Of a stretch of 64,000 nucleotides of DNA, positions 1 through 64,000 are shown piece after piece. The notes beneath the pieces are model-generated. The model did no database searches and was not told the DNA's origin. It saw only the letters and a program-made list of their open reading frames with translations. Each line of letters begins with the position of its first letter. Positions within the stretch are counted from its first letter, which is position 1. The DNA comes from Hamadaea sp. (GTDB taxonomy: Bacteria; Actinomycetota; Actinomycetes; Mycobacteriales; Micromonosporaceae), in assembly GCF_013362815.1 (NCBI RefSeq), contig NZ_JABFVK010000027.1, forward strand, positions 7,140 to 71,139. The letters run 5' to 3'. The position numbers and the translations under genes are program-made.

Positions 1-524
1 ACGGCCGCGCCGTAGTCCCGTTTCACGCCGGTGGCGGGGTCGTATTCGAAGACCCGGCCGCCCGGGTAAGTCCCGCCGTACAGCTTGCCGTCCGGCGAGG
101 CGGCCAGCGCCCAGATGAACGAGTCGGGCGAGACACTTGCGACCTTGGTGACGGCGGTCGACACCGTGGCCGACGTCGTGTCGATGCGGTAGAGATCGCC
201 CGGCGTGTAGGTGCCCACGTACAGGTCGGTGCCGACCGAGGCGGTCGCCCACGCGCCGCCGCCCGTCGGAAGTTCGTACCGCCGGTCGACGCGCTGATCG
301 GCGAGGGCGTACGCACCGACGACGGTCGGGGAGACCCCGCCGGTGGCGGTGTAGATGGTGCCGTCGATGAGTTCCGCGCCGTTGACGGAGGTGACCTCAG
401 ACGCGGGCCCGAGGTCGGTGATCGTGCCAGGGGCGAGATCGTCGGCCGCCGAGGCGAGGCCGGCCGGCCAGGTCGCGGCGAGCGGAGCGGCGAGGGTGGT
501 CAGGAGCAGGGTTCGACGTCGCAA
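1..524 (-). CDS. Secreted beta-propeller-repeat protein, N-terminal part (gene continues beyond the left edge)
   Basis: Absent from the ORF track because no stop lies in the window. Reverse translation from TTG 524-522 (GGAGAG 6 nt upstream) reads LRRRTLLLTTLAAPLAATWPAGLASAADD (signal peptide). Repeated strand motifs follow (TIYTATGG, DLYVGTYTPGDLYRID, KLYGGTYPGGRVFEYD), with no stop down to position 1. Confidence 0.5.
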   Translation of the reverse strand, partial: MRRRTLLLTTLAAPLAATWPAGLASAADDLAPGTITDLGPASEVTSVNGAELIDGTIYTATGGVSPTVVGAYALADQRVDRRYELPTGGGAWATASVGTDLYVGTYTPGDLYRIDTTSATVSTAVTKVASVSPDSFIWALAASPDGKLYGGTYPGGRVFEYDPATGVKRDYGAA

Positions 525-697
525 CGGGTTCTCTCCAATACGGTGAGGTAGTTTCGGGCCGATCCGTAATGAACCATAAGCTCATCACATTCAGGGACTG
601 ACGTCGAGAGGTTGAGTTTCGGGCGTACCCGTAATAGATCGTTTGACGGGCCGGCGGAACGGGGTAGGTAGCCTCGGACCGGTCTGGAGGTGATCGC

Positions 698-1663
698 ATG
701 CGGACCGGAGCCGCGGCCGGGCACACCGGGTACTTCCACGAGGCCGCCGTGTACCGGTCCGACCGGGAGTTCCTCGACATCGCGGTGCCGTTCCTCCGGG
801 ACGGGGTCGCGGCGGGAGAGCCGACCCTGGTGGCGCTCGGTGGACCGCATGCCGACCTCGTCCGGCGGGCCACGGCCGGCGACCGCGAGATCAGCTACCT
901 GACCTCCGACTTGTACGCCCGCCCGGCCGCGGCGATCGCGGAGTACCGCCGGATCCTGACCCGTCTCGCGGAGCAGGGCGCGCAGCAGGTCCGGATCCTC
1001 GGCGAACTGGCCTCCTCGGCGTTCGGCGCGACCTGGGACTGGTGGGCCCGCTACGAATCGGCCATCAACCACGCGTACGCCGAATTTCCGTTGTGGAGCA
1101 TCTGCGCGTACGGGACTCCGGCGACGCCGCCCGCCGTGCTGGCCGACGTCCGGCGTACGCACCCCCGGACCGCCGGGCCGAACGGCGAGCACACCTCGAA
1201 CGACACCTATCTCGATCCGGCGACCTACTTGGCGGAACCACGCGTCGTCACGGCCGACCCGTTGCTGCGCCGGACTCCGGTGTGGACGCTGGTGGACCCG
1301 ACCCCGGCGGCCGTCCGGTCGGCGGTGCGCTCCGTCGTCCCCCACGGTCTGACGTGGGCCGGAGCGAAGCTGGGTGGGTTCATGGTCGCCGTCAGCGAGG
1401 GCGTGACCAACGCGATCCGGCACGGGCGCGGGCCGGTCCGCGTACGCCTGTGGATCTCGTCACATCGCCTGGTACTGACCGTCACCGACCAGGGCGCCGG
1501 ACCCGAGGACCCGTACGCCGGGCTGCTCCCGCTGCCGGACGCCGATCCCGGTGGTCTTGGCCTGTGGCTGAGCCACCAGTTGTGCGACCACGTCGCCATG
1601 GATCGGGACGCGACCGGCTACACCCTCCGGCTCACAGCGGGTGACCCCGACGCGGATCGTTGA
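698..1663 (+). CDS. MEDS-domain protein fused to a GHKL ATPase (RsbW/SpoIIAB-type anti-sigma-factor kinase-like) C-terminus
   Basis: 321-aa ORF with ATG preceded by GGAGG (686-690). The N-terminal half is MEDS-like (GYFHEAAVYRSDREFLDIAVPFLRDG ... RILGE). The C-terminal third has anti-sigma kinase motifs (EGVTNAIRHG, DQGAGPEDP, GGLGLWL). Confidence 0.6.
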   Translation: MRTGAAAGHTGYFHEAAVYRSDREFLDIAVPFLRDGVAAGEPTLVALGGPHADLVRRATAGDREISYLTSDLYARPAAAIAEYRRILTRLAEQGAQQVRILGELASSAFGATWDWWARYESAINHAYAEFPLWSICAYGTPATPPAVLADVRRTHPRTAGPNGEHTSNDTYLDPATYLAEPRVVTADPLLRRTPVWTLVDPTPAAVRSAVRSVVPHGLTWAGAKLGGFMVAVSEGVTNAIRHGRGPVRVRLWISSHRLVLTVTDQGAGPEDPYAGLLPLPDADPGGLGLWLSHQLCDHVAMDRDATGYTLRLTAGDPDADR

Positions 1664-1766
1664 CGACGCAACCGTTCCGGAAAGGTTGACATACAGACAG
1701 CTCAATGGTCCTATGTGTCCTTACGTTGGCCGGGCGCAGTCATCCGGCCCGACGGAAGGACGCTCG

Positions 1767-2456
1767 GTGAAGCGGCACACCTCACCTGAACTACCCGGCG
1801 AAGGCGACACCGACTACGCGCGCTACATGCGCCTCGACACTCTGCTCAGCCTGCAGCGGCACCCCGACGACGTGGTTCACCGGGACGAGTTGCTCTTCCA
1901 AGTAGTGCATCAATCCAGCGAACTCTGGCTCAAGCTCGCGGTCGCCGAGATCGACGAGGCGGCCGTGCTGGTCGGCAAGGACGATCCGATCGGCGCGGAG
2001 CTGCTGCTCGGCCGGGCGTCCCTGGCGATCCGGCTGGTGACCGATCAGCTCGAGATGTTCCGGTTCCTCAAACCGGCCGACTTCGAGGCGATGAAACCGG
2101 CGCTGGGCAACGGCTCCGGCGCGGAGTCGCCCGGGTGGCGCGACGCGCAGAAGGCCAGCCGCCGGCTCGGTCAGGCGTTCCAGGCGTACCTCGGCCGCCA
2201 GGAGGTCGACCCGGCGACGCTGTATCCGGGCGTCGACACCGATCCGGCGTACCGGCTCGCCGAGGCGATGGTGGACTGGGACGAGCGAGTGGCCCTGTGG
2301 CGCGTACGCCACTACACGATCGCCATCCGCATCGGCGGCCACGGCATGACCGGTACGCCGAACAGCCCGGCGGACTGGCTGGCGAAGCTGATCGACTACC
2401 GCTTCTTCCCGGAACTCTGGCAGCTCCGGGTTCTCGGCGGCCACGCCGGTGCGTGA
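1767..2456 (+). CDS. Tryptophan 2,3-dioxygenase-family haem protein (short bacterial TDO type)
   Basis: Track ORF 1641..2456; start placed at in-frame GTG 1767 with GGAAGGA at 1754-1760. TDO hallmark helices are present: DYARYMRLDTLLSLQ, HRDELLFQVVHQSSELWLKL, and the proximal-His segment WRVRHYTIAIRIGG. Confidence 0.75.
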   Translation: MKRHTSPELPGEGDTDYARYMRLDTLLSLQRHPDDVVHRDELLFQVVHQSSELWLKLAVAEIDEAAVLVGKDDPIGAELLLGRASLAIRLVTDQLEMFRFLKPADFEAMKPALGNGSGAESPGWRDAQKASRRLGQAFQAYLGRQEVDPATLYPGVDTDPAYRLAEAMVDWDERVALWRVRHYTIAIRIGGHGMTGTPNSPADWLAKLIDYRFFPELWQLRVLGGHAGA

Positions 2457-3636
2457 GCTCGCATCGTGGCTGTCCGGCGACCGCCGTCCGGACACGTTCC
2501 CGTACGACGCCGTCGGGGCGGAGTTCCGGCGTACCGGTAAGCACTTCGTGGCCAAAGAGCTACTGGTCCAGCTCGATCAGGCCCGGCGGACGGCATTGGC
2601 GCCGGCCCGAGCCCCGGCCGCCGACCGCTTCCTGCGGGACTTCCTGGACGTGGTGCTCGACAAGTTCGACGGGCGCTACGACTACCAGACCTATCTCGGG
2701 CTGAGCCTGCTGCGGCTGCCCGACGACGTCGACTCCGTACGCCGCCGGCACGACGAGCTGACCGTGCAGTTGATCGCCGACGCCCTCCAGTTCGAGCTGG
2801 CCGCCGCGTCCGGGGCGACCGAGCTGCTGCCCCGGCAAAGGCCCGGCCTGAAGCTCGTGACCAAGCGCTATCGGCTGGGCGTACGCGCCTTCGCCCCGGC
2901 GCTGAGCCGGCTCGGTCTGCTGACGACGGCGGCTCCCGATCCGGCGGCTGCGGCGGCTCAGCTCTCCGAAGCTGCGCTGACCCGGCAGGAAGCCACCGAA
3001 CGCCGGGCGCTTTCGGCGAGCATGCTGCCGGTCGACCAGGTGCACGACGAGTACCTGTTCATCCGGGTGTTGCAGGGTTACGAGACGACGTTCGCCGCGT
3101 TGGCCGTCGAACTCGGCCAGGCCGTTGCCGACGTGACCGCCGGACGTCCGGACGAGGCGGCCGAGCGGCTCGCGTACGCCCGGAAGCTGCTCGACGGGGC
3201 GGCGCCGTTGTTCTCGTTGATGGCCACGGTGCAACCGGAGTCGTTCCGGGCGTTCCGCGTCCACACCGAAGGGGCGAGCGCCATCCAGTCCCGGTCCTAC
3301 AAACGGGTCGAGTCGTTGTGCCGGCCTCCTGACCAGTCCCGGTTGGACTCCGCGGCGTACCGGTCGGTGCCGGAGGTTCGCGACACCGTACTCGCCGGGC
3401 AGCCCTCGCTGGCCGAGGCGTACCGGGCGGCGGTCCTCGGTGGAACGCAGGAACGGCTGCTGGAACGCCGGATGGCGGAGTTCAGCGCCGCGCTGCTGCA
3501 GTGGCGGCAGACCCACTATCGGATCGCCGTGCGGATGCTCGGTACGCGACCAGGCACCGGTTACACCGAAGGCACGCCGTATCTGGCCGCCGTCCGGGAT
3601 CTGCCGGTGTTCAGCTCGGAACGGGAGGGCACGTGA
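2449..3636 (+). CDS. Divergent TDO-superfamily haem protein with about 170-aa N-terminal extension
   Basis: 395-aa ORF whose GTG overlaps the upstream TDO stop by 8 nt. The C-terminal half repeats the TDO signature (HDEYLFIRVLQGYETTF ... WRQTHYRIAVRMLGTRPGTGYTEGTPYL). The N-terminal part has no motif I recognise. Confidence 0.55.
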   Translation: MRELASWLSGDRRPDTFPYDAVGAEFRRTGKHFVAKELLVQLDQARRTALAPARAPAADRFLRDFLDVVLDKFDGRYDYQTYLGLSLLRLPDDVDSVRRRHDELTVQLIADALQFELAAASGATELLPRQRPGLKLVTKRYRLGVRAFAPALSRLGLLTTAAPDPAAAAAQLSEAALTRQEATERRALSASMLPVDQVHDEYLFIRVLQGYETTFAALAVELGQAVADVTAGRPDEAAERLAYARKLLDGAAPLFSLMATVQPESFRAFRVHTEGASAIQSRSYKRVESLCRPPDQSRLDSAAYRSVPEVRDTVLAGQPSLAEAYRAAVLGGTQERLLERRMAEFSAALLQWRQTHYRIAVRMLGTRPGTGYTEGTPYLAAVRDLPVFSSEREGT

Positions 3637-4745
3637 CTCTGCGTCAGGAGTTTCCGCTGCTGGCGGACTGCGTCTACCTCAACAGCAACTCGACCGGGGC
3701 GGTGCCGCGAGGGGCTCAAGCGGTGCTGGAACAGTATTGGGAGACCCTGAGCACTTGGCGCGACGACGTGTGGTTCGGCTGGCACGAGCAGCTCGACGCG
3801 TATGTGTCCACTCTGGAGCGTTTCATCGGGGCCGCACCTGGCAGCGTCGTCACCGACGCCAACCTCAGTACGCTGCTCTCCCGAGTGGCTTCGTGCCTCA
3901 CCTTCCAACCGCCCCGCAATAGGGTGGTCATCACCGACCGGGAGTTCCCGACGATTCCGTTCGTCTGGCAGGCCCAGAAGCGGCTCGGGGCGGAGGTCGA
4001 CATCGTCGGCGACGGCGGTCCCGCGATCGATCAGGACGAACTGGAACGACGGATCGACGAGCGGACGCTCGTGGTATGCGTACCACATGCGAGCTTCTCG
4101 TCCGGCGCGACGCTGGACCTGCCGCGGCTGATCCGCCGGGCGCGCGAGATGGGCGCGCTGGTCATCCTCGACGCGTTCCAGAGCGTCGGGGTGATGCCAC
4201 TGGACGTGACCGCGCTCGGGGTGGACTTCGTGCTGGGCGGTTCGCACAAGTGGATGTGCGGGGTCGGGACCGCGTTCCTTTACGTACGCCCGGAGCTGGC
4301 CGACGGGCTGGAGCCGGCCGCGACCGGCTGGCAGGCCGGCGAGCACGCGCTGTCCTTCCGGCCCGCCACCGCCTGGGCGGCCGGGGCGCAGCGGTTCGCC
4401 GGCGGCACCCCGTTCCCGCTGACCGCCATGATTTCGCGGGTCGGCCTGGATCTACTGGCCGGCGTCGGCATCGAACAGATCCGGGCGCATTCGCTCGCCT
4501 TGACCGCCCGGATTCTGGACCGCGCGGCATCGGCGGGGATTCCGGTCGTCAGCCCGAGCGGACCGGACCGGGGCGGCGTCGTCTGCCTGGACGTCCCCGA
4601 CGGGGAAGCGGTCAAACACCGGCTCGCGAAGCGGAACCTGATCTGCAGCTGGCGCGGCTACCTGCGGCTCGGCCCGCACATCTACAACACGCCCGACGAG
4701 GTCGACGAGTTCATGGACGCCCTGGAACAGGAGTGGCACCGATGA
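3633..4745 (+). CDS. PLP-dependent class-V aminotransferase-fold enzyme, kynureninase-like
   Basis: Track ORF 3501..4745; start placed at GTG 3633 (GGGAGGG upstream, GTGA overlap with the previous stop). The FPLLADCVYLNSNSTG N-terminus and the lysine loop GGSHKWMCGVGTAFLYVRPE resemble kynureninase / class-V PLP enzymes. Confidence 0.55.
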   Translation: MTLRQEFPLLADCVYLNSNSTGAVPRGAQAVLEQYWETLSTWRDDVWFGWHEQLDAYVSTLERFIGAAPGSVVTDANLSTLLSRVASCLTFQPPRNRVVITDREFPTIPFVWQAQKRLGAEVDIVGDGGPAIDQDELERRIDERTLVVCVPHASFSSGATLDLPRLIRRAREMGALVILDAFQSVGVMPLDVTALGVDFVLGGSHKWMCGVGTAFLYVRPELADGLEPAATGWQAGEHALSFRPATAWAAGAQRFAGGTPFPLTAMISRVGLDLLAGVGIEQIRAHSLALTARILDRAASAGIPVVSPSGPDRGGVVCLDVPDGEAVKHRLAKRNLICSWRGYLRLGPHIYNTPDEVDEFMDALEQEWHR

Positions 4746-5761
4746 CCGAGGTTTCCCCGCGCGCCCTGATGAGCCTGCTGTTCAACGGAGCCAAGGCGGT
4801 CGACGTCCTGGAGACCGCGCTGGACCTGGGATTGCTGGACGAGCTCGAACCCGGCCCGGTACGCCTGGCCGACCTCGCCGAGCGCCATGGGCTGAAACCG
4901 TTGCGGCTCTACAAGTTCCTCGACTGCCTGGAGAGCCTCGGGCTGCTCCAGCGGGCCGACGACGGTGACGACATCGCCGACACCGAGTATCGGGCGGTCC
5001 CCGGATTGCGGGACGCGGCGGTGGCCGCGCTCGGGCCGGACGCGATCGAACGGGACCGGGATCGGTACCCGTGGCGGGTGCTGCACGGACGGCTCGCCGA
5101 CAGCCTGCGCGGCGAGGTCGGGATGACCGACGAGGATTTCGCCTGGCCGCCGAAGACCGACGAGCAGACCGCCTCGTTCGAGAGCAGCATGTCGCTCGGG
5201 CTCGGCCCGGTCCTCGAAGTCTTCCACCGGTACGCCGACCGCCTGTGGGACGGGCGTACACGGTTCCTCGACATCGGCGGAGGCGCGGGCACGTTGGCAG
5301 CAAGCGTCGTCGCCGACGCGCCCCACCTGCACGTCGACGTCTTCAACCTGCCCGCCGTCGGCCTGCTCGTCGAGCAGACGCGTACGCGGTGCGCCGATCC
5401 GGCGCGGCTCGGTTTCGTGGCGGGGGACTTCTTCGCCGAACCGCTGCCGGGCGGCTACGACGCGATGGCGTTCGTCCGCGTACTGCACGACTGGCCGGCC
5501 GACGTCGCCCGCCAGCTCGTGGAGTCGGCGTACGCCGCCCTCGAACCCGGCGGCCGCCTGCTGATCTGCGAGGAGTTCCGGACGCCGGACCGCCTGGCGA
5601 TGCAGTTCTTCTGGTCGTACTTCCTGATCGGGGTGGACAGCTGCGTCAGCCGCCTCCGCGAGGTCTCCTTCTACACCGCGCTGCTGGAGAAGACCGGCTT
5701 CGACCAGATCGAGGTCCTGCCGTCGGCCTGGGAACTGGTGGTGGCCCGGAAACCCGGTTGA
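4742..5761 (+). CDS. SAM-dependent O-methyltransferase (family 2, with N-terminal winged-helix dimerisation domain)
   Basis: Track ORF 4076..5761; real start ATG 4742 (ATGA overlap with the previous stop). Motifs: LDLGLLDEL...LYKFLDCLESLGLL, SAM motif FLDIGGGAGTLA, and VLHDWPADV. Confidence 0.7.
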   Translation: MTEVSPRALMSLLFNGAKAVDVLETALDLGLLDELEPGPVRLADLAERHGLKPLRLYKFLDCLESLGLLQRADDGDDIADTEYRAVPGLRDAAVAALGPDAIERDRDRYPWRVLHGRLADSLRGEVGMTDEDFAWPPKTDEQTASFESSMSLGLGPVLEVFHRYADRLWDGRTRFLDIGGGAGTLAASVVADAPHLHVDVFNLPAVGLLVEQTRTRCADPARLGFVAGDFFAEPLPGGYDAMAFVRVLHDWPADVARQLVESAYAALEPGGRLLICEEFRTPDRLAMQFFWSYFLIGVDSCVSRLREVSFYTALLEKTGFDQIEVLPSAWELVVARKPG

Positions 5762-5786
5762 GTGCGGATCTCCGGGCCACTGCTCA

Positions 5787-8372
5787 TCACGTCGAATAGT
5801 AGTGCTCGGCGAGATATCGGCGATACCAGTCCGCGTACGGGTGATCCGTCGCGGCGAACGTCGGCATGGGGAGCTTTGCGTCGGCTGCGGCGAAACCCCA
5901 GACGCGTACGGGCTTGCCCGAGGCGCGCATGTTCTTCACCCAGGTCCGGACCGAGTCGTCCGTGCCGGCCCTGGTGCCGAACGAGAAGCAGTAGGGCAGC
6001 AACTCGGTCCAGTCGGCGCGGCTGTCGGACCGGTCGCATTCCACCCCGGCGACCTGCGGATAGGTGACGCGCTGGACCGGTCCCGCGCCGCTGCCGACCC
6101 GTTGCAGCCGGTAGGCGAGACCTTTGCGGCTCGAGCCGTTGTCGAGCCAACCAGCGGTGACGCTGATGTGCCACGTGGCCGACGACGCGATGTGGTTGTC
6201 GAAGTAGCCGATGTCGGTGTCCGCCTCGTCGTGCCAGGTGACCGAGGTCGGCCCGATGCTGCCGAACTGCAGCTCGTACTCGGGCTTGGCGCTGTCGCGG
6301 CGATGGACCTCCGCGACCGTCGACGAGTCGAGGAGCTTCAGCGTCGGGTGGATGCCGTCGTCGAACGGCTTCTTCTGGCCCGTACGCCAGGCGACTCGCC
6401 CGTGATCATCGATCTTGCCCAGGCGGTACCAGAGTGTGTTGTGGTTCTCCGACTGATGAACTTCCAGCACGGTGTTGTCGTCGGTCAAGACGACCGCAGG
6501 GCTCTGCCCGGTGTCGTACTTGCCGTGGCTGAGCCAGGTGACCGAACCCGCGCTCTCGTCGACGCGCCCGGTCCAGTACCACAACGTGTCCTGCGGGCCT
6601 TCCTCCACCGTGATCACGAGGCCGGACTTGTTGATGCCGACTGTCGGATCAGTGGCGAGGTCGTGGGTGTAGGCAAGCCGCGCGTTCGCGTCCCCGGCGA
6701 GGATCGGAATCACTCGGCCGTACAGATCGCTGACGGGTATGCCGCCGAGGTCGCCGGTGAGCATCCGGTCGCCGAAGGCGGTATGCAGCGCCGAGTTGAG
6801 CCGGAACAGGTCGGCGGGGGAGAAGGTGGTGCGCAGATCGAGCACCAGCGTGATCGGTGCGGCGTACGCGTTGGCGGGATCGGCCATCCAGGACGCGACG
6901 ACACCCAGCCAGGACGCCAGGTCGAACACCTTCGGATTTCGTCCGCTCGTGTCGACGCCCGACCCCGGCTTGCCGTTGCCGACCTTCAGCGTTCCGTTGT
7001 CGGCGACGACGTCCAATTCGAGCTGGCGTACGCCGGATTCGAGCTGGGAGCGGATGCCGTCGCGCTCGGCGCCGCCGAGGTTCCCACCGAAGCTGTCCTG
7101 GGTCGCGGCGAACAGCGTCGTCGCATACATGGGTGGGCTGGTGGGGGTGAAGGTCATGTTCGGCTCCTTCACCGCGTTGAGCCCTCCCGCGGTCATCCGC
7201 GTGCAGGTCCCGCTTCGCGGTTTGCCCTCGCCGTACGCCTGACGCAGGCAGTTGCGCAGCGCGAGCTGGCCCCAGTAGTTCGGATGCAGCGACTCCTGTT
7301 GGTGGTCGCCCCGAGCGTGGATCGCGTAGATCCATTCGAGCTGGTCCGCGCCCTTGTCGGCGGAGCCCTTGGGCAGCTTCGTGTCCTCGAACAACTTGAC
7401 GGTCTTCTCGCATAGGCGGCGATCGGCGAAGGCGTGGGTGAGATCCAGCGTCCGGATGCCGGGCACCTTGGACAGGACGACCGCGCGGGCGACCGCGCCC
7501 CGGACGACGCTGAGGAAGTCGGAGGTCGCCCAGTCGGAGTCGTCGTTGTACAGGCCGCAGCCGCCGGAGTTCAACCGGCTGTAGTCCTCCTTGTACCGGT
7601 AATTCGCGGCGGCGTCGGGCGGCAACGCCTGGGGATAGTTCTGCACCATGATGGTGTAGGAGCCGGGGGCGTACCCGGCCTGCCGCATGGCGTCGCGGAC
7701 GTTGCGGTACGCCGTCACGATCGCCTTGGTGACCTTGTCGACGGCATCCGCGTCGAGCTTGGCCTTCACCGACGTCTTCGCGTGGCAGTGGGGGACCCCG
7801 GGCACCAGGTAGACGAGGAAGCATGAGGTGATCACGTCGCTGAATCCGAAGTCGTTGCCACCGATGGACACCACGACCATGGTCACCTTGTGCCCGGCTG
7901 CGAACTCCTTCAGCAGCTGTGCCTGTCCTTTGTTTCCGCGACTGTCCTGGTAGAAGTCCAGACCCGGCTTGAAGAGACGACCGCTCAACAGCGAGCTGAA
8001 CGCCGAGCTGGTGGTGGCACCGGAGCAGGCCAGGTTCATGCTGTTCACGGTTCGCCGAAGGGTGTCGCGGCCGAAATGGATCTCGGCGGACTTGCTGCGA
8101 TGGCAACCCTCGATGAGCTCACCGGTGCCGTCGGGATTGTCGTCGTACGCGGTCTTGCCCAATGCGTCGACCTTGTCGAGGTCGACCACGGCCTTCTTGG
8201 CGGTGTTGCCGGCCCACCGGCCGGCCTCGCCGGAGATGTACGAGTCGCCGACCGAGACGACCCACGGGGCGTCCGCTGCTCGGATCGTGGGAACGGCCGC
8301 GGCCGGGAGTGTCATGGCGAGCGCCGATCCGGTGAGCGCGGCCATGGCGGTCAGGGTGACGCGTTTTCGCAC
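5787..8372 (-). CDS. Secreted multidomain SGNH/GDSL-type esterase with a large uncharacterised C-terminal region
   Basis: Track ORF 5787..8855; start placed at GTG 8372 (GGGAGGA just upstream), giving signal peptide VRKRVTLTAMAALTGSALAMTLPAAA. SGNH block I is VSVGDSYISGEAG and block III is SIGGNDFGF. The remaining roughly 560 aa have repeated ..TLWY..G.. / ..VHxx.. units. Confidence 0.6.
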   Translation of the reverse strand: MRKRVTLTAMAALTGSALAMTLPAAAVPTIRAADAPWVVSVGDSYISGEAGRWAGNTAKKAVVDLDKVDALGKTAYDDNPDGTGELIEGCHRSKSAEIHFGRDTLRRTVNSMNLACSGATTSSAFSSLLSGRLFKPGLDFYQDSRGNKGQAQLLKEFAAGHKVTMVVVSIGGNDFGFSDVITSCFLVYLVPGVPHCHAKTSVKAKLDADAVDKVTKAIVTAYRNVRDAMRQAGYAPGSYTIMVQNYPQALPPDAAANYRYKEDYSRLNSGGCGLYNDDSDWATSDFLSVVRGAVARAVVLSKVPGIRTLDLTHAFADRRLCEKTVKLFEDTKLPKGSADKGADQLEWIYAIHARGDHQQESLHPNYWGQLALRNCLRQAYGEGKPRSGTCTRMTAGGLNAVKEPNMTFTPTSPPMYATTLFAATQDSFGGNLGGAERDGIRSQLESGVRQLELDVVADNGTLKVGNGKPGSGVDTSGRNPKVFDLASWLGVVASWMADPANAYAAPITLVLDLRTTFSPADLFRLNSALHTAFGDRMLTGDLGGIPVSDLYGRVIPILAGDANARLAYTHDLATDPTVGINKSGLVITVEEGPQDTLWYWTGRVDESAGSVTWLSHGKYDTGQSPAVVLTDDNTVLEVHQSENHNTLWYRLGKIDDHGRVAWRTGQKKPFDDGIHPTLKLLDSSTVAEVHRRDSAKPEYELQFGSIGPTSVTWHDEADTDIGYFDNHIASSATWHISVTAGWLDNGSSRKGLAYRLQRVGSGAGPVQRVTYPQVAGVECDRSDSRADWTELLPYCFSFGTRAGTDDSVRTWVKNMRASGKPVRVWGFAAADAKLPMPTFAATDHPYADWYRRYLAEHYYST

Positions 8373-8572
8373 ACTGTCCTCCCAAGGGGTGATGAAGTGG
8401 GTGAACAGCACCGTACGGTCGGAAACGCGTTTAAAGCGCAAAACAGCCACGAAAAGGTGGAAATCGTGGTGGTCCGCTCGCCCGCCGGGTGACGCGTCTT
8501 GTCGCCCGCCGGAGTGACGAAGAGCTGGCTGCCTAGGGGCTAGCGAAACGGCTCCGGCCAGCGGAAACGCGG

Positions 8573-8596
8573 GTTTAACCAGTCCAGGCGGGGTAC
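8573..8596 (+). promoter_or_regulatory. Candidate sigma-B-group stress promoter (GTTTAA-N12-GGGTAC) for the Asp23 operon
   Basis: GTTTAA at 8573-8578 and GGGTAC at 8591-8596, 45 nt upstream of the Asp23 ATG. This matches the GTTTAA-N12-15-GGGTAT / GNNTN-N14-16-GGGTAY consensus known for SigB-type sigma factors. Confidence 0.5.
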
Positions 8597-8640
8597 ATCG
8601 CGTGATCATGCCGTCACATTGAGTGAAGGAGCGCAGGGCG

Positions 8641-9105
8641 ATGACCCAGACAGTGGAACGGCCGTCGGCTCGGCCGGCCGAGACGGGCAAGCAGAGCACA
8701 CCCGGCACCGATCGCCTCACCACCCAGGAAGGCAAGATCAGTGTGGCGCAGGGCGTAGTGCAGAAGATCGCCGGAATGGCCTGCCGCGAGGTCTCCGGGG
8801 TGTACTCCATGGGCAGCGGCGCGACGAGGGCGTTCGCGGCTCTCCGGGAACGCATTCCCGGGAGTTCCGGGCCGAACGTGTCGCAAGGCGTCGGCGTGGA
8901 GGTAGGCGAGACTCAGGCAGCGGTCGATCTCGACATCGTGGTCGACTACGGGGCGAGCATCGCTGAACTCGGCCACAGCGTGCAGCGCAACGTGAAGCAG
9001 TCGGTCGAGCGGATGACCGGGCTGGAAGTGGTCGAGGTCAACGTCAACGTGGACGACGTGCACCTGCCCGACGACGAGCAGAGTGCGCCCAACCGGGTCT
9101 CGTGA
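8641..9105 (+). CDS. Asp23/Gls24-family alkaline-shock (envelope stress) protein
   Basis: Track ORF starts at GTG 8623; ATG 8641 has GAAGGAG 9 nt upstream. Typical Asp23 pattern: KISVAQGVVQKIAGMACREVSGVY ... VDLDIVVDYGASIAELGHSVQRNVKQSVERMTGLEVVEVNVNVDDV. Confidence 0.85.
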   Translation: MTQTVERPSARPAETGKQSTPGTDRLTTQEGKISVAQGVVQKIAGMACREVSGVYSMGSGATRAFAALRERIPGSSGPNVSQGVGVEVGETQAAVDLDIVVDYGASIAELGHSVQRNVKQSVERMTGLEVVEVNVNVDDVHLPDDEQSAPNRVS

Positions 9106-9515
9106 TGGCGGCTCCGGCCGATCTGACCGGCGGCGTGGACGTCGACGCGATCGCGGCGGCGGTGAGCCGATGCCCGGGTGTCGTCGACCTGTACGGCGGT
9201 TCACCGGGAGAGGTGGCGACCTACCTGCCCGGCCGCCGGGTCGCGGGCGTACGCATCGGCGACACCGCGATCGAGGTGCAGATCCGGACGTCGTGGGGCA
9301 GTCCCGTGCCGGAGGTCGGTGCGGTCGTGCGAGCGGCGGTCGCCCCGTTGGCGGGCGGACGTCGGGTCGACGTGCTGGTGGCCGACCTCGTCGGCGAACC
9401 GTCGGCTGACCGTGCTGCCGACGCTGAGGCCAACGGCGACGCAGTAGGCAAGAGGCCGGCAGCCAAGGGGCCAGTGGCGAAGGGGCCAGTGGGCAAGGGG
9501 AAGGGATCATCATGA
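9102..9515 (+). CDS. Asp23-operon protein (weakly Asp23-like), Lys/Gly/Pro-rich tail
   Basis: Start overlaps the previous stop. Contains AIAAAVSRCPGVVDLYGG ... IEVQIRT, resembling an Asp23 core. Codon bias is coding-like. Confidence 0.55.
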   Translation: MMAAPADLTGGVDVDAIAAAVSRCPGVVDLYGGSPGEVATYLPGRRVAGVRIGDTAIEVQIRTSWGSPVPEVGAVVRAAVAPLAGGRRVDVLVADLVGEPSADRAADAEANGDAVGKRPAAKGPVAKGPVGKGKGSS

Positions 9516-9703
9516 CCAGAACCATCGTCGGCACGTCCGTCGGCCTGATCCTGGGTCTCGTGGTCGTCCTGGTCGGGTTCGGCCAGATGCTGATCGTGGC
9601 GCTCTTCGCGCTCGGCGGCTGGGCGGTCGCCAAGGCGCTCGGCGGCGAGCTCGATCTCGGCGCGCTGGGCAGCTTCGGGCAGCAACGGCGGAGTCCGCGG
9701 TGA
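9512..9703 (+). CDS. Small two-helix membrane protein (DUF2273-like) of Asp23 operons
   Basis: 63 aa, ATGA overlap with the previous stop. Two hydrophobic helices: GLILGLVVVLVGFGQMLIVALFALGGWAV. Confidence 0.6.
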   Translation: MTRTIVGTSVGLILGLVVVLVGFGQMLIVALFALGGWAVAKALGGELDLGALGSFGQQRRSPR

Positions 9704-10116
9704 CGGCCGCCCTCGCGCCGGAGAAGCAAGACACGTTGAGCGAGCTGGCGGACGCGGTCCCCGTCGGCGGGGCCGTCCACATCAAAGACGACGTCGTGGC
9801 GAAGCTGGCGGCGTACTTGGCGACCGAGGTGCCCGACGTCGGTGGCCCGGCTCGGGGTTTGAGCCGCCTGCCCTTAGGCGGTCAGGGGGCGGACTTGAAC
9901 CGGCGGCCGTTGGTGTCGGCCCATGTCGACGGCGGCCGGGCGTACCTCGACGTGACGGCGAGCGTCCGCTGGCCGGCATCGGTCGCCGAGGTCACCACCG
10001 AGGTACGCCGGCACCTGCGAGAACGCATCCATGAGCTGACCGGGCTCGAGGTGGGCGAGGTGCGGATCGAGGTCACCGATCTGATCACCGAGACCCCGCA
10101 CGCACGAGTGTCCTAG
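9700..10116 (+). CDS. Asp23/Gls24-family protein (second copy)
   Basis: GTGA overlap with the previous stop. Pattern: VHIKDDVVAKLAAYLATEVPDVGG ... YLDVTASVRWPASVAEVTTEVRRHLRERIHELTGLEVGEVRIEVTDL. Confidence 0.8.
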   Translation: MTAALAPEKQDTLSELADAVPVGGAVHIKDDVVAKLAAYLATEVPDVGGPARGLSRLPLGGQGADLNRRPLVSAHVDGGRAYLDVTASVRWPASVAEVTTEVRRHLRERIHELTGLEVGEVRIEVTDLITETPHARVS

Positions 10117-10130
10117 GTGGAGGAAGCACG

Positions 10131-10664
10131 ATGAGGAAAGCCGTCAACCGGCTGCTGGCCGTGATCGTCGCGCTGGCGCTGATCGCCCTGTCCGTGGTGG
10201 TGATCGTCGAGGTGATCGCGGCCGCCGTCGGCGCTCGCCCGGTCCTGATCGACTGGCCGGACGCGCTGGCCTGGGCACGGCGTACGCGCTGGGACGATTC
10301 GGCGCTGAAGGTCACCGGGCTGCTGCTCGCCCTGGGCGGGCTCGGGTTGCTGGTGTTCGAGTTCTGGCCGTCCCGCGTACGCCGATTGCCGGTGAGTAGC
10401 ACCGACCCGAATCTGGACGTCGCCGTGACCCGGCGCGGTCTGGCACAGGACATGACGGCGGCGACCGAGGAGGTGGACGGGGTGACGCCGACTCGGGTCA
10501 AGGTCGGCCGCAACCGCATTCGGGTGCTGGCCACGGCTAGGGACGCCGCGCCGGACGCGGCCGGGTTGACCGAAGAGGTGGCCGCCTCGGCGGGTACGCA
10601 TCTCGACCGGCTCCGGCTGGCCCGCCGCCCGAGGCTGTCGGTCAACGTCGCGAGGAGGGCCTGA
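10131..10664 (+). CDS. Membrane protein of Asp23 operons (DUF6286-like)
   Basis: 177 aa with an N-terminal TM helix (LLAVIVALALIALSVVVIVEVIAAAV) and a second helix. Its position matches the conserved actinobacterial Asp23 operon. Confidence 0.55.
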   Translation: MRKAVNRLLAVIVALALIALSVVVIVEVIAAAVGARPVLIDWPDALAWARRTRWDDSALKVTGLLLALGGLGLLVFEFWPSRVRRLPVSSTDPNLDVAVTRRGLAQDMTAATEEVDGVTPTRVKVGRNRIRVLATARDAAPDAAGLTEEVAASAGTHLDRLRLARRPRLSVNVARRA

Positions 10665-11239
10665 TGCACGCCGATCGAACGAACCGCACCGTCCTGACGA
10701 TCCTCGGATTCCTCCTGCTCGCGACCGGCCTGAGCCTCGCGGTCACCGCCTTCGGCGGCCTCGACGATGCAAGGGCCGGGCGATTCCTGGCCGCCAACCG
10801 AGTCTGGTCGTACGCCGGTGACAACGGGCGTTGGCTGTGGCCGGTGGTGGCGGTCGTCGCGTTGATCGTGCTCATCCTCGCCGTACGCTGGCTGGTGGCG
10901 ATCTTGTTCAGCACCGATCGCGTGAAGAACCTGCCGTTGCGGACCGAGGGCGGCCGGGACCGGGTGACCCTGGCCGCGCCCGCCGTCAGCGACGCGGTGG
11001 AGGCCGAAGTCGAGACCTATCGCGGCGTCCGGTCGGCTCGCGCCCGGGTGATCGGCCGCCCCGAGCGCCTCGAACTGGCGCTCCAGGTCGACACCGAACT
11101 CGACGCCGACCTGGCCGCCATTCGTGACCGGATCGAGCGCGACGCCGTGGCCCACGCCCGGCGGGCGCTCGACGCGCCGGATCTGCCGGTCCGGCTCGAC
11201 CTGACCGTCAAACACCAGGCCGGCGCGAGAGTCCACTGA
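10664..11239 (+). CDS. Alkaline-shock-response membrane anchor protein (AmaP-like)
   Basis: 1-nt stop/start overlap. N-terminal RTNRTVLTILGFLLLATGLSL helix plus a second TM helix, then a soluble tail. This is the typical last gene of the operon. Confidence 0.6.
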   Translation: MHADRTNRTVLTILGFLLLATGLSLAVTAFGGLDDARAGRFLAANRVWSYAGDNGRWLWPVVAVVALIVLILAVRWLVAILFSTDRVKNLPLRTEGGRDRVTLAAPAVSDAVEAEVETYRGVRSARARVIGRPERLELALQVDTELDADLAAIRDRIERDAVAHARRALDAPDLPVRLDLTVKHQAGARVH

Positions 11240-11269
11240 GAACTTCCGGGCACCCCAGGCCCGCCGACC

Positions 11270-11881
<612 letters not shown>

Positions 11882-12030
11882 GTCTTGCCCTTTCCGGCGA
11901 CGCCGGATGGAGTGACGCGCCTTCTTCAGCAACGACGCCGAGCGACGACCGTCACATGTCCGGCTGTCACAGAACGGGGTGCTACCTGGTCTAGAGGGTG
12001 ACACGCGACGCGGCATCGTGGGAGGACCGA

Positions 12031-13368
12031 ATGCGTACGATTCTGGTGGTCGGCGGTGGGTACGCCGGTTTCTACACCGCCTGGAAGCTGGAGAAGAAGC
12101 TCCGGCGGGACGAGGCTCGGATCGTCGTGGTCGACCCCCGGCCGTACATGACCTATCAGCCGTTCCTGCCCGAGGTGATCGCCGGTGCGGTCGAGGCCCG
12201 ACACGCCGCGGTGTCCTTGCGGCGGCACCTGCGTAAGACCCGGCTCGTCGCCGGTTCGGTGACAAAGGTCGATCATGCTCACCGGACCGTCATCGTGCAG
12301 CCGGCCGACGGCGAGCCCTTCGAACTGGGTTACGACATCATCGTCGTCACGGCCGGCGCGGTGACCCGCAAGTTCGCCATTCCCGGGGTGGCCGAGCAGG
12401 CGATCGGCATGAAGCACGTCGAGGAGGCGGTCGCGATCCGGGATCGGCTGCTCACCGCGTTCGACCGGGCGTCGGTCCTGCCGCCGGGGCCGCGACGGCA
12501 GCGTCTGCTCACGGTCACGTTCGTCGGTGGCGGGTTCTCGGGAGTCGAAGGGTTCGGCGAACTGCTTTCCCTGGCCACGTCGCTGCTCAAGGCGTATCCC
12601 GAGATTGACCGGAGCGAGTTGGCCTTCCACCTGGTGGAGGCCCGCGGCCGGATTCTCCCGGAGGTCACCGATGGGCCGGGGCAGTGGGTCGTCCGCGCGC
12701 TCGAGCGGCGCGGCGGCCGGGTCCACCTGAACGCGCAGGTGCTTTCGGCGGCGGACGGACACGTGGTCCTGTCGACCGGCGAGGAGTTCGACTCGGACCT
12801 GATCGTGTGGACCGCCGGCAACGACGCGAATCCGTTGGTGCACAACCACACCGATCTGCCGGTCAATGAACGCGGCCTGCTGGTCGTGCGCGCGGACCTG
12901 CGCGTGGGCACGGACGCCGAGGCGATCCCGGACGCCTGGGGCGCGGGCGACGACGCGGCGGTTCCGGATCTGGCCATGGGCCCGGGCGCGGTCACCGTCC
13001 CCAACGCGCAACATGCGGTCCGGCAGGGCAAACTACTGGCCAAGAACATCGTCGCGAGCCTGCGCGGTGGCCGGATCAAGCCTTATGCGCACAACAGCCT
13101 GGGCACGATCGCGACCCTGGGGCTCGGCCGCGGCATCTTCCAATACCGCCGCATCGTCATCAAAGGCCTGCTGGCCTGGCTCATGCATCGCGGCTACCAC
13201 GTGCTCGCCGTGCCGAGCTGGGAGCGCAAGGTCCGGGTCGCGGCGATCTGGCTGACCGCCGTTGCTTACGGCCGCGACATCGTCTCGCTCGCCTCGGTGC
13301 AGCACCCGCGCCGCGCGTTCGTCACCGGTGGTGAGCTTCAGCCGGTACGCGAAGATGCGGCGGTCTGA
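12031..13368 (+). CDS. ndh: Type-II NADH:quinone oxidoreductase
   Basis: ATG 12031 with GGAGGA at 12021-12026. Contains MRTILVVGGGYAGF (first Rossmann fold), a second GGGFSGVE dinucleotide fold, and WGAGDDAAVPD. Confidence 0.8.
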   Translation: MRTILVVGGGYAGFYTAWKLEKKLRRDEARIVVVDPRPYMTYQPFLPEVIAGAVEARHAAVSLRRHLRKTRLVAGSVTKVDHAHRTVIVQPADGEPFELGYDIIVVTAGAVTRKFAIPGVAEQAIGMKHVEEAVAIRDRLLTAFDRASVLPPGPRRQRLLTVTFVGGGFSGVEGFGELLSLATSLLKAYPEIDRSELAFHLVEARGRILPEVTDGPGQWVVRALERRGGRVHLNAQVLSAADGHVVLSTGEEFDSDLIVWTAGNDANPLVHNHTDLPVNERGLLVVRADLRVGTDAEAIPDAWGAGDDAAVPDLAMGPGAVTVPNAQHAVRQGKLLAKNIVASLRGGRIKPYAHNSLGTIATLGLGRGIFQYRRIVIKGLLAWLMHRGYHVLAVPSWERKVRVAAIWLTAVAYGRDIVSLASVQHPRRAFVTGGELQPVREDAAV

Positions 13369-14030
13369 GTTCGCGACTCTCCGTTCGGCGGAGCCGCCAT
13401 GATGGCGGTGAGCTGCTTCGGGGTAAGCGCGGGAGCGGGCAGGGGATGGGCGGCTCCCGCCCGCAGGCCGTCGAGGAAGTAGGCGAGAGTCCGCCGCCAC
13501 GCCAGCGGCGCGACGCCGGTCGATTCGCGGATGACCTGTGACATGGCCCAGATGAGCGTCGCGTAGTCGGCCGCCTCGAAGTCCTCGCGGAGTTGGCCGT
13601 CCTCCTTCGCCCGGACGATGAGCCGTTCGATGTATCGGAAGGTCCGGTGGCAGGCCTCGACGATTCCGGGCGAGAGCGGTACGCGTTGCGCCAGCGCGTC
13701 ATTCAGGCCGCGGTCCTCGGCGTGCAACGCGAACAGGGTCTCGGTGAAGGCGACGAACCCGGTCCAGGCGTTCGGCTCCGCGAGCGCCTGTTCCGCTCCG
13801 GTGTGCAGGACGGCGATCCGCGTCGGCATGATCGCGTCGAACAGGGCGTCGCGGGTTGGGAAGTGGTTGTAGAGCGTGCCGATGCTCACCCCGGCTCGGC
13901 GGGCGATCTCCTCCAGCGGGGCGTCCAGGCCGCGTTCGGCGAACAGATCGCTCGCGGCGGCGAGAAGCCGGTCGCGATTGCGCGCGGCGTCGGCCCGGAG
14001 CGGCTTGGTTCCCGTGGTCACGCCTACCAT
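13338..14030 (-). CDS. TetR-family transcriptional regulator
   Basis: RNRDRLLAAASDLFAERGLDAPLEEIARRAGVSIGTLYNHFPTRDALF is a canonical TetR HTH. The 3' end overlaps the ndh 3' end by 31 nt (convergent). Confidence 0.85.
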   Translation of the reverse strand: MVGVTTGTKPLRADAARNRDRLLAAASDLFAERGLDAPLEEIARRAGVSIGTLYNHFPTRDALFDAIMPTRIAVLHTGAEQALAEPNAWTGFVAFTETLFALHAEDRGLNDALAQRVPLSPGIVEACHRTFRYIERLIVRAKEDGQLREDFEAADYATLIWAMSQVIRESTGVAPLAWRRTLAYFLDGLRAGAAHPLPAPALTPKQLTAIMAAPPNGESRTQTAASSRTG

Positions 14031-14036
14031 CCTACA

Positions 14037-14098
14037 AAGTTGAGGTAGCCCTCAGGTTCGTGCTACGGTCGAGCCTAACCTGAGGGTTACCTCAACTT
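14037..14098. promoter_or_regulatory. 22-bp-arm inverted repeat, candidate TetR operator in the TetR/SDR divergent region
   Basis: AAGTTGAGGTAGCCCTCAGGTT (14037-14058) and AACCTGAGGGTTACCTCAACTT (14077-14098) are complementary at 21 of 22 positions. They are separated by 18 nt and lie between the two start codons. Confidence 0.55.
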
Positions 14099-14108
14099 GG
14101 GAGGAATC

Positions 14109-14813
14109 GTGGGAACACTCGCTGTCTTCGGTGCCGGACCCGGACTCGGGCTGTCCATCGCGCATCGCTTCGGCCGGGAAGGTCATCGCGTCGCGCTCGT
14201 GTCGCGTACGCCGGACCGGCACGCCGGCTATCGCAGCGCACTCGCCGACGCCGGCATCGAGGCGGACACGTTCGTCGCCGACGTCCGCGACCGCGCCCAG
14301 CTCGACGCCGCCGTCGATGCCATCGGCGCTCGGTTCGGGGCGATCGACATCGCCTATTACGGCCCGGGCGCGCTCGACCCGGCCGACCGGCCGAAGCCCG
14401 TCACGCAGGCCGACAGTGACTCGGTACGGACCGCCATGACCTGGGTGTACGCGGCGGTCGACCTCGTCGGCGCGGTCCTGCCCGGCATGGTCGCCCGGGG
14501 CGACGGCGGTCTCCTGTTCGCGGGCGGGCTCAGTTCGGTGGTGCCGATGCCCGCGTTGGGCAATCTCGCGCTCTCCTCGGCGGCGCTGCGGAATTACGCC
14601 GTGACCTTGAACGCCGGGCTCGCCGACCAAGGCGTGTACGCCGGCACCCTGACGATCGGCGGTCTGATCGAACGCGGCGACATCCATCGGTTCATGAGTG
14701 CCGAGTCCAACGGCGCGATTCCGGTCCTCGACCCCGACGAGCTCGCCGACGCCGCGTGGCAGCTCTATTCCAAGCGCGACCGCGCCGAAGCCGTCTTCAA
14801 CGCGTTGGGCTGA
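14109..14813 (+). CDS. Short-chain dehydrogenase/reductase (SDR)
   Basis: Track ORF starts at TTG 14097; GTG 14109 follows GGGAGGA. Contains the cofactor motif LAVFGAGPGLGLSIAHRFGREG. Confidence 0.7.
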   Translation: MGTLAVFGAGPGLGLSIAHRFGREGHRVALVSRTPDRHAGYRSALADAGIEADTFVADVRDRAQLDAAVDAIGARFGAIDIAYYGPGALDPADRPKPVTQADSDSVRTAMTWVYAAVDLVGAVLPGMVARGDGGLLFAGGLSSVVPMPALGNLALSSAALRNYAVTLNAGLADQGVYAGTLTIGGLIERGDIHRFMSAESNGAIPVLDPDELADAAWQLYSKRDRAEAVFNALG

Positions 14814-14856
14814 CCTGTCTTCGTTCTGCACGGACTTCCTTGATCGGCACCTCCTT

Positions 14857-14910
14857 GATCAGCGGAAGTTTCGTGGGGTTATGGCACCGCGAATCTTCCG
14901 CTGATCATGG
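14857..14910. repeat. Palindromic extragenic repeat, family 1 (copy 1)
   Basis: GATCAGCGGAAG (14857-14868) and CTTCCGCTGATC (14895-14906) form a perfect 12-bp inverted repeat. The 54-nt unit recurs at 34971-35024 with the identical right half (ATGGCACCGCGAATCTTCCGCTGATCATGG). Confidence 0.7.
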
Positions 14911-14967
14911 TGCGCCATGGGGCGCCGCACGGGCGCCGCGCCCGGCGGGGCGGCCGCGTGGGCGCGG

Positions 14968-15957
14968 CTAGGCGAGCAGCGCGAGCTGGTCGGCGTACAC
15001 CCGGCCGAGAAGCGGCTCCCCGGCGAGGAGGCGTTCGACTTCGGCGACGGCGTACTCGCCGAGGCGGCGTACCTCCCGGCCCTGGACGCCGGCCATGTGC
15101 GGAGTGATCCAGACGTTGTCGAGCTGGAAGAGCGGATGGCCGGGCGGCAGCGGCTCCGGGTCGGTGACGTCGAGGCAGGCGTCGATCCGGCCATTGGCGC
15201 ATTCGCGGGCGAGCGCATCAGTGTCCACAAGTGACCCACGGGCGGTGTTGATCAGGATCGCCCCATCTGGCAGCAGCGCAAGACGGCGTTCGTCGAGGAG
15301 ATGACGCGTCGAAGGCAACTGCGGTGCGTGGACGGTGACGACGTCGCACGCTTGGCACAGCTCGTCCAGTTCGGTGAGCTCGGCCCCGAGCCCGGCAGCG
15401 TCGACCACGTCGAGGTACGGGTCGGAGATGAGGACTCGATATCCGGCGGCGATCAGGCGGGTGATGACTCGGCGGCCGATCCGGGACGCGCCGATCACGC
15501 CGATGACGCGGCCGTCGTTGCCCCGGCGCTCGTCGAACGACGGAACCTTGCCCGCGGCGTACGCCTTGGCGTGCCGGAAGCCGCGCTTGCCCGCGAGCGT
15601 GATGACGGCGACGGTGAAGTCGGCGACCGGATCGGCGTTCGCGTCGGCCGCCGACGAGACCAGTACGCCGCGCGTGAAGACTTCGGGGTCGACGTGAGCC
15701 TTCACCGATCCGGCGGCGTGGACGACGGCGCGCAGTCGGGGAGCGGCGTCGAGCACCCGGGCGTCGATGCGGGGGCAGGACCAGCTGGTGAGCAGAACCT
15801 CAACGGGGGCAAGGCTTGCGAGCGTCTGGTCGTCGAATCGCTCCACCGGGTCGGTCTGAGGTAGGCGCAGTGATCGGGCGAGCCGGTCAAGCAGATCCTC
15901 GGGCAGCACGCCGGGTGCCACCTTCGGCGACATCGCGATCATTCCCACCGGTTGCAC
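14968..15957 (-). CDS. D-isomer-specific 2-hydroxyacid dehydrogenase family protein
   Basis: NAD-binding motif VIGVIGASRIGRRVITRLIAAGYRVLISD, then ILINTARGSLVD and ITPHMAG. Confidence 0.75.
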   Translation of the reverse strand: MQPVGMIAMSPKVAPGVLPEDLLDRLARSLRLPQTDPVERFDDQTLASLAPVEVLLTSWSCPRIDARVLDAAPRLRAVVHAAGSVKAHVDPEVFTRGVLVSSAADANADPVADFTVAVITLAGKRGFRHAKAYAAGKVPSFDERRGNDGRVIGVIGASRIGRRVITRLIAAGYRVLISDPYLDVVDAAGLGAELTELDELCQACDVVTVHAPQLPSTRHLLDERRLALLPDGAILINTARGSLVDTDALARECANGRIDACLDVTDPEPLPPGHPLFQLDNVWITPHMAGVQGREVRRLGEYAVAEVERLLAGEPLLGRVYADQLALLA

Positions 15958-16090
15958 TTTATGCCTCCCGCACTTGACGTGGCCGCCGATAGAAAACGTC
16001 TCCTATGGCAGTTCCGCACGATAATCCACGGTTGTGGACGGGGCAACCGCCATAAAACGGCCAGGAGTTCATCTGCCCTTGACAGGCCAG

Positions 16091-16106
16091 TAGAAAAGCT
16101 TTTACT
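16091..16106. promoter_or_regulatory. Candidate LacI-family operator (TAGAAAAGCTTTTACT)
   Basis: Perfect 10-bp palindrome AAAAGCTTTT at 16094-16103, 12 nt before the permease start. The TAGAAAAGC half-site recurs at 20642-20650 in front of the GH1 gene. Confidence 0.45.
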
Positions 16107-16114
16107 TTCTCCGC

Positions 16115-17035
16115 GTGGTGAAGGAAGTCCCGTCGACGAAGGCCCGTCGTTGGCGGCGCGATCGCATCTTGCTCGCGTTCGTCCTCCCCGGGCTGCTCTA
16201 CTACCTGGTCTTCCAGTACGGCGCGATGTTCGGCAGTTCCCTGGCGTTCCTCGACTACGTGCCGTTCCTGGGACTCAAAGACAGCCGCTGGGTCGGGCTG
16301 GACAACTTCGAACGGCTGCTCGGCGACGCCGACTTCTGGCGCGCGACGCTGAACACCGTCGAGATCTCGTTGTTGCAGCTCGTGTTCTTCTTCCCGGCGC
16401 CGCTGGCGCTCGCGATGCTGCTGCACAGCATCATGCACGTACGCATCAAGCGGTTCGTGCAAAGCGTCGTCTACCTCCCGCACTTCATCTCGTGGGTCAT
16501 CGTCGTCGCGCTGTTCCACCAGATGCTCGGCGCGACCGGCGTACTGAACGGGTTGCTCGCCGACGGCGGCCTGCACACCGTGCAGATCCTCGGCAACCCC
16601 GACGCGTTCAAACCGATGCTGGTGGCCCAGGTCATCTGGAAGGACACCGGCTGGGGCACGATCATCTTCCTGGCCGCACTGATGCAAGTGGACGAACAGC
16701 TCTACGAGGCGTCCGCGATCGACGGTGCCGGGCCGTGGCGACGCTTCTGGCACGTCACGCTGCCGGGAATCCGGACCGTCGTCGTGTTGCTGCTGGTGCT
16801 CCGGCTCGGCGAGATCCTGTCGGTCGGCTTCGAGCAGATCCTCCTGCAACGCGATTCCGTCGGGGCGAAGGCCGGCGAGATCATCGACACCTTCGTCTAT
16901 TACCGCGGCGTCCAGGCCGGAGATTTCGGGTACGCCGCGGCGGCGGGCCTGTTCAAGGGAGTGGTCGGGGCGATCCTCGTCTACGCCGCGAACAAGATCT
17001 CCCATCGGCTGGGCGAGTCGGGGGTGTACCAGTGA
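16115..17035 (+). CDS. Carbohydrate ABC transporter permease (LplB-like)
   Basis: 306 aa with six TM segments. N-terminus WRRDRILLAFVLPGLLYYLVFQYGAMFG and EAA-loop region YEASAIDGAGPWRRFWHVTLPGI. Confidence 0.8.
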   Translation: MVKEVPSTKARRWRRDRILLAFVLPGLLYYLVFQYGAMFGSSLAFLDYVPFLGLKDSRWVGLDNFERLLGDADFWRATLNTVEISLLQLVFFFPAPLALAMLLHSIMHVRIKRFVQSVVYLPHFISWVIVVALFHQMLGATGVLNGLLADGGLHTVQILGNPDAFKPMLVAQVIWKDTGWGTIIFLAALMQVDEQLYEASAIDGAGPWRRFWHVTLPGIRTVVVLLLVLRLGEILSVGFEQILLQRDSVGAKAGEIIDTFVYYRGVQAGDFGYAAAAGLFKGVVGAILVYAANKISHRLGESGVYQ

Positions 17036-17922
17036 CCGCCGTCCGTCCGAAGTGGCAAGAGCCGCCCCGCCCGGTGACGAGCTTCGCCAAGGCGGTGACG
17101 GTCGTCGTCGTCCTGGCCCTGGTGACCGTGCCGTTCCTCGTGGTGGTCTCGACCAGCCTGGCCGATCCCCGGGACGTCGTCGCGAACGGCGGCTGGGTGA
17201 TCTGGCCGGAGCGACCCAGTCTCGCGGCGTACCGGGAGATCCTGAACGGCGGCATCGTCGGGCGGGCGACCCTGGTCAGCCTGGCCGTGACGATCGTCGG
17301 CACCGCACTGAGCCTGACCTGCACCGTGCTGCTGGCGTACGCGCTGAGCCGTCCGGGCGTCTACGGCGGCAAGCCGTTGATGCTGCTAGTCCTGTTCACC
17401 TTCCTGTTCCCGCCCGGCATCATCCCCGCCTACCTGGTCGTCAAGGAGACGGGCCTGCTCAACGCGTACGCCGCGCTCATCGCCCCGGTCCTAGTGAACA
17501 CCTTCAACCTGGTCGTGATGCGCGGGTTCTTCCAATCCCTGCCGTCGGAGCTCTACGAGGCCGCCCGCCTCGACGGAGCGTCCGAGTGGAAGATGCTGTG
17601 GCGCATCACGATCCCGTTGTCGCGGGCGGTGCTCGCCGTCATCGGCCTCTTCTACGCCGTCTCGTACTGGAACTCGTGGTTCCACGCCCTGCTCTACCTC
17701 GACGATCCGGCCAAGTGGCCACTGCAACTCGTGTTGCGTACCTATGTGCTGGCCGGCGGGCAGCTCGCCGACCCGTCGGCGGGCGAAGCCGGCCTGATGT
17801 CGGCCCCCCAGACGGTGCAGATGGCCGTCGTCGTCCTCGCCACCATCCCCATCGTGCTCGTCTACCCGTTCCTGCAGCGGTTCTTCGTCCGCGGCGTACT
17901 GGCCGGCGCGATCAAGACCTGA
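17032..17922 (+). CDS. Carbohydrate ABC transporter permease (LplC-like)
   Basis: Track ORF 15952..17922; start placed at GTG 17032 (GTGA overlap with the previous stop). EAA loop: YEAARLDGASEWKMLWRITIPLS. Confidence 0.8.
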   Translation: MTAVRPKWQEPPRPVTSFAKAVTVVVVLALVTVPFLVVVSTSLADPRDVVANGGWVIWPERPSLAAYREILNGGIVGRATLVSLAVTIVGTALSLTCTVLLAYALSRPGVYGGKPLMLLVLFTFLFPPGIIPAYLVVKETGLLNAYAALIAPVLVNTFNLVVMRGFFQSLPSELYEAARLDGASEWKMLWRITIPLSRAVLAVIGLFYAVSYWNSWFHALLYLDDPAKWPLQLVLRTYVLAGGQLADPSAGEAGLMSAPQTVQMAVVVLATIPIVLVYPFLQRFFVRGVLAGAIKT

Positions 17923-17945
17923 GCCTCAGCGAAAGGACCCCTCCC

Positions 17946-19577
17946 ATGACCCAGTTGTCCCGGCGTGCCGTCCTGCTCGGCGCGACTGCCGCGGCCGTCT
18001 CCTCGGCGGTCGGCGCGTGCGGCGACGGAAGCCCCGGCTCCGTCGGCAACGCCGGCGCCGAGAAGGTGCCGTGGCCCACCTACGTCCCGTTCGCCGGTCC
18101 GCCGGCCGACCTGCCCGGCACCGCCGAGGGAGTGCAGCCCGGCTACACCGTCTACCCCCAGAACCTGGTCAGCGCCAGCAAGGCCAAGCCCGGCGACGGC
18201 TCGAAGGTACGCGCGGTCGCCGTCACCTACGGCACTCCGCCGACGCCGAAGGAGCAGAACAAGCTGTGGCAGGCGATCAACGACGCGCTCGGGATCGACC
18301 TGGAGCTGACGCTGATCCCCGACGCCGACTTCGACGCCAAGATGGCGACCCTGACCGCCGGTGACGACCTGCCGGACATCATCAGCATCGGCGGCGGCCA
18401 CCGGCTGCCCCGGGAGCAGGACTTCGTCCTGGCCAAGTGCGCGGATCTGTCCGACTTCCTCGCCGGGGACAAGGTGAAGGCGTACCCGAACCTCGCCAAT
18501 CTCCCGGCGTACGCCTGGCAGGGGATGGGCCGGGTGAAGGGGCGGCTCTACGGCATCCCGCTGGAGCGGCCGCTGCCCGGCTGGGGGATGTTCATCAACC
18601 GCGACGCGTTCACCTCGGTCGGCGCGAACGACCAGTCGTGGTCCAAGGACGACTTCGCGACCGCGGTCAAGGCCCTGAGCAAGAACAAGCAGTACGGCAT
18701 GGGGGCCAACAAGGGCAACCAGTTCGGCATCCGGCAGTTCCACCTCGGCGCCTTCGGCTCGCCCAACGACTGGAAGCTCGACGGCGGCAAGTTCGTCAAA
18801 GCCGAGACGCTGCCCGAGTTCAAGGCGGCCCTCGGGTTCGCCCGCGACTTGTTCGCGGCGGGGGCGTATTACCCGGACACCATGTCCATCAGCACGGTCG
18901 ACATGAAGACCTACTTTTACAACGGCACACTCAAGAGCATGACCGACGGGCTCGCCGCCTTCGCCCCCGCCGTCACCAGCGTCAAGGGTGCGTACGCCGT
19001 CGATCTGGCGCTGCCGTTCAAGGGCGGCTCGGCGGCTCCGACGATCATGGCCGGCTCCGGCGTCTTCGGGTACACCGTGCTGAAGAAGGCGTCGCCGGAG
19101 CGCGTGCAGATGTTGCTGCGGGTGCTGGACTTCCTCGCCGCGCCGTTCGGCACCAAGGAGTACGAGCTGACCCACTTCGGCGTGGAAGGCACGCACTTCA
19201 CCCGGGCCGCCGACGGCACCCCCAAGCCGACCGAGCTGTGGAAGGCGGGGGAGAACGTCACCAACTTCCCGATCGGCTATCTGGCCGAGGCCCCGCGGGT
19301 GCTGTTCTTCAGCGGGGTCGACCCGGACTCGGTCAAGCGCCTGCACAAGTGGGAGACGCTCGCCGTGCCCCGGGCGGTGAAGAACCCGGCCGTCGGATTG
19401 GTCTCGGACACCTCGAACCGCAACGGCGTGGCCATCAACAAGGCGCTGAACGACGGGATCAACGCGATCGTCACCGGCCGCGAACCGATGGACGCCTGGG
19501 AAGGCGTCGTCAAGAAGTGGCGCGAGAGCGGCGGCGACAAGATCGCGGAGGAGTTCGCCAAGGAATACGCCGGCTAA
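17946..19577 (+). CDS. Extracellular solute-binding lipoprotein (large LplA-type sugar-binding protein)
   Basis: Track ORF 16725..19577; start placed at ATG 17946. Signal/lipobox MTQLSRRAVLLGATAAAVSSAVGAC, about 543 aa. Confidence 0.75.
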   Translation: MTQLSRRAVLLGATAAAVSSAVGACGDGSPGSVGNAGAEKVPWPTYVPFAGPPADLPGTAEGVQPGYTVYPQNLVSASKAKPGDGSKVRAVAVTYGTPPTPKEQNKLWQAINDALGIDLELTLIPDADFDAKMATLTAGDDLPDIISIGGGHRLPREQDFVLAKCADLSDFLAGDKVKAYPNLANLPAYAWQGMGRVKGRLYGIPLERPLPGWGMFINRDAFTSVGANDQSWSKDDFATAVKALSKNKQYGMGANKGNQFGIRQFHLGAFGSPNDWKLDGGKFVKAETLPEFKAALGFARDLFAAGAYYPDTMSISTVDMKTYFYNGTLKSMTDGLAAFAPAVTSVKGAYAVDLALPFKGGSAAPTIMAGSGVFGYTVLKKASPERVQMLLRVLDFLAAPFGTKEYELTHFGVEGTHFTRAADGTPKPTELWKAGENVTNFPIGYLAEAPRVLFFSGVDPDSVKRLHKWETLAVPRAVKNPAVGLVSDTSNRNGVAINKALNDGINAIVTGREPMDAWEGVVKKWRESGGDKIAEEFAKEYAG

Positions 19578-20617
19578 TGCAGTGGCCGCACCGACTTCCG
19601 CACCACCAGGTGGGTGCCGAGCATGACGTGCTCGCGCCGGGAGCCGCTGGAACGCTGGGTCGCGAGCTTCACCGCTGTGCGGCCCAGCTCCTCCTGCGGC
19701 ACCAGGACGGAGGTCAGCGGCGGATCGAAGTCCCGGGCGCTGGGGGTGTCGTCGTACCCGACGAGCGAGAAGTCCTCGGGTACGCGCTTGCCGTCCTCCC
19801 GCAGCGCCTCCAGCACCCCGGCCGCCACCCCGTCGTTGCCCGCGAAGATGCCCGTGAAGTCGAGCGTGCCCTGGTCGAGGATCGCCCGCATGCGGCGGTA
19901 GCCGCCCTCGCGATCCCAGGGGCCGTGGCTGACCAAGGCCGGATCGAACGGGACTCCGTAACCCGCGAGCGCGCTGCGGTAGCCGGTGACACGGTGATCG
20001 GAGGTCGTCAGCCGATCCGGTCCGGCGATCATCAGGATGCGCCGGTGCCCGGCGGTCAGCAAGTGGGTGACGGCCGCGTGCGCGCCGCCGGTGTTCTCGT
20101 AGTCGACGGTGATGCCCGGGAAGTCCGGGCCCAGCGACGGGCGCGCGCACAACACAAGGCAGCTACCGGCGTCTTCGAGACCCTTGGCGTACTGGCGCAT
20201 CCGCTCGCGGTAGTCGTCGTTCTCCACCACCCCACCGGCGAGGATCACGGCGTCGGCGCGCTGCTCGCGCATCAGGCGCACGACTTCGAGCTCGCGGTCG
20301 GGGTCGGCGTGGGTGGTGCAGATGAGGCACAGTCGATGGGTCTGGCTGGCCATCTCCTCGACTCCGGCCGCGATCCGGGCGAAGAACGGCGTGGTGACCT
20401 CGGCGACCACCAGTGCCACCACCTTGGCGGTCACGCCGTGCAAGGCTCGGGCGTGCGCGTTGACGACGTAGTCCAGTTCCCGCACCGCCTTCTCGACCCG
20501 TTCGCGGGTCTGCGCCGAGACCGGGTAGTCGCCGGACAGCACCCGGGACACGGTGGCCATCGAGACTCCGGCGCGGGCCGCCACATCTTTGATGCTCGGC
20601 CTCTTACTCACCACCAC
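19574..20617 (-). CDS. LacI-family transcriptional regulator
   Basis: N-terminal HTH PSIKDVAARAGVSMATVSRVLSG, then a periplasmic-binding-protein-like sugar-binding fold. Confidence 0.85.
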   Translation of the reverse strand: MVVSKRPSIKDVAARAGVSMATVSRVLSGDYPVSAQTRERVEKAVRELDYVVNAHARALHGVTAKVVALVVAEVTTPFFARIAAGVEEMASQTHRLCLICTTHADPDRELEVVRLMREQRADAVILAGGVVENDDYRERMRQYAKGLEDAGSCLVLCARPSLGPDFPGITVDYENTGGAHAAVTHLLTAGHRRILMIAGPDRLTTSDHRVTGYRSALAGYGVPFDPALVSHGPWDREGGYRRMRAILDQGTLDFTGIFAGNDGVAAGVLEALREDGKRVPEDFSLVGYDDTPSARDFDPPLTSVLVPQEELGRTAVKLATQRSSGSRREHVMLGTHLVVRKSVRPLH

Positions 20618-20641
20618 AAGCGCACCTCGTCCACGACTCTC

Positions 20642-20667
20642 TAGAAAAGCGATGGGAAAGCTTTACC
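20642..20667. promoter_or_regulatory. Candidate LacI-family operator abutting the GH1 start codon
   Basis: TAGAAAAGC (20642-20650) plus GGAAAGCTTTACC (20655-20667), which contains the palindrome AAAGCTTT. It shares its half-site with the 16091 box. Confidence 0.4.
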
Positions 20668-21963
20668 ATGAATCTACCGGACCACTTCCGCTGGGGCGTC
20701 GCGACCTCCGCGTACCAGATCGAGGGAGCCGTCGCCGAGGACGGCCGGACCGACTCGATCTGGGACACCTTCTGCCGGGTGCCGTCGGCCGTCGTCAACG
20801 GTGAGACCGGCGAGGTAGCCTGCGATCACTACCACCGGATGCCGTCGGACGTGGCGCTCATGCGTGATCTCGGCGTGGGCCTTTACCGCTTCTCCGTCTC
20901 GTGGCCGCGGGTGCAGCCCGGTGGGCGTGGCCCGGCCAACCGGCGCGGGCTCGACTTCTACGACCGGCTCGTCGACGAGTTGCAGGCGGCCGGGATCGAG
21001 CCGTGGCTCACGCTCTACCACTGGGACCTGCCGCAGGAGCTGGAAGACGCGGGCGGGTGGCCGGTACGCGACACCGCGTTGCGGTTCGCCGACTACGCGT
21101 CGCTCGTCTACGACCGGCTCGGAGATCGCATCCCGACCTGGACGACGCTGAACGAGCCGTGGTGCTCCGCCATGCTGGGGTACGCCTACGGCCGGCACGC
21201 GCCGGGCCGCACGTCGCTCGCCGACGGGTACGCCGCCGCACACCACTTGTTGCTCGGCCACGGCCTCGCCGCGCAGCGACTGCGTACGGCGGGCGCGAAG
21301 TCGCTGGGGATCACGCTGAACCTCGGCGGGCACGAACCAGCCACCGCCGCGGCGGCCGACGTCGACGCGGCTCGGCGGGCCGAAGGCTCGACTCTGCGGC
21401 TGTATCTGGACTCGCTCGTGCGCGGGGCGTACCCGGAGGACGTGGTCGCCGACCTTGCCGCACAAGGGATTCGGCTGCCGATCCAGGAGGGCGACCTCGA
21501 GGTCATCTCGACGCCGCTGGACCTGATCGGGGTGAACTACTACTCGAGCCGCGTCCACTCCGGCGAGGAGATCCTGGCGACCGGTCGTCCGGTGACGGCC
21601 ATGGGCTGGGAGATCGTCCCAGAGGGCCTCACCAGACTCCTCGTACGCCTGACCCGGGACTATCCCGGTGTCCCGTGGTGGGTGACGGAGAACGGGGCCG
21701 CCTTCGACGACAAGCCCGACGCGGAAGGCTTCGTCGACGACCAGGACCGGGTGGCGTACTTCGCGTCCCACATCGACGCGATCGCCGAGGCCTGCCGGCA
21801 GGGAGCCGACGTACGCGGCTACTTCGCCTGGTCACTCCTGGACAACTTCGAATGGGCCGAGGGGTACGCCAAGCGCTTCGGCATCGTGCGGGTCGATTAC
21901 GAGACGCAGCAACGGATTCCCAAGCAGAGCGCGCTGTACTACCGCGACGTGATCACCCGGTAG
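20668..21963 (+). CDS. GH1 beta-glucosidase
   Basis: FRWGVATSAYQIEGA, the TLNEP acid/base motif, and the nucleophile motif VTENGAAF. 431 aa. Confidence 0.9.
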   Translation: MNLPDHFRWGVATSAYQIEGAVAEDGRTDSIWDTFCRVPSAVVNGETGEVACDHYHRMPSDVALMRDLGVGLYRFSVSWPRVQPGGRGPANRRGLDFYDRLVDELQAAGIEPWLTLYHWDLPQELEDAGGWPVRDTALRFADYASLVYDRLGDRIPTWTTLNEPWCSAMLGYAYGRHAPGRTSLADGYAAAHHLLLGHGLAAQRLRTAGAKSLGITLNLGGHEPATAAAADVDAARRAEGSTLRLYLDSLVRGAYPEDVVADLAAQGIRLPIQEGDLEVISTPLDLIGVNYYSSRVHSGEEILATGRPVTAMGWEIVPEGLTRLLVRLTRDYPGVPWWVTENGAAFDDKPDAEGFVDDQDRVAYFASHIDAIAEACRQGADVRGYFAWSLLDNFEWAEGYAKRFGIVRVDYETQQRIPKQSALYYRDVITR

Positions 21964-21970
21964 AGCAAGG

Positions 21971-22034
21971 GCGCTGGATCAGGGATCTCGGTCGAAAACG
22001 CGCCAAGATTCGACCCGGATCCCTGATCCAGCGC
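21971..22034. repeat. Palindromic extragenic repeat, family 2 (copy A)
   Basis: GCGCTGGATCAGGGATC...GGTCGAA-loop-TTCGACC...GATCCCTGATCCAGCGC. It lies between the convergent stops of the GH1 gene (21963) and the ROK gene (22053). Confidence 0.75.
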
Positions 22035-22052
22035 CCAACAGTGCAAGTGGGC

Positions 22053-23222
22053 TCAGCCGCGGCGAGGAGCGACCGGCGCGGACAGCCCCGCGCCGAAGAG
22101 CCGCACGTCCACCTCGGTGAGCGAGAGTTTGAGCGCACCGAGGGCGACCGACTCCGCGCCGAGGGTCGATGCGCGTACCTCGGGCATCCGGAGGCACAGC
22201 CGCTGCAGCTCGGCCCGCAATGGGTCGAGCACCAGGTCGGCTGATCGGGAGAAGCCACCGCCGAAGATGACGACCTGCGGGTCGAGGGTGAGGACGAGGG
22301 CGGCTGCGCCGATCGCGAGGTCCTTGACGTAGCGGCTCACGGCGGTGCGGGCCGCCTTGTTGCCTTCCCGCGCCGCGTTGAAGACCCAGGCCGCCGCGTC
22401 GTCCGGGCTCACCGTGTCCGGTACGCCGGGGCAGTTCTCCAGATGCGACGGTGCGGTGAGCCACTTGACCTGTTTGAGCGCGCCGATCTCGCCGGCTGCC
22501 CCGCCGAAGCCCCGGCGTAGGACGCCGTCGATGATCAGTCCTGCCCCGTTACGCATACCGGCGAGCAGGTAGACGATGTCGTCGGCGTCGCTGGCCGCAC
22601 CCTGCCAGCGTTCGGCGACGGCGGCGAGCTTGCAGTCGTTCTCCACCACGATCGGGCAGGAGAACCGGCCGCCCAACTCCGCGGGGAGGTCGACCGACTT
22701 CCACCCCGGCAGCGGGGTGAAGAAGCTGGTACGCCCGCTGGCGTCGACCGCGCCGGTGACTCCGATCGTCACGGCCCAGATGTCGGCGGGGCTCATGCCG
22801 GCCTCGGTCAGGCACGTCTCGATGACCTCGTCGAGTTCGGCCAGCCGGACCGCGGGGTCGGCGTCGGCCGCCACACTTCTGCGTACCGTATGGGTGATGT
22901 TGCCGTCGAGGTCGGACAGCAAGGCGAGGATCTTGTGGACGCCGACGTCGATGCCGAGCACGTGGCCGGCGGTCCCGCGGAACTGGTAGCGGCGGGCCGG
23001 GCGGCCGACGGCGCTGTTGGCCCCGGGCTCCAGAACGGTGGCCCACCCGTCGGCGACCAGGCCTTGGGCGATCACGTCGACCGCGGGCCGGGACAGCCCG
23101 GTGCGCTGGGAGAGTTCGGTGACCGTGGACGGCGGGTTGCCGCGCAGCGCCCGCACGATGGTCAGCGAATTGAGCTCGCGCAGGCGCGGCAGATCGGTCC
23201 CGGTGGTGGCCAGATCTGTCAC
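22053..23222 (-). CDS. ROK-family transcriptional regulator
   Basis: N-terminal winged HTH (LNSLTIVRALRGNPPSTVTELSQRTGLSRPAVDVIAQGLVADGW), then a ROK sugar-kinase-like fold (LGIDVGVHKI, CxCG-type region absent or degenerate). Confidence 0.75.
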   Translation of the reverse strand: MTDLATTGTDLPRLRELNSLTIVRALRGNPPSTVTELSQRTGLSRPAVDVIAQGLVADGWATVLEPGANSAVGRPARRYQFRGTAGHVLGIDVGVHKILALLSDLDGNITHTVRRSVAADADPAVRLAELDEVIETCLTEAGMSPADIWAVTIGVTGAVDASGRTSFFTPLPGWKSVDLPAELGGRFSCPIVVENDCKLAAVAERWQGAASDADDIVYLLAGMRNGAGLIIDGVLRRGFGGAAGEIGALKQVKWLTAPSHLENCPGVPDTVSPDDAAAWVFNAAREGNKAARTAVSRYVKDLAIGAAALVLTLDPQVVIFGGGFSRSADLVLDPLRAELQRLCLRMPEVRASTLGAESVALGALKLSLTEVDVRLFGAGLSAPVAPRRG

Positions 23223-23304
23223 GATTCGCCCCTTGATTCCGCGCGGAGACGCCGCCTAATAACGCTACGATGTTTACAAAATAAGCGGCGAATGGCAAGT
23301 CGAG

Positions 23305-24801
23305 TCATGAGATCGGGTACGCCTGAGCCGCCGGCGTGATCACCGGAGTGAAGTCGACGGCACGCCCGCCGACGGCGAAGCGATACCGCCCGAGCCGCCG
23401 GATCTCCGGCCGCGCCGCCAGGTATGCGGTCAGGTCGTCCAGCTCGGCGGCGGTCAGCCAGCTCGGCGGATCCGACACGGCGCGGAACCCGCAGATGTCG
23501 GCGAGGTCCCGCAACCACCCGAGTTGCTGATCCGTCAGCAGGTTGAGCCGGCTGCGGAAGTAGACGACGTCGGGGTCGACCTCGGCGAGCGGCTGTTGCC
23601 ACAACCGGTGCAGCGTGTTGACGACCGCATTGCGGGCCATCGCGTCCGAGGGGTCGTCGCTGGCGTAGTTCTGCCACATCGGCGCGACGTCGGGGCCGCT
23701 GCGCATGCCGTCGAGGATGCCCAGTGACGGCAGGAGAATCGCACCGCTGCCCAGCAGGTACGCGTCGTCTCCGGCGACCTGCCGGATCAGCTGCAACGCC
23801 GACCGGTACGCCGCCTCCCGCTCGCCGCCGTCCGATCGGGAGCCGACCACGGCACCGGCGTTGATGAAGTCGAGCTTGAGGTACTTGAAGCCCCATTCGT
23901 GCACGACGCGATGGGTCAGTTCGGCGAGGTACTCGCGAGCGTCGTCAGTGGACAGATCGAGGGCGTGATAGCCGGTGCCCCAGTTGTGCCCGGCGATCAC
24001 CTTGTCCCCGTACGCGTCCCGCAGCAACAGCTCGGGTCGCCGCCGGGCGAGGTCCGACGTCGGCAAGGCGATGAACGGGGCCAGCCACAGCCCCGGCGTC
24101 AGCCCGGCGTCGGCGATGCGGTCGGCCAGCGCCTTCATCCCCGAGGGGAACTTGTGGTTGGGCTGCCAGTCGCCGACCGCCACCTCCCAGCCGTCGTCGA
24201 CCTGGACGACGTCGAACGGCAGCCCGCGCAGCGTGTCCACGTCCTTGACGAGCTGCTGTTCGGTGATGTTCTCGTAGTAGGCGTACCAGGAGCACCAGAC
24301 GTTGCCCGCGCGGGTGTTCCGCGAACCGAGCCCGTCGGCGAGCTGCCGGGCATAGGCGGCGAACACCTCCTCCTCCGGCCCGTACGCCGTGAACCAGGGC
24401 TGCGCGTCGCGCTCGTACCACCCGGCGAGGGTGTCCTGGTCGGCCGACAACCTCGGTACGCCCAACCCGAGCCCGCCGAGCAGCAGGACGTTGCCGTCCC
24501 CGCCGTCCAGCGCCGCGACGGCGGAGGAGTGGTGCCGCGCCGGATCGTCCCACGGATCGTCGTCGGCGGTGACGCGCCGAACCGGGTTCTCGATCCGCAA
24601 CGGGGCCTCGGACAAGCGCCGCCAGCCGCAGGGGCTCCAGGAGTTGTAGCCGTGCCGGTAAAACGCGGCGTCGCCGAGTCCGTGCAGCAGGGCGACACGC
24701 CCCGGCGGAAGGATCAGGCCCCCGTCAGCTGCCTGCGGGCGGCCGGGCCCGTCGTGTTCGAGGGCGAAGGTGCGCCCGGCCAGCTCGATGAGCAGTGCCA
24801 T
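23305..24801 (-). CDS. Clan GH-D glycoside hydrolase, alpha-galactosidase-like (GH36-type)
   Basis: NVWCSWYAYYE, VVQVDDGWE, and LWLAPF ... FKYLKLDF (putative nucleophile Asp). 498 aa. Confidence 0.6.
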   Translation of the reverse strand: MALLIELAGRTFALEHDGPGRPQAADGGLILPPGRVALLHGLGDAAFYRHGYNSWSPCGWRRLSEAPLRIENPVRRVTADDDPWDDPARHHSSAVAALDGGDGNVLLLGGLGLGVPRLSADQDTLAGWYERDAQPWFTAYGPEEEVFAAYARQLADGLGSRNTRAGNVWCSWYAYYENITEQQLVKDVDTLRGLPFDVVQVDDGWEVAVGDWQPNHKFPSGMKALADRIADAGLTPGLWLAPFIALPTSDLARRRPELLLRDAYGDKVIAGHNWGTGYHALDLSTDDAREYLAELTHRVVHEWGFKYLKLDFINAGAVVGSRSDGGEREAAYRSALQLIRQVAGDDAYLLGSGAILLPSLGILDGMRSGPDVAPMWQNYASDDPSDAMARNAVVNTLHRLWQQPLAEVDPDVVYFRSRLNLLTDQQLGWLRDLADICGFRAVSDPPSWLTAAELDDLTAYLAARPEIRRLGRYRFAVGGRAVDFTPVITPAAQAYPIS

Positions 24802-24875
24802 GGTTCTCCAATACAGCGATGGCGTGGCGGGCCGGGGGCTGTCCCGGCCCGCCGTCTTGCAGGGTCTGGCGGTGC

Positions 24876-26222
24876 CTACTTGAACAGGGCGTTGACCTGG
24901 TCGTTCGCCTTCTTCAGCGAGGTGGCCGAATCGGACTGACCGAGGATCGACGCCTGGATCGCGTCCTGCACGATCTGGCTGATCTCGTTGCCGTGCTCGG
25001 TGATCGGCAGGAGGAAGGTGCCGCCGGGTGCGAGTGCCTCGTCGACGAAGACCTGGACGTCGTGGCCCTTGCTCTTGTGCGCGGCCAATGCCTTGTCACT
25101 GGCGGTCTTGATGGCCGGGAACACCACGCCGTTGCCGCCGACGACGTTCTGGCAGTCGGCCGAGCCGAGGAACTTGACCCACTTCCAGGCCTCGTCCTTG
25201 TGCTTGGTGCCGGCCCAGATCGCGTCGGACAGGCCGTTGATCGCCGTCTTGCGGCCCTGCGGCCCGGCCGGCAGCGGAGCGAACGCGAACTTCGCCTTGG
25301 CGTCCGCGCCCAGGTAGCTGTTGATCGTCCAGGAGCCGGCGAAGGTCAGCGCGCCCTTGCCCGCGTTCATCAGCGCGTCCCGGCTGAGCGTCGACTGCTT
25401 GTCCAGGGCCGGGCTGTATCCCTTGGCGATCAGCCGCTTGAACCAGTCGATCGTCTCGGCCAGCTTCGGGTCGTCGTACTTGTACTGCGTACCCCAGGGG
25501 TTCTTGTCCAGGTAGGTGAACCCGTTGCTGACGGCCAGATCGCCCCAGCCGTTCTGGCCCTGCGAGCCGTCGCCCCACTCGGCCAGGAAGCCGTACGTCT
25601 TCACGTGGGACTTGTCGAACGCAGGGTCGAGTCCGTTGCGGCCCTTGTCGTCGACGGTGGCCTTCGCGATGAGCTGCTCGAAGGTCCCGCCGTCGGCCGG
25701 GTTCCAGGTGAGGTCTTTCAGCGCGGCGGCGTCCAGCCCCTGCGCCTTGAGGAGATCGGTGTTGTAGACGAGCGCCATCGTGTCCCAGTCCTTCGGCAGG
25801 CCGTATCGCTTGCCGTCCTTCGTGAACAGATCGGCCAGCCCGGCCTGGTACTGGCTCAGGTCGACCTTGTCGGCGTCGACGTAGGGCTGGATGTCCAGGA
25901 TCTGGCCCGAGGATACGAACTGCGGGTAGTAGGAGCCCTGGTTCGTCCACACGTCGGGGGCGTCGCCCGCGGCGAGCTGCGTGGTGAGGTTCTGCCAGTA
26001 CTGGTTCCACGCCGACTGGGTGATCTCGACGGTGATGTTGGGATTGGCGGTGTGGAACGCGTCGGCGCACTGCTGGTACGACGCCTTCTGGTTGTCGTCC
26101 CAGAGCCAGTACTTCAGGGTGACGGCGGAGCCGTCGTCGTCACCGGACTGGCCGCACGCGGCCAACCCGGTCACCAGGGCCAGGGACAATAACGCGGCTC
26201 CGGCCCGAAAACTGCGGTTCAT
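24876..26222 (-). CDS. ABC sugar-binding lipoprotein (family 1 solute-binding protein)
   Basis: Lipobox LSLALVTGLAAC, 448 aa, Trp/Lys-rich SBP pattern (YWLWDDNQ, GSWTINSY). Confidence 0.8.
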   Translation of the reverse strand: MNRSFRAGAALLSLALVTGLAACGQSGDDDGSAVTLKYWLWDDNQKASYQQCADAFHTANPNITVEITQSAWNQYWQNLTTQLAAGDAPDVWTNQGSYYPQFVSSGQILDIQPYVDADKVDLSQYQAGLADLFTKDGKRYGLPKDWDTMALVYNTDLLKAQGLDAAALKDLTWNPADGGTFEQLIAKATVDDKGRNGLDPAFDKSHVKTYGFLAEWGDGSQGQNGWGDLAVSNGFTYLDKNPWGTQYKYDDPKLAETIDWFKRLIAKGYSPALDKQSTLSRDALMNAGKGALTFAGSWTINSYLGADAKAKFAFAPLPAGPQGRKTAINGLSDAIWAGTKHKDEAWKWVKFLGSADCQNVVGGNGVVFPAIKTASDKALAAHKSKGHDVQVFVDEALAPGGTFLLPITEHGNEISQIVQDAIQASILGQSDSATSLKKANDQVNALFK

Positions 26223-26251
26223 CGGATCCTTCTCTCTGGTGGGGGCGGGGA

Positions 26252-27133
26252 CTACTTGTTGCCGGTGAAGTTGAGGGACTGGACCAGCCGCTTGCCCATG
26301 AGGATCAGCAGGACGAGCACCGGCAGGACGGACAGCGTCGAAGCCGCCATCAGTCCGGTCCAGTCGGGTTGGGTGTTGGGCGACTGCTGGAGGAACACCC
26401 CGAGGGCCACGGTGACCAGGCGGTTGTCCTCACCCCGGCCGACCAGCAGCGGCCAGAGGTAGTCCTTCCAGGCCCAGACGGTGGTGGTGATGCCGATCGT
26501 GATCAGCGGTCCACGGCTCATCGGCAGGGCGACCCGCCAGAAGATGCCCCAGGGTCCGGAGCCGTCGAGGATCGCCGCCTCCTCCACCTCGCGGGGCAGC
26601 GAGAGGAAGAACTGGCGCAGGAAGAACACGGCGAACGGGGTCATCAGCACCGTCGGCGCGACCATTCCGGCCATCGTGTTGATCAGGCCCAGGTCCTTCA
26701 CGAGGATGAAGTTGGGCAGCAGGGTGAAGATCGGCGGCACCATGAGCGCCGCGATGACGATCCCGAAGACGAGGTCGCGGCCGGGGAATCGCAGGCGGGC
26801 GAAGGCGTACCCGGCCATGGCGCAGAACAGCGTCTGCACGACGGCGATCACTCCACAGTAGATGACCGAGTTCAGCAGGTACCCGGCGAAGTCGATCCGG
26901 GCCCCGGAACCACCGGCCGCCCGGGCGCGCTCCTCGGAGACCAGACCCAGGATGCGGCTGAAGTTGATGAGCGTCGGGTGGCGGGGCAGGAGACCGGCGT
27001 TGTCGGTGTAGATGTCGGCCGCCGGAGTCAGCGCCGTGCGTACCATCCACCAGAACGGGAACAACGTGATCAGGATGAACGCGGCCAGGGCCAGCCAGGC
27101 GAGGACGCGGCCGGGGCGCAGTCTGCTCTTCAT
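26252..27133 (-). CDS. Carbohydrate ABC transporter permease (MalG-like)
   Basis: Track ORF 26252..28198; start placed at ATG 27133. N-terminus MKSRLRPGRVLAWLALAAFILITLFPFWWMV; EAA loop EEAAILDGSGPWGIFWRVALPMS. Confidence 0.8.
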   Translation of the reverse strand: MKSRLRPGRVLAWLALAAFILITLFPFWWMVRTALTPAADIYTDNAGLLPRHPTLINFSRILGLVSEERARAAGGSGARIDFAGYLLNSVIYCGVIAVVQTLFCAMAGYAFARLRFPGRDLVFGIVIAALMVPPIFTLLPNFILVKDLGLINTMAGMVAPTVLMTPFAVFFLRQFFLSLPREVEEAAILDGSGPWGIFWRVALPMSRGPLITIGITTTVWAWKDYLWPLLVGRGEDNRLVTVALGVFLQQSPNTQPDWTGLMAASTLSVLPVLVLLILMGKRLVQSLNFTGNK

Positions 27134-27147
27134 GGTGATCGGTCCTC

Positions 27148-28059
27148 TCACGCCAGGTCCGAGCGGGACGCCCGCAGCAGGCGCATCTGGACGGCGGTGA
27201 GCACGCCGAGGATCAAGGCCAGGCAGATGGCGGCCGCGGCGGCGTACCCCATGTGGAAGTAGGTGAATGCCTGCTGGTAGATGTAGTAGTAGATGACCCG
27301 GGTGGCGGAGACCGGGCCGCCCTTGGTGGTCACCGCGACGGTGTCGAAGATCTGGAACGAGCCGATCAGCGAGACCACGAGCACCAGTGCCAGCACCGGG
27401 CGGAGCAGCGGCAACGTGATGCCCCGGAACATCCGCCATTCCCCGGCCCCGTCGATGGCCGCGCCTTCGTAGAGGTACTGCGGGATCTGGAGCATGCCGG
27501 CGTACAGCAGCAGCGCGGTGTAGCCGGTGTAGGCCCAGGTGTTGATCGCCGCGATCGACGGCATCGCCCAGGTCTGGTCGGTGAAGAAGCCGACCGGCCC
27601 GGCGTCGAAGACCGCCAGCAGGTGGTTGACGAACCCGAGGTTGGTGTCGAGCAACCACATCCACAGCAGGCCGACGGTGACGTTCGGGACGAGCCACGGC
27701 AGCAGCAGGGTCGCCCGCAGGACGACCGAGCGGGTCAGGCGGTGCAGCAGCGTCGCGACCCCTAACGCCAGCAGCGTCTGGGAGCCGATGTTGAGCACCA
27801 CGTACCACGCCGTGACCAGCAGCGCGTTCCAGAACTGGCCGTCGGAGGCGAGCTTGGCGTAGTTCTCCGCGCCCACATAGGACGGTGTGTTGAGCATGCT
27901 GTAGTCGGTGAGGGAGTACCAGACGCCCCGCGCCGCCGGGTAGCCGTAGAACACGGCGAACCCGAGCAGCACCGGTGCCAGGAACCACCACGCCGCCCGG
28001 CGATCGTCGCGCCGTCTCTTCACCCTCATCTCGCCGCCATCTCCGCCTCTGATCTGCAT
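27148..28059 (-). CDS. Carbohydrate ABC transporter permease (MalF-like)
   Basis: EAA loop YEGAAIDGAGEWRMFRGITLPLL. The start is ambiguous between ATG 28059 and ATG 28029. Confidence 0.75.
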   Translation of the reverse strand: MQIRGGDGGEMRVKRRRDDRRAAWWFLAPVLLGFAVFYGYPAARGVWYSLTDYSMLNTPSYVGAENYAKLASDGQFWNALLVTAWYVVLNIGSQTLLALGVATLLHRLTRSVVLRATLLLPWLVPNVTVGLLWMWLLDTNLGFVNHLLAVFDAGPVGFFTDQTWAMPSIAAINTWAYTGYTALLLYAGMLQIPQYLYEGAAIDGAGEWRMFRGITLPLLRPVLALVLVVSLIGSFQIFDTVAVTTKGGPVSATRVIYYYIYQQAFTYFHMGYAAAAAICLALILGVLTAVQMRLLRASRSDLA

Positions 28060-28089
28060 CGTTCGATGCCTCTGATCTGCTCGATCGAT
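28045..28089. repeat. Imperfect 23-nt tandem duplication in the divergent promoter region
   Basis: GCCTCTGATCTGCATCGTTCGAT (28045-28067) is followed by GCCTCTGATCTGCTCGATCGAT (28068-28089). The first copy contains the upstream candidate start of the permease gene. Confidence 0.5.
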
Positions 28090-28210
28090 CTGCGTCAGGT
28101 TGGCTCTTGCCAGCCGGCCCGCTCTCGAATAATGATGTAGACCTTCGAAATTTTGTCAACACCTCTTCGTATTGGTTCGGCAACAAGATCCCCCGCACCG
28201 GAGAGCAGAC

Positions 28211-29602
28211 ATGACTTCAAGACCAGGTCACCGGGCATTCCCGGCCCTCTTCCGCGCCGCCGCCGTCGGTCTCGCCTTGGCGTTGACTGTGGGAACCACG
28301 TCGGCTGCGGCCACTCCGACCCCGGCTTCGGCGAACTGGACAGCGTTGCCCTACGCCCCGGCGCCGGCCGACAATCCGCTCAAAGGCTTCCTGCCGTACG
28401 CCGGGAGCTATCAGACCTTCCCGTACAGCATGGAGTGGTTCTACCTGCCACTTCGCGATGTCATGACGGGACCGCGCCACTTCGACTGGACCGCGCTGGA
28501 ACGCCGGCTCAACGACATCGCCGGTCGTGGGCATCAGGCGGTGTTCCGCTTCTACCTCGACTACCCCGGCCAGCCCACCGGCATCCCGCAGTACCTGCTG
28601 GACCAGGGGCTCGTCACACACGCGTACGACGATTTCGGGAACAACGGCGTGAGCGTCTCGCCCGACTACGACGATCCCCGGCTGGTCACCGCGCTGGAGG
28701 AGTTCATCGCAGCGTTCGGCCGGCGATACGACGGCGATCCCCGGATCGGCTTCATCACCCTCGGGCTCATCGGCTTCTGGGGCGAATGGCATACCTGGCC
28801 GCATGACGGCTGGACGCTGCCCGAGAACTGGATGCCCGACACCGCCGTGCTCACCAAGGTGCTGACCGGCTACGACAACGCGTTCGACCGGACCCGGCTG
28901 CTCGCCCGCTATCCGAGTCCGCAGAACAAAGACCTGGCGATGGGGTACCACGACGACTCGTTCGCCTTCGAGACGCTGCCCCCGACCTCGTGGCACTTCG
29001 TCCAGCGGCTGATCGACGAGGGCGTCACCGGCAAGTGGCGTACCGAGCCGATCGGCGGCGAGCTGCGCCCGGAGATCCAGTCCTGCCTGTGGGACGAACC
29101 GGTCAGCTGCGCGCAGTACGAGGACTTCACCGAGTCGGTCGCGCAGACCCACGCGTCGTGGCTCCTCAATCAGGCCGCGTTCGCCGGTGCCGGGTACACC
29201 GGCGACAAGTACTTCCGCGCTCTCGAGGCCAGTAAGTCGCTGGGCTACGAGCTGACCGTCACCGAGGCCGCCGTCGGTCCGGGCCGGGTCTCGGTGCGCA
29301 TCGCCAACCGGGGGACCGCCCCGTTCTACTACCCCTGGCAGGGTGAACTCGCCGCCGTCGATCGGCAGGGCCGGATCGTGGCCCGATGGCGTACCGGGTG
29401 GACCGTCGACGGCATCCAGCCTGGTGCCACGCCCGTCGAACTGTCGACCGACATCGGCCTCCGGGGTCTCCGCCCGGGGAGCTACGACCTCGTCCTGCGG
29501 GTCGCCAACCCCTTGCCGCAGGGCCTCCCGCTGCGCTTCGCCAACACCGGCCAGGACACCCACTCCGGCTGGTTGCGCCTGGGTGCCGTCACCACCCGCT
29601 GA
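28211..29602 (+). CDS. Secreted putative glycoside hydrolase (DUF4874/DUF4832-like TIM-barrel protein), paralogue 1
   Basis: Track ORF 28172..29602; start placed at ATG 28211. Signal peptide present. Motifs: NPLKGFLPY, FRFYLDYPG, SPDYDDP, DPRIGFITLGLIGFWGEWHTWP, IGGELRPEIQ. Confidence 0.5.
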   Translation: MTSRPGHRAFPALFRAAAVGLALALTVGTTSAAATPTPASANWTALPYAPAPADNPLKGFLPYAGSYQTFPYSMEWFYLPLRDVMTGPRHFDWTALERRLNDIAGRGHQAVFRFYLDYPGQPTGIPQYLLDQGLVTHAYDDFGNNGVSVSPDYDDPRLVTALEEFIAAFGRRYDGDPRIGFITLGLIGFWGEWHTWPHDGWTLPENWMPDTAVLTKVLTGYDNAFDRTRLLARYPSPQNKDLAMGYHDDSFAFETLPPTSWHFVQRLIDEGVTGKWRTEPIGGELRPEIQSCLWDEPVSCAQYEDFTESVAQTHASWLLNQAAFAGAGYTGDKYFRALEASKSLGYELTVTEAAVGPGRVSVRIANRGTAPFYYPWQGELAAVDRQGRIVARWRTGWTVDGIQPGATPVELSTDIGLRGLRPGSYDLVLRVANPLPQGLPLRFANTGQDTHSGWLRLGAVTTR

Positions 29603-29641
29603 CCGCCCGCAGTTCCTCCCTCGTCCCTGAAAGGAACAACC

Positions 29642-32308
29642 ATGCCCGCGTTACGCAAGCTCCTCGTGACCACGGCGGCCGCGCTGGTCGTGCTGCTGCC
29701 CGTCACGGCCTCGGCGGCACCGGCCGGTCCGCCCACTCGCCCGGCGGCCGGTCCCGGTCCGGACACCAGCCTCACCACGCACACCTACGGGTACGCCGAT
29801 GCACCGGTCGGTCAGCCGTTGAAGGGCATCGCACCCTACTTGTTCCCCGGCGACAACCTGTCGACGAAGTACCCGGGCGGGCTCGTCTGGAGCTACTTCG
29901 CCCTCAACGAAGTCATGAAGGACCCCACCCGCTGCGACGTCTTCGACTGGACCGTCTTCGAGAAGGCGCTGGACGAGGCGGCGGTCTGGAGCCGTCAGGT
30001 GGCCTTCCGGTTCTACCTGGAGTACCCGGGCGGCAGCGGCACCCATCCCGGCAACGGCATACCACCGTGTCTCAACGGCAAGGTCGCGTTGCGTACCAAT
30101 GGATTCTGGGGGACGGTCAGCCCGGACTACGACGATCCCGACCTGATCTCCGCGCTCACCTCGTTCATCAACGCCTTCGCGCAGCGCTATGACCACGCCG
30201 GTCCGGGTGGCACCGCCGACCCGCGCATCGGCTTCATGACGTTGGGCCTGGTCGGCCTGTGGGGTGAGTGGCACACCTGGCCTTACGACCGGGACACCGC
30301 CGACGGCTATCCCGACCTGATGCCGACCGACGCGACCATCAGCACGATCATCGGCGCGGCCGACGCCGCCTTCTCGAACATCCAGGTCGAGGTCCGTTAT
30401 CCGCTCGCGGGCACGCAGACGGCGAACATCGGTTTCCACGACGACTCGTGGCCCTACATGGAGTACCGCAACGGTCAGTTGAAGGGGATGACCCTGCCTT
30501 CCTCGATGAACGGGTGGGATGACGCGTTCCTCCAGCTCCAGCTCAACACCGGCACCGAGAACCGGTGGGTCACCCAGTCCATCGGCGGCGAGGCGCGTCC
30601 GGAGATCCAGGGCAGCCTGTACGCCAACTGGCCGGCCGGAGGCGGGCAGGTCGACAACGTCCTCGCCGCGACCGAGCTGACCCACATCAGCTGGATGATC
30701 AACCAGACGGGCTCCGGCGGCTACAGCACGAGCGATGCCAAGGTCTCGGCCGGCATGCGGAAGATGGGCTACAACCTGCACATTCCGCAGGCGAACTTCA
30801 ACTCCGTCGCGTCGGGCAGCATGAAGGTCGGCGTCACGGTGCAGAACGACGGCGTCGCCCCGTTCTATTACCCGTGGACAGTCGTGCTCGGCCTGCGCGA
30901 CAGCTCCGGCAACGTCGTCAAGACCTGGGACACCTCCTGGGACCTGCGTCAGGTGCAGCCGTTGCAGATCCGGGCCTTCCCGGACTGGAACGTCGGGGCC
31001 GATCCCAAGTACCTCGACTTCGGCCGCCCGGTGAACTACTCGACGACGGTCAGCACGGCGGGCGTACCGGCGGGGAACTACAGCCTGGTCCTGAAGGTGC
31101 GCAACCCGCTGGAGGCGGTGACCGCCGACGTCTTGCGGGCGCGTCCCGCCGAGACGAGGCTCACCGACTGGATCATCGACCAGTGGCGGCCGCGCCTGCC
31201 GTTGTCGTTCGCCAACGCCAACCAGGGCGCCGACGGCTGGGTCAACCTGGGCGCGGTCAGCATGAACGCGTGCACGGGCGACTGCACGGCACCGTCGGCT
31301 CCGGCCGGGCTCGCCGTCACCGGGCTGACCGACACGAGCGTGTCGCTGTCCTGGTCGGCGTCGACCGACAACGTCGGCGTGACGGGGTACCAGGTGCTCC
31401 GGGACGGCGTCGTGGCCGGTACGCCGACCGGAACCTCGTTCACCGACACCGGTCGCGCAGCGGGTCACACCTACCAGTACGCCGTCCGTGCGCTGGACGC
31501 CGCCGGCAACGTGTCCGCATCGTCGGCCACCGTCTCGGCGACGACGACGGGCTGCTCCGGTGACTGCACCTCGCCCACCGTCCCGAGTGGACTGGCGGTG
31601 ACCGGCAAGACCGACACCACGGTGAGTCTCTCCTGGTCGGCGTCGACGGACAGCGTCGGCGTCACCGGGTACGAGGTGTTCCGTGGATCGACGCTGGTCG
31701 GCAGCCCGACGGGGACTTCGTTCACCGACACCGGCCTGACGGCGGCGACGAGCTACAGCTACACGGTGAAGGCCCGGGACGCCGCGGGCAACCGGTCGGC
31801 CGCGAGCACTGCCGTCGCGGTGACCACTGCCAATCCGCCGCAACCACCCGTCGGGCTGGTGCTCGACGACTTCGACGGTACTCCGGCGTACCCCTCGTCG
31901 AACCTCAACGACCTGGGCAAATGGACCGGCGGCAACTGCTTCCTCGACGGCGGCGGCTCCGGCGTAGTCAGCGGGGGAGCGCTGAGCCTCCGCTACGACA
32001 ACTGCGGCTGGTTCGGCTCGGACGTCGGGGTGAACCTCAGCTCCTACACCTACCTGGTCGTCCGCATCAAGGGCGCGGCCGGTGGCGAGCAGACCCACTT
32101 CAACCTGGGGCTCGGCGGCACGACGAAGGTGTTCGGGGACTTCACTCTCGACGGCGGCGGGCACCCCGTCATCACCACGGCGTACCAGGACATCCGCATT
32201 CCGATGGCGGCCAACGGCATCAGCCGGAACTCGCCGTCGCAGCTCGCGATGGGCTTCTGGTACGGCGGCAACTCGACCATAACCATCGACAGCATCTCGT
32301 TTAGCTGA
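29642..32308 (+). CDS. Secreted DUF4832-like putative glycoside hydrolase, paralogue 2, with two FN3 modules and a C-terminal beta-sandwich (CBM-like) module
   Basis: Shares the conserved blocks of the upstream paralogue (QPLKGIAPY, FRFYLEYPG, DPRIGFMTLGLVGLWGEWHTWP, IGGEARPEIQ). Two near-identical FN3 units follow (PSAPAGLAVTGLTDTSVSLSWSAS.. / PTVPSGLAVTGKTDTTVSLSWSAS..), then a tail of about 190 aa. Confidence 0.55.
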   Translation: MPALRKLLVTTAAALVVLLPVTASAAPAGPPTRPAAGPGPDTSLTTHTYGYADAPVGQPLKGIAPYLFPGDNLSTKYPGGLVWSYFALNEVMKDPTRCDVFDWTVFEKALDEAAVWSRQVAFRFYLEYPGGSGTHPGNGIPPCLNGKVALRTNGFWGTVSPDYDDPDLISALTSFINAFAQRYDHAGPGGTADPRIGFMTLGLVGLWGEWHTWPYDRDTADGYPDLMPTDATISTIIGAADAAFSNIQVEVRYPLAGTQTANIGFHDDSWPYMEYRNGQLKGMTLPSSMNGWDDAFLQLQLNTGTENRWVTQSIGGEARPEIQGSLYANWPAGGGQVDNVLAATELTHISWMINQTGSGGYSTSDAKVSAGMRKMGYNLHIPQANFNSVASGSMKVGVTVQNDGVAPFYYPWTVVLGLRDSSGNVVKTWDTSWDLRQVQPLQIRAFPDWNVGADPKYLDFGRPVNYSTTVSTAGVPAGNYSLVLKVRNPLEAVTADVLRARPAETRLTDWIIDQWRPRLPLSFANANQGADGWVNLGAVSMNACTGDCTAPSAPAGLAVTGLTDTSVSLSWSASTDNVGVTGYQVLRDGVVAGTPTGTSFTDTGRAAGHTYQYAVRALDAAGNVSASSATVSATTTGCSGDCTSPTVPSGLAVTGKTDTTVSLSWSASTDSVGVTGYEVFRGSTLVGSPTGTSFTDTGLTAATSYSYTVKARDAAGNRSAASTAVAVTTANPPQPPVGLVLDDFDGTPAYPSSNLNDLGKWTGGNCFLDGGGSGVVSGGALSLRYDNCGWFGSDVGVNLSSYTYLVVRIKGAAGGEQTHFNLGLGGTTKVFGDFTLDGGGHPVITTAYQDIRIPMAANGISRNSPSQLAMGFWYGGNSTITIDSISFS

Positions 32309-32323
32309 GCCGGCCGGGGTTAT

Positions 32324-32351
32324 CCGGGGGTGGAGACATCACCACCCCCGG
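32324..32351 (+). terminator. Stem-loop after the DUF4832/FN3 gene
   Basis: CCGGGGGTGG (32324-32333) and CCACCCCCGG (32342-32351) form a perfect 10-bp stem with an 8-nt loop, 16 nt after the stop. There is no U-tract, which is common in high-GC actinomycetes. Confidence 0.5.
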
Positions 32352-32360
32352 AGGCCTCTC

Positions 32361-33806
32361 ATGACGGCGGTCAACACCCCCGATGCCGGCATCCTCGGCA
32401 CCCTCGACTCGCGTACGCCGACGCGTTTCTACTGGTCGCTGACGTTGCTCGCGACGATCGGCGGTTTCCTGTTCGGGTTCGACACCTCGAACATCGGCTC
32501 GGTCCTCGGTTTCATCCCGTACGAGCTGAACGACTTCTGGACCGGGTACCTCGTCGCCGGGGCGTCGCTGGGAGCCGCGGCCGGTGCGCTCGCGGCCGGG
32601 CCGCTCACCGACCGGTTCGGCCGGAAAGCCCTGCTCGTCGTGGACGCCGCCATCTATGCCGGTGGTGCGTTGCTGTCGGCATTCGCTCCCAACGCGGCGG
32701 TGCTGATCTTCGCGCGTACGCTCATCGGCCTGGCGATCGGCGCCGACTCCGCGATCGCGACCGCCTATATCGCCGAGTACGCCCCGGCGAAGCGACGTGG
32801 TTCGCTGGCGATGTTGCAGCAATGGATGATCACGGTCGGCATCCTGGCGGCCTACCTGATCGCCTGGCTCATCTATGCGACCCTCCCGGATCAAGCCGCC
32901 ACCTTGGATTGGCGGCTGATCCTCGGACTCGGCGCGGTTCCCGCCCTGGTCGGCTTCGTTCTGCGTACCCGTATGCCCGAATCGCCGAGATGGTTGATGC
33001 GCAAGGGCCGCAGTGAGGACGCGCGCCGCTCGCTCGCGGCTCTGGGGGTGGAGGTGAGCACGGAGCAGGTGACGTCGGCGAGCCGTGAGCTGACCGAGGC
33101 GGAGGAGAACGCGGCGCCGAGCCGCTGGCGGAACTGGACCCCGGGAGTACGCCGCGCGCTGCTGGTCGTGTGCCTGTTCTTCACGTTCCAGCAGATCACG
33201 GGCATCAACGTGCCGTTCTACTACGGGCCCAAGGTGCTCGGGCCGCTGTTCCAGACCGGTGACAGCAAGCTCGACGAGGTCATCGCCGGCGTGCAGGCTA
33301 CGACGATCCTGACGCTGGTCAACGTCGCCGCGACGTACTTCGCGTTCCGCTGGATCGACCGAGCCGGCCGTCGTCCGCTGGCGATCGGCGGGTTCGCGGG
33401 GATGGCCGTGTTCGCGCTGGTGGCAGGGGCGGGGCTGAGCTGGTTCACCGGCTCGGCGAGCACCGCCGTCGTGATCGTCAGCCTGAGCCTGTTCATCGCC
33501 AGTTTCGCGATCGGCGTCGGCGGCACCGGCTGGCTGATCCAGGGCGAGGTGTTCCCGACCGCGATCCGGGGTCAGGCGGCGGCGATCGCGGCCACAGTGG
33601 ACTGGCTCGCCAACTTCGCCCTCATCGAGGCGTTTCCCGCGCTGGAATCCGGGCTGGGACTGGCCTGGGTCATGACGATCTTCGCCGCGTTGTCAGTGGT
33701 CGCGATCGTCTTCGTGCTGCGGTTCCTGCCCGAGACCAAGCACCATTCGGTGGAGGAGATCACAGCGATCTTCGAGCGGCAGGCCTCAAGTAAGGTTCAG
33801 GTCTGA
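32361..33806 (+). CDS. MFS sugar-porter-family transporter
   Basis: 12-TM pattern. GFLFGFDTSNIG, GPLTDRFGRK (the GRK loop), PESPRWL and PETK are sugar-porter signatures. Confidence 0.8.
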   Translation: MTAVNTPDAGILGTLDSRTPTRFYWSLTLLATIGGFLFGFDTSNIGSVLGFIPYELNDFWTGYLVAGASLGAAAGALAAGPLTDRFGRKALLVVDAAIYAGGALLSAFAPNAAVLIFARTLIGLAIGADSAIATAYIAEYAPAKRRGSLAMLQQWMITVGILAAYLIAWLIYATLPDQAATLDWRLILGLGAVPALVGFVLRTRMPESPRWLMRKGRSEDARRSLAALGVEVSTEQVTSASRELTEAEENAAPSRWRNWTPGVRRALLVVCLFFTFQQITGINVPFYYGPKVLGPLFQTGDSKLDEVIAGVQATTILTLVNVAATYFAFRWIDRAGRRPLAIGGFAGMAVFALVAGAGLSWFTGSASTAVVIVSLSLFIASFAIGVGGTGWLIQGEVFPTAIRGQAAAIAATVDWLANFALIEAFPALESGLGLAWVMTIFAALSVVAIVFVLRFLPETKHHSVEEITAIFERQASSKVQV

Positions 33807-33822
33807 TGCTACGGTCGGTGGC

Positions 33823-34272
33823 ATGCCGAGGGCGCGTACCGAGTCCCATGAACTGACCGTCGGCCAGGTGGCCGAGCGCAGCGGCGTCGCCGTGTCCGCG
33901 CTCCACTTCTACGAGCGCAAGGGCCTGATCAGCAGTACGCGGACGGCGAGCAACCAACGCCGCTACCATCGGGACATCCTGCGCCGGGTCGCCTTCATCC
34001 GGGCGTCGCAGACCGTCGGCATCTCACTCACGGCGATCCGGGAAGCGCTCGACCAGCTGCCCAGTGAGCGTACGCCGACCCGGGAGGACTGGGCGCGGCT
34101 GTCGAACGGCTGGCGGGCCCACCTCGACGAGCGGATCGCGCAGCTCCAGCGGTTGCGTGACGACCTCACCGGCTGCATCGGGTGCGGCTGCCTGTCGATG
34201 CGGACCTGCCAGCTCGCCAATCCCGGTGACGTCCTCGGCCGCACCGGCCCCGGAGCCCGCCGCTGGGCCTAG
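33823..34272 (+). CDS. soxR: Redox-sensitive MerR-family activator SoxR
   Basis: MerR HTH (LTVGQVAERSGVAVSALHFYERKGLI) and the [2Fe-2S] cluster motif CIGCGCLSMRTC. Confidence 0.85.
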   Translation: MPRARTESHELTVGQVAERSGVAVSALHFYERKGLISSTRTASNQRRYHRDILRRVAFIRASQTVGISLTAIREALDQLPSERTPTREDWARLSNGWRAHLDERIAQLQRLRDDLTGCIGCGCLSMRTCQLANPGDVLGRTGPGARRWA

Positions 34273-34808
34273 AGCGCTTGCGGCTTCCAGTTCTCGGCCA
34301 GCAACCCGAGCAGCACCTCGTCGAGGAACTCGCCCAGCACCCAGGCCGACGAGCGCAGGAGTCCCTCACGGACGAAGCCGTTGCGCTCGGCCGCCCGCAG
34401 CATCGCGGTGTTGTCGGCCAGCGTGTCGACCTGCAGGCGGTGCAGTCCGCGTACGACGAATCCGTAGTGGCAGAGCGTCGCGACGACATCGGTCCCATAG
34501 CCCTTGCCGCGAGCCGACGGCAGCAGGCCCATGCCGATGTGTGCGGATCGATGGTGGTTGTCGATGCCCCACACGCTCGCCGCGCCGATCAGGGTGCCGC
34601 CGGCCAGCTCGACCACGGAGAACTGGACGTTCGAGGGATCCTGGTCGTCGATCTGGACCTTCGGGTCGTTCGAGCTGGGCGACAGCGGACGCCACGGGCG
34701 GCCGTCCGCGCGGGCGGCGTTCACGACGTCGTTGAACAACTCGGTCCGCAGAATCGGGATGTCGTCCTCGTGCCGGGCCCGGAGCCCGACCTTGCTGCCC
34801 TGCAACAT
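34269..34808 (-). CDS. GNAT-family N-acetyltransferase (RimJ/RimL-like)
   Basis: 179 aa. Acetyl-CoA-binding region GLLPSARGKGYGTDVVATLCHYGF ... NTAMLRAAERNGFVREG. Confidence 0.7.
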   Translation of the reverse strand: MLQGSKVGLRARHEDDIPILRTELFNDVVNAARADGRPWRPLSPSSNDPKVQIDDQDPSNVQFSVVELAGGTLIGAASVWGIDNHHRSAHIGMGLLPSARGKGYGTDVVATLCHYGFVVRGLHRLQVDTLADNTAMLRAAERNGFVREGLLRSSAWVLGEFLDEVLLGLLAENWKPQAL

Positions 34809-34900
34809 GTGGCCTTCCTACCCAACCGGGCTGCTCGTAGCAAACCGATATCTCCGGCCGGCCTGAGCTGTGAGCCTGTTGGCAAGGCATGCGCGGTCAT

Positions 34901-35085
34901 GATCGTCGGTTCCCGACATTCTTGTGGGATCGTGCGGAGATCATCGTCGGCTTCCGGCGTTCTTGGTGGAGATCAACGGAGAAAATGTGGGGCTATGGCA
35001 CCGCGAATCTTCCGCTGATCATGGCCGCCCATGATCATGGTCAAATCTGCGTTGCTATCACAGCCCAGAATTGACCGTGATCATG
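34901..35085. repeat. Cluster of short direct and inverted repeats (family 1 palindromic elements) in a 458-bp intergenic region
   Basis: Direct repeats GATCGTCGGTTCCCGACATTCTTGTGGG (34901-34928) and GATCATCGTCGGCTTCCGGCGTTCTTGGTGG (34939-34969). Family-1 unit at 34971-35024. A further hairpin has arms CATGATCATGGTCAA (35030-35044) and TTGACCGTGATCATG (35071-35085). Confidence 0.65.
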
Positions 35086-35266
35086 GAACTCGGACAATTC
35101 GGCAACGGCGACCCCCGGCCTCCACCCTGTTCGGTGCGATTTCGGACAGCGCTCACCCGAAAACCGCAGCCTTCACCCGGGCGACGAAGCAGGTGGCAAT
35201 GTCGGTAGGTGTCGATGTGCACCTCGGACCGGGCGACGTCGAACTGCGATTTTCCGGCTTGGTCGA

Positions 35267-36682
35267 TTAGGAAGGAGTGTGTACCGTTCCTGCGACCTTC
35301 ATGTGCCTGGCCCGCCGGTCCAGCTCCCGGTGGTCGATCTTGCCGTTCGGCAGCGTCGGCAGCTCGTCGACCTGGATCAGCTGAGTCGGCAGAGCTGCGG
35401 CGGGCAACGCGGCCAAGAGGTGACGGCGTACGCCGGGGCGGTCGAGCGATGCGGCGATCAGGAACGCCACCAGGCGGCCGTTTGCGACCCCCACGGCGGC
35501 GTACGCGATGCCGGGCGCACTGGCCAGCGCGTGCTCGACCTCGGCTCGCTCGATCCGCATCCCGCCGAGTTTCAGCTGGTCGTCGCCGCGACCGTGGTAC
35601 AGCAGTGCGCCGTCGGGCCGCCGGGCCACCAGATCGCCGGTGCGGTAATAGGGCTCACCGTCCAGTGTGGTCAGTTCCACGGTATTCGGCTCGGCCAGGC
35701 CCGGGCTGCTGACGTGGAGCACGCCGTTGACGAGGGCGATGTGCGTACCGGGGATGGGGTGGCCGATCGGCACCGAGCGCTGCGTCGCGTCGCCGGGCTC
35801 GCATTCGTGGACGGTGCACCAGACGGTGCACTCCGTCGGGCCGTACTCGTTGAACATCCGGGTGCCGGGCAGTCGTGCGAAGTGGTCGCCGACCAGACCG
35901 GGCGGGCAGGCTTCGCCCGCCACGATCGCGGCACGCAAGCTCGACAACTCGAGTCCGCCACGTAGGGCGACGGCGTACAGGGACGGCACGAGCAGCAGAT
36001 GCGTCGGGTGGTACGCCCGCGCGGCGCGGCCGAGGGCGACGAGGTCGCCGGGCCGATCGCTCGGGATGTGGACGGTGCCGCCGCAGGCGAGCGTCCAGTA
36101 GATCCCCGCCACTGAGCTGTCGAACGAGATCGACGAACACAACAGGAAACCGCCGACCGGCTCGCGATAGTAGGCCAGCCGAGCGGCCGTCGAGTACGCC
36201 AATGCCGCCGACGAGATGGTCACCGGCTTCGGCGTACCAGTGGAACCGCTGGTGAAACAGGTGTAGGCGAGCCGGCCGCGGCGTGTCGTCCGTCCTTCAT
36301 AAAGCGAGGGCAGCGCGGTCAGGTCGATCGAAAGCAGGTCCGGCCGCAACGAGGGCAGTCCCGGTTCGGTGAGCACGACGCGAGCACCGGCGGCGTCGGC
36401 GTACTGCCGTTGCCGGGCGGGTGGAAAGGCGGCGTCGACCGGAACGTAGCGAGCTCCGGCTCGCAATGCGCCCAGCATGGCCACGATCGCCCAGCGCGAC
36501 AGTCGAGTGTGGACTAGCACGGGATCGCCTGCTGTCACCCCGTTTGCCACCAAGGCATGCGCGGCACGGGCGCTCAGATCGTTCAGCTCGGTGTAGGTCA
36601 GCTGCCCGCCGCGATCGGTCACCGCCACCGTGGGGCCGGGCAGGTGTGGCTCGACGAGGTCGAGGATGTGCTCGGGCCACAT
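35267..36682 (-). CDS. Stand-alone NRPS-type adenylation (AMP-binding) enzyme
   Basis: 471 aa. Motifs: LTYTELN, YTCFTSGSTGTPKP (A3), FDSS (A4, Asp retained), NEYGPTE (A5), YRTGD (A7), GRGDDQLKLGGMRIE (A8), PNGKID (A10). 1-nt stop/start overlap with the upstream C gene. Confidence 0.85.
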   Translation of the reverse strand: MWPEHILDLVEPHLPGPTVAVTDRGGQLTYTELNDLSARAAHALVANGVTAGDPVLVHTRLSRWAIVAMLGALRAGARYVPVDAAFPPARQRQYADAAGARVVLTEPGLPSLRPDLLSIDLTALPSLYEGRTTRRGRLAYTCFTSGSTGTPKPVTISSAALAYSTAARLAYYREPVGGFLLCSSISFDSSVAGIYWTLACGGTVHIPSDRPGDLVALGRAARAYHPTHLLLVPSLYAVALRGGLELSSLRAAIVAGEACPPGLVGDHFARLPGTRMFNEYGPTECTVWCTVHECEPGDATQRSVPIGHPIPGTHIALVNGVLHVSSPGLAEPNTVELTTLDGEPYYRTGDLVARRPDGALLYHGRGDDQLKLGGMRIERAEVEHALASAPGIAYAAVGVANGRLVAFLIAASLDRPGVRRHLLAALPAAALPTQLIQVDELPTLPNGKIDHRELDRRARHMKVAGTVHTPS

Positions 36683-37860
36683 CAGCGGACTCCCGCGAAG
36701 AGCGGCAACTGCCGCAGGTACGCCGAGATCAGCTCGTCGATCGTGTCGGCGGTGTACGCACCGGTGTCGTAGGTGACGATTCCGGCGCCACCGGGATGGA
36801 CGGTGAACAGCATCGGACAGCCCAGAACCACCGACGGCGGCGTCTCAGGCCCGGCCGGCACAGCAGTCCATTGTGGCTGGACGACCGGCGGGGTCATCGA
36901 CGGCCGGGCGACGAGCCGGAAGGCCGGGGCGGCTCGCGTACCGGCCAGCACGTCGAGCAGTCCGGGAACCTCGCCCAGCACCGGCACGAGCGGGATGTCG
37001 TCCGCGTACGCCTGACGGCAGGCCGCGTCCACCCGCCGGAGCAGCTCGGCGGGGTCGGCCGCGGTGGGGATCGACACCCGCATCGTCAGCACGTTGAGGA
37101 GGAAGCCGACGGTGTCCCACTCGGACGGGATCCGGCCCGGGGTGACGACCGGCAGCAGCGCCTCGGCGAAATGCCCGGCCGGATACAGCATCGCGGCATA
37201 CGCCGAAAGCAGCACGGTGAACGGGGTGCTGCGCGCTCGCCGGGCGCTGCCGACCACCGCCTGCCAGAGGTCGTCGCCGAGGCGGAACGGGGTTTCGGCG
37301 TACCTGCCGCTGACCGGATCGCACCCCGGGCGCTCGACCTCGTCGAGCCCGGCCAGCCGCGTACGCCATCGCGGGAGCACTTCCGCGATGCGCTCTTGCC
37401 ATTGCGGCGAACGATCGTCGTTCGCGATGTCTGCGTACTGCATGATTTTGGTGGAGAGCCGGTCCCCCCGAAGCCGAGCGTGGTATGCCGTGGCGATGTC
37501 CCGGGCGATCACCGCGACCGACCACGGATCGGCGGCGCTGTGGTGCGCGGCGAGATCGAGCCGGTCGTCGCGCAACCGAGCGCGCAGCGTGGGCAGCTCG
37601 GTGGCCGGGAAGGGATCGGCGTAGCCGTCGAAGCGCACGGGCTCGGGCGGCTGGACCCGGCTGCCGCCGGGCTCCCGGAGGCTGCGCAACGCCTCGTGCC
37701 GGGCCACGACGTCGCCGAGCGCGGCCCGCAGCAACTCCTCGTCGATCGCACCCGCGACCTGGAAGGACTGCTCGACGACGAACCGGTCGCCGGTGGTCCG
37801 GCCCGGAGCGTGCCGTTCCAGCAGATCGAGGAGGTCCTGGGCGTAGGTGAGCGGGTTCAT
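36682..37860 (-). CDS. Stand-alone condensation-domain protein (HHxxxD retained)
   Basis: Track ORF 36682..38559; start placed at ATG 37860 (ATGA overlap with the P450 stop). C1-like motif PLTYAQDLL; HHSAADPWS at 37525-37545. 392 aa. Confidence 0.65.
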   Translation of the reverse strand: MNPLTYAQDLLDLLERHAPGRTTGDRFVVEQSFQVAGAIDEELLRAALGDVVARHEALRSLREPGGSRVQPPEPVRFDGYADPFPATELPTLRARLRDDRLDLAAHHSAADPWSVAVIARDIATAYHARLRGDRLSTKIMQYADIANDDRSPQWQERIAEVLPRWRTRLAGLDEVERPGCDPVSGRYAETPFRLGDDLWQAVVGSARRARSTPFTVLLSAYAAMLYPAGHFAEALLPVVTPGRIPSEWDTVGFLLNVLTMRVSIPTAADPAELLRRVDAACRQAYADDIPLVPVLGEVPGLLDVLAGTRAAPAFRLVARPSMTPPVVQPQWTAVPAGPETPPSVVLGCPMLFTVHPGGAGIVTYDTGAYTADTIDELISAYLRQLPLFAGVR

Positions 37861-39062
37861 GCGACGACCACCATCGGAAGGTGCTTCAGTCCGGAGAGGA
37901 ACGCCGAGCGGACCCGAACCGGCGGCCCGGCCAGTTCGAGGTCGGACACCTCGGCGAGCAGTCGGCCGAACAGCAGCCGCAATGTGCGGCGCGCTATGTG
38001 CGAGCCGATGCAGTAATGCCGTCCACTGCCGAAAGCGAGATGCCGATTGGGCCGCCGACCAGGATGGAACCGGTCCGGCGCGTCGAACACCGCCGGATCG
38101 CGGTTGGCGGCGCTCAGCCAGGCCACGACCGGCTGGCCCGCGTCGATCTCCTGCCGGCCCAGCCGCACCGGACGGCGCGTGTGCCGCACGAAATGCATGC
38201 CGGGAGTGGCGAATCGCAACGCCTCCTCCACTCCGCTGTCGAGCAGGTCGGGCCGCTGCGCCCAGGCCCGGTACGAGCCGGTCGCCGCGAGGTGGGCCAG
38301 CACCGCACCGGGCACGCCGGGCAGCGTCACCGTCGCTCCGAGCAGCAGACTGTACGCGTTCGCGACGATCGCGCCGGCGGGCAGCGGAGCACCTTCGAAC
38401 CGCATCGTCACTAGTACGCTCACCAGGTCGTCCCCGGGTTGCCGCATACGTTGGCGAACCAGATCGGCGAAGTACGCGAACAGCTCCCGATGGCCTCGCC
38501 GCAACGTGGCGGTCACCCCGTCGGGCAGTCGGACGTCGGGATCGTCCTCGGCGGCACACATCTCGGCGAACTGCGTCAGCCGGGCCCGGTCCGACTCCGG
38601 TACGCCGAGCAGCGGGCCGACGGCGGCGAGCGGCAACTCACGGAACACTGCGGCCAGGTCGACGACCGATCCGGCCGAGCGTCGCACGGGTTCGAGGACG
38701 GCGTTCACCGCTTCGTCCACTGCGGACATGTGCAGGTCGACCGCCCGCGCATTCAGCGCCTGCTGCACCGGTGCCCGCATGTGGTCGTGCCTCGGCGGAT
38801 CGGTCGCGGCCAGCTGCCGCCCGGCGGCGGGATCGGGCCTTCCCAGGAGGTTGAGGAGCGTACCGCGCTCGCTGGTGAACGTCTCGTAGTCCGAGAGCAC
38901 CCGGTTGACGTCGGCGTACTTGGTAACCGACCAGAACCCGGGCCGGTCGGGCGTCGGCGGCTGCCAATGCACCGGGTCGGTCTCGCGCAAGTCGTGGAAC
39001 ACCGCGTGCGCCCGGCCTGACGCGTACAGGTCGGGGTCGGCGAGGTCGAGGAGGTCGTTCAC
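37857..39062 (-). CDS. Cytochrome P450
   Basis: Track ORF 37857..39260; start placed at GTG 39062 (GTGA overlap with the carrier-protein stop). EEALR (ExxR) and the haem loop FGSGRHYCIGSHIA. 401 aa. Confidence 0.85.
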   Translation of the reverse strand: MNDLLDLADPDLYASGRAHAVFHDLRETDPVHWQPPTPDRPGFWSVTKYADVNRVLSDYETFTSERGTLLNLLGRPDPAAGRQLAATDPPRHDHMRAPVQQALNARAVDLHMSAVDEAVNAVLEPVRRSAGSVVDLAAVFRELPLAAVGPLLGVPESDRARLTQFAEMCAAEDDPDVRLPDGVTATLRRGHRELFAYFADLVRQRMRQPGDDLVSVLVTMRFEGAPLPAGAIVANAYSLLLGATVTLPGVPGAVLAHLAATGSYRAWAQRPDLLDSGVEEALRFATPGMHFVRHTRRPVRLGRQEIDAGQPVVAWLSAANRDPAVFDAPDRFHPGRRPNRHLAFGSGRHYCIGSHIARRTLRLLFGRLLAEVSDLELAGPPVRVRSAFLSGLKHLPMVVVA

Positions 39063-39337
39063 GCCGACGCCAGCTCGGCGACGATGGTGGCGGCGAGTTC
39101 GGCGACGGTCGGCGTGAGGAACAGCGTCCAGGTGGGAACCTCGACCCCGAACAGCTGGTCGATCGCCAGTTGCAGCTCGGCCGCGAGCAGCGAGTCGCCG
39201 CCCAGCTCGAAGAAGTCGTCGTGTACGCCGATCGGCGCCACCTCCAGCCGGGCGGTCCACAACTCGGCGAGCTGTTGTTCGACCGGATCCCGAGGAGCGA
39301 CATACTCCGTGCTCAGGTCCAGCGCCTGGCGGTTCAT
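39059..39337 (-). CDS. Stand-alone peptidyl carrier protein (PCP / thiolation domain)
   Basis: Track ORF 39059..40135; start placed at ATG 39337 (ATGA overlap with the upstream stop). 92 aa with the phosphopantetheine site FFELGGDSLLA. Confidence 0.8.
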   Translation of the reverse strand: MNRQALDLSTEYVAPRDPVEQQLAELWTARLEVAPIGVHDDFFELGGDSLLAAELQLAIDQLFGVEVPTWTLFLTPTVAELAATIVAELASA

Positions 39338-40731
39338 CGGCGTACCCCCATCTCGTCCATCAGTAGGTCCGCGAGGAGTGTGTCGGGCGCAGTGACGAGC
39401 CGGTCGGCGGTCGCGCGGAACCGGGCCGCAATCCGCTCCACCGTGGCGACCTCGAACATCGCGGGGTCGTAGGTCACCCGGACGACGAACGAGGCGTACG
39501 GCTCCATGACCCAGAGGAAGTCCACCGGCATCACCGGCGTCTCCCGCACCACCGCCGGCGGTAACCCCAGTCGTCGATAGTGGACGGTGGCGTCCGGATC
39601 CTCGGACCGGGGGATGGGCCGGCACAGCTGCATCGGCGCGGGCACGACGTCGCGCGCTTCGAACGCCGCCTCGGCCAGCTCCGGCAGCTCCTCCAGAATC
39701 CGGATGAGCGGCACGTCGTGGCGCAGCGCTTCGGTGTTCACGTGGTGGACGTGCGCCGCCGCTTCGGCCACCGTCATCGTGCCGGACAAGTCCAGCCGCA
39801 ACACGTGGCCGTTGAGGTAGAAGCCGATGCCGTCCCAGTCGCCCGCACCTCGCCCGGCCGACAGCACCGGGACGGCGATGCGGGTCTGACCCGCGGGCCC
39901 GGCGTGCTCGGCGTGCTCGGCGTGGCCGGCTAGGGCGACGGCGTACGCGGTCAGCAGGAGAGTGAACTCGGTGGTCCGCAGCGTTCTCGCCCGCGAACGC
40001 AGGCCCGCCACGACCCCATCCGGCAGCTCGAACGTGTGCAGCGCCTTCTCCCCGACGGCTGCTTTCGGGGAAAGCGGGCGCGGGCGGTCGGCCGGGATGC
40101 CCACTCGGCGTACGCCGGAAAGCTGTTCGCGCCAATACGGCAGCGCCTCCTGGATGCGCTTCTCCCGTTCGGGCGCAGCCTCGGCGGTGGCGTGATCGGC
40201 GTACTGCGGAACGGGGGCGACCGAGGCCGACGTCCCCCGCCGCCGACGTTCGTACGCCGCGACGACGTCACGGATCGCGACCTGCATGGTCCAGCCGTCG
40301 GCGACCGTCCGGTGGATGAGCAGGATGAGGCTCGACACGTCCGGGCCGAACCGGACGAGGTCGGCGGCCATCAGCGGAACCCGGTCCGGCGGCAGCGGCC
40401 GGGTCAGCGCCTCGGCCGTGATCTCGGCGGTGATGCGCAGCCGTTCGTCGACCGTGGACGCAGTGGCGTCGTGAATGCGCAATGGCACCGGCGCGGGTTC
40501 GGCGACTCGCTGGAACGGGAAGCCCTCGTCCCGCACGACCAGCGTACGCAGTCCGCTGTGCCGCACGACCAGCTCGTCCAGCGCCTCCTGGAGGAGGTCC
40601 GGCGCGACCGGCCCGGTCAGCTCGTGCGCGCACCAGTTGACGAACCCGCCGCCGAAGACGCTGCCGCCGTCGTGCACGGCGAACGCGGCGAGCAGCTGCT
40701 GAGCGTAGGACAGGGGTGCTTCGGTGGTCAT
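39334..40731 (-). CDS. Stand-alone condensation-superfamily protein with degenerate active site (HRxxxDG)
   Basis: Track ORF 39334..40869; start placed at ATG 40731. C1-like motif PLSYAQQLL. The active-site position reads LIHRTVADGW (40294-40314), so the second His is Arg. 465 aa. Confidence 0.65.
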   Translation of the reverse strand: MTTEAPLSYAQQLLAAFAVHDGGSVFGGGFVNWCAHELTGPVAPDLLQEALDELVVRHSGLRTLVVRDEGFPFQRVAEPAPVPLRIHDATASTVDERLRITAEITAEALTRPLPPDRVPLMAADLVRFGPDVSSLILLIHRTVADGWTMQVAIRDVVAAYERRRRGTSASVAPVPQYADHATAEAAPEREKRIQEALPYWREQLSGVRRVGIPADRPRPLSPKAAVGEKALHTFELPDGVVAGLRSRARTLRTTEFTLLLTAYAVALAGHAEHAEHAGPAGQTRIAVPVLSAGRGAGDWDGIGFYLNGHVLRLDLSGTMTVAEAAAHVHHVNTEALRHDVPLIRILEELPELAEAAFEARDVVPAPMQLCRPIPRSEDPDATVHYRRLGLPPAVVRETPVMPVDFLWVMEPYASFVVRVTYDPAMFEVATVERIAARFRATADRLVTAPDTLLADLLMDEMGVRR

Positions 40732-40802
40732 CGGCAACTCCAAACTGCGTGTTTCGGGGCGCTGCGGTCGGGCGGTCTCGCGCTGGCGTTTCGGGCGGTC
40801 TC

Positions 40803-40864
40803 GCGCTGGATCACGGATCTGGGTCGTATTCCGGTCAAGATTCGGCCCGGAACCCTGATCCAGC
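40803..40864. repeat. Palindromic extragenic repeat, family 2 (copy B)
   Basis: GCGCTGGATCACGGATC...CAAGATTCGGCCCGGAACCCTGATCCAGC, 27 nt downstream of the reductase stop. It is preceded by a 19-nt direct duplication of its left flank (40768-40786 and 40791-40809). Confidence 0.7.
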
Positions 40865-40890
40865 ACCAAGAAAGCCGGCTCAAAAGAGGG

Positions 40891-41874
40891 TCAGGCTGCC
40901 AGCAGCCCACGGCTGGCGGCGAGGTAGTCGACGGTGGCTACGAACGCCTCCTCGAGCCGCCGGGTCGGCGGCGGATCGGCCAGCGTGGTCGGGAACGGGG
41001 GCACGTTGTCGAACAGCGATGCGAGTGCCATCAGGTTGGCGAACTTGCGACGCTGCGGTGCGGGCAGCGGATCGATGTACGCCGGACGTACGACCCGGTC
41101 GACCAGCGCCGGGCGGACGAACCGCGGTGGGTGCACGGTGCGGCCGAGGTGGGGTGCGAGCTCGGCGACCAGCTCGACCATGCGCCCGATCGTGAGCGCG
41201 GCCGGTCCGGCGGTGAGCCAGTGGTCGGTGACCCCGTCGCCGGTGCGAAACGCCAGGCCGAGCAGTTCGTCGGCGACGACGTCGCGGGGCAGGGCGTCGA
41301 TGACGGCGTCCTGCGCGAACGGCAGCACGGGCAGGAGGTTGCGCAGAACAGCATCCACTGTGGAGTGGAGGCCCTGAAATCGGCTCATCCGGCCGGTGCG
41401 GGCGTCGCCCATGACCACACCGATCCGGGCGATCGCGGCCGGAAGTCCGGCGGTGCGGACGAGCTCTTCGGCGGCGAGTTTCGTCTCCAGATACGCCTGC
41501 GCAAGTGGGGCGGCGGTGTCCCGGCGTACGACGAACGCCGTCGAGGCGAACACGACCCGGGCTCCGGCATCGGCGGCGAACTCCAGGACGTGCCGGGTGC
41601 CGTCCACGTTGAGCGCGCGGAGCACCTCGGCGGACGCGGTGAACTCGGTCGCCCCGGCGCAGTGCACGACCGTGCCGACTTCGCGGGTGAGCTGCGCGTA
41701 CTGGTCGGGGGCGAGGCCCAGGCGGGGTGCGGTGATGTCGCCGGCGACGGCTGCCGCGGCGACACCACCGCGATGCACCAATGCGACGATCCGCTGCGCC
41801 GGCCGCCCAACCGGCACCGTCCCCAGCACGGCCGCGCCCACGGCCCCGCTGCCCCCGGTCAGCAAAATCGTCAT
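40891..41874 (-). CDS. Stand-alone thioester-reductase-type SDR (NRPS R-domain-like, NAD_binding_4 type)
   Basis: Track ORF 40891..41976; start placed at ATG 41874. MTILLTGGSGAVGAAVL Rossmann start, then VHCAGATEF ... NVDGTRHVLEFA ... YLETKLAAE (YxxxK). 327 aa. Confidence 0.65.
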   Translation of the reverse strand: MTILLTGGSGAVGAAVLGTVPVGRPAQRIVALVHRGGVAAAAVAGDITAPRLGLAPDQYAQLTREVGTVVHCAGATEFTASAEVLRALNVDGTRHVLEFAADAGARVVFASTAFVVRRDTAAPLAQAYLETKLAAEELVRTAGLPAAIARIGVVMGDARTGRMSRFQGLHSTVDAVLRNLLPVLPFAQDAVIDALPRDVVADELLGLAFRTGDGVTDHWLTAGPAALTIGRMVELVAELAPHLGRTVHPPRFVRPALVDRVVRPAYIDPLPAPQRRKFANLMALASLFDNVPPFPTTLADPPPTRRLEEAFVATVDYLAASRGLLAA

Positions 41875-41958
41875 CGTGTGTGCACCCCCGATCGTGGGGC
41901 TCGCCGGCCGGCGGTCCCCGGGGTCGATTGTTAGCCGCGGCAGTTGATCGAGGTCAAC

Positions 41959-41974
41959 GCCGAACGCGTTCGGC
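41959..41974. promoter_or_regulatory. Perfect 16-bp palindrome GCCGAACGCGTTCGGC within a run of GCGTTCG-like repeats upstream of the reductase gene
   Basis: The palindrome lies 85 nt upstream of ATG 41874. CGTTCG(A/G) recurs four more times up to 42008. It could equally be the terminator of the upstream HTH gene (stop at 42031). Confidence 0.4.
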
Positions 41975-42030
41975 ATCGTTCGAAAGCGTTCGAGGTCCGC
42001 GTTCGGGCAGGTGAACTGGGGTGTGCGCGA

Positions 42031-42930
42031 TCAGATGCGATCGACTGCGAACAGCTGCGCGGGGTCGTCGGCCGAGCAGGCCGCGAAGACGACGGCGCGG
42101 GCTCCGGCCTCGGGGCGTACCGCGAGGCACTGTCCGAGTTCGACATTGCGGAGCAGATGCCCGCCGCCCGCCTCGCTCAGCGTGAAGAGCTGATGCTTGA
42201 CGTCCGTGCAGTAGCCGTCCGACGGCCGGTCGTCGTCCGCGACCGGATCCACGCCCATGCAGCCCTCCCCGAACTCCGGGTGGGAGGTGCGGAATCGGAC
42301 CGCGCCCCCGGCCACGGACTCGACTTTCAAGGTCGGGAACGCCTGCTCGCACGGCTCGATGAACAGATATCCGGTACTCCCGGTGTGTTCGCTCAGGCAG
42401 CCGGGGCCGGTCAGGGGGCGTACCCGGACGGTCGCGTTGGAGTCGGTGGGCACGGCGGCGGGCTTCTCCGGCGCCCGGTCCGTGGCCCACCAGGTCACGC
42501 CCGCGCCGGCGACTACGATCGCCGCCACAAGCGCCCATATGGATACGCGATTGAGTGGCAGGCGGTTCCAGCGACCAGCGACCGGGGCGTCCGGCGTGTC
42601 CGGGGAAGTCTCCGGCGACTCCGTCTCGTCCGCAGTGGACGGCGTGCTGGTGACGATCCGGCGGCGGGCGGCGAGCCAGACCGCGAGCTCCTCCCGGCTG
42701 CATCCGCAGGCCAGCAGCATCGCCGTCACGACCTCCTGGCGCGGCATGGTGTCCCGGTTGAGGGCGGTCGCCAGCGTGCTGATCGGCAGCGCGACGCCCT
42801 GCGCCCGGGCCCGTTGGGCGATCTGCCGATAGCTGAGCTCGGAGGCGACGCGTACGCGGCGGAGCAGGTCGACGAACTGGGCGGCGGAATTGGCGGAGGC
42901 GGGATCGATCCCGAGGTCGGTCATGCCCAT
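42031..42930 (-). CDS. HTH (XRE-like) regulator with one TM helix and a Cys-rich extracytoplasmic domain
   Basis: N-terminus FVDLLRRVRVASELSYRQIAQRARAQGVALPISTLATAL. A Ser/Pro/Thr linker follows, then TM helix IWALVAAIVVAGAGVTWW and a 150-aa domain with six Cys and a C-terminal QLF. Confidence 0.55.
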   Translation of the reverse strand: MGMTDLGIDPASANSAAQFVDLLRRVRVASELSYRQIAQRARAQGVALPISTLATALNRDTMPRQEVVTAMLLACGCSREELAVWLAARRRIVTSTPSTADETESPETSPDTPDAPVAGRWNRLPLNRVSIWALVAAIVVAGAGVTWWATDRAPEKPAAVPTDSNATVRVRPLTGPGCLSEHTGSTGYLFIEPCEQAFPTLKVESVAGGAVRFRTSHPEFGEGCMGVDPVADDDRPSDGYCTDVKHQLFTLSEAGGGHLLRNVELGQCLAVRPEAGARAVVFAACSADDPAQLFAVDRI

Positions 42931-42994
42931 GGCCCCTCACGATATCCGGCAGGTCGCGTGTGGACGAATCGGTCGTGGGTGGACGGACGCGAAG

Positions 42995-43032
42995 GGAGCC
43001 GCCGACGTCGCCAGGCCGACGCCGACGGCTCC
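42995..43032 (-). terminator. Imperfect stem-loop downstream of the dioxygenase gene
   Basis: GGAGCCGCCGACGTCG (42995-43010) pairs with CGACGCCGACGGCTCC (43017-43032) at 14 of 16 positions, 36 nt beyond the stop at 43068. Confidence 0.35.
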
Positions 43033-43067
43033 GTTCTTCTCGCGGTCCGCCTCCCCAGGTCAGATCG

Positions 43068-43901
43068 TCAGACTCGCCGCCACAGTGCGGGCGTGTTCGG
43101 CGGCTCCCAGCCCGGCAGCGAGGTGTGCGCGATCTGGCAGACGTAGCTCAACCCGGCATAGGTGACCTGCGCGCCGAGGGCGTACGCCACATAAGGCGCC
43201 CACGTGCCGCCCGATGGCGGAGTCGGGCTGGGACTGGTGGTCTTCGTCGGAGTGGGCGACGGCGACGGCGGCGTGCCCTGGATGTTGAGGACGAAGTCGA
43301 AGGTGGCCTGCCGGCCCGAGCCGACGATCTGCACGTTCATCAGCAGGGCCGGATCGAAGATGGTGTCGGTCGAGTTGCGGGGCTCGTTCGGGAAGTACAG
43401 CTGAGTGGTCAGGATCGGCTTGCCCGGAGCCTGCACCTTCACGTGGATGTGCCGCGTACGCCCGGGGTACAGCCCCGGCACGATGCTGGTCAGGAAGTAC
43501 TTGCCCTGCGTGTCGGTGAGCTGATGACCCCGGAAGCGGGTGCCGACGTTGTCGTAGTTGCCGCCGTTGTCGCACTGCCAGAAGTCCAGCAGCGCCCCGG
43601 CAATGGGCTGGCAGGACAGCCCGACGACGTAGCCGGTCACCGTCAACGCCGTCCCCGGTCCGTCGGCGATCGACGTACGCAGCGGCGAACCCGGCTTGAA
43701 GTACGGGCCCTCGGTCTGCGGCGGCGTCAGGTCGTCGGCGTCGCAGTTCTCGGGCGTCGCCGCCAACGGCTGGCCGGACGGCGTACGGGCAAGAGCAGGC
43801 ACACTGGCCAGCAGTGGCACGGCGGGCACGATCATCGCCGCGCGGAGGATGGTCTTGCGGGACACACCGTTGGCCCGCTTCTCTTCTTCTCGGTCGCTCA
43901 T
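43068..43901 (-). CDS. Secreted (Tat-type signal) intradiol ring-cleavage dioxygenase fused to a C-terminal CBM5/12-like chitin-binding module
   Basis: Track ORF 43068..44102; start placed at ATG 43901. Motifs: SRKTILRAAMIVPAVPLLA, TEGPYF, LDFWQCDNGGNYD, YPGRTRHIHVKV. A Pro/Ser/Thr linker follows, then WAPYVAYALGAQVTYAGLSYVCQIAHTSLPGWEPPNTPALW. Confidence 0.7.
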   Translation of the reverse strand: MSDREEEKRANGVSRKTILRAAMIVPAVPLLASVPALARTPSGQPLAATPENCDADDLTPPQTEGPYFKPGSPLRTSIADGPGTALTVTGYVVGLSCQPIAGALLDFWQCDNGGNYDNVGTRFRGHQLTDTQGKYFLTSIVPGLYPGRTRHIHVKVQAPGKPILTTQLYFPNEPRNSTDTIFDPALLMNVQIVGSGRQATFDFVLNIQGTPPSPSPTPTKTTSPSPTPPSGGTWAPYVAYALGAQVTYAGLSYVCQIAHTSLPGWEPPNTPALWRRV

Positions 43902-43960
43902 GGCGACTCCTCTCTGGACGGACCGGGGACGGCGGCTGATGGCCACCGTCCCCGGGTGTT

Positions 43961-46324
43961 TCAGCAGGAACCCTGGTCGGACCAGACCGCCCAGGACCCG
44001 GGCGCGCCCGGCTCGGCGCCGGTCGACCACCAGGTCGACTTCCACCGGTGGCCGTTGTAGGACACGAGGTCGTCCGGTGCGTACGGCGTGGTGGCGCTCC
44101 ACGCGGGCAGGCCGCCACAGCCGCCGCCCCCACCACCGCTGACCGTCAACGTGAAGGTCGCGGTGTGCGTCGCCGACGTCCCGGTGCCGGTCACGGTCAG
44201 GTTGTAGGTGCCCGCCGTCGTCCCGGTCGCGACCGAGACCGTCAACGTGGAGCTGTTACCCGAGGTCACCGTGCTGGGGCTGACCGAGGCGGTCACCCCG
44301 GTCGGCGCGCCGGACACGGTCAGCGAGATCGACTGAGCGCTGCCCGACGTGGTGGTCGTCGAGATCTTCGGGCTGGTGGACTCGCCCGGTGCCACGGTGG
44401 CCGACGTCGGCGACAGGCTGACCGAGAAGTCGTCGCCGGTCGGCTGAGTCGTCACCGTCAGGGCGTACGAGGCGGTGTGCGTACCGCTCGCCGCACTGCC
44501 GGTGACCGTGACCGTCGCCGATCCGGTCGCCGCCGACGCGTTCGCCGTCAAGGTGAGCGTGCTCGAACCGCCGGAGGTGACGGTCGCCGGGCTGAACGTC
44601 GCGGTCACACCGGACGGCAGGCCGCTCGCCGACAGCGTCACGGTCTGGGCGTTTCCCGAGGTGGTGGCGGTCGCGACGGTCGTCGTGACGCTCGAACCCC
44701 GCTGGACGGTGCCGCCGGTCGGGCTGACGGACACCGAGAAGTCGTTGCCCGGCGCGACCGTGCACTGCGCCTCACCGGACTGGGCCGGCACGCTGACCGC
44801 GTCCCAGGCCGCCTTGACCGTGCGGCATTCCTGAGAGGACGCGCCGAACAGGTTGACCGCCGCGCGCAGCGTGGCGGTACGCACGTTGACGTAGCGCCAG
44901 CTCGACGTCTTCAGGTTCAGCGCGCCCATGTAGATCTGGCCGGCCTTCTGGATGCCGATGCCGGTGACGCTTCCGCCGTTGCAGGTCGGGCTCGACGGGT
45001 TGCCGCCGCTTCCGGCCGAGCCGATCGCGGTCAGGTAGAACCAGTGGTTGTTCGGCCCGGCCGCCGAGTGGACCTCGGTGTTCGGGATCGCCGACGAGTA
45101 GCAGTTCGGGTCGCCGAGTGCCTGCGGGTTGTACATGTTGCGGATCGGGCCCTGGCCGACGAGGTTGACCTCTTCGCCGACGAGGAAGTCCGGCGGGTCG
45201 TTCGGGTTGTTGGCGTATGCCTCGGTCAGCGCGCCGAAGATGTCCCCGGTGGACTCGTTGATGCCGCCGTTCTCGTTGCCGGAACCGGCGCCGCCCGGGG
45301 TGGTCTGGAAGATGGCGTGGCCGAACTCGTGCGCCACGACGTCGATCGAGGTCGCCTGTCCGGTGTTCGCCTGGTTGTGGCCGAAGCTGGTGTAGCTGCC
45401 GTTCCAGAACGCGTTGACGTCGTTCAGCCCGACGCGGGCGGGGTAACCGCCGCCGCTGCCGTTGATGCCGCTGCGGCCGAGCCAAGCGCCGAGCATGTCC
45501 CATTCGCGCTGCACGGCGTACAACGCGTCGACGCAGGCGGTCTCCAGGTTCGTCCCGCTTCCGTTGCCCCAGGAGTCGTCGGTGCCCGTGTACGCACCAC
45601 CGCTCTGGCCACCGCACTGGAGACCCGGCCGGGTGTTGTCGGTCATCGAGTAGGAGCCGCCGGAGCCGCTCGTGCCCAGGGTCACCTGGCCGTTGTAGTA
45701 GCCGTTGCCGGAGCCTTCACGGACGTCGTCGCGCAGGTCGAGGACGTGCGCGTCGGCGGCGTCCACCACGACGTGCAGACGGCTCGGCGCGTTGGCGCGT
45801 ACGCCTTCCAGCACGACCTCGTAGGCGAGCTTGTCACCACCGGGGGTGGCGAAGACGACCAGCTGAGGCGCGCCGGCCCGCTCGATCCGGCTGAGCTGCT
45901 TGCGGGCGACCGAAGCAGCCTTGGCCGCCGAAACCTTCGGCGTGACCGACGTGAGGCGTACGCCCCGGCCGAGCGCCGAAACGGTGTCCCGCACGGTGCC
46001 GGCTTTGTCGGTCACGACGACGGCGTCGCCGCCGAGCACCGGCAGACCGCGGAAGGTGCGTTCGTACGCGACGTACTGGAAGCCGCCGGAACCGGCGACG
46101 ACGTCTCGGCGTACGAATGCTTCGTTGGGGCCTTTCGCCAGCGCGTCGACGCCGCCGTCGGCGATCCGGTCGGCGGCGGCTGCGGCCAGCGCGGCCGGAT
46201 TGGCCGCCGGAGCGGGTGGGGCGTCCGGTCTGGCGCTGGCGAGCGAGACGCCCGGCATCACCAAGGCCAGACCCGCCACCGCGGCGCTGGCCGCGATGGT
46301 GATCCGAAGTCGGATGGGCTTCAC
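43961..46324 (-). CDS. Secreted M4 (thermolysin-family) metalloprotease with two Ig-like repeats and a C-terminal CBM5/12-like module
   Basis: Signal peptide and FTP/PepSY-like propeptide, zinc motif VVAHEFGHAIF, and GGINESTGDIFG. Two units of about 95 aa (DFSVSVSPTGG.. / DFSVSLSPTSA..) are followed by the tail GLPAWSATTPYAPDDLVSYNGHRWKSTWWSTGAEPG. Confidence 0.85.
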   Translation of the reverse strand: MKPIRLRITIAASAAVAGLALVMPGVSLASARPDAPPAPAANPAALAAAAADRIADGGVDALAKGPNEAFVRRDVVAGSGGFQYVAYERTFRGLPVLGGDAVVVTDKAGTVRDTVSALGRGVRLTSVTPKVSAAKAASVARKQLSRIERAGAPQLVVFATPGGDKLAYEVVLEGVRANAPSRLHVVVDAADAHVLDLRDDVREGSGNGYYNGQVTLGTSGSGGSYSMTDNTRPGLQCGGQSGGAYTGTDDSWGNGSGTNLETACVDALYAVQREWDMLGAWLGRSGINGSGGGYPARVGLNDVNAFWNGSYTSFGHNQANTGQATSIDVVAHEFGHAIFQTTPGGAGSGNENGGINESTGDIFGALTEAYANNPNDPPDFLVGEEVNLVGQGPIRNMYNPQALGDPNCYSSAIPNTEVHSAAGPNNHWFYLTAIGSAGSGGNPSSPTCNGGSVTGIGIQKAGQIYMGALNLKTSSWRYVNVRTATLRAAVNLFGASSQECRTVKAAWDAVSVPAQSGEAQCTVAPGNDFSVSVSPTGGTVQRGSSVTTTVATATTSGNAQTVTLSASGLPSGVTATFSPATVTSGGSSTLTLTANASAATGSATVTVTGSAASGTHTASYALTVTTQPTGDDFSVSLSPTSATVAPGESTSPKISTTTTSGSAQSISLTVSGAPTGVTASVSPSTVTSGNSSTLTVSVATGTTAGTYNLTVTGTGTSATHTATFTLTVSGGGGGGCGGLPAWSATTPYAPDDLVSYNGHRWKSTWWSTGAEPGAPGSWAVWSDQGSC

Positions 46325-46444
46325 GGGGTTGTTCTCCTTCTCGGGGGTTCTGGAGGGTTCTCCAGGGTGGGGAGGGAAGGCGCCGGCCTGGGCGCTGGTG
46401 GACGCCCAGGCCGGCAGGGGAGGAAACCGTGAGGTCTGTGTTTT

Positions 46445-47794
46445 TCAGCAGGAGCCGCGGTCGGCCCAGGCGGCCCAGGAGCCGGGCGCGCCCGGTTCGG
46501 CGCCGGTGGACCACCAGGTGGACTCCCAGCGGTGGCCGTTGTAGGAGACGTCGTCGCCGGGGGCGTACGCCGTGCTGGAGCTCCAGGCGGGCAGGCCGCC
46601 GCAGCCCTGGGGCGGGCCGCTGGTGGGGCCGGTGGTCGGCGACGTCGTCGGGGGAGTCGTGCCGCTGACCGTCAGCGTGAGCCCGTACGCCTGCAGGATC
46701 TCGTTGACCGGCTGGAAGTAGGTGGTGCCGCCGGAGGTGCAGTCGCCCGAACCGCCGGAGGTGACGCCCTGTGCCTGGTCACCGGCGATGAGCGAGCCGC
46801 CGGAGTCGCCGGGTTCGGCGCAGACGTTGGTGCGGATCAGGCCGGACACCGTGCCCTGGGAGTAGGTCACGGAGGCGTTGAGGGCGTTGATGGTGCCGCA
46901 GTGCCAGCCGGTCGTGGACCCCGACCGGCAGACCGTCGCGCCGACCCCGGCCGCCTGCGATCCGGCTACCGGCACGGTGCCGGGGTACCGGTTGACCAGC
47001 GCCCGGGAGGTGTTTCCCGCTGCGGTACGCACGAAGGAGTAGTCGTTGCCGGGGAAGCTCGATCCGGCGAACGTGCCGCTGGGCTGCGTCGTCGTGGCGC
47101 CGGTCGTCCCGCAGTGGCCGGCCGACACGAAGCCGCCGGTGACGGCGAATCCGACCGAGCATCGGGTGCCCGCGCCGATGTAGTACGCGTTGCCGCCGAT
47201 GACGTCGATCAGTGGGCGCGGTTGCTCCACACTGGACTCGAACCGTACGCCGTCCGCCGCCACACCGCTCGTCGCCGCCCAGACCCGGGCCGCGGCGAGA
47301 CCGCCGTCGCGGTAGAGGACGACGACGCGGTTCGACCGCACGTCGGCGTACCAGCCGGGAACCTGCCGAGGCGCGGACGCCGCGTGGCCGGTGAGCCGCC
47401 CGGTGTCGGCGAGGAGCCGGTCCTCGCTGCGGTCGACCTTGACCGGGACCGCGCCGGCCCCGCGAACGCGTGCGCTGTCGGCGGTGTTCGTCACCCCGAC
47501 CGTCAGCGCCGAGGCGTCCTCGTTGAGGTACGCGCCGCCGAACCGATCGGCGAGGTCGTGACGCAGGCGCTCTTCCGTACGCGCGAACGCCGCCTGCCGG
47601 CCGAGCCGGGCGAGCGCCTGATCGGGAGTGACGCCCAGGGTGCGGGCCAGCTCCTCGACCATGCCCCGATCGGCGGCGACCGGGACGGTGGCGGGCGCAC
47701 CCGAACCGGCGGAAGCCGTCGACGTGATCACCATCGCGGCGACTACCGCCGCCGTGGCGATCAGACAAGTTGTCAGCTTTGATCTGTTGACCAT
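46445..47794 (-). CDS. Secreted S1E (streptogrisin / alpha-lytic protease family) serine protease with a C-terminal CBM5/12-like module
   Basis: Pre-pro region, then CSVGFAVTGGFVSAGHCG (His), CAEPGDSGGSL (Ser), a Thr/Pro linker, and GLPAWSSSTAYAPGDDVSYNGHRWESTWWSTGAEPG. Confidence 0.85.
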   Translation of the reverse strand: MVNRSKLTTCLIATAAVVAAMVITSTASAGSGAPATVPVAADRGMVEELARTLGVTPDQALARLGRQAAFARTEERLRHDLADRFGGAYLNEDASALTVGVTNTADSARVRGAGAVPVKVDRSEDRLLADTGRLTGHAASAPRQVPGWYADVRSNRVVVLYRDGGLAAARVWAATSGVAADGVRFESSVEQPRPLIDVIGGNAYYIGAGTRCSVGFAVTGGFVSAGHCGTTGATTTQPSGTFAGSSFPGNDYSFVRTAAGNTSRALVNRYPGTVPVAGSQAAGVGATVCRSGSTTGWHCGTINALNASVTYSQGTVSGLIRTNVCAEPGDSGGSLIAGDQAQGVTSGGSGDCTSGGTTYFQPVNEILQAYGLTLTVSGTTPPTTSPTTGPTSGPPQGCGGLPAWSSSTAYAPGDDVSYNGHRWESTWWSTGAEPGAPGSWAAWADRGSC

Positions 47795-47877
47795 TCCTGG
47801 AATCTAGGAACGAAACTGATAACTTTATATTTCCAAATAGGTTATATTCTTAACGGTAAGGCTGGGTGATCATCCGC

Positions 47878-47932
47878 CACTGTGACGCTGCGCAGGTATC
47901 AGCGTGGCGGAGACCTGCGCAGCGTCACAGTG
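47878..47932 (-). terminator. Perfect 20-bp-stem hairpin after the GH16 gene
   Basis: CACTGTGACGCTGCGCAGGT (47878-47897) and ACCTGCGCAGCGTCACAGTG (47913-47932) with a 15-nt loop, 15 nt beyond the stop at 47947. It is followed by an AT-rich stretch (47800-47860), which is probably the protease promoter. Confidence 0.6.
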
Positions 47933-47946
47933 AGGGTGTGCAGCTG

Positions 47947-49668
47947 TCAGGACAGGGCGAACTTCTGGGCCGCGGAGCCGTTGCAGTCCCAGATCTGCAG
48001 CCGGGTCCCGTTCGCCGTGGCACCGCTGGGCGAGTCCAGGCACCGGCCCGATTGCGGATTACGCAACGACCCGTCCGCCTGCTGCTGCCACACCTGCGCC
48101 CCGGTGCCGTTGCAGTCGTACAACTGCACCTGAACACCGTTGCCCGTGCCCCCGGCGACCACATCCAGACACCGGCCCAACGTGCGTACCCCACCGTTGG
48201 CCAGCCGATACCAATGCTGATCCACCGCACCGGCCTGACAATCCCACAACTGCACCGCGGCGTTGTTCACCCCGATGTCATCCCCGGCCACATCCACACA
48301 CTTGCCACCCGGGCCCACCACCGGCCCACCACCGTCGACCGAGAACTTCTGCGCCGCACTGCCGTTGCAATCCCAGATCTGCAACCGGGTCCCGTTCGCC
48401 GTCGAGCCACTGGGCGAGTCCAGACACCGGCCCGACTGCGGATTACGCAACGACCCGTCCGCCTGCTGCACCCACTTCTGCCCGCCGACACCGTTGCAAT
48501 CCCACAACTGCACCTGAACACCCTGCCCGGTCCCGTTGCCCACGATGTCCAAGCACCGGCCCAACGTCGACAACGACAAATCCGCGTTGTGCCGCCAATG
48601 CTGATCCACCGCAGACCCCTGGCAGTCCCACAGATCCACCGCCGTACCCGCACCACCGTTGTCATCACCGATCACGTCCACACACTTGCCACCCGGACCC
48701 GTGACCGTCCCCGACGCCGCCGGAATCGAACCACCGCCACCGGTGCTCGTCGCGTACGCCGCGACGTAGTCGACGATCATCGGCACGCCCGACTGGGTGG
48801 CGGCCGTCGGCCCACCGCCGAACGCGGCCGGGAAGGAACCGCCGATCGCCACGTTGAGGATCATGAAGAATCCGTGATGCGTGGCGTTGTTCCAGGTAGT
48901 GGCGTCGACCTGGTTCGAGTAGACGGTGAAGAAGTTGTTCCCGTCGAGATACCAGCGGATCTGTTCGGGTGACACGCTGCGGTCGAGCTCCATGGCGTAC
49001 GTGTGGAAGCCGGTCTGGCAGCCGCCGCAGGCCCGCTCGCCGCTGCCCAGGCCGGTGTACTCGTTGCACGGGCCACCCGGCGCGACACCACAGTGGAGGG
49101 TCGCGAACTCCGAGCTGCGGCCGTTGATGTCCTCCATGAGGTCGATCTCGCCGATGCCCGGCCAGCCCGTCGCGCCGGTCCCGCGGGCGGCCGCGCCGAG
49201 GGACCAGAACGCGGGCCAGTACCCGGCCGCGGCCGCGCCACTGACGTTGGGCTGCTGAAGCGACGCCTCGAAGCGCAGCTTGCCACCGGCCGGAGCGGCG
49301 AAGTCGGTACGCTGGGTCTCGATCCGGCCGCTGGTCCAGTTGCCCGCGCCGTCGCGGATCGGCTTGATGACGAGGTGGCCCGCGCCGTCCTGGTAGACGT
49401 TCTGCGTGCTGTTCGTCATGTACTCGATCTCGCCGGTGCCCCAGTTGGCCGCGCCGCCCGGGTAGCCGGTGCCGATGTCATAGAGCCAGTTCGCCGTGTT
49501 GACGCCGGTGTTGGCGCCGCCGCCGAAGTCGTCGGCGAACAGCTGGGTCCAGCCGGCGGGCGCCGGGGGAGCAGCCGTCGCGGTACCGGCCGAACTCGCG
49601 ACGAGACTCGCGGCGGCCAGCGCGAGGACGGCCGCGCCGGCCCGTGCGCGAGAAACCTGTGTGGCCAT
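47947..49668 (-). CDS. Secreted GH16 beta-1,3-glucanase (laminarinase-type) with two C-terminal ricin-B (CBM13) modules
   Basis: Track ORF 47947..49722; start placed at ATG 49668 (GAGAGG upstream). Catalytic motif GEIDLMED. Two units of about 128 aa carry QHW / QLW / QKW / QKF repeats. Confidence 0.85.
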   Translation of the reverse strand: MATQVSRARAGAAVLALAAASLVASSAGTATAAPPAPAGWTQLFADDFGGGANTGVNTANWLYDIGTGYPGGAANWGTGEIEYMTNSTQNVYQDGAGHLVIKPIRDGAGNWTSGRIETQRTDFAAPAGGKLRFEASLQQPNVSGAAAAGYWPAFWSLGAAARGTGATGWPGIGEIDLMEDINGRSSEFATLHCGVAPGGPCNEYTGLGSGERACGGCQTGFHTYAMELDRSVSPEQIRWYLDGNNFFTVYSNQVDATTWNNATHHGFFMILNVAIGGSFPAAFGGGPTAATQSGVPMIVDYVAAYATSTGGGGSIPAASGTVTGPGGKCVDVIGDDNGGAGTAVDLWDCQGSAVDQHWRHNADLSLSTLGRCLDIVGNGTGQGVQVQLWDCNGVGGQKWVQQADGSLRNPQSGRCLDSPSGSTANGTRLQIWDCNGSAAQKFSVDGGGPVVGPGGKCVDVAGDDIGVNNAAVQLWDCQAGAVDQHWYRLANGGVRTLGRCLDVVAGGTGNGVQVQLYDCNGTGAQVWQQQADGSLRNPQSGRCLDSPSGATANGTRLQIWDCNGSAAQKFALS

Positions 49669-49923
49669 GAAGGCGCCTCTCTGAAGTGTAGGGACGGGGC
49701 GTGAGAGCGCTCTCACGGGCATCGTGCCGCACTGAAAAGAGACTTGTCAATACACGGCTGACCTAGGCCCTCCCATGGGATGTGCCGTCCCGTGTCGGAT
49801 GCGCGATTTCGCCCGCAGGCCCATGGACAGCGCCGAGCGACCCCGTACGCCGTCCCCCCATCAGGGGCCTGAGCCGAGCGTCCGGGCGTACCGCCGTCCT
49901 CAAAGGAGTTCCACACTCGGGGC

Positions 49924-52900
49924 ATGATGCGAGCGGCGGCTCTCTGGCTGGTCCAGCGAATCTTCCCGATCATGGCGACCTTGCTGGTCGGTGTGACGGC
50001 TCTGCTGTGGCTGCCGTTCTGGCTGGATCTCCTGCGGCTGGTGTTCCCCGCCCGGGGCATCGGCCTGGTGCTGGACTGGGTGAGCGATCTCGGCCCGATC
50101 GGGCTGGCCGCCGGAACCTTCGTCCAGCTGGAGCGTTGGCGCCGAGCGTACGACCGGCGGCAGGCCCTGGCGGTCCAGCCGGATGTTCAGTCGACCGTCG
50201 AGCGCCCCGACGAGTTGGAGGCGATCGTTGCGGGAGTCGTCGGCCCGTCGCCCAGCGGGAAGGTCGCGACCACCGTCGGTCTGACCACCGGCGTACACGG
50301 GGCGGGTGGCTTCGGGAAGACGACATTGGCCCGGATGGTGTGCGCCGACCCACGCATCCGTACGCGGTTCGCCGGGAACGTCACGTGGGTGACGTTGGGC
50401 CGCGACGTCGTCGGCAACGCCGACCTCGCCGCGAAGGTGAACGAAGTCATCGTCCAGGTCGGACCGCCCGACGTGGTCGCCGCCTCGACCGATGCGGCCG
50501 AGGCCGGTCGGCATCTGGCCGCCGTTCTGTCGCAGGGCCCACCGCGACTGCTGGTGATCGACGACGTGTGGCGGCTGCGTCAGCTCGAACCGTTCTTGTT
50601 GGGCGCCAAGCACTGCGTACGCCTCGTGACGACGCGTAACCAGGAACTCCTCGTCGGGCGGGGACTGTCGGTCAAGGTCGACCAGATGACCGACGGACAG
50701 GCCCGGCGGCTGCTGACCACCGGTCTGACCGCCCCCATCGAGGCGCAGGTCGCGGATGGCCTGCTCGACGCGACCGGCCGTTGGGCGCTGCTCCTCAGTC
50801 TGGTCAACCGCATCCTGGCCAGCGCCGAACAGACCGGCGTACGCGATCTTTCGGCGTATGCGTCGGAACTCCTCGCGCGGATCGAGACGCGCGGACCCGC
50901 AGCAGTCGACGCGATCGGCGACCGAGGACGCGGCCTGGACGTGACCGATTCGCGGCAGCGGGCGGAGGCGGTGCAGGCGACCGTGACCGCGAGCACCGGG
51001 TTGCTGGAACCCGACGAGCTGGTGCGCCTGCGCGAATTGACGATCTTCGCCGAGGACGAGGCGATTCCGCTGGACCTCATCGGACGGTTGTGGGCGGCGA
51101 CCGCGGGTCTGGCCGAAATGGACACCCGAGCACTGTGCCGCCGCCTGTCCGGGCTCGGGCTGATCACGCTGGCCCCCGACGACGGTGGGCGGGTGGGACT
51201 GCACGACGTGCTCCGCGATTATCTGCGCCAGTCCATTCCCGCGGTGGATCTGCCCGCCCTGCACGAGCGTCTCCTGGAGATCGTCTCCGCCGACCTGCCT
51301 GCGCTGGACGGCGAAATCCCCTGGTGGCGGCTCGAAACGCAACACCGCTACCTGTGGGATCACGTGGTCGAGCACGTGCGTGGGGCGTCGGGACCCGAAG
51401 CGGCCGAGCGGCTGGCGACCGATCTGCGCTGGGCGACCGCGCGTCTGTTGCGGTCCGGCCCGGAGGCGCCGCAGGCGGATCTCGTCATGGCGGGCACGCC
51501 GCGTGCGCTCCGGATGCGCGAGGTGTGGGGGCACAACACGCACGTTCTCGCGCCGACCAAGCCGCCGGAGTCCGTCACCGACATTCTCATCGCGGTTCTC
51601 GCGGGCGACCCCGACTGGGCGAGCCAGGCCGCGATCCTCCGGGTGGGCGAGGACTCCCGGCCGAGGCTGCGACTGCGCGATCCGTTCCCGCCCGCCCCGT
51701 TCGGCCTGCGGTTCGCGCTGGCCGGTCCGGGCCCCATGGTGTACGCGTTGGGCAGCGCACCGGACGGTAAGTGGTTGGCGGCCGCCCGAGGCGCGGTCGT
51801 GTCCATCTGGGACTCCGAGACGGGGCTGGAGCGTGGTGCGTTCAAGTACGACAGCTGGTTCTTGACGCCGATCCGGATCGGTCCCGATGGCACCTGGCTC
51901 GCCGCCGCGTACGCCGACAATCCGGCGCGAATCTGGGACGTCGCGACCGGACAGGTGACCTTGGAGTACACCGGGCACAAGGCACGAATCTCGGAGATGG
52001 TCGTCGACCCGCGCGGGCGTTGGGTGGCGACCGTGGACCACCAGGGGCTGCTACGAGCCTGGGACCACGAGAAGGGCACCAACCTCCTACGGGCGTCGGG
52101 AGTCACCACGCTGGCGACCATGCCGGACGGGCGGCTGGTCTACGGCGGTATGAACGGCGAGATCAGGCACTCGGGCGTACCGTTCACGTGGCAGCAGCCG
52201 TTGTTCCGTGGGCACTCCGGCGCCATCTCGCAGATCACAGTCGCTCCAGACGGAACCTGGTTCGCCAGCATCGGCAGCGACGAGACGGTACGCATCTGGG
52301 ACGTGGCGACCACCAGCGAACGCGCGCGGATCACCGTCTGGGCGTCGACGGTCGCTGCCTCGCCCGACAGTCGCACGCTCTACATCGGGGCCTCGCTGGA
52401 GGGCGGGCTGAAGAGCTACGACGCAAGCACCGGGGAGCTGCTCCAGACCTTCACCGGCCACAGTGGAGCGATCTACGTAATCGAGTTCGCCCCGGACGAC
52501 AGCTGGTTCGTTTCGGCCGCTGACGACGGCACCCTCCGGTTCTGGGATCGCGACACGGGTCGGCCGCGGGGAATCCTGCCGGGACATTCCCGGTGGGTCG
52601 GCGACGTCGTCGTCGGTCCGGACTGGCTCGCCAGCTCCAGTGTGGACGGCACCGTACGCGTCTGGGACCCCGCCGCGGTGCGGGCTCCGGATGCCGAGCC
52701 GGTGCACGCCGTCGCGACGGCGGCGGTGTCACCCGACGGGCGTACGGCGATGCTGGGCACTCACTCCGGTCGCACCGTGACTGTCTATGACCTCGATGAC
52801 TTGGGCGAGTCGACCCGCGAGCTCGGCCGGCCCGAGGCGCTGGCGATCTCCGACGGTGCGACGCTGACCGTGCACACCGAATTCGGCAAGAAGGGGCTGT

Positions 52901-53580
52901 GGCTGACCGGTTCGGACGAGCCGGTCTCGCTCGACGAGCAGGCCGAACGAGGGCGGGCGGTCTTCTCCGACGACAATCGGCTCGTAGCCGTGGTGGGGCA
53001 GGACCAGCGGCTGGCCATCTGGGACTGCGAAACCCGGGAGACGGTGTTCGAGCGTCCGGAGGTGCGGGCGGCCGCCTTCTTTCCCGGTCGGCGCGCGGTC
53101 TTCTTCGCCACGACGGACGACAAGGGCGTGGCGGTCGAGCTCGACGACTCGACCATCGGGGAATACGGGCCGTACCCCACCCAGATCGACGCCGTCGCGG
53201 TCGCTCCGGTCACGGAGTTCATCGCCGCCGCCGACGGCGCAGGCTACGTCTGGCTCTTCTCGACCCGCACCGACGCGGCCGGCCACCTCGAAGGCTTCGA
53301 CGAGCCGATTCAGGCGCTGGCCTTCGACCCCACCGGACTCCTGCTCGTCGCCGGCGGACTTCACGGACTCGTCGCAGTGTGGGACATCCGGTCAGGCCAG
53401 CCGATCGCCGTGTTCCGATTCGCCGACGCGATTCTCGCGGTTTCCTGGAACGAGGACGGGATCGTCGCGGTGAGCTACGGCGGCGTACATCGGCTCGACC
53501 TGCTCGGCTGGCCGCCACCTGCGCCGCCTTCGCCGTCGGTGGAAGCCGGGCCTTCGGCGGAAGCCGGGCCCGCTGCGTAG
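49924..53580 (+). CDS. STAND NTPase: N-terminal two-helix membrane hairpin, NB-ARC domain, about 14 WD40 repeats
   Basis: 1218 aa. TM helices IFPIMATLLVGVTALLWLPFWL and GIGLVLDWVSDLGPIGLAAGTFV. Walker A GAGGFGKTTLA (from 50299), Walker B LLVIDDVW, and LVTTRN. The C-terminal 650 aa carry repeats ending ..IWDV, ..AWDH, ..FWDR, ..VWDP, ..IWDC, ..VWDI. Confidence 0.8.
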   Translation: MMRAAALWLVQRIFPIMATLLVGVTALLWLPFWLDLLRLVFPARGIGLVLDWVSDLGPIGLAAGTFVQLERWRRAYDRRQALAVQPDVQSTVERPDELEAIVAGVVGPSPSGKVATTVGLTTGVHGAGGFGKTTLARMVCADPRIRTRFAGNVTWVTLGRDVVGNADLAAKVNEVIVQVGPPDVVAASTDAAEAGRHLAAVLSQGPPRLLVIDDVWRLRQLEPFLLGAKHCVRLVTTRNQELLVGRGLSVKVDQMTDGQARRLLTTGLTAPIEAQVADGLLDATGRWALLLSLVNRILASAEQTGVRDLSAYASELLARIETRGPAAVDAIGDRGRGLDVTDSRQRAEAVQATVTASTGLLEPDELVRLRELTIFAEDEAIPLDLIGRLWAATAGLAEMDTRALCRRLSGLGLITLAPDDGGRVGLHDVLRDYLRQSIPAVDLPALHERLLEIVSADLPALDGEIPWWRLETQHRYLWDHVVEHVRGASGPEAAERLATDLRWATARLLRSGPEAPQADLVMAGTPRALRMREVWGHNTHVLAPTKPPESVTDILIAVLAGDPDWASQAAILRVGEDSRPRLRLRDPFPPAPFGLRFALAGPGPMVYALGSAPDGKWLAAARGAVVSIWDSETGLERGAFKYDSWFLTPIRIGPDGTWLAAAYADNPARIWDVATGQVTLEYTGHKARISEMVVDPRGRWVATVDHQGLLRAWDHEKGTNLLRASGVTTLATMPDGRLVYGGMNGEIRHSGVPFTWQQPLFRGHSGAISQITVAPDGTWFASIGSDETVRIWDVATTSERARITVWASTVAASPDSRTLYIGASLEGGLKSYDASTGELLQTFTGHSGAIYVIEFAPDDSWFVSAADDGTLRFWDRDTGRPRGILPGHSRWVGDVVVGPDWLASSSVDGTVRVWDPAAVRAPDAEPVHAVATAAVSPDGRTAMLGTHSGRTVTVYDLDDLGESTRELGRPEALAISDGATLTVHTEFGKKGLWLTGSDEPVSLDEQAERGRAVFSDDNRLVAVVGQDQRLAIWDCETRETVFERPEVRAAAFFPGRRAVFFATTDDKGVAVELDDSTIGEYGPYPTQIDAVAVAPVTEFIAAADGAGYVWLFSTRTDAAGHLEGFDEPIQALAFDPTGLLLVAGGLHGLVAVWDIRSGQPIAVFRFADAILAVSWNEDGIVAVSYGGVHRLDLLGWPPPAPPSPSVEAGPSAEAGPAA

Positions 53581-53606
53581 GCCGGGCGGGACTGATCCCG
53601 CCCGGC
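53581..53606. terminator. Bidirectional stem-loop between convergent STAND and M23 genes
   Basis: GCCGGGCGGGA (53581-53591) and TCCCGCCCGGC (53596-53606) form a perfect 11-bp stem with a 4-nt loop, starting directly after the TAG at 53578-53580. Confidence 0.6.
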
Positions 53607-53626
53607 GCTCAGCTGCCGGAGACGCG

Positions 53627-54496
53627 TCAGCCGCAGTGCTCGAAACCGCTGGTGTAGCTCGTGCTGCCGACGGAGCCGCCCCACTTCACACATACGCCGG
53701 GCGCACTGCGCTTCACCGGACCGGCGTAGTAGCCGAAGCTGCCGGAGTCCGTCGTGCGAGTCGATCCCTCGGGTTCGAGGAAGGCCGAGACCGCGCTCGG
53801 AGTGCCGACGCTGACGTACTTCAGCGTGACGACGCAGTTGTAGCCGTTGCTGGAGTTGTAGGTGAGGAAGACCTTGCCGACCGTGCCGAGGGCGGCGGAG
53901 TCGACGACGTCGTAGCCACTGCCGCAGACCTCTTCGGCGGTGTACGGGTTCGAGCTTCCGCAGCCGTTGGTGCTGCTGATGGCCTTCTTCTGGCCGAGTG
54001 ACACGGTGACGCCCTCGACGGTCGGGCTGGTGTCGACCGCCCCGCCCGAGGTGCGCTGCTCGTAGTGCAGGTGCGGCGCGCTCGAGTTGCCGGTCGAGCC
54101 GACATTGCCGATCTTGGTGCCCTGGCCGACGGACTTGGACGTCCCGGCCGACTGCACCATCGAGGAGAGGTGGGCGTACCGGGTGCTGGTGCCGTCACTG
54201 TGGATGATCTCCACCCACAGGCCGTAGCTCGTGCTTCCGGCGTTCTTGAAGTACGCCGTGCCTGCGGCGGTCGCGCGTACGGTCTCACCGTTGATCGCGT
54301 CGGTGCCGTAGCTCTGCCAGTCGATCGCGCCCGACGGGCTGTGGCCGGGGGTCCAGTTGTTGGCGTAGAACGTCTTGCCGCAGTCGAACGGCGACTTGTG
54401 GGAGATCGCCGCGTGCGCCGGGGTGCTGGGTAGCAGAACGGTCATCAGGGCGGCCGCGGCGATGGCCAGGCCGCCCGCGAGGGTCCGTCGTTTCAT
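53627..54496 (-). CDS. Secreted M23 (LytM-type) peptidase with a Cys-containing C-terminal domain
   Basis: Signal peptide MKRRTLAGGLAIAAAALMTVLLPSTPAHA. M23 motifs GAIDW, YAHLSS, GNVGSTGNSSAPHLHYE. A 110-aa tail contains four Cys. Confidence 0.8.
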   Translation of the reverse strand: MKRRTLAGGLAIAAAALMTVLLPSTPAHAAISHKSPFDCGKTFYANNWTPGHSPSGAIDWQSYGTDAINGETVRATAAGTAYFKNAGSTSYGLWVEIIHSDGTSTRYAHLSSMVQSAGTSKSVGQGTKIGNVGSTGNSSAPHLHYEQRTSGGAVDTSPTVEGVTVSLGQKKAISSTNGCGSSNPYTAEEVCGSGYDVVDSAALGTVGKVFLTYNSSNGYNCVVTLKYVSVGTPSAVSAFLEPEGSTRTTDSGSFGYYAGPVKRSAPGVCVKWGGSVGSTSYTSGFEHCG

Positions 54497-54499
54497 GGG

Positions 54500-54549
54500 A
54501 CATTCCCCTTCATGTTTGCGCCGGTAGGTGCGCTCATGAAGGGGAATGT
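54500..54549 (-). promoter_or_regulatory. Perfect 15-bp-stem hairpin that contains the M23 ribosome-binding site (also positioned as the sigJ terminator)
   Basis: ACATTCCCCTTCATG (54500-54514) and CATGAAGGGGAATGT (54535-54549) with a 20-nt loop. On the minus-strand mRNA the arm next to the ATG (54496) carries the AAGGGGA Shine-Dalgarno sequence. Confidence 0.5.
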
Positions 54550-54591
54550 ATGATCGTCCGTTACACGTTTCCTACAGCTCGGCTACAGACC

Positions 54592-55470
54592 CTAGGCCCA
54601 TGGCTTCAGCTTCTCCGGGTTGCGGACGGCGTACAGGCGGCTGATCCGGTCGCCGGCGAACTCGAACGCCATGACCGTCGTCGTCACGCCGCCCTCCAGC
54701 ACCACCAGGCCGGGCTGCCCGTTGACCGTACGCGCAACAAGAGTCAAGTCGGGCAGCTGGGTGGTGATCGACAGGAGGCCACGGGCGATCTCCTCGGCGC
54801 CCTCGATCGGCTCCAGCTTTGCGGTGACGATGCCGCCGCCGTCGGCGATGGCGACCGCGTCCGGGTCGAGCAACCCGATGAGCGCGCCGATGTCCTTGGC
54901 CTCCCAGGCGGCTTGGAAATCCCGGACGAGGTCGGCCCGCTCGGCGACGGAGGGCGCGGCGTTCGGCGTACGCGAGTTGCGGATGCGCCGCCGAGCCGAG
55001 GAGGCCAGCTGACGACAGGCCGCCGGCGTACGCCCGACGATGTCGGCCACTTCAGGGAAGGGATAGCGGAACACGTCGTGGAGGATGAAGGCCACCCGCT
55101 CGGCCGGAGTCATCGACTCCAAGACGACCAGGAAGGCGAGGTTGACCGACTCGTCGAGGGTGATCCGATCGGCGGGGTCGGTCGGCGTGGCCGACTCGGC
55201 CTGCTCCGGCAGCGGCTCGGGCAGCCATTCGCCGACATAGCGCTCCCGGCGTACGCGGGCGGAGCCGAGCACGTCGAGGCAGATCCGGCTGGCCACCCGG
55301 GTCAGCCAGGCGGCCGGGTTCTCGATCTCGTCCCGCTGCCCGGCCGGCAACGCGTACCACCGGGCGTAGGTCTCCTGCACGATGTCCTCGGCGTCGGCGA
55401 GCGAACCGAGCATCCGGTACGCGAGATTGATCAGCTGCCGGCGCTCGTTCATGACCAGGCTCAACTCCAC
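54592..55470 (-). CDS. ECF-type sigma-70 factor with C-terminal SnoaL-like domain (SigJ group)
   Basis: Region 2 is LINLAYRMLGSLADAEDIVQETYARW and region 4 is LTPAERVAFILHDVFRYPFPEVADIVGRTPAACRQLASSAR. A domain of about 120 aa follows. The start is uncertain (GTG 55470 after GGGGAAGGGGG, or ATG 55452; the track ORF starts at 55527). Confidence 0.7.
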   Translation of the reverse strand: MELSLVMNERRQLINLAYRMLGSLADAEDIVQETYARWYALPAGQRDEIENPAAWLTRVASRICLDVLGSARVRRERYVGEWLPEPLPEQAESATPTDPADRITLDESVNLAFLVVLESMTPAERVAFILHDVFRYPFPEVADIVGRTPAACRQLASSARRRIRNSRTPNAAPSVAERADLVRDFQAAWEAKDIGALIGLLDPDAVAIADGGGIVTAKLEPIEGAEEIARGLLSITTQLPDLTLVARTVNGQPGLVVLEGGVTTTVMAFEFAGDRISRLYAVRNPEKLKPWA

Positions 55471-55566
55471 GCTGTTACCCCCTTCCCCCGTTCGACGAGA
55501 CAGGCCCGCCAGGTGTGAGGCCCACACTATCCCCGATGTTGATCATCACCGGCGTACGCTTCGACG

Positions 55567-55902
55567 ATGCGGATCATCGAGGGAGCGGGACGGTGGGTCG
55601 CGCCGGCCCCGGGCACGGCGAACGACTGGGTCGAGAACCTCCGGGTGCCCGACTTGTCCGTCGGGACCTACTGCATCCCGGCCGGCGGGGTGGACGACCA
55701 GAGCCCGCACACCGAGGACGAGATCTACGTGGTTACGAGCGGGCGGGCGCGCATCGTCACGCCCGGCGGCGACGCCGAGGTCGGGCCGGGCGCGGTGATC
55801 TTCGTCCCGGCCGGTGAGGAGCACCGGTTCACCGACGTCACCGAGGACCTCACGCTGCTCGTGGTGTTCGGCCCGGCGTACGGGTCGCGCGGGAACGCGT
55901 AG
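55567..55902 (+). CDS. Cupin-domain protein
   Basis: 111 aa with cupin motifs SPHTEDEIYVVTSG and GAVIFVPAGEEHRF. Confidence 0.65.
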   Translation: MRIIEGAGRWVAPAPGTANDWVENLRVPDLSVGTYCIPAGGVDDQSPHTEDEIYVVTSGRARIVTPGGDAEVGPGAVIFVPAGEEHRFTDVTEDLTLLVVFGPAYGSRGNA

Positions 55903-55945
55903 CCGGACCGCCCCGCAACCGTTGGGGACGGTAAAGGGGGAAATC

Positions 55946-56839
55946 ATGACCACGCTGCCCGTCGTCGCCGGGGTGGACGGATCGCCGGAGAGTCTCACCG
56001 CCGTCGAGGTGGCCGCCCGGGAGGCCGCGCTGCGCGGCGTACCGCTGCGGATCGTGCACGGGTTCATCTGGCCCCAGATGCGCAACGTCCCGCTGGGTCC
56101 GTCCGCGCTCGGTCCGCAGGAGGGCGGGCTCGAGAACCAGGCACGCCAGATCGTCGCGGACGGTGTCGCGGCCGCGCGTGCCGCCGCGCCGGACACCGAC
56201 GTCACGGGCGAGGTCATCACCGGGTCCGCGGCCCAGGCGCTCATTCGCGCCTCGGGGGGCGCGTCGCTCCTGGTCGTGGGCGACCGCGGGCTCGGTGCGT
56301 TCGCCGGGCTGCTCGCCGGCTCGGTCTCCATCCACGTCGCGGCTCACTCCGCGTGTCCAGTCCTGGTGGTACGCGGCCAGACCGACCCGGTCGCGCCGGT
56401 TCTGCTCGCCGCCGACGGGTCGCCGGCCGGAGACGCCGCCGTCGGCTTCGCGTTCGAGGCGGCCGAGTTGCGCAAGGTTCCCCTGTGGGTGCTGCACGCG
56501 TGGTGGAACCCGACGGCGGAAGCGTCCACGGAGATGCAGCCGCTGATCTTCGACGAGTCGGTCGCGCGGGAGAACGAGGAGCGGATCATCGCCAACGCGC
56601 TGGCCGGATGGCGCCCGAAGTTCCCCGGCGTCGACGTGCGTACGCAGATCGTGCACGGCCGCGTACGCCGGACGATCGTCGAGGCGACCGAACAGGCGCA
56701 GTTGGCCGTGCTGGGCAGCCGGGGCTTCGGCGGCTTCAAGGGGATGCTGCTCGGCTCGGTCAGCCAGGCGGCGCTCTACCACTCGTCCTGCCCGGTCGTC
56801 ATCGTGCCGGGCGCGACGAGTGGTAGAGCCGGGACTTAA
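55946..56839 (+). CDS. Tandem universal stress protein (two UspA domains)
   Basis: Track ORF 55814..56839; start placed at ATG 55946 (AAGGGGGA upstream). Each half ends with G..G(9)G(S/T)-type motifs: LLVVGDRGLGAFAGLLAGSVS and LAVLGSRGFGGFKGMLLGSVS. Confidence 0.8.
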   Translation: MTTLPVVAGVDGSPESLTAVEVAAREAALRGVPLRIVHGFIWPQMRNVPLGPSALGPQEGGLENQARQIVADGVAAARAAAPDTDVTGEVITGSAAQALIRASGGASLLVVGDRGLGAFAGLLAGSVSIHVAAHSACPVLVVRGQTDPVAPVLLAADGSPAGDAAVGFAFEAAELRKVPLWVLHAWWNPTAEASTEMQPLIFDESVARENEERIIANALAGWRPKFPGVDVRTQIVHGRVRRTIVEATEQAQLAVLGSRGFGGFKGMLLGSVSQAALYHSSCPVVIVPGATSGRAGT

Positions 56840-56917
56840 GTCCCTATTGAGGTGACGTCGAGCCTGGCACAATGACGGCGACCTCACGACTGTCTAGAGT
56901 GGACATGGGAGTTCTCG

Positions 56918-57178
56918 GTGGCGCGCACGATCGCCTTGCGCATCGCGTACGCAGTCGTCGCGGCGTTGCTGACCTGTGGAGCCTGGATCGTCGCCACCAC
57001 GCACGACGGGATGGTCCGCGGAATCGTGGTCGCGGCCGCTCTCCTGGTCGTCACCGCGACGACCGCCGGGCACGTGTTGCTGACCGCCGCCGACGTACGC
57101 CGTGAGCTCGCCGACGCCGAGCGCCGGATGGCCGCCGCGATCACCAAGGCGCTACAGCCCGAGTCGTCCGACGGCTGA
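56918..57178 (+). CDS. Small two-helix membrane protein, function unknown
   Basis: 86 aa, GTG start with GGGAG upstream. Helices IAYAVVAALLTCGAWIVA and GIVVAAALLVVTATTAG. Codon bias is coding-like but there is no recognisable family. Confidence 0.4.
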   Translation: MARTIALRIAYAVVAALLTCGAWIVATTHDGMVRGIVVAAALLVVTATTAGHVLLTAADVRRELADAERRMAAAITKALQPESSDG

Positions 57179-57196
57179 CCCCGGCAGCCGGAAGCC

Positions 57197-58390
57197 TCAG
57201 GGGGAGGCGAGCGCCGCAGTAGGCGAAAGCCGGGCGGCGCGGACAGCGGGGTAGAGCCCGGCCAACCCGCCGATGACCAGCGTCGCCCCGGCCCCGCCGA
57301 GCGAGACCCAGGCGGGCACCACCGTCGGCCACCCCTGATATGCGGCGTACGCCCCGGTCACCAGGATGCCGAGGGCGACGCCACCGGCCCCGCCGAGCAG
57401 CGAGAGCAGCAAGGATTCGGCAAGGAACTGCAGTCGGATCTGTCCCCGGGTGGCCCCGAGCGAACGGCGTAACCCGATCTCGGCCCGCCGTTCGAGGACG
57501 GAGATGACCATCGTGTTGGCCACGCCGACCCCGCCGACCAGGAGCGCGACCGCACCCAAGCCCAGCAGCAGGCCGTTGAGCGTCGCATCGGTCGCCTGCT
57601 TGGCGGCCAGCGCGTCGGACGGCCGGGACACCTTGACCTCGTTGGGCGCGGCGGGGTTTGCCGTCGCGGCCAGCACCGCCTGCACGTCGTTGACGGCGCG
57701 CTCGTCCGATCTCGTGTACACCGTGGTCGCGTACCCGTCGAAATGCAGTCTGGTCGTCGCGACCGGCCACCCGACGACGGCGGCCGTGTCGAGCTCGGGG
57801 GCGAGCGCGACCGGGGTGAGCAGCCCGACCACCGTGAACCATTGACCGCCCAGCCAGACCTGTTCGCCGGGGGCGGTGACGCCGAGCCGTTCGGCGGACT
57901 TCGCGCCGAGCACGACGGCCGGGTAGGTCGCGGTGGCGTCGTTGAGGAAGACGCCGGCGGAGATCGTCGCGCCGACCGCCGTTGGCAGATCCGTACGCCC
58001 GGCGAGCACAGCGATGCCCCCGGACTGCCCGGACGGGATCTTGTCGTTGCGGTAGACGTGCGTGTTCGGCACCTTGCCGGTGGCGGAGACGTCGGTGACG
58101 GCTGCGATCTGGCCGATCATGTCCTCGGCCTCGGCCGGGAGGTGGGAGTCGTCGCCGAACAGGCTCTGCCCGGGGCCGACCGTGAGCAGGTTGGTCCCGA
58201 GCGCGGCGAGCTGCCGGTTCAGGTCCTCGCGGCTGGACGCCGAGATCCCGACGACCGCGATCATCGCCGCGATGCCGATGGCGATCCCGAGGGCGGACAG
58301 GAACACCCGCAACGGCCGCGTACGCAGCCCGGCCCCGCCGACCCGAAGAACATCCCGGGGCCGCAGCCGGGCGGGAGCGAGCGTCACCAT
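57197..58390 (-). CDS. ABC transporter permease, FtsX/MacB type
   Basis: 397 aa with an N-terminal TM helix, a large extracytoplasmic MacB-like domain, and a C-terminal FtsX 3-TM bundle ([31 protein letters not shown]). Confidence 0.8.
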
Positions 58391-59049
58391 ACGACCACCC
58401 GCCCGTCCTTCATCTGCACCTGACGCGGCAGCGACGCGGCGATCTCCCGGTCGTGCGTGATCACCACGATCGTGGTGCCCGCGTCGTGCAACTCGCCGAG
58501 CAGCGCCATCACGCCTGCTCCGGCAGCTGAGTCGAGGTTCCCGGTCGGTTCGTCCGCCAGGAGCAACGGCGGTTCACCGACCACCGCGCGGGCGATCGCC
58601 ACCCGCTGTCGTTCACCGCCGGAGAGTTCGTGCGGCTCATGGTCCAGCCGATGACCCAGTCCCACTCGCTGAAGCGCCCGATCGGCCAGTTCGCGACGGC
58701 GGGCGAGCGGCACGCCGGTGTAGAGCAGTCCATCGGCGACGTTGTCCATAGCGGACACTCCCGGCGCGAGATGGAACTGCTGGAAGACGAAGCCGAGCGT
58801 ACGCGCTCGCAAGGCGGACAGCTGCCGATCGGTGAGCCGGTCGAGCCGATGGCCGTCGATGGTGACCGTGCCGGTCGTCGGGCGGTCGAGCGCTCCGATG
58901 AGGTGCAGCATCGTCGATTTGCCCGAGCCGGACGGCCCGACGATCGCCACGAACTCGCCGCGGTCGACGCGCAGGTTCACCTCGTCGACCGCGACGACAC
59001 CGCCGGGATAGGTCTTCGAGACGTCGTCGAGTTCCACCACCGCGCTCAC
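58384..59049 (-). CDS. ABC transporter ATP-binding protein (MacB/LolD type)
   Basis: Track ORF 58384..59643; start placed at GTG 59049 (GTGA overlap). Walker [10 protein letters not shown], signature [14 protein letters not shown], Walker [13 protein letters not shown]. Confidence 0.85.
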
Positions 59050-60125
59050 TTCGGGACTCCCACGGTCATGCCCTCGGTCACATCGCCGCCGGTCAACTCG
59101 ACTTTTCCAGCCGCGAACAGTCCCGTCTTGACCGCTGCGTACCGCGTGCCGGAAGCGTCCACGACGAGCACGCCGTAACCGCCTTGCTGCAGGGCGACCA
59201 GTGCGCCGACCGGCACGGTCAGCACGTTCTTGTGCTGGTCGGCGACGAGCACGACGTCGACCGGGGCTTCGTCCAGGGTGCCCAGCTTCTGCTGGTCGGC
59301 GACGCTGACCACCACGTCGATCGTGGTGGTGGAGGTCTGGTTCGCGCCGTTTCCGCTGGTCGCCTTGGTCGCGACCGTGCCGACGCTCGCCACCGTGCCG
59401 GCCACGGCCGTCCCGCCCGGCAAGGTGATCTGGGCGGACACACCTTTGTGGACCAGCTGCTGGTCGGCCACGTCCAGCGCCACCGTCACCACTCTCGTCA
59501 TCCCCGTGTACGCCAGAAGCGGCCCGGTGGCGGCCGAACCCGGCTCGGTCTTGTGCTCGGCGATCCGGATCTGGCCCGGCGCGACGACGACTCGGGACAC
59601 CTCGACCCGGCCGGTCTCCGGCAGCCCCAAGTCCTCCTGCCATCGCCGTACCGCGTCCGCAGTGGACGAGGTGAACTCGTCGTCCACCGTGAAACCGCTG
59701 TAGCCCAACGCCTTGAGGTTGCTCTCCAGCGTCTTGACGTCGTCGCCGTCGAGCCCGGTCGTCAGCGCCCGGTAGAACGGCGTACTGCCGTAGAGGAGTA
59801 CCACCGGCTGAGCGTCCACTTTATACACTGGTTTGCCCCGGCCGACCGTGGAACCCTCGGGTGCCAGCCAGGTGAGCGTACCGGCCGGGCCCTTGGCGCT
59901 GACCGTCGTCGAGTCGCCGTAGCCGAGCGTACCGCTGACGGTTTTGGTCTCCGTCAACGTCTCACGGGTGACCGGGGCGGTCGCGGGTGGCTGATGCGCC
60001 CCAGCGGAGGGAGTCTGCGTACCGCCGCCGAATCCGAAGGCTGCCGCGGCCGCCACCCCGGCGACCAGCACCGCGCCGCCCGCTCCGGCCGCTGTGCGTA
60101 CGCGGCGTCGCCGCCGGGCGCTCAC
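59046..60125 (-). CDS. HlyD/MacA-like periplasmic adaptor with an inserted peptidoglycan-binding domain
   Basis: Track ORF 59046..60662; start placed at GTG 60125 (GTGA overlap). TM anchor, PG_binding_1-like [40 protein letters not shown], then a beta-barrel tail. Confidence 0.7.
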
Positions 60126-60610
60126 GAACGCGCTCCGAGACTGGGGAAGACGGCGGTCAGCTTGTCCTGGCAGGCCTCCATCGCCTGCTGGAACGCCGGG
60201 CTGGTCCGGTCGAGCTTGCCGAGCGCGCCGCCGAAGCCGCCGCCGTTGGGATCCGGGTCGGGCATGTCCACGCCGTGGTCTCGCATGCACTGGGCGAACA
60301 CCCGCAACTGCTCCATCTGGTTCGCATCGAGCGAACCCAGCAACCCGGCGGGCAGCAGGTTCTGGCATTTCTTCACGGCGGCCTGGAACTGCGGCGTGCC
60401 CGCGAGCGCCGGATCGAGATCGGGCCGCCCCGTGCTGGGATCGGGATCGCCGACCGGTACGCCGTTGTCCCGCATGCACTGGGTGAACTTCATCATGTCG
60501 GCGGCCGACGGGGAGGCGCTCACGGTCGGAGTCGCGCTCCCGTCGCTCTTGCCGCACCCGGTCAGCGCCAGCGCGAATGCGACCGCGCCGATAAGGATCA
60601 TCCTTCTCAT
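60122..60610 (-). CDS. Lipoprotein with an internal two-fold repeat, function unknown
   Basis: Lipobox FALALTGC. Two units are present: FTQCMRDNGVPVGDPDP...AAVKKCQ and FAQCMRDHGVDMPDPDP...QAMEACQ. Confidence 0.6.
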   Translation of the reverse strand: MRRMILIGAVAFALALTGCGKSDGSATPTVSASPSAADMMKFTQCMRDNGVPVGDPDPSTGRPDLDPALAGTPQFQAAVKKCQNLLPAGLLGSLDANQMEQLRVFAQCMRDHGVDMPDPDPNGGGFGGALGKLDRTSPAFQQAMEACQDKLTAVFPSLGARS

Positions 60611-60758
60611 GCGGCCCAGTAGACCGAGCGCTCGATAACCCCCGCGTAACTCGCAGCGCCAACGGGCGGCGCTAGCGGGCGGGGCGGCCGAGTTACGGCG
60701 GCGTTATCCGAGACCGGGCACCATGGAACGGCCCGACCCGCCCGGCAAAGGGGACGTA

Positions 60759-61415
60759 ATGCGCATACTGGTGGTAGAGGACGAAACCATCCTTGCCGAC
60801 GGCATAGCCGAGTGGCTGCGCCGCGAGGCGTTGGCGGTCGACGTCGCGTACGACGGGGACGCCGCGCTGGAACGCCTAGGGGTCAACGACTACGACGTCC
60901 TCGTCCTCGATCGTGATCTCCCGATGGTGCACGGCGACGACGTCTGCCGAGCCGTCGTGGAGTCCGACGCCACCACGCGCATCCTCATGCTCACCGCGGC
61001 GGCCGCCGTACGCGATCGAGTCGCCGGACTGTCCCTCGGCGCAGACGACTATCTGGCCAAGCCGTTCGCCTTCGCCGAGTTGTCGGCTCGGGTCCATGCG
61101 CTGGCCCGGCGGGCCCGGCCGGCCGCGCCGCCCGTATTGTCCCGATCCGGCGTCACGCTCGATCCGGCGCGACGGGAGGTTTCCCGTGACGGTCAGCCGA
61201 TCGCGTTGGCCAACAAGGAGTTCGCCTTGCTCGCCGAGTTGCTGCGCGCCGACGGCACGGTCGTCAGCGCGGAATACCTCCTGGAGAAGGTCTGGGACGA
61301 GAACATCGACCCGTTCACGAACGTCCTGCGAGTCACGATGATGAAGCTGCGCCGCAAACTCGGTGATCCACCCGTCGTCGAGACGGTGGCCGGCGCGGGA
61401 TACCGGGTGCTGTGA
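60759..61415 (+). CDS. OmpR/PhoB-family response regulator
   Basis: Track ORF starts at 60723; ATG 60759 follows AAAGGGGA. MRILVVEDE, LDRDLP (phospho-Asp) and a winged-helix C-terminus (LANKEFALLAELL ... GAGYRV). Confidence 0.85.
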   Translation: MRILVVEDETILADGIAEWLRREALAVDVAYDGDAALERLGVNDYDVLVLDRDLPMVHGDDVCRAVVESDATTRILMLTAAAAVRDRVAGLSLGADDYLAKPFAFAELSARVHALARRARPAAPPVLSRSGVTLDPARREVSRDGQPIALANKEFALLAELLRADGTVVSAEYLLEKVWDENIDPFTNVLRVTMMKLRRKLGDPPVVETVAGAGYRVL

Positions 61416-62581
61416 TGAGCCGCTGGAGTCTTCGCGTACGCCTGACCGTCCTCTACGGCGGCCTGTTCGTGCTCGCCGGCGCACTGCTGCTGGGCGTCAC
61501 CTACTTCCTGGTCGAGCGCAGTCTCGACGCCCGGATGGGAGCCAGCGCGGGCAACCTCGACTTCCGCCCGAAGACCCTGGACAGCCTCGGGACGATCGAG
61601 GTCAACGGCCAGAAGATCAACATCCCGCAGGCGATCATCGATTACCGGGCGCAGCAGGAGCAATTCCGCCGCGACACCCTCGATTCCCTCGTGACCGGGG
61701 GAGCGATCGCGCTCGCCGGGGTCGGCGTCGTGGCGGGCGCGTTCGGCTGGCTCGTCGCGGGCCGGGCCTTGCAGCCGCTCAGCCGGATCACCGAGACCGC
61801 CCGGCGGATCGCCGGTGCGCCGGATCGCGGGCTGCACGAGCGAATCGCCTTGGCCGGGCCGAAGGACGAGGTCAAAGAGCTGGCGGACACCTTCGACACG
61901 ATGATGGAACGACTCGACCGGTCCTTCGACGGGCAGCGGCGGTTCGTCGCCAACGCCTCCCACGAGCTGCGTACGCCGCTCGCCCTCAACCGGGCCCTGG
62001 TGGAGCTCGCCGTCAGCCGTCCCGACGCCGTACCCCAGACCCGTCAGCTCGGCGAGTCCCTGCTGTCGGTGAACGAGCGGCACGAACGGCTCATCGACGG
62101 GCTGCTCACGCTGGCCGAGAGCGAGACGGCGGTCGTCGAGACCGTCCCGGTGGACCTGGCCGAAGTAGCCCAGCACGTGCTGGACCAGGCGTTGGTGGCC
62201 GACCGGAAGGTCTCGGCCCAGCTGCGTACGGCGCCGACGACCGGCGATCCCGTACTGCTGGAACGACTCGCCCAGAACCTCGTGGAGAACGCGATCCGGC
62301 ACAACTTGCCCGAGGACGGTTGGCTGTCGGTGCATACGGCCACGATCGACGGCCAGGCGCAGCTCGTGGTGGAGAACTCCGGTCCCGTCGTGCCCAAGTA
62401 CGAGATCGAGACGCTGTTCCAGCCGTTCCGCCGGATGCGGCACGAGCGTACCGCCGAACGAGGGTTCGGCCTCGGCCTGTCGATCGTGCGGGCGGTCGCC
62501 CGAGCCCACGGCGGCGAGGTGACCGCCGAACCCCGTACGCGCGGCGGCCTCACCGTCACGGTCACCCTCCCCGCCAGCTAA
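61412..62581 (+). CDS. Sensor histidine kinase (HAMP plus HisKA plus HATPase_c)
   Basis: Start overlaps the regulator stop. Two TM helices, H-box FVANASHELRTPLA, N-box LVENAIRHN, G-boxes ENSGP and GFGLGLSIV. Confidence 0.85.
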   Translation: MMSRWSLRVRLTVLYGGLFVLAGALLLGVTYFLVERSLDARMGASAGNLDFRPKTLDSLGTIEVNGQKINIPQAIIDYRAQQEQFRRDTLDSLVTGGAIALAGVGVVAGAFGWLVAGRALQPLSRITETARRIAGAPDRGLHERIALAGPKDEVKELADTFDTMMERLDRSFDGQRRFVANASHELRTPLALNRALVELAVSRPDAVPQTRQLGESLLSVNERHERLIDGLLTLAESETAVVETVPVDLAEVAQHVLDQALVADRKVSAQLRTAPTTGDPVLLERLAQNLVENAIRHNLPEDGWLSVHTATIDGQAQLVVENSGPVVPKYEIETLFQPFRRMRHERTAERGFGLGLSIVRAVARAHGGEVTAEPRTRGGLTVTVTLPAS

Positions 62582-62646
62582 GCGCTGGATCAGGGTTCAC
62601 GGTCGAATCATGGGTCAAGATTCGACCCGGAACCCTGATCCAGCGC
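62582..62646. repeat. Palindromic extragenic repeat, family 2 (copy C)
   Basis: GCGCTGGATCAGGGTTC...GGTCGAA..CAAGATTCGACCCGGAACCCTGATCCAGCGC, starting on the nucleotide after the kinase TAA (62579-62581). Confidence 0.75.
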
Positions 62647-62689
62647 ACAAAGAAGGCCGGAAGATAATCTGCAACGGTACGATTGAGGC

Positions 62690-63163
62690 ATGACCGCCAT
62701 GGCCCCGAACCGCACCGCCCCGGATCTGTCGTTCTTCCTGGATCACACCAGCCACGTCCTGCGTACGCGGATGGCGGCCGAGCTGGCCGAGATCGGGCTC
62801 ACCGCGCGGATGCACTGCGTTCTCGTGCATGCCCTGGAGGAGGAGCGTACGCAGATCCAGCTGGCCGAGCTGGGAGATATGGACAAGACCACCATGGTCG
62901 TCACGGTCGACGCGCTGGAGAAAGCCGGGCTGGCCGAACGCCGCCCGTCGTCGACCGATCGCCGGGCCCGGATCATCGCGGTGACTCCGGCCGGGGCGAA
63001 GCTGGCCCACCGCAGTCAGGCGATCGTCGACCGGGTGCACGAGGAGGCGCTCGGCTCGCTGCCGGCCAAGGAGCGCGAGGTCTTCCTGCGGGCGATGGAA
63101 CGCCTGGTCGAGGGGCATCTGGCAGAGCCGGTGGAGAACACGGCGCGTCGCGCTCGCCAGTAA
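62690..63163 (+). CDS. MarR-family transcriptional regulator
   Basis: 157 aa with a winged HTH: QIQLAELGDMDKTTMVVTVDALEKAGLAERRPSSTDRRARII. Confidence 0.8.
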   Translation: MTAMAPNRTAPDLSFFLDHTSHVLRTRMAAELAEIGLTARMHCVLVHALEEERTQIQLAELGDMDKTTMVVTVDALEKAGLAERRPSSTDRRARIIAVTPAGAKLAHRSQAIVDRVHEEALGSLPAKEREVFLRAMERLVEGHLAEPVENTARRARQ

Positions 63164-63182
63164 ACATCCGCAAGAAGATTGT

Positions 63183-63206
63183 CTGTAACGGAACTATCCG
63201 CTACAG
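63183..63206. promoter_or_regulatory. Candidate MarR operator (CTGTAACGG-N6-CCGCTACAG)
   Basis: 8 of 9 positions are complementary between the arms, 9 nt upstream of the MFS ATG. A related box, AAGATAATCTGCAACGGTAC, lies upstream of marR (62661-62680). Confidence 0.4.
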
Positions 63207-63214
63207 TCCATCTT

Positions 63215-64000
63215 ATGTCTCGACGTTGGATCGCTCTCGGCGTACTCGCCACCACCATGCTCATGACGATCCTTGACGGCAGCATCGTCACGGTCGCGAT
63301 GCCGGCCATCGCGGAGGATCTCGGCTTCACTCCGGCCGGGCTTAGCTGGATCGTCAACGCATACCTCATTGCCTTCGGCAGCCTGTTGCTGCTCGCCGGG
63401 CGACTGGGCGATCTGCTGGGCCGCCGCCGGCTCTTCTTCGCGGGGACGGCGCTGTTCACCGCGGCCTCGCTGCTCGCGGGGGCGGCGACCACGCCGGCTG
63501 TCCTGATCGCCGCCCGCTTCCTGCAAGGCGTCGGCAGCGCCACCGCCACCGCGGTCAGCCTCGGCATCCTGGTCACGCTGTTCACCGACGCCCGCGAACG
63601 GTCCCGGGCGATCGCGGTCTACAGCTTCACAGGCGCGGCCGGGGCGGCGATCGGCCAGGTCGCGGGTGGTCTGCTCACCGACGCCCTCGGCTGGCACTGG
63701 ATCTTCCTCATCAACCTGCCCATCGGGGTCGCCGCGCTGCTCGCGGCTCGCACACTCCCGGCCGATCGGGGGCTCGGGCTCGCCGCCGGCGCGGACGTCC
63801 TCGGGGCGCTGCTGGTCACCGGCGGCCTGGTACTGGGCATCTACGCGGTGGTCACGGGGCACTGGTCGTGGGCCGGTTCGCTCGCTGCGGTGCTGCTTCT
63901 GTCCTTTGTGGTACGCCAAAAGACCGCCCGGAATCCGTTGATGCCGTTGCGCATCTTCCGGTCCCGCGAGGTATCCGTCGCCAATGTGGTGCAGGCGCTG
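63215..64000 (+). CDS. MFS drug:H+ antiporter (DHA2/EmrB-QacA type), N-terminal part, runs off the right edge
   Basis: Not in the track (no stop in the window). ATG 63215 gives MSRRWIALGVLATTMLMTILDGSIVTVAMPAIAEDLGF...LLLLAGRLGDLLGRRRLF...RFLQGVGSA, and the frame stays open to 64000. Confidence 0.75.
   Translation, partial: MSRRWIALGVLATTMLMTILDGSIVTVAMPAIAEDLGFTPAGLSWIVNAYLIAFGSLLLLAGRLGDLLGRRRLFFAGTALFTAASLLAGAATTPAVLIAARFLQGVGSATATAVSLGILVTLFTDARERSRAIAVYSFTGAAGAAIGQVAGGLLTDALGWHWIFLINLPIGVAALLAARTLPADRGLGLAAGADVLGALLVTGGLVLGIYAVVTGHWSWAGSLAAVLLLSFVVRQKTARNPLMPLRIFRSREVSVANVVQAL

What the first reader, a model, noticed from the sequence alone, without database searches (positions are those of the whole stretch)
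35267..41874. Six-gene, fully dissociated NRPS-like line: A, C, P450, PCP, C-variant and reductase each as a separate small protein
Seen in sequence:
- Six consecutive minus-strand genes each encode one NRPS-type domain as its own protein.
- Reductase-type SDR: 327 aa, TGGSGAVG start, YxxxK.
- C-type protein: 465 aa, PLSYAQQLL.
- Carrier protein: 92 aa, GGDSL.
- P450: 401 aa, FGSGRHYCIG.
- Second C-type protein: 392 aa, PLTYAQDLL, HHSAAD.
- Adenylation enzyme: 471 aa, TSGSTGTPKP, FDSS with the Asp that normally pairs with an alpha-amino group, NEYGPTE, YRTGD, PNGKID.
- The last five genes are translationally coupled: ATGA at 39334-39337, GTGA at 39059-39062, ATGA at 37857-37860, and a 1-nt overlap at 36682.
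- No multidomain synthetase, thioesterase or MbtH-like gene is present in the window.

Established knowledge: these motifs define NRPS A/C/T/R domains. P450s encoded next to a free-standing carrier protein commonly oxidise the tethered aminoacyl thioester.

Inference: this is a minimal type-II-style NRPS making a small oxidised amino-acid or dipeptide aldehyde/alcohol. I do not recognise this gene order from any characterised cluster.
Basis: partly seen in the sequence, partly recalled or inferred. Interest (0 to 1): 0.8.

Follow-up and report, generated by a model that had tools for sequence, protein, structure and literature searches.

The report
Split histidine NRPS line with P450
Six small, translationally coupled genes in a Hamadaea genome encode a complete peptide-synthetase module broken into separate proteins; it most likely loads histidine, oxidises it on its carrier and releases a small aldehyde or alcohol, and it is a rare, uncharacterised variant of known machinery.

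Summary
Six consecutive minus-strand genes (35267-41874) encode a thioester-reductase-type SDR (R), a condensation-fold protein (C1), a 92-aa carrier protein (PCP), a P450, a second condensation-fold protein (C2) and an adenylation enzyme (A).

- **Substrate.** The A-domain specificity code reads DSALIAEVWK, a published histidine code. It is identical in all orthologues.
- **P450.** It belongs to the clade of carrier-dependent aminoacyl beta-hydroxylases (P450sky, OxyD). Relatives occur fused to a PCP, and in A(His)/PCP-P450/thioesterase cassettes.
- **C proteins.** Both are closest to the free-standing enzyme SgcC5. C2 keeps the catalytic His. C1 invariably has HRxxxDG, as the glycopeptide X-domain does, but C1 is not an X-domain relative.
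- **Distribution.** The six-gene order recurs only in a few Micromonosporaceae, with unrelated flanks. All six genes are under purifying selection. The sub-cassette PCP-P450-C2-A(His) also occurs in Streptomyces, in one case beside a giant NRPS.

Best reading: a dissociated C-A-T-R module plus P450 that makes a small beta-oxidised histidine-derived aldehyde or alcohol. The product is unknown, and I found no characterised match. It is a new variant of a known kind and a good genome-mining target.

The parts
42031..42930 (-). HTH_31 (XRE-type) regulator directly upstream of the operon and co-directional with it; probable cluster regulator
   Evidence: Pfam HTH_31, 29 bits. A homologous HTH gene sits upstream of R or C1 in L003, L005, L007 and L008, but not in M. 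zhanjiangensis.
40891..41874 (-). R: free-standing thioester-reductase-type SDR (327 aa), with TGGSGAVG, an AST/YxxxK triad and the Arg of VHRG
   Evidence: NAD_binding_4, 110 bits. Best PDB hits are the terminal reductase domain of MxaA (4U7W) and a PKS R domain. TIGR01746 Thioester-redct scores 89 bits, below its cut-off of 213. Motifs are conserved in orthologues.
40805..40864 (-). Conserved imperfect inverted repeat (hairpin or operator) in the 160-nt R-C1 spacer; present in Hamadaea only
   Evidence: Arms of 25 nt, 80% complementary. The counterpart in L005 has 26-nt arms, 92% complementary. RNA fold z = -4.2 (window) and -7.6 (L005). No Rfam family matches.
39334..40731 (-). C1: free-standing condensation-fold protein (465 aa) whose active-site motif is HRTVADG (second His replaced by Arg)
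   Evidence: Condensation, 132 bits, full length. The HR motif is invariant in the eight orthologues that span it; a ninth is 5'-truncated before the motif. Best PDB hit is SgcC5 at 146 bits; the X-domain scores 55 bits. AF2 model pLDDT 77.6. Foldseek TM-score (query-normalised, TMq) is 0.78 to SgcC5 and 0.67 to the X-domain. dN/dS 0.19.
39059..39337 (-). PCP: free-standing 92-aa peptidyl carrier protein with the GGDSL serine
   Evidence: PP-binding, 55 bits. GGDSL is conserved in all orthologues. Related PCPs occur fused to related P450s (P0234, P0236).
37857..39062 (-). P450 (401 aa) of the carrier-protein-dependent aminoacyl oxidase clade; Cys-ligand loop FGSGRHYCIG; I-helix G-A-T-V-T, lacking the usual acid residue
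   Evidence: Best natural PDB hits are P450sky (4L0E, 231 bits) and OxyD (3MGX, 212 bits). The I-helix variant is conserved across the clade. Genomic contexts L015 and L016.
36682..37860 (-). C2: free-standing condensation-fold protein (392 aa) that keeps the second (catalytic) His (HHSAADP); it lacks one N-lobe helix
   Evidence: Condensation, 72 bits. Best PDB hit is SgcC5 at 114 bits. AF2 model pLDDT 86, pTM 0.85; Foldseek best hit SgcC5. The second His is kept in all orthologues. Streptomyces cassette orthologues are 43-47% identical.
35267..36682 (-). A: free-standing adenylation enzyme (471 aa) with specificity code DSALIAEVWK (histidine)
   Evidence: AMP-binding, 192 bits. The code was read from motif-anchored positions. 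The same 10-residue code is listed for His-activating domains in PMC12283262. The code is identical in L001, L003, L005, L007, L011, L013, L014, L015 and L017.
34269..34808 (-). GNAT acetyltransferase 459 nt downstream of A on the same strand; possible accessory or resistance gene; linked to the operon only in Hamadaea
   Evidence: Acetyltransf_3, 69 bits. It is syntenic in L005 only.

Best explanation
This is a complete C-A-T-R-type nonribosomal module broken into single-domain proteins, plus a carrier-dependent P450. It is transcribed as one operon, with the last five genes translationally coupled.

Proposed sequence of events:
1. The A enzyme adenylates L-histidine and loads it on the 92-aa PCP. 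This is inferred from a 10/10 match to a published His code.
2. The P450 docks on His-S-PCP and oxidises the side chain, most likely by beta-hydroxylation as NikQ does in nikkomycin biosynthesis. This is inferred from clade membership, PCP-P450 fusions and A(His)/PCP-P450/TE cassettes.
3. C2, which keeps the catalytic His, forms one amide or ester bond with the tethered residue. Its partner is unknown: a second His unit, the reduced amino aldehyde or alcohol, or an acyl donor from primary metabolism.
4. R reduces the thioester with NAD(P)H and releases an aldehyde or alcohol.

C1 is a paralogue of C2 in which the catalytic His is always Arg. It is probably not a canonical condensation catalyst. 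Because it co-occurs with R, and not with the P450 cassette as such, it more likely acts as an adaptor or as a processing enzyme at the release step.

The expected product is a small beta-oxidised histidine-derived amino aldehyde or alcohol, or its dimer or N-acyl form.
For: - Domain identities.
- Overlapping start and stop codons.
- The six-gene order is conserved in Hamadaea sp. NPDC050747, M. zhanjiangensis, Plantactinospora sp. ZYX-F-223, Micromonosporaceae B7E4 and a MAG, with unrelated flanks.
- dN/dS is 0.09-0.28 for all six genes.
- The A code DSALIAEVWK is a published His code said to accept the beta-OH modification. It is identical in every orthologue and in related cassettes.
- The P450's closest natural solved relatives are the PCP-dependent beta-hydroxylases P450sky and OxyD.
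- Clade members are fused to a PCP (P0234, P0236). In Micromonospora STR1_7 the arrangement is [PCP-P450]-A(His code)-thioesterase, which is the NikP1/NikQ/NikP2 logic.
- NikQ hydroxylates His only when it is on a T domain (PMC10099666; PMC8161544).
- C1 and C2 are closest in sequence and in predicted fold to the free-standing enzyme SgcC5.
- C2 keeps the second His in all orthologues.
- R matches terminal reductase domains and has the glycine-rich loop and YxxxK.
- No other A, PCP, TE or MbtH gene lies in the 64 kb.
Against: - No step has been shown biochemically.
- The P450 clade lacks the acid of the I-helix acid-alcohol pair (G-A-x-V-T). Chemistry other than hydroxylation, such as desaturation or coupling, is therefore possible.
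- R scores below the curated cut-off of TIGR01746 (89 vs 213 bits) and lacks about 30 residues present in MxaA.
- In Hamadaea, the A and C2 proteins carry deletions relative to Plantactinospora.
- In Streptomyces the PCP-P450-C2-A cassette exists without R and C1, and in S. formicae it sits beside a 7811-aa NRPS. So C2 need not act within a self-contained line.
- A free-standing C that offloads the residue to a soluble acceptor, as SgcC5 does, would leave no thioester for R.
Confidence: 0.6

Rival explanations
1. Neither C-like protein condenses anything. Both are adaptors (X-domain-like), and the pathway is simply A, then PCP, then P450, then R. This would give monomeric beta-hydroxy-histidinal or beta-hydroxy-histidinol, an imidazole analogue of the chloramphenicol amino-diol. 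Such a product might dimerise spontaneously to a pyrazine.
For: - C1 has HR in place of HH in every orthologue that spans the motif.
- A second HR..DE lineage arose inside the C2 clade.
- The X-domain motif is HRxxxDD, and X-domains recruit P450s (PMC11546977).
- The cluster encodes no second activating enzyme.
- A-T-R plus beta-hydroxylase logic is known from chloramphenicol biosynthesis (my own knowledge, not tested here).
Against: - C2 keeps the catalytic His in all orthologues, and the core C motifs are intact.
- P450 orthologues work in cassettes that have no HR-type protein.
- C1 and C2 are much closer to the active enzyme SgcC5 than to the X-domain.
Confidence: 0.15
2. C2 acts like a starter C domain. 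It N-acylates His-S-PCP with an acyl-CoA or acyl-ACP from primary metabolism, and R then releases an N-acyl-(beta-OH)-histidinal or -histidinol, that is, a lipo-amino aldehyde or alcohol.
For: - There is only one A and one PCP, so a donor must come either from outside the cluster or from the same PCP.
- The domain set matches C-A-T-R termination modules.
- An analogous dissociated set in Kribbella carries an extra FAAL-like AMP-binding enzyme beside C, PCP, R and a P450.
Against: - Neither C1 nor C2 is closest to starter C domains. The CDA C1 starter domain appears only at Foldseek rank 46-48 and not among the sequence hits.
- The cluster has no acyl-activating gene.
- The Kribbella proteins are only about 30% identical and its A enzyme is not an amino-acid A domain.
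Confidence: 0.13
3. The operon is a building-block supply line that works in trans with a synthetase encoded elsewhere in the genome, as the related Streptomyces cassette appears to do beside its giant NRPS.
For: - The PCP-P450-C2like-A(His) cassette lies next to a 7811-aa NRPS in S. formicae. In S. kanamyceticus a truncated AMP-binding gene sits at the contig end.
- Type II NRPS proteins usually feed type I lines (PMC8857579).
Against: - No NRPS lies within 64 kb here or within 10 kb in any of the Micromonosporaceae loci.
- The six genes travel together between different genomic contexts.
- The presence of a releasing reductase argues for a self-contained line.
Confidence: 0.09
4. The operon is a decaying relic with no current product.
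For: - Deletions in A and C2 relative to Plantactinospora.
- Remnant loci exist: an orphan C1 in Plantactinospora B6F1, and R plus a truncated C1 in P. endophytica.
Against: - All six reading frames are intact and the couplings are preserved.
- dN/dS is 0.09-0.28.
- All catalytic motifs are retained.
- The C2 model is confident despite the deletion (pLDDT 86).
Confidence: 0.03

Closest known systems
NikP1 / NikQ / NikP2 of nikkomycin biosynthesis (beta-hydroxyhistidine formation)
   Same: A histidine-activating A domain, a carrier protein and a P450 that acts only on the tethered amino acid (PMC10099666; PMC8161544). The His code DSALIAEVWK is reported as compatible with beta-OH-His. A relative of the P450 here sits in a [PCP-P450]-A(His)-thioesterase cassette.
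   Different: Here A and PCP are separate proteins. There is no thioesterase; release is by a reductase. Two condensation-fold proteins are added. NikQ and NikP1 sequences were not compared directly.
SgcC1 / SgcC2 / SgcC5 type II NRPS of C-1027 (free-standing A, PCP and C)
   Same: Free-standing A, PCP and C proteins. SgcC5 is the best sequence and fold match of both C1 and C2. SgcC5 is described as a free-standing condensation enzyme that forms ester and amide bonds (PMC10212144).
   Different: Sequence identity is only 26-28% in the Foldseek alignments. The substrate is an alpha-amino acid (His) and not beta-tyrosine. There is no enediyne or other acceptor pathway. C1 lacks the second His. 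A reductase is present.
X-domain of glycopeptide antibiotic NRPSs
   Same: A condensation fold with the second His of the motif replaced by Arg (HRxxxDD in the X-domain, HRTVADG in C1), encoded next to a PCP and a P450 (PMC11546977).
   Different: C1 is free-standing and not embedded between a PCP and a TE. It scores 55 bits against the X-domain and 146 bits against SgcC5, with TMq 0.67 vs 0.78. Orthologous P450s occur without any C1. C1 co-occurs with R.
C-A-T-R termination modules (e.g. MxcG, AusA module 2, TomB) and the A-T-R/beta-hydroxylase pair CmlP/CmlA of chloramphenicol
   Same: The same domain set and the same expected logic: load, optionally beta-hydroxylate on the carrier, condense, then release reductively. 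The generic NCBIfam matches to MxcG and AusA come from these shared domains.
   Different: All domains are separate polypeptides here. All scores are far below the equivalog cut-offs. The comparison with CmlP/CmlA rests on my own knowledge and was not tested.
Uncharacterised PCP-P450-C-A(His) cassettes of Streptomyces and Plantactinospora
   Same: Orthologous genes in the same order: PCP 60%, P450 54%, C2 43%, A 53% identity. They carry the same His code.
   Different: They lack R and C1. In S. formicae the cassette is beside a giant NRPS. In Plantactinospora B6F1 its C is of the HR..DE type and a divergent canonical C is added.

Membership tests
Type II (dissociated) NRPS | A domain, carrier protein and tailoring or condensing enzymes encoded as stand-alone proteins | tested here: met
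   Six single-domain proteins. Definition taken from PMC8857579.
Type II (dissociated) NRPS | Usually feeds a downstream type I NRPS or PKS encoded nearby | tested here: not met
   No multidomain synthetase in the 64 kb or in the orthologous loci.
NikP1/NikQ-type beta-hydroxyhistidine system | Histidine-specific adenylation domain | tested here: met
   Code DSALIAEVWK, identical to a published His code. This is a prediction, not an assay.
NikP1/NikQ-type beta-hydroxyhistidine system | P450 of the carrier-dependent aminoacyl beta-hydroxylase clade | tested here: inconclusive
   The closest natural structures are P450sky and OxyD, and PCP fusions exist in the clade. NikQ itself was not compared, and the I-helix acid is missing.
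NikP1/NikQ-type beta-hydroxyhistidine system | Hydrolytic release of the free beta-hydroxy amino acid by a thioesterase | tested here: not met
   No thioesterase in the operon or the window. A reductase and two C proteins are present instead.
SgcC5-type free-standing condensation enzymes | Stand-alone complete condensation fold of about 400-460 aa | tested here: met
   AF2 models with pTM 0.78 and 0.85. SgcC5 is the top Foldseek and phmmer hit for both proteins.
SgcC5-type free-standing condensation enzymes | Intact HHxxxD active-site motif | tested here: inconclusive
   Met by C2 (HHSAADP; QH in two orthologues). Not met by C1 (HRTVADG in every orthologue that spans the motif).
SgcC5-type free-standing condensation enzymes | Transfers a PCP-tethered aminoacyl group to a soluble alcohol or amine acceptor | not testable with these tools
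   Needs an enzyme assay.
Glycopeptide X-domain | HRxxxDD/E motif in a condensation fold | tested here: inconclusive
   C1 has HRTVADG: the Arg is present, but the last residue is Gly and not Asp or Glu. Motif definition from PMC11546977.
Glycopeptide X-domain | Embedded in the last NRPS module, and specifically related in sequence to GPA X-domains | tested here: not met
   C1 is free-standing. It scores 55 bits against 4TX2 and 146 bits against SgcC5, and the X-domain ranks 21-38 by fold.
Glycopeptide X-domain | Recruits P450s to the carrier-bound substrate | not testable with these tools
   Needs binding or co-crystal data, or multimer modelling.
NRPS/PKS terminal thioester reductase (R) domain | NAD_binding_4 fold with the glycine-rich loop and the Ser/Thr-Tyr-Lys triad | tested here: met
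   110 bits. TGGSGAVG, AST and YLETK are aligned to MxaA and conserved in orthologues.
NRPS/PKS terminal thioester reductase (R) domain | Reaches the curated score of TIGR01746, and is fused C-terminal to a carrier domain | tested here: not met
   89 bits against a cut-off of 213. The protein is stand-alone.

The most novel reading that the evidence does not exclude
This would be a self-contained, fully dissociated C-A-T-R line in which a free-standing condensation-fold protein with HR in place of HH has become a non-catalytic adaptor, or a new kind of catalyst, for the release or oxidation step. That change arose at least twice independently in this family of histidine cassettes: once in the C1 lineage and once in an HR..DE sublineage of C2. 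In both cases the HR protein is paired with a protein that retains the catalytic His. The product would be a new class of beta-oxidised histidine-derived amino aldehydes or alcohols, or their imidazole-bearing heterocycles.
Probability: 0.25. Interest if true: 0.8.

Novelty: new variant of a known kind. Interest (0 to 1): 0.6.

Why it matters
If the reading is right, this is one of the smallest complete NRPS lines known. Every step, from loading through on-carrier oxidation and condensation to reductive release, sits on its own small soluble protein. That makes it an unusually tractable system for studying how a single free carrier protein is shared among five partners.

It would also yield a histidine-derived aldehyde or alcohol scaffold that I could not find described. 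Peptide and amino aldehydes are often protease or proteasome inhibitors.

The repeated appearance of HR-type condensation-fold proteins next to a carrier-dependent P450, outside glycopeptide pathways, offers a direct test of whether X-domain-like adaptor function has evolved more than once.

Tried and rejected
- **Exact look-up of the window's C1 on public contigs** found nothing, although an identical NCBI protein exists.
- **The 1.84-billion-representative search with C1** was swamped by multi-C giant NRPSs. It showed only that a single stand-alone representative (P0002) scores like the family.
- **NCBIfam** gave no equivalog for any of the six proteins.
- **The distant C1 hit P0010** sits in an ordinary large NRPS cluster and has HH, so it is not informative.
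- **The Kribbella locus (L012)** looked like a parallel dissociated A/P450/PCP/R/C set. Its A enzyme is an acyl-type ligase and its proteins are only about 30% identical, so I rejected it as an orthologue.
- **Filing C1 as an X-domain** was rejected on sequence, on fold and on gene co-occurrence.
- **Literature searches** for hydroxyhistidine, NikQ/NikP1, SgcC5, type II NRPS with histidine, SfmC/Pictet-Spengler and Hamadaea BGCs found no matching cluster. I considered the Pictet-Spengler idea, in which C1 cyclises a histidinal as the C domain of SfmC does. I found nothing for or against it, so it stays a speculation.
- **Rfam** found no family for the R-C1 spacer hairpin.
- **A sigma-70 promoter scan** found nothing useful upstream of the operon.

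Full report
**1. Observation**

The window is about 70% G+C. By identity of three encoded proteins, it comes from a Hamadaea sp. metagenome-assembled genome of the Micromonosporaceae.

Pfam assigns each one domain above its gathering score:
- A (35267-36682): AMP-binding, 192 bits.
- C2 (36682-37860): Condensation, 72 bits.
- P450 (37857-39062): p450, 74 bits.
- PCP (39059-39337): PP-binding, 55 bits.
- C1 (39334-40731): Condensation, 132 bits.
- R (40891-41874): NAD_binding_4, 110 bits.

All quoted motifs are present. The four overlaps (ATGA, GTGA, ATGA, TGATG) are as stated.

A motif scan of all six frames found only one A3 motif, one GGDSL and no MbtH signature in the 64 kb. Pfam scans of about 50 other ORFs gave sugar-utilisation genes, secreted proteases, regulators, kynurenine-pathway genes and transporters. 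They gave no synthetase and no thioesterase.

**2. The unit is real and conserved**

C1 has only about nine close homologues in 5.8 billion proteins, all from Hamadaea, Micromonospora zhanjiangensis, Plantactinospora or unnamed Micromonosporaceae. The next hit drops to 32% identity. A scan of one genome from each of 185,579 species found six loci, all Micromonosporaceae.

Five of the other genomes carry the same order R-C1-PCP-P450-C2-A, with unrelated flanking genes. The six genes therefore move as a unit. An HTH_31 regulator lies upstream in most of them.

dN/dS between the window and Hamadaea sp. NPDC050747 is 0.09-0.28 for all six genes. This includes C1, and also the A and C2 proteins that carry deletions.

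Two genomes hold remnants. Plantactinospora B6F1 has the HTH gene plus an orphan C1. P. endophytica has R plus a 5'-truncated C1.

**3. Substrate**

I read the ten specificity positions from the conserved motifs: FD-S-S-V-A, HLL-L-LVPS, A-I-V-A-GE, N-E-YGPTECT-V-W and NGK. This gives DSALIAEVWK. [quoted passage not shown] An exact 10/10 match also confirms that the positions were read correctly.

The code is identical in every orthologue and in all related cassettes I examined.

**4. The P450**

Apart from an ancestral-reconstruction CYP125, the best solved relatives are P450sky (231 bits) and OxyD (212 bits). Both hydroxylate the beta-carbon of carrier-bound amino acids.

The wider family has more than 1000 members at E < 1e-40 and includes two natural PCP-P450 fusions whose PCP part resembles the PCP here. 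One fusion, in Micromonospora sp. STR1_7, is followed by an A enzyme with the same His code and then a thioesterase. That is the logic described for nikkomycin, where NikQ hydroxylates histidine only when it is on a T domain (PMC10099666; PMC8161544).

One caveat: the whole clade has G-A-x-V-T in the I-helix where P450sky has GGDETS and OxyD has GGNETT. The usual acid residue is missing, so a different oxidative outcome cannot be excluded.

**5. The two condensation-fold proteins**

Both are closest to SgcC5, the free-standing ester- and amide-forming enzyme of C-1027 (PMC10212144). This holds by sequence, at 146 and 114 bits. It also holds by predicted fold, with C1 at pLDDT 77.6 and TMq 0.78 and C2 at pLDDT 86 and TMq 0.77-0.81. 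C1 and C2 are about 33% identical paralogues.

C2 keeps the second His of HHxxxD in all orthologues (HH, or QH in two). C1 has IHRTVADGW in every orthologue that spans the motif.

HR is the hallmark of the glycopeptide X-domain (HRxxxDD), which recruits P450s (PMC11546977). But C1 is not an X-domain relative: it scores 55 bits and TMq 0.67 against the X-domain. Two cautions come from the same review: a non-His residue at this position does not always abolish activity (streptothricin ORF18 has HQxxxDM), and the role of the second His is itself debated.

**6. A wider cassette family**

C2, but not C1, has 42-49% identical stand-alone homologues in Streptomyces. There the genes PCP-P450-C-A form a four-gene cassette orthologous to the last four genes here and carrying the same His code.
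- In S. formicae the cassette is divergent from a 7811-aa NRPS that starts A-MT-T-C-A-T-C.
- In S. alboniger no NRPS is adjacent.
- In Plantactinospora B6F1 a third architecture appears: a divergent canonical C (SHHAVDG), then PCP, P450, a C2-lineage protein with HRVAVDE, and A(His). It has ABC transporters and a SARP regulator but no R.

A neighbour-joining tree places the HRVAVDE group inside the C2 lineage and apart from C1 (no bootstrap support was computed). The His-to-Arg change therefore arose at least twice, each time in a system that also has a protein retaining the catalytic His.

C1 co-occurs with R, not with the P450 as such. P450 orthologues operate in cassettes that lack any HR protein.

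**7. The reductase**

R aligns with the terminal reductase of MxaA and with a PKS R domain. It keeps TGGSGAVG, the AST/YxxxK triad and the Arg of the NADPH 2'-phosphate site. It is shorter than those domains, with about 30 residues missing after the first beta-alpha-beta unit. It also falls below the curated TIGR01746 cut-off. I therefore file it as working like an R domain, not as a certified member of that family.

**8. Mechanism**

Shown by the tools: the domain identities, the operon structure, the conservation, and the codes and motifs.

Inferred:
1. His is loaded on the PCP.
2. The P450 oxidises it on the carrier, most likely at the beta-carbon.
3. C2 makes one bond.
4. R releases an aldehyde or alcohol.

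The partner of C2 and the role of C1 are open. Rivals: an adaptor-only model that gives monomeric beta-hydroxy-histidinal or -histidinol; N-acylation from a primary-metabolism donor; in-trans supply to a distant NRPS; and decay. I rank them at 0.15, 0.13, 0.09 and 0.03, against 0.6 for the general model.

**9. Novelty**

Every part belongs to a known kind: type II NRPS components, Nik-like histidine oxidation, an SgcC5-like C and an R-type release enzyme. But I found no description of this combination, of its full dissociation, of the invariant HR protein or of the histidine substrate in NCBIfam or in the literature I could search. I could not run MIBiG or antiSMASH.

I rate it a new variant of a known kind, with interest 0.6.

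Noticed in passing
window 40732-40890 (minus strand), R-C1 spacer: Hamadaea loci have a 143-160-nt spacer between R and C1; in other genera the two genes are at most 18 nt apart or overlap. The spacer holds a conserved 25-26-nt inverted repeat (window 40805-40829 / 40840-40864; L005 9890-9915 / 9925-9950). It folds strongly as RNA (z = -4.2 and -7.6) and matches no Rfam family. It could be an operator, an attenuator or a processing site.
   Followed up: partly
window 40768-40786 and 40791-40809: An exact 19-nt direct repeat (TCGGGCGGTCTCGCGCTGG on the + strand), spaced 23 nt apart, just upstream of the C1 start. It is absent from the L005 spacer.
   Followed up: partly
window 40892-40909 (minus strand): A terminator-like hairpin with a T-run overlaps the R stop codon. 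The number of such sites in the region is not above chance (5 found, 2.6 expected).
   Followed up: no
window 37857-39062; P450 I-helix (residues about 245-252): The whole P450 clade, including the PCP-fused members and S. clavuligerus CYP185A1, has G-A-x-V-T in place of the usual G-G-x-D/E-T. The conserved acid of the oxygen-activation pair is missing.
   Followed up: partly
window 35267-36682 and 36682-37860, compared with L003 and L007: In Hamadaea and M. zhanjiangensis the A enzyme lacks 11 residues plus about 40 more between motifs A5/A6 and A7. Their C2 lacks an N-lobe helix of about 35 residues that is present in Plantactinospora. Both proteins remain under purifying selection, and the C2 model is confident.
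   Followed up: partly
L008 (Plantactinospora sp. B6F1) 8429-11356; L010 (P. endophytica) 8772-10942: These are remnant loci. One has the HTH regulator plus an intact orphan C1, with no R, PCP, P450, C2 or A. The other has R plus a 5'-truncated C1 only. B6F1 carries a different His cassette elsewhere in its genome (L017).
   Followed up: partly
L015 (Micromonospora sp. STR1_7) 6407-13654: A [PCP-P450 fusion]-A(His code)-thioesterase cassette sits inside a putative phosphonate cluster (PEP mutase, HMGL-like, aconitase-like and PhyH genes). This suggests a beta-hydroxyhistidine-containing phosphonate.
   Followed up: no
window 1572-4745 (+): Two tryptophan-2,3-dioxygenase-like ORFs, which overlap as stop-to-stop frames, are followed by a kynureninase-like aminotransferase-V gene. 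A MEDS/HATPase sensor gene lies next to them.
   Followed up: no
window 5787-8912 (-) and 16725-19577 (+): Two long ORFs (1041 aa and 950 aa) have no Pfam match at E < 1e-4. The first shows coding-type codon bias; the second did not reach the GC3 > 0.80 filter used for that. The second lies inside a sugar-utilisation locus.
   Followed up: no
window 43068-47794 (-): Three consecutive secreted-enzyme genes each end in a CBM_5_12 chitin-binding module: an intradiol-dioxygenase-like protein, an M4 thermolysin-like protease and an alpha-lytic-type protease. They are adjacent to the cluster but not conserved with it outside Hamadaea.
   Followed up: no

Follow-up and report, generated by a model that had tools for sequence, protein, structure and literature searches.

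The window analysed here, a stretch of 64,000 nucleotides from Hamadaea sp., carries on its reverse strand an operon of six genes in the order R-C1-PCP-P450-C2-A (Table 1). Its genes are tightly joined. The stop codon of C1 overlaps the start of PCP (ATGA), that of PCP the start of P450 (GTGA), that of P450 the start of C2 (ATGA), and that of C2 the start of A (TGATG). Coupling of the C1 gene to the carrier protein gene and then to the P450 gene had been proposed from the letters of the sequence, and the first two of these overlaps bear it out. In all six-gene cassettes R directly precedes C1, and in locus L003 the two genes overlap by 4 bp; the product of R matches the profiles NAD_binding_4 of Pfam (9.8e-32) and Thioester-redct of NCBIfam (2.6e-25). 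In the four genomes checked, neither the cassette nor the flanking DNA has a megasynthetase, and there is no PKS near C1. In the loci fetched for comparison, genes were mapped by phmmer and combined with the called genes of the contigs.

Table 1. Genes of the six-gene operon and the C3 motif of C1, in window coordinates
Feature	Position	Strand	Basis
R: stand-alone thioester-reductase-type SDR, 327 aa	40891..41874	-	TGGSGAVG and YxxxK motifs
C1: stand-alone SgcC5-type condensation-fold protein, 465 aa	39334..40731	-	Pfam Condensation 2.4e-38, residues 30-456
C3 motif of C1, HRTVADG, codons 140-146	40294..40314	-	direct translation
PCP: free-standing peptidyl carrier protein, 92 aa	39059..39337	-	Pfam PP-binding 7.3e-15; GGDSL phosphopantetheine site
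P450: NikQ/P450sky/OxyD-type aminoacyl-PCP beta-hydroxylase family, 401 aa	37857..39062	-	PDB matches; Cys loop FGSGRHYCIG
C2: second stand-alone SgcC5-type C protein, 392 aa	36682..37860	-	Pfam Condensation 5.4e-20; motif HHSAADPW
A: stand-alone adenylation enzyme, 471 aa	35267..36682	-	TIGR01733 2e-81; code DSALIAEVWK

The reverse complement of window positions 40294-40314, CACCGGACGGTCGCCGACGGC, reads HRTVADG, which makes residues 140-146 of C1. In full, the C3 motif runs I-H140-R141-T-V-A-D145-G146-W. The HHxxxD signature with its second, catalytic His is absent, R141 standing in its place; the rest of the active-site scaffold is kept (H140, D145, G146, W147, N307 and R312). Translation thus upholds the original prediction on two counts, the Arg at the catalytic position of C1 and the HH pair retained by the other C protein of the operon (HHSAADP, 37545-37525). 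Near the motif, T148, R162 and D404 are invariant changes specific to the C1 clade, and it may be speculated that D404 provides a counter-charge to R141, the two forming a tunnel plug. H140 is also invariant in C1, whereas the first His varies (H, Q or P) in the C2/C4g clade.

All eight C1 orthologues, which share 53-84% identity and come from Hamadaea, Micromonospora zhanjiangensis, Plantactinospora and a Micromonosporaceae MAG, have HR at this place. C1 has an unbroken, full-length reading frame in eight or more genomes of three genera. Two sets of comparison proteins lack the substitution: it occurs in none of the 809 C-type domains of the 149 megasynthetases that come closest to C1, and in none of the approximately 110 nearest stand-alone C enzymes of about 460 aa, all of which are HH. 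The exhaustive representative search with C1, dominated by the summed scores of multi-domain megasynthetases, was used solely as a census of the C3 motif, and it returned no stand-alone relative outside the C1 cluster. Compared with the genes of H. flava, dN/dS is 0.185 for C1, 0.185 for P450, 0.136 for R, 0.245 for C2 and 0.243 for A. Between the three genera, C1 is as well conserved in amino-acid identity as R and P450, and better than C2. Arg141 is a fixed and rare change, and purifying selection acts on it as strongly as on the P450. Its presence is neither chance nor error.

C1 is a free-standing single-domain protein with the complete two-lobed (CAT-like) C fold. Among proteins of known structure its best sequence match is SgcC5 (4ZNM, 146 bits, 1.8e-41), while the X domain 4TX2 reaches 55 bits. 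Its AF2 model (pLDDT 83, pTM 0.82) is confident across the motif, and Foldseek again ranks 4ZNM first (TM 0.78-0.82, E 7e-33). X domains appear amid ordinary C domains, 4TX3_B at rank 10, 4TX2 at rank 35 and 6M7L_B at rank 46, with TM between 0.62 and 0.71. Maximum-likelihood trees join C1 and C2 + C4g as sisters (support 99/97) and unite them with SgcC5 and the stand-alone HH family in a clade (98/95 to 100/100) apart from the in-line C domains of megasynthetases; these trees were built without reference X, E or Cy sequences, so that the comparison with X domains is one of bit scores and Foldseek ranks. C1 is almost certainly an SgcC5-type paralogue. An X domain it does not resemble in other respects either: its motif ends in DG and not in DD, it is a separate protein and not a domain set between PCP and TE, and neither its sequence nor its fold sets it nearer to X domains than to catalytic C domains. 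The HRxxxDD type of motif that the original prediction gives for X domains agrees with a review (PMC11546977). The X-like nature that it gave to C1 finds no support, with SgcC5 ahead in both PDB bits and Foldseek and the trees leading to an SgcC5-type clade.

On what substrate might these proteins work? The code of the A enzyme, extracted by hand through motif alignment, is DSALIAEVWK, and the form DSA[LMT][IV]AEVWK is kept in 13 cassettes. DSALIAEVWK is listed as a histidine signature that accepts the beta-hydroxylated amino acid (PMC12283262). A likeness to the Gly-activating module 2 of LgrA (295 bits) was set aside, since it came from adding up the scores of two A domains (136 and 148 bits). 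With a histidine code, a PCP bearing the GGDSL Ser and a thiolate P450, the operon has what makes a cassette for beta-hydroxylation of carrier-tethered histidine. NikQ, according to secondary mentions in two papers, hydroxylates histidine only when it is loaded on its carrier (PMC10099666, PMC10424215). The pathway is very probably one of histidine and beta-hydroxyhistidine. Going by its code, the A enzyme would load l-histidine on the free PCP. The P450 would then dock directly on PCP and beta-hydroxylate the tethered histidine, as its homology and the existence of natural PCP-P450 fusions suggest. The product would presumably leave the carrier via C2, by acyl transfer to a free nucleophile in the manner of SgcC5, via R, as an aldehyde, or by both routes.

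The P450 matches P450sky (4L0E, 231 bits, 2.6e-67), an enzyme that has also been solved with its PCP (4PXH), and OxyD (3MGX, 212 bits, 1.4e-61). Its I-helix signature is LLLGATVTL, and its orthologues, at 50-60% identity, have the same one. At the start of the F helix it reads GVPESD, that is PESD, as against the PRDD of the region through which Oxy cross-linking P450s contact the X domain (PMC5238595). Judged by these matches and motifs it is a P450 of the P450sky/OxyD/NikQ type and not of the Oxy cross-linking type, the likeness to P450sky and OxyD being one of sequence and that to NikQ one of description. Its relatives live in varied company. Four-gene PCP-P450-C-A cores have neither C1 nor R at the locus (L045, L070, L086, L087 and L092); L090 is PCP-P450-C, with C1 absent at the locus; L085 combines a PCP-P450 fusion with A and TE, and L091 is PCP-P450-TE, both of them devoid of a stand-alone C. 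In the orthologues P0309 and P0311 the P450 is fused to PCP. The locus L013 ends at the P450, and counts neither for nor against the presence of C1. C1 joined the cassette along with R, not with the P450. P450sky, for its part, recognizes the carrier domain (PMC10424215). The P450 of the operon in all likelihood works without any need for C1.

The one C found in four-gene cores is the orthologue of C2; the two form a clade (C2 + C4g, 100/100) that is sister to C1. The best PDB match of C2 is SgcC5 as well, and its AF2 model has a pLDDT of 86. In this lineage a strand and a helix are gone from the N-lobe of C2, which also evolves faster; C1 is full length. All the single-C loci have His at position 2, as HH in six of them and as PH in L013. 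The loci L088 and L089 belong to another cluster type. Their core C, placed within the C4g clade, has HRxxxDE, and an extra C gene with SHxxxDG lies about 2 kb upstream; none of the other substitutions specific to C1 is consistently shared by this variant. The replacement of His by Arg has thus, as the sequences place it, arisen twice independently, in C1 and in the core C of L088/L089. HR was seen only where a second, His-bearing C gene is nearby, a pattern that rests on two independent events. The position next to the P450 is constant for the single C of four-gene cores, which makes a dual role, catalysis combined with docking, conceivable for this family.

These features can be brought together in a reading that we put first while granting it somewhat less than an even chance: as far as sequence can tell, C1 would be a paralogue of the off-loading C enzyme that selection has kept in a non-canonical, auxiliary role, at work within the histidine operon. 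As an auxiliary subunit it would act on the PCP-bound (hydroxy)histidyl thioester, or hold it, for C2 and R, and it would not be needed for bringing the P450 to PCP. It has probably given up standard His-dependent acyl transfer, because its Arg is fixed and selected and because HR is found only beside a second, His-bearing C. The other Arg-for-His proteins of the C fold named in the papers cited here, the X domain (PMC11546977) and the LovB-like CON domain (PMC13492342), are not presented in them as amide-forming. The scales tip slightly towards a C1 that does not condense.

A smaller, still appreciable, likelihood goes to C1 being an active acyl transferase of the SgcC5 kind, in which Arg141 would position or activate an unusual acceptor, or stabilize the tetrahedral intermediate. 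The operon would then need two condensation steps, with C1 in charge of one and C2 of the other; the first might be N-acylation of His-S-PCP and the second its transfer or reductive release. Opinions differ on what the second His does, some C domains get by without it, and mutating it does not abolish activity in every case (PMC11546977), so that C1 could still transfer acyl groups. Conservation covers the whole fold and the remaining core motif residues, the model has good confidence over the motif, and purifying selection is as strong as on bona fide enzymes. C1 is also more complete and better conserved than C2, and since C2 is both shortened and faster-evolving, C1 could even be the main working enzyme of the two; loci with two C genes may simply require two transfers. 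Yet no Arg replaces the second His in the 809 in-line domains or in the 110 or so stand-alone relatives, the single-C loci all retain His, and the papers on the X and LovB-like CON domains do not, once more, present them as makers of amide bonds (PMC11546977, PMC13492342).

It is doubtful, though worth stating in general form, that both C1 and the HRxxxDE core C of L088/L089 are non-catalytic free-standing adaptors, dissociated equivalents of the X or interface domain, which would hold the loaded PCP and see it passed on between P450, catalytic C and reductase. If this were true, trans-acting pseudo-condensation scaffolds would have evolved at least twice in the type II (dissociated) NRPSs of bacteria. 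C1 might also be a free-standing adaptor akin to an X or interface domain, which binds the P450 and presents the PCP-bound substrate to it. We think this unlikely. HR at C3 is common to C1 and X domains (HRxxxDD), the gene is coupled to those of PCP and P450, selection is strong despite the missing canonical catalytic residue, both independent HR variants sit in PCP-P450 cassettes, and the idea that C-like domains recruit trans hydroxylases is accepted, for X domains and for interface domains (PMC12230676). Against these points, X domains are no nearer to C1 than any other C domain; a P450 of the P450sky/OxyD/NikQ type recognizes the carrier protein itself (PMC10424215; complex 4PXH); PESD is not the PRDD contact motif; orthologues of the P450 go without C1, without any stand-alone C (L085 and L091) or as fusions with PCP; and C1 came into the cassette with R rather than with the P450. 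An X-domain role is improbable because C1 is of the SgcC5 type and because relatives of the P450 do without it. Recruitment of the neighbouring P450 by C1, the central proposal of the original prediction, is accordingly disfavoured and not refuted.

By analogy, C1 might perform other chemistry on the beta-hydroxyhistidyl thioester, such as dehydration to dehydrohistidine, retro-aldol cleavage, epimerization or cyclization, with H140, R141 and D145 used anew, much as in C domains that dehydrate their substrate or form beta-lactams. Altered chemistry is on record for C domains, among them dehydrating ones and C5 of NocB (PMC10510592), and the invariance of H140, set against the variable first His of the C2/C4g clade, would fit, as would the invariant, clade-specific T148, R162 and D404 near the motif. 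But C1 has no sequence signature that ties it to characterized non-canonical C subtypes, and the HR variant of L088/L089 does not consistently share the other C1-specific substitutions; the probability of this reading is low. Finally, a functionless duplicate in decay, which the loss of the canonical catalytic His might bring to mind, is effectively refuted by the conservation data, namely a dN/dS of 0.185, as low as that of the P450, an intact full-length frame in at least eight genomes of three genera, and the invariance of the Arg itself.

The operon offers a matched natural pair, two sister stand-alone C proteins that differ as His versus Arg within one small set of genes, to which nature has added an independent Arg variant. 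Being made of small soluble proteins with a probable histidine substrate, it is a tractable system for asking what a C fold does with Arg in place of His. Whether such a protein is a dead scaffold, an altered catalyst or a partner subunit could be asked there, and the part played by the second His of HHxxxDG is in dispute to this day. It should also inform us on how the pieces of a dissociated NRPS, here P450, condensation enzyme and reductase, pass a carrier-bound intermediate along. For annotation the lesson is that HR beside a P450 should not be called an X domain until both the C subtype and the class of the P450 have been checked. The cassettes define a widespread actinomycete family of putative beta-hydroxyhistidine cassettes (PCP-P450-C-A).

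Among known systems the nearest is SgcC5, of the C-1027 enediyne pathway of Streptomyces globisporus (4ZNM/4ZXW). Like it, C1 is a free-standing single-domain C fold of about 460 aa, and in both systems the amino acid is tailored, in the case of C1 by prediction, while it is tethered to a free-standing PCP. Unlike SgcC5, which has HHxxxD (IAHHTAADAW), C1 has HRxxxDG, and the identity is about 27-35%. SgcC5 is the sole C of its sub-pathway; C1 shares its operon with a His-bearing paralogue. The tailoring enzymes that partner SgcC5 are flavin-dependent and not P450s.

The X domain of glycopeptide synthetases has the C fold, His-Arg at C3 and no condensing activity, in systems where P450s act on a carrier-bound substrate (PMC11546977). 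C1 shares with it, as seen in module 7 of Tcp12 (4TX2, 4TX3, 6M7L), the His-Arg at C3 and a neighbouring P450. The X domain, however, is embedded in a megasynthetase between PCP and TE and has HRxxxDD, while C1 is free-standing and has HRxxxDG; and it recruits Oxy cross-linking P450s via PRDD (PMC5238595), while the neighbour of C1 is a hydroxylase-type P450 with PESD. The HRxxxDG form itself is common to C1 and the C-terminal CON domain of LovB-like fungal iPKSs, a domain which is essential, while its Arg is dispensable and not canonically catalytic (PMC13492342). That domain is fungal, fused to a PKS, implicated in decalin formation and without a PCP-aminoacyl substrate, in contrast to the bacterial, free-standing C1; the structure of the MokA CON (6AD3) comes at rank 49 in the fold search with C1. 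Interface (I) domains of siderophore NRPSs are C-like as well, and are linked in antiSMASH 8 to trans-acting beta-hydroxylases that work on tethered amino acids (PMC12230676, PMC10212144). Compared here by description only, they are embedded in siderophore megasynthetases, whereas C1 stands free beside a P450. Their partners are Fe/2OG hydroxylases rather than P450s.

There remain the systems in which A, PCP and P450 act together on an aminoacyl thioester. In the papers cited here on NikQ, this enzyme needs only histidine loaded on a T domain, and they speak of no C-fold partner (PMC10099666, PMC10424215). The operon resembles NikP1/NikQ/NikP2 (nikkomycin), BpsD/OxyD/Bhp and P450sky in its A, PCP and P450, and its A code is the same as in beta-hydroxyhistidine pathways. 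The cassette relatives L085 and L091 release their product via a thioesterase, as do the NikP1/NikQ/NikP2 and BpsD/OxyD/Bhp systems. In Nik/Bps-type systems the product is hydrolysed off the carrier, and neither a C-fold protein nor a reductase is known from them. Unlike these, the operon described here is predicted to release its product through one or more SgcC5-type C proteins together with a thioester reductase.

The condensation-fold protein considered here, C1, stands alone, and translation of its motif puts arginine where canonical HHxxxDG has its second histidine. Its gene lies in a six-gene cassette, R-C1-PCP-P450-C2-A, where R is a thioester-reductase-type SDR, C2 a second stand-alone condensation protein and A a stand-alone adenylation enzyme; relative to a four-gene core, the cassette has gained R and C1 at its upstream end. 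The original prediction was right about the arginine, about the HH kept in C2, and about the coupling of the C1 gene to that of the carrier protein and then to that of the P450. Overlaps couple the junctions C1/PCP (ATGA), PCP/P450 (GTGA), P450/C2 (ATGA) and C2/A (TGATG). The untranslated gap between R and C1 (window 40732-40890) could possibly hold an internal promoter or regulatory element; the spacing is 18 bp in Micromonospora zhanjiangensis, and the two genes overlap by 4 bp in Plantactinospora.

Features of the window and of related loci (L-numbers)
Feature	Location	Strand	Remarks
R	window 41874..40891	-	159 bp upstream of C1
C1	window 40731..39334	-	465 aa; single full-length Pfam Condensation domain, 2.4e-38, residues 30-456
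HRTVADG motif	window 40294-40314	-	C1 residues 140-146; 21 bases
P450 I-helix LLLGATVTL	window 38325-38339	-	Val for usual acid, Thr kept
C2	window 37860..36682	-	392 aa; HHSAADP at 37545-37525
A	window 35267-36682	-	specificity code DSALIAEVWK by motif alignment
PCP-P450-C-A without C1 or R	L045		Streptomyces fumanus
PCP-P450-C-A without C1 or R	L070		Streptomyces sp. NPDC059002
PCP-P450-C-A without C1 or R	L086		Nonomuraea sp. N2-4H
PCP-P450-C-A without C1 or R	L087		S. kanamyceticus
PCP-P450-C-A without C1 or R	L092		Allocatelliglobosispora scoriae
PCP-P450-C	L090		Yinghuangia soli
PCP-P450-thioesterase	L091		Paractinoplanes rishiriensis; within NRPS cluster
PCP-P450 fusion P0311, then A + thioesterase	L085:8001-9428		Micromonospora sp. 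STR1_7
Core C, HRxxxDE	L088:9266-10582; L089:9296-10600
Extra stand-alone C, SHxxxDG	L088:4261-5691; L089:5970-7361	-	very divergent, long-branched; ~2 kb upstream, other strand

Orthologues of C1 occur in Hamadaea spp., M. zhanjiangensis, Plantactinospora spp. and one Micromonosporaceae MAG, and IHR(T/S)(V/A)ADGW is found in 8/8 of them, down to 53% identity. The 149 megasynthetases that C1 resembles most yielded 821 C-type domains. Not one of the 809 with coverage of the motif has arginine there, and all ~110 members of the nearest stand-alone family (~460 aa, ~30% identity) carry HH. Compared with the Hamadaea flava cassette, dN/dS is 0.185 for C1, equal to that of the P450, and higher for C2 (0.245) and A (0.243). 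Across three genera C1 matches R, PCP and P450 in conservation (70% and 58%), with C2 evolving fastest (66% and 48%). Retention of the arginine, its absence among relatives, low dN/dS and conservation argue together that both protein and arginine are under selection, and that C1 is no relic.

It had been proposed that C1 is a free-standing, X-domain-like recruiter of the neighbouring P450. The kinship with X domains is not borne out. By far the top PDB-sequence match of C1, at 146 bits, is SgcC5 (4ZNM), a free-standing ester- or amide-forming condensation enzyme of C-1027 biosynthesis that is also the top match of C2, whereas the teicoplanin X domain (4TX2) reaches 55 bits, under many ordinary C domains. 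A fold search with the AF2 model of C1 (pLDDT 83, pTM 0.82) also has 4ZNM nearest (TM 0.78, E 7e-33), with X-domain chains at ranks 10, 35 and 46 (TM 0.62-0.71), mixed among catalytic C domains. In careful maximum-likelihood trees C1 and C2 are sister clades (99/97), both within a clade (98/95) that includes SgcC5 as well as the stand-alone HH family and excludes in-line domains, a placement also found in a quick tree; because the C-domain trees took in no reference X, E or Cy sequences, the statement that C1 is not X-like rests on bit scores and fold ranks.

Recruitment itself is disfavoured. The P450 belongs to a large actinomycete family, retrieved at 50-60% identity, some of whose orthologous members do without C1 or are fused to the PCP (P0311, 475 aa; P0309, 498 aa); the first fusion, with its A and thioesterase, looks like a minimal fused beta-hydroxy-amino-acid factory. 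Because such fusions and C-less loci exist, this family would dock directly on its own PCP. The F helix of the window's P450 starts with GVPESD, not with the PRDD region through which Oxy enzymes contact the X domain (PMC5238595); PxxD is common among P450s (PMC9299028).

The code of A appears in PMC12283262 as a signature for histidine that also accepts the beta-hydroxy form. Its pattern, DSA[LMT][IV]AEVWK, is almost invariant, being kept in 13/13 related cassettes examined (six-gene, four-gene and thioesterase types), and would define a family of histidine-loading cassettes that is widespread in actinomycetes and uncharacterised. Some of these adjoin large NRPSs (L070, L087, L091), and that of L045 a LanB-type dehydratase gene. 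The P450 matches P450sky (4L0E, 231 bits; also solved in complex with its own PCP, 4PXH) and OxyD (212 bits), which both hydroxylate aminoacyl-S-PCP; NikQ, in nikkomycin biosynthesis, is reported to hydroxylate histidine only when a T domain carries it (PMC10099666, PMC10424215). Code, matches and precedent thus suggest, by homology, that histidine would be loaded to give His-S-PCP and then hydroxylated there to beta-OH-His-S-PCP. The I-helix signature LLLGA(S/A/G/T/V)V(T/S)L runs throughout the 50-60%-identical P450 family in PCP-P450 cassettes (L001, L003, L045, L070, L086-L092), which marks it as typical of these presumed histidine hydroxylases rather than special to the window's enzyme. 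In P450sky and OxyD the I helix is normal (GGDET and GGNET).

One clade (100/100) unites C2 with the single C of the four-gene cores; in it the first histidine varies and the second is kept (HH mostly, QH in L003, PH in L013) except in L088 and L089, the latter being a further locus of Plantactinospora sp. B6F1. In these two the core C has (G/A)HRVAVDEW, a change independent of that in C1. At least two origins of arginine for histidine fall within this small enzyme family, compared with 0 among ~900 comparison domains. Both events lie in loci also encoding a His-bearing C, and His is kept in 6/6 complete single-C loci: with n = 2 evolutionary events, this is the pattern that an Arg form unable to carry out off-loading condensation on its own would leave. 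Besides PCP-P450-C-A and the divergent stand-alone C gene, the clusters of L088 and L089 contain two ABC transporter genes, and that of L088 an MFS gene as well.

Our leading idea, a tentative one, casts C1 as an auxiliary, non-canonical paralogue of the C enzyme that does the off-loading, in a non-condensing role; this much of the X-domain reading is retained, the P450 recruiter being disfavoured. C1 keeps the C fold and the structural active-site core (H140, D145, G146, W147, N307, R312), and would therefore probably still bind the PCP arm. It would have given up the standard His-dependent transfer and, together with C2 and R, would act on the (hydroxy)histidyl thioester. Two other Arg-for-His lineages, the X domain (HRxxxDD; PMC11546977) and the LovB-like CON domain (HRxxxDG, with Arg dispensable and Asp essential; PMC13492342), are not described as amide-forming. 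Rather unlikely, though the most serious rival, is an active acyltransferase with arginine standing in for histidine: C1 is full length and more conserved than C2, and C2 of Hamadaea and M. zhanjiangensis is without one N-lobe strand and one helix, but the model of this truncated C2 (pLDDT 86) is still a compact C fold. Plantactinospora C2 and every C protein of the four-gene cores have the residues in question (~22 + 10, strand and helix alpha3). We give little credence to an X-like recruiter, given P450s that manage without C1, and equally little to a new reaction run by C1, for example dehydration or retro-aldol cleavage of beta-OH-His-S-PCP. A decaying relic, with the arginine kept in every orthologue, is scarcely credible.

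The six-gene cassette lies in unrelated surroundings in M. zhanjiangensis and Plantactinospora, so it moves as a unit. Window ~42000-47800 is syntenic with H. flava L093:13-6719 (HTH_31 regulator, intradiol dioxygenase-CBM5/12, M4 protease, S1 protease), which places the source of the window in a Hamadaea-like species.

As a small, tractable system with a natural replicate, C1 is relevant to the debate over what the second histidine does. None of the papers searched describes a bacterial C protein that is free-standing and of HR type; HRxxxDG turned up only in the fungal LovB-like paper and one review. C1 is an Arg-for-His, free-standing variant, paired with a catalytic paralogue, among SgcC5-type condensation enzymes of carrier-tethered amino-acid tailoring cassettes. 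It shares the setting of SgcC5 (free C, free PCP, in-situ tailoring) but departs from that family in its catalytic motif. With X domains it has only the H-R dipeptide and the P450 neighbour in common, and differs in architecture, motif ending, relatedness and P450 class. The operon's A, PCP and P450 belong to the carrier-tethered hydroxylation systems of NikP1/NikQ type, and the direct PCP docking proposed for the window's P450 family is known for both P450sky and NikQ.
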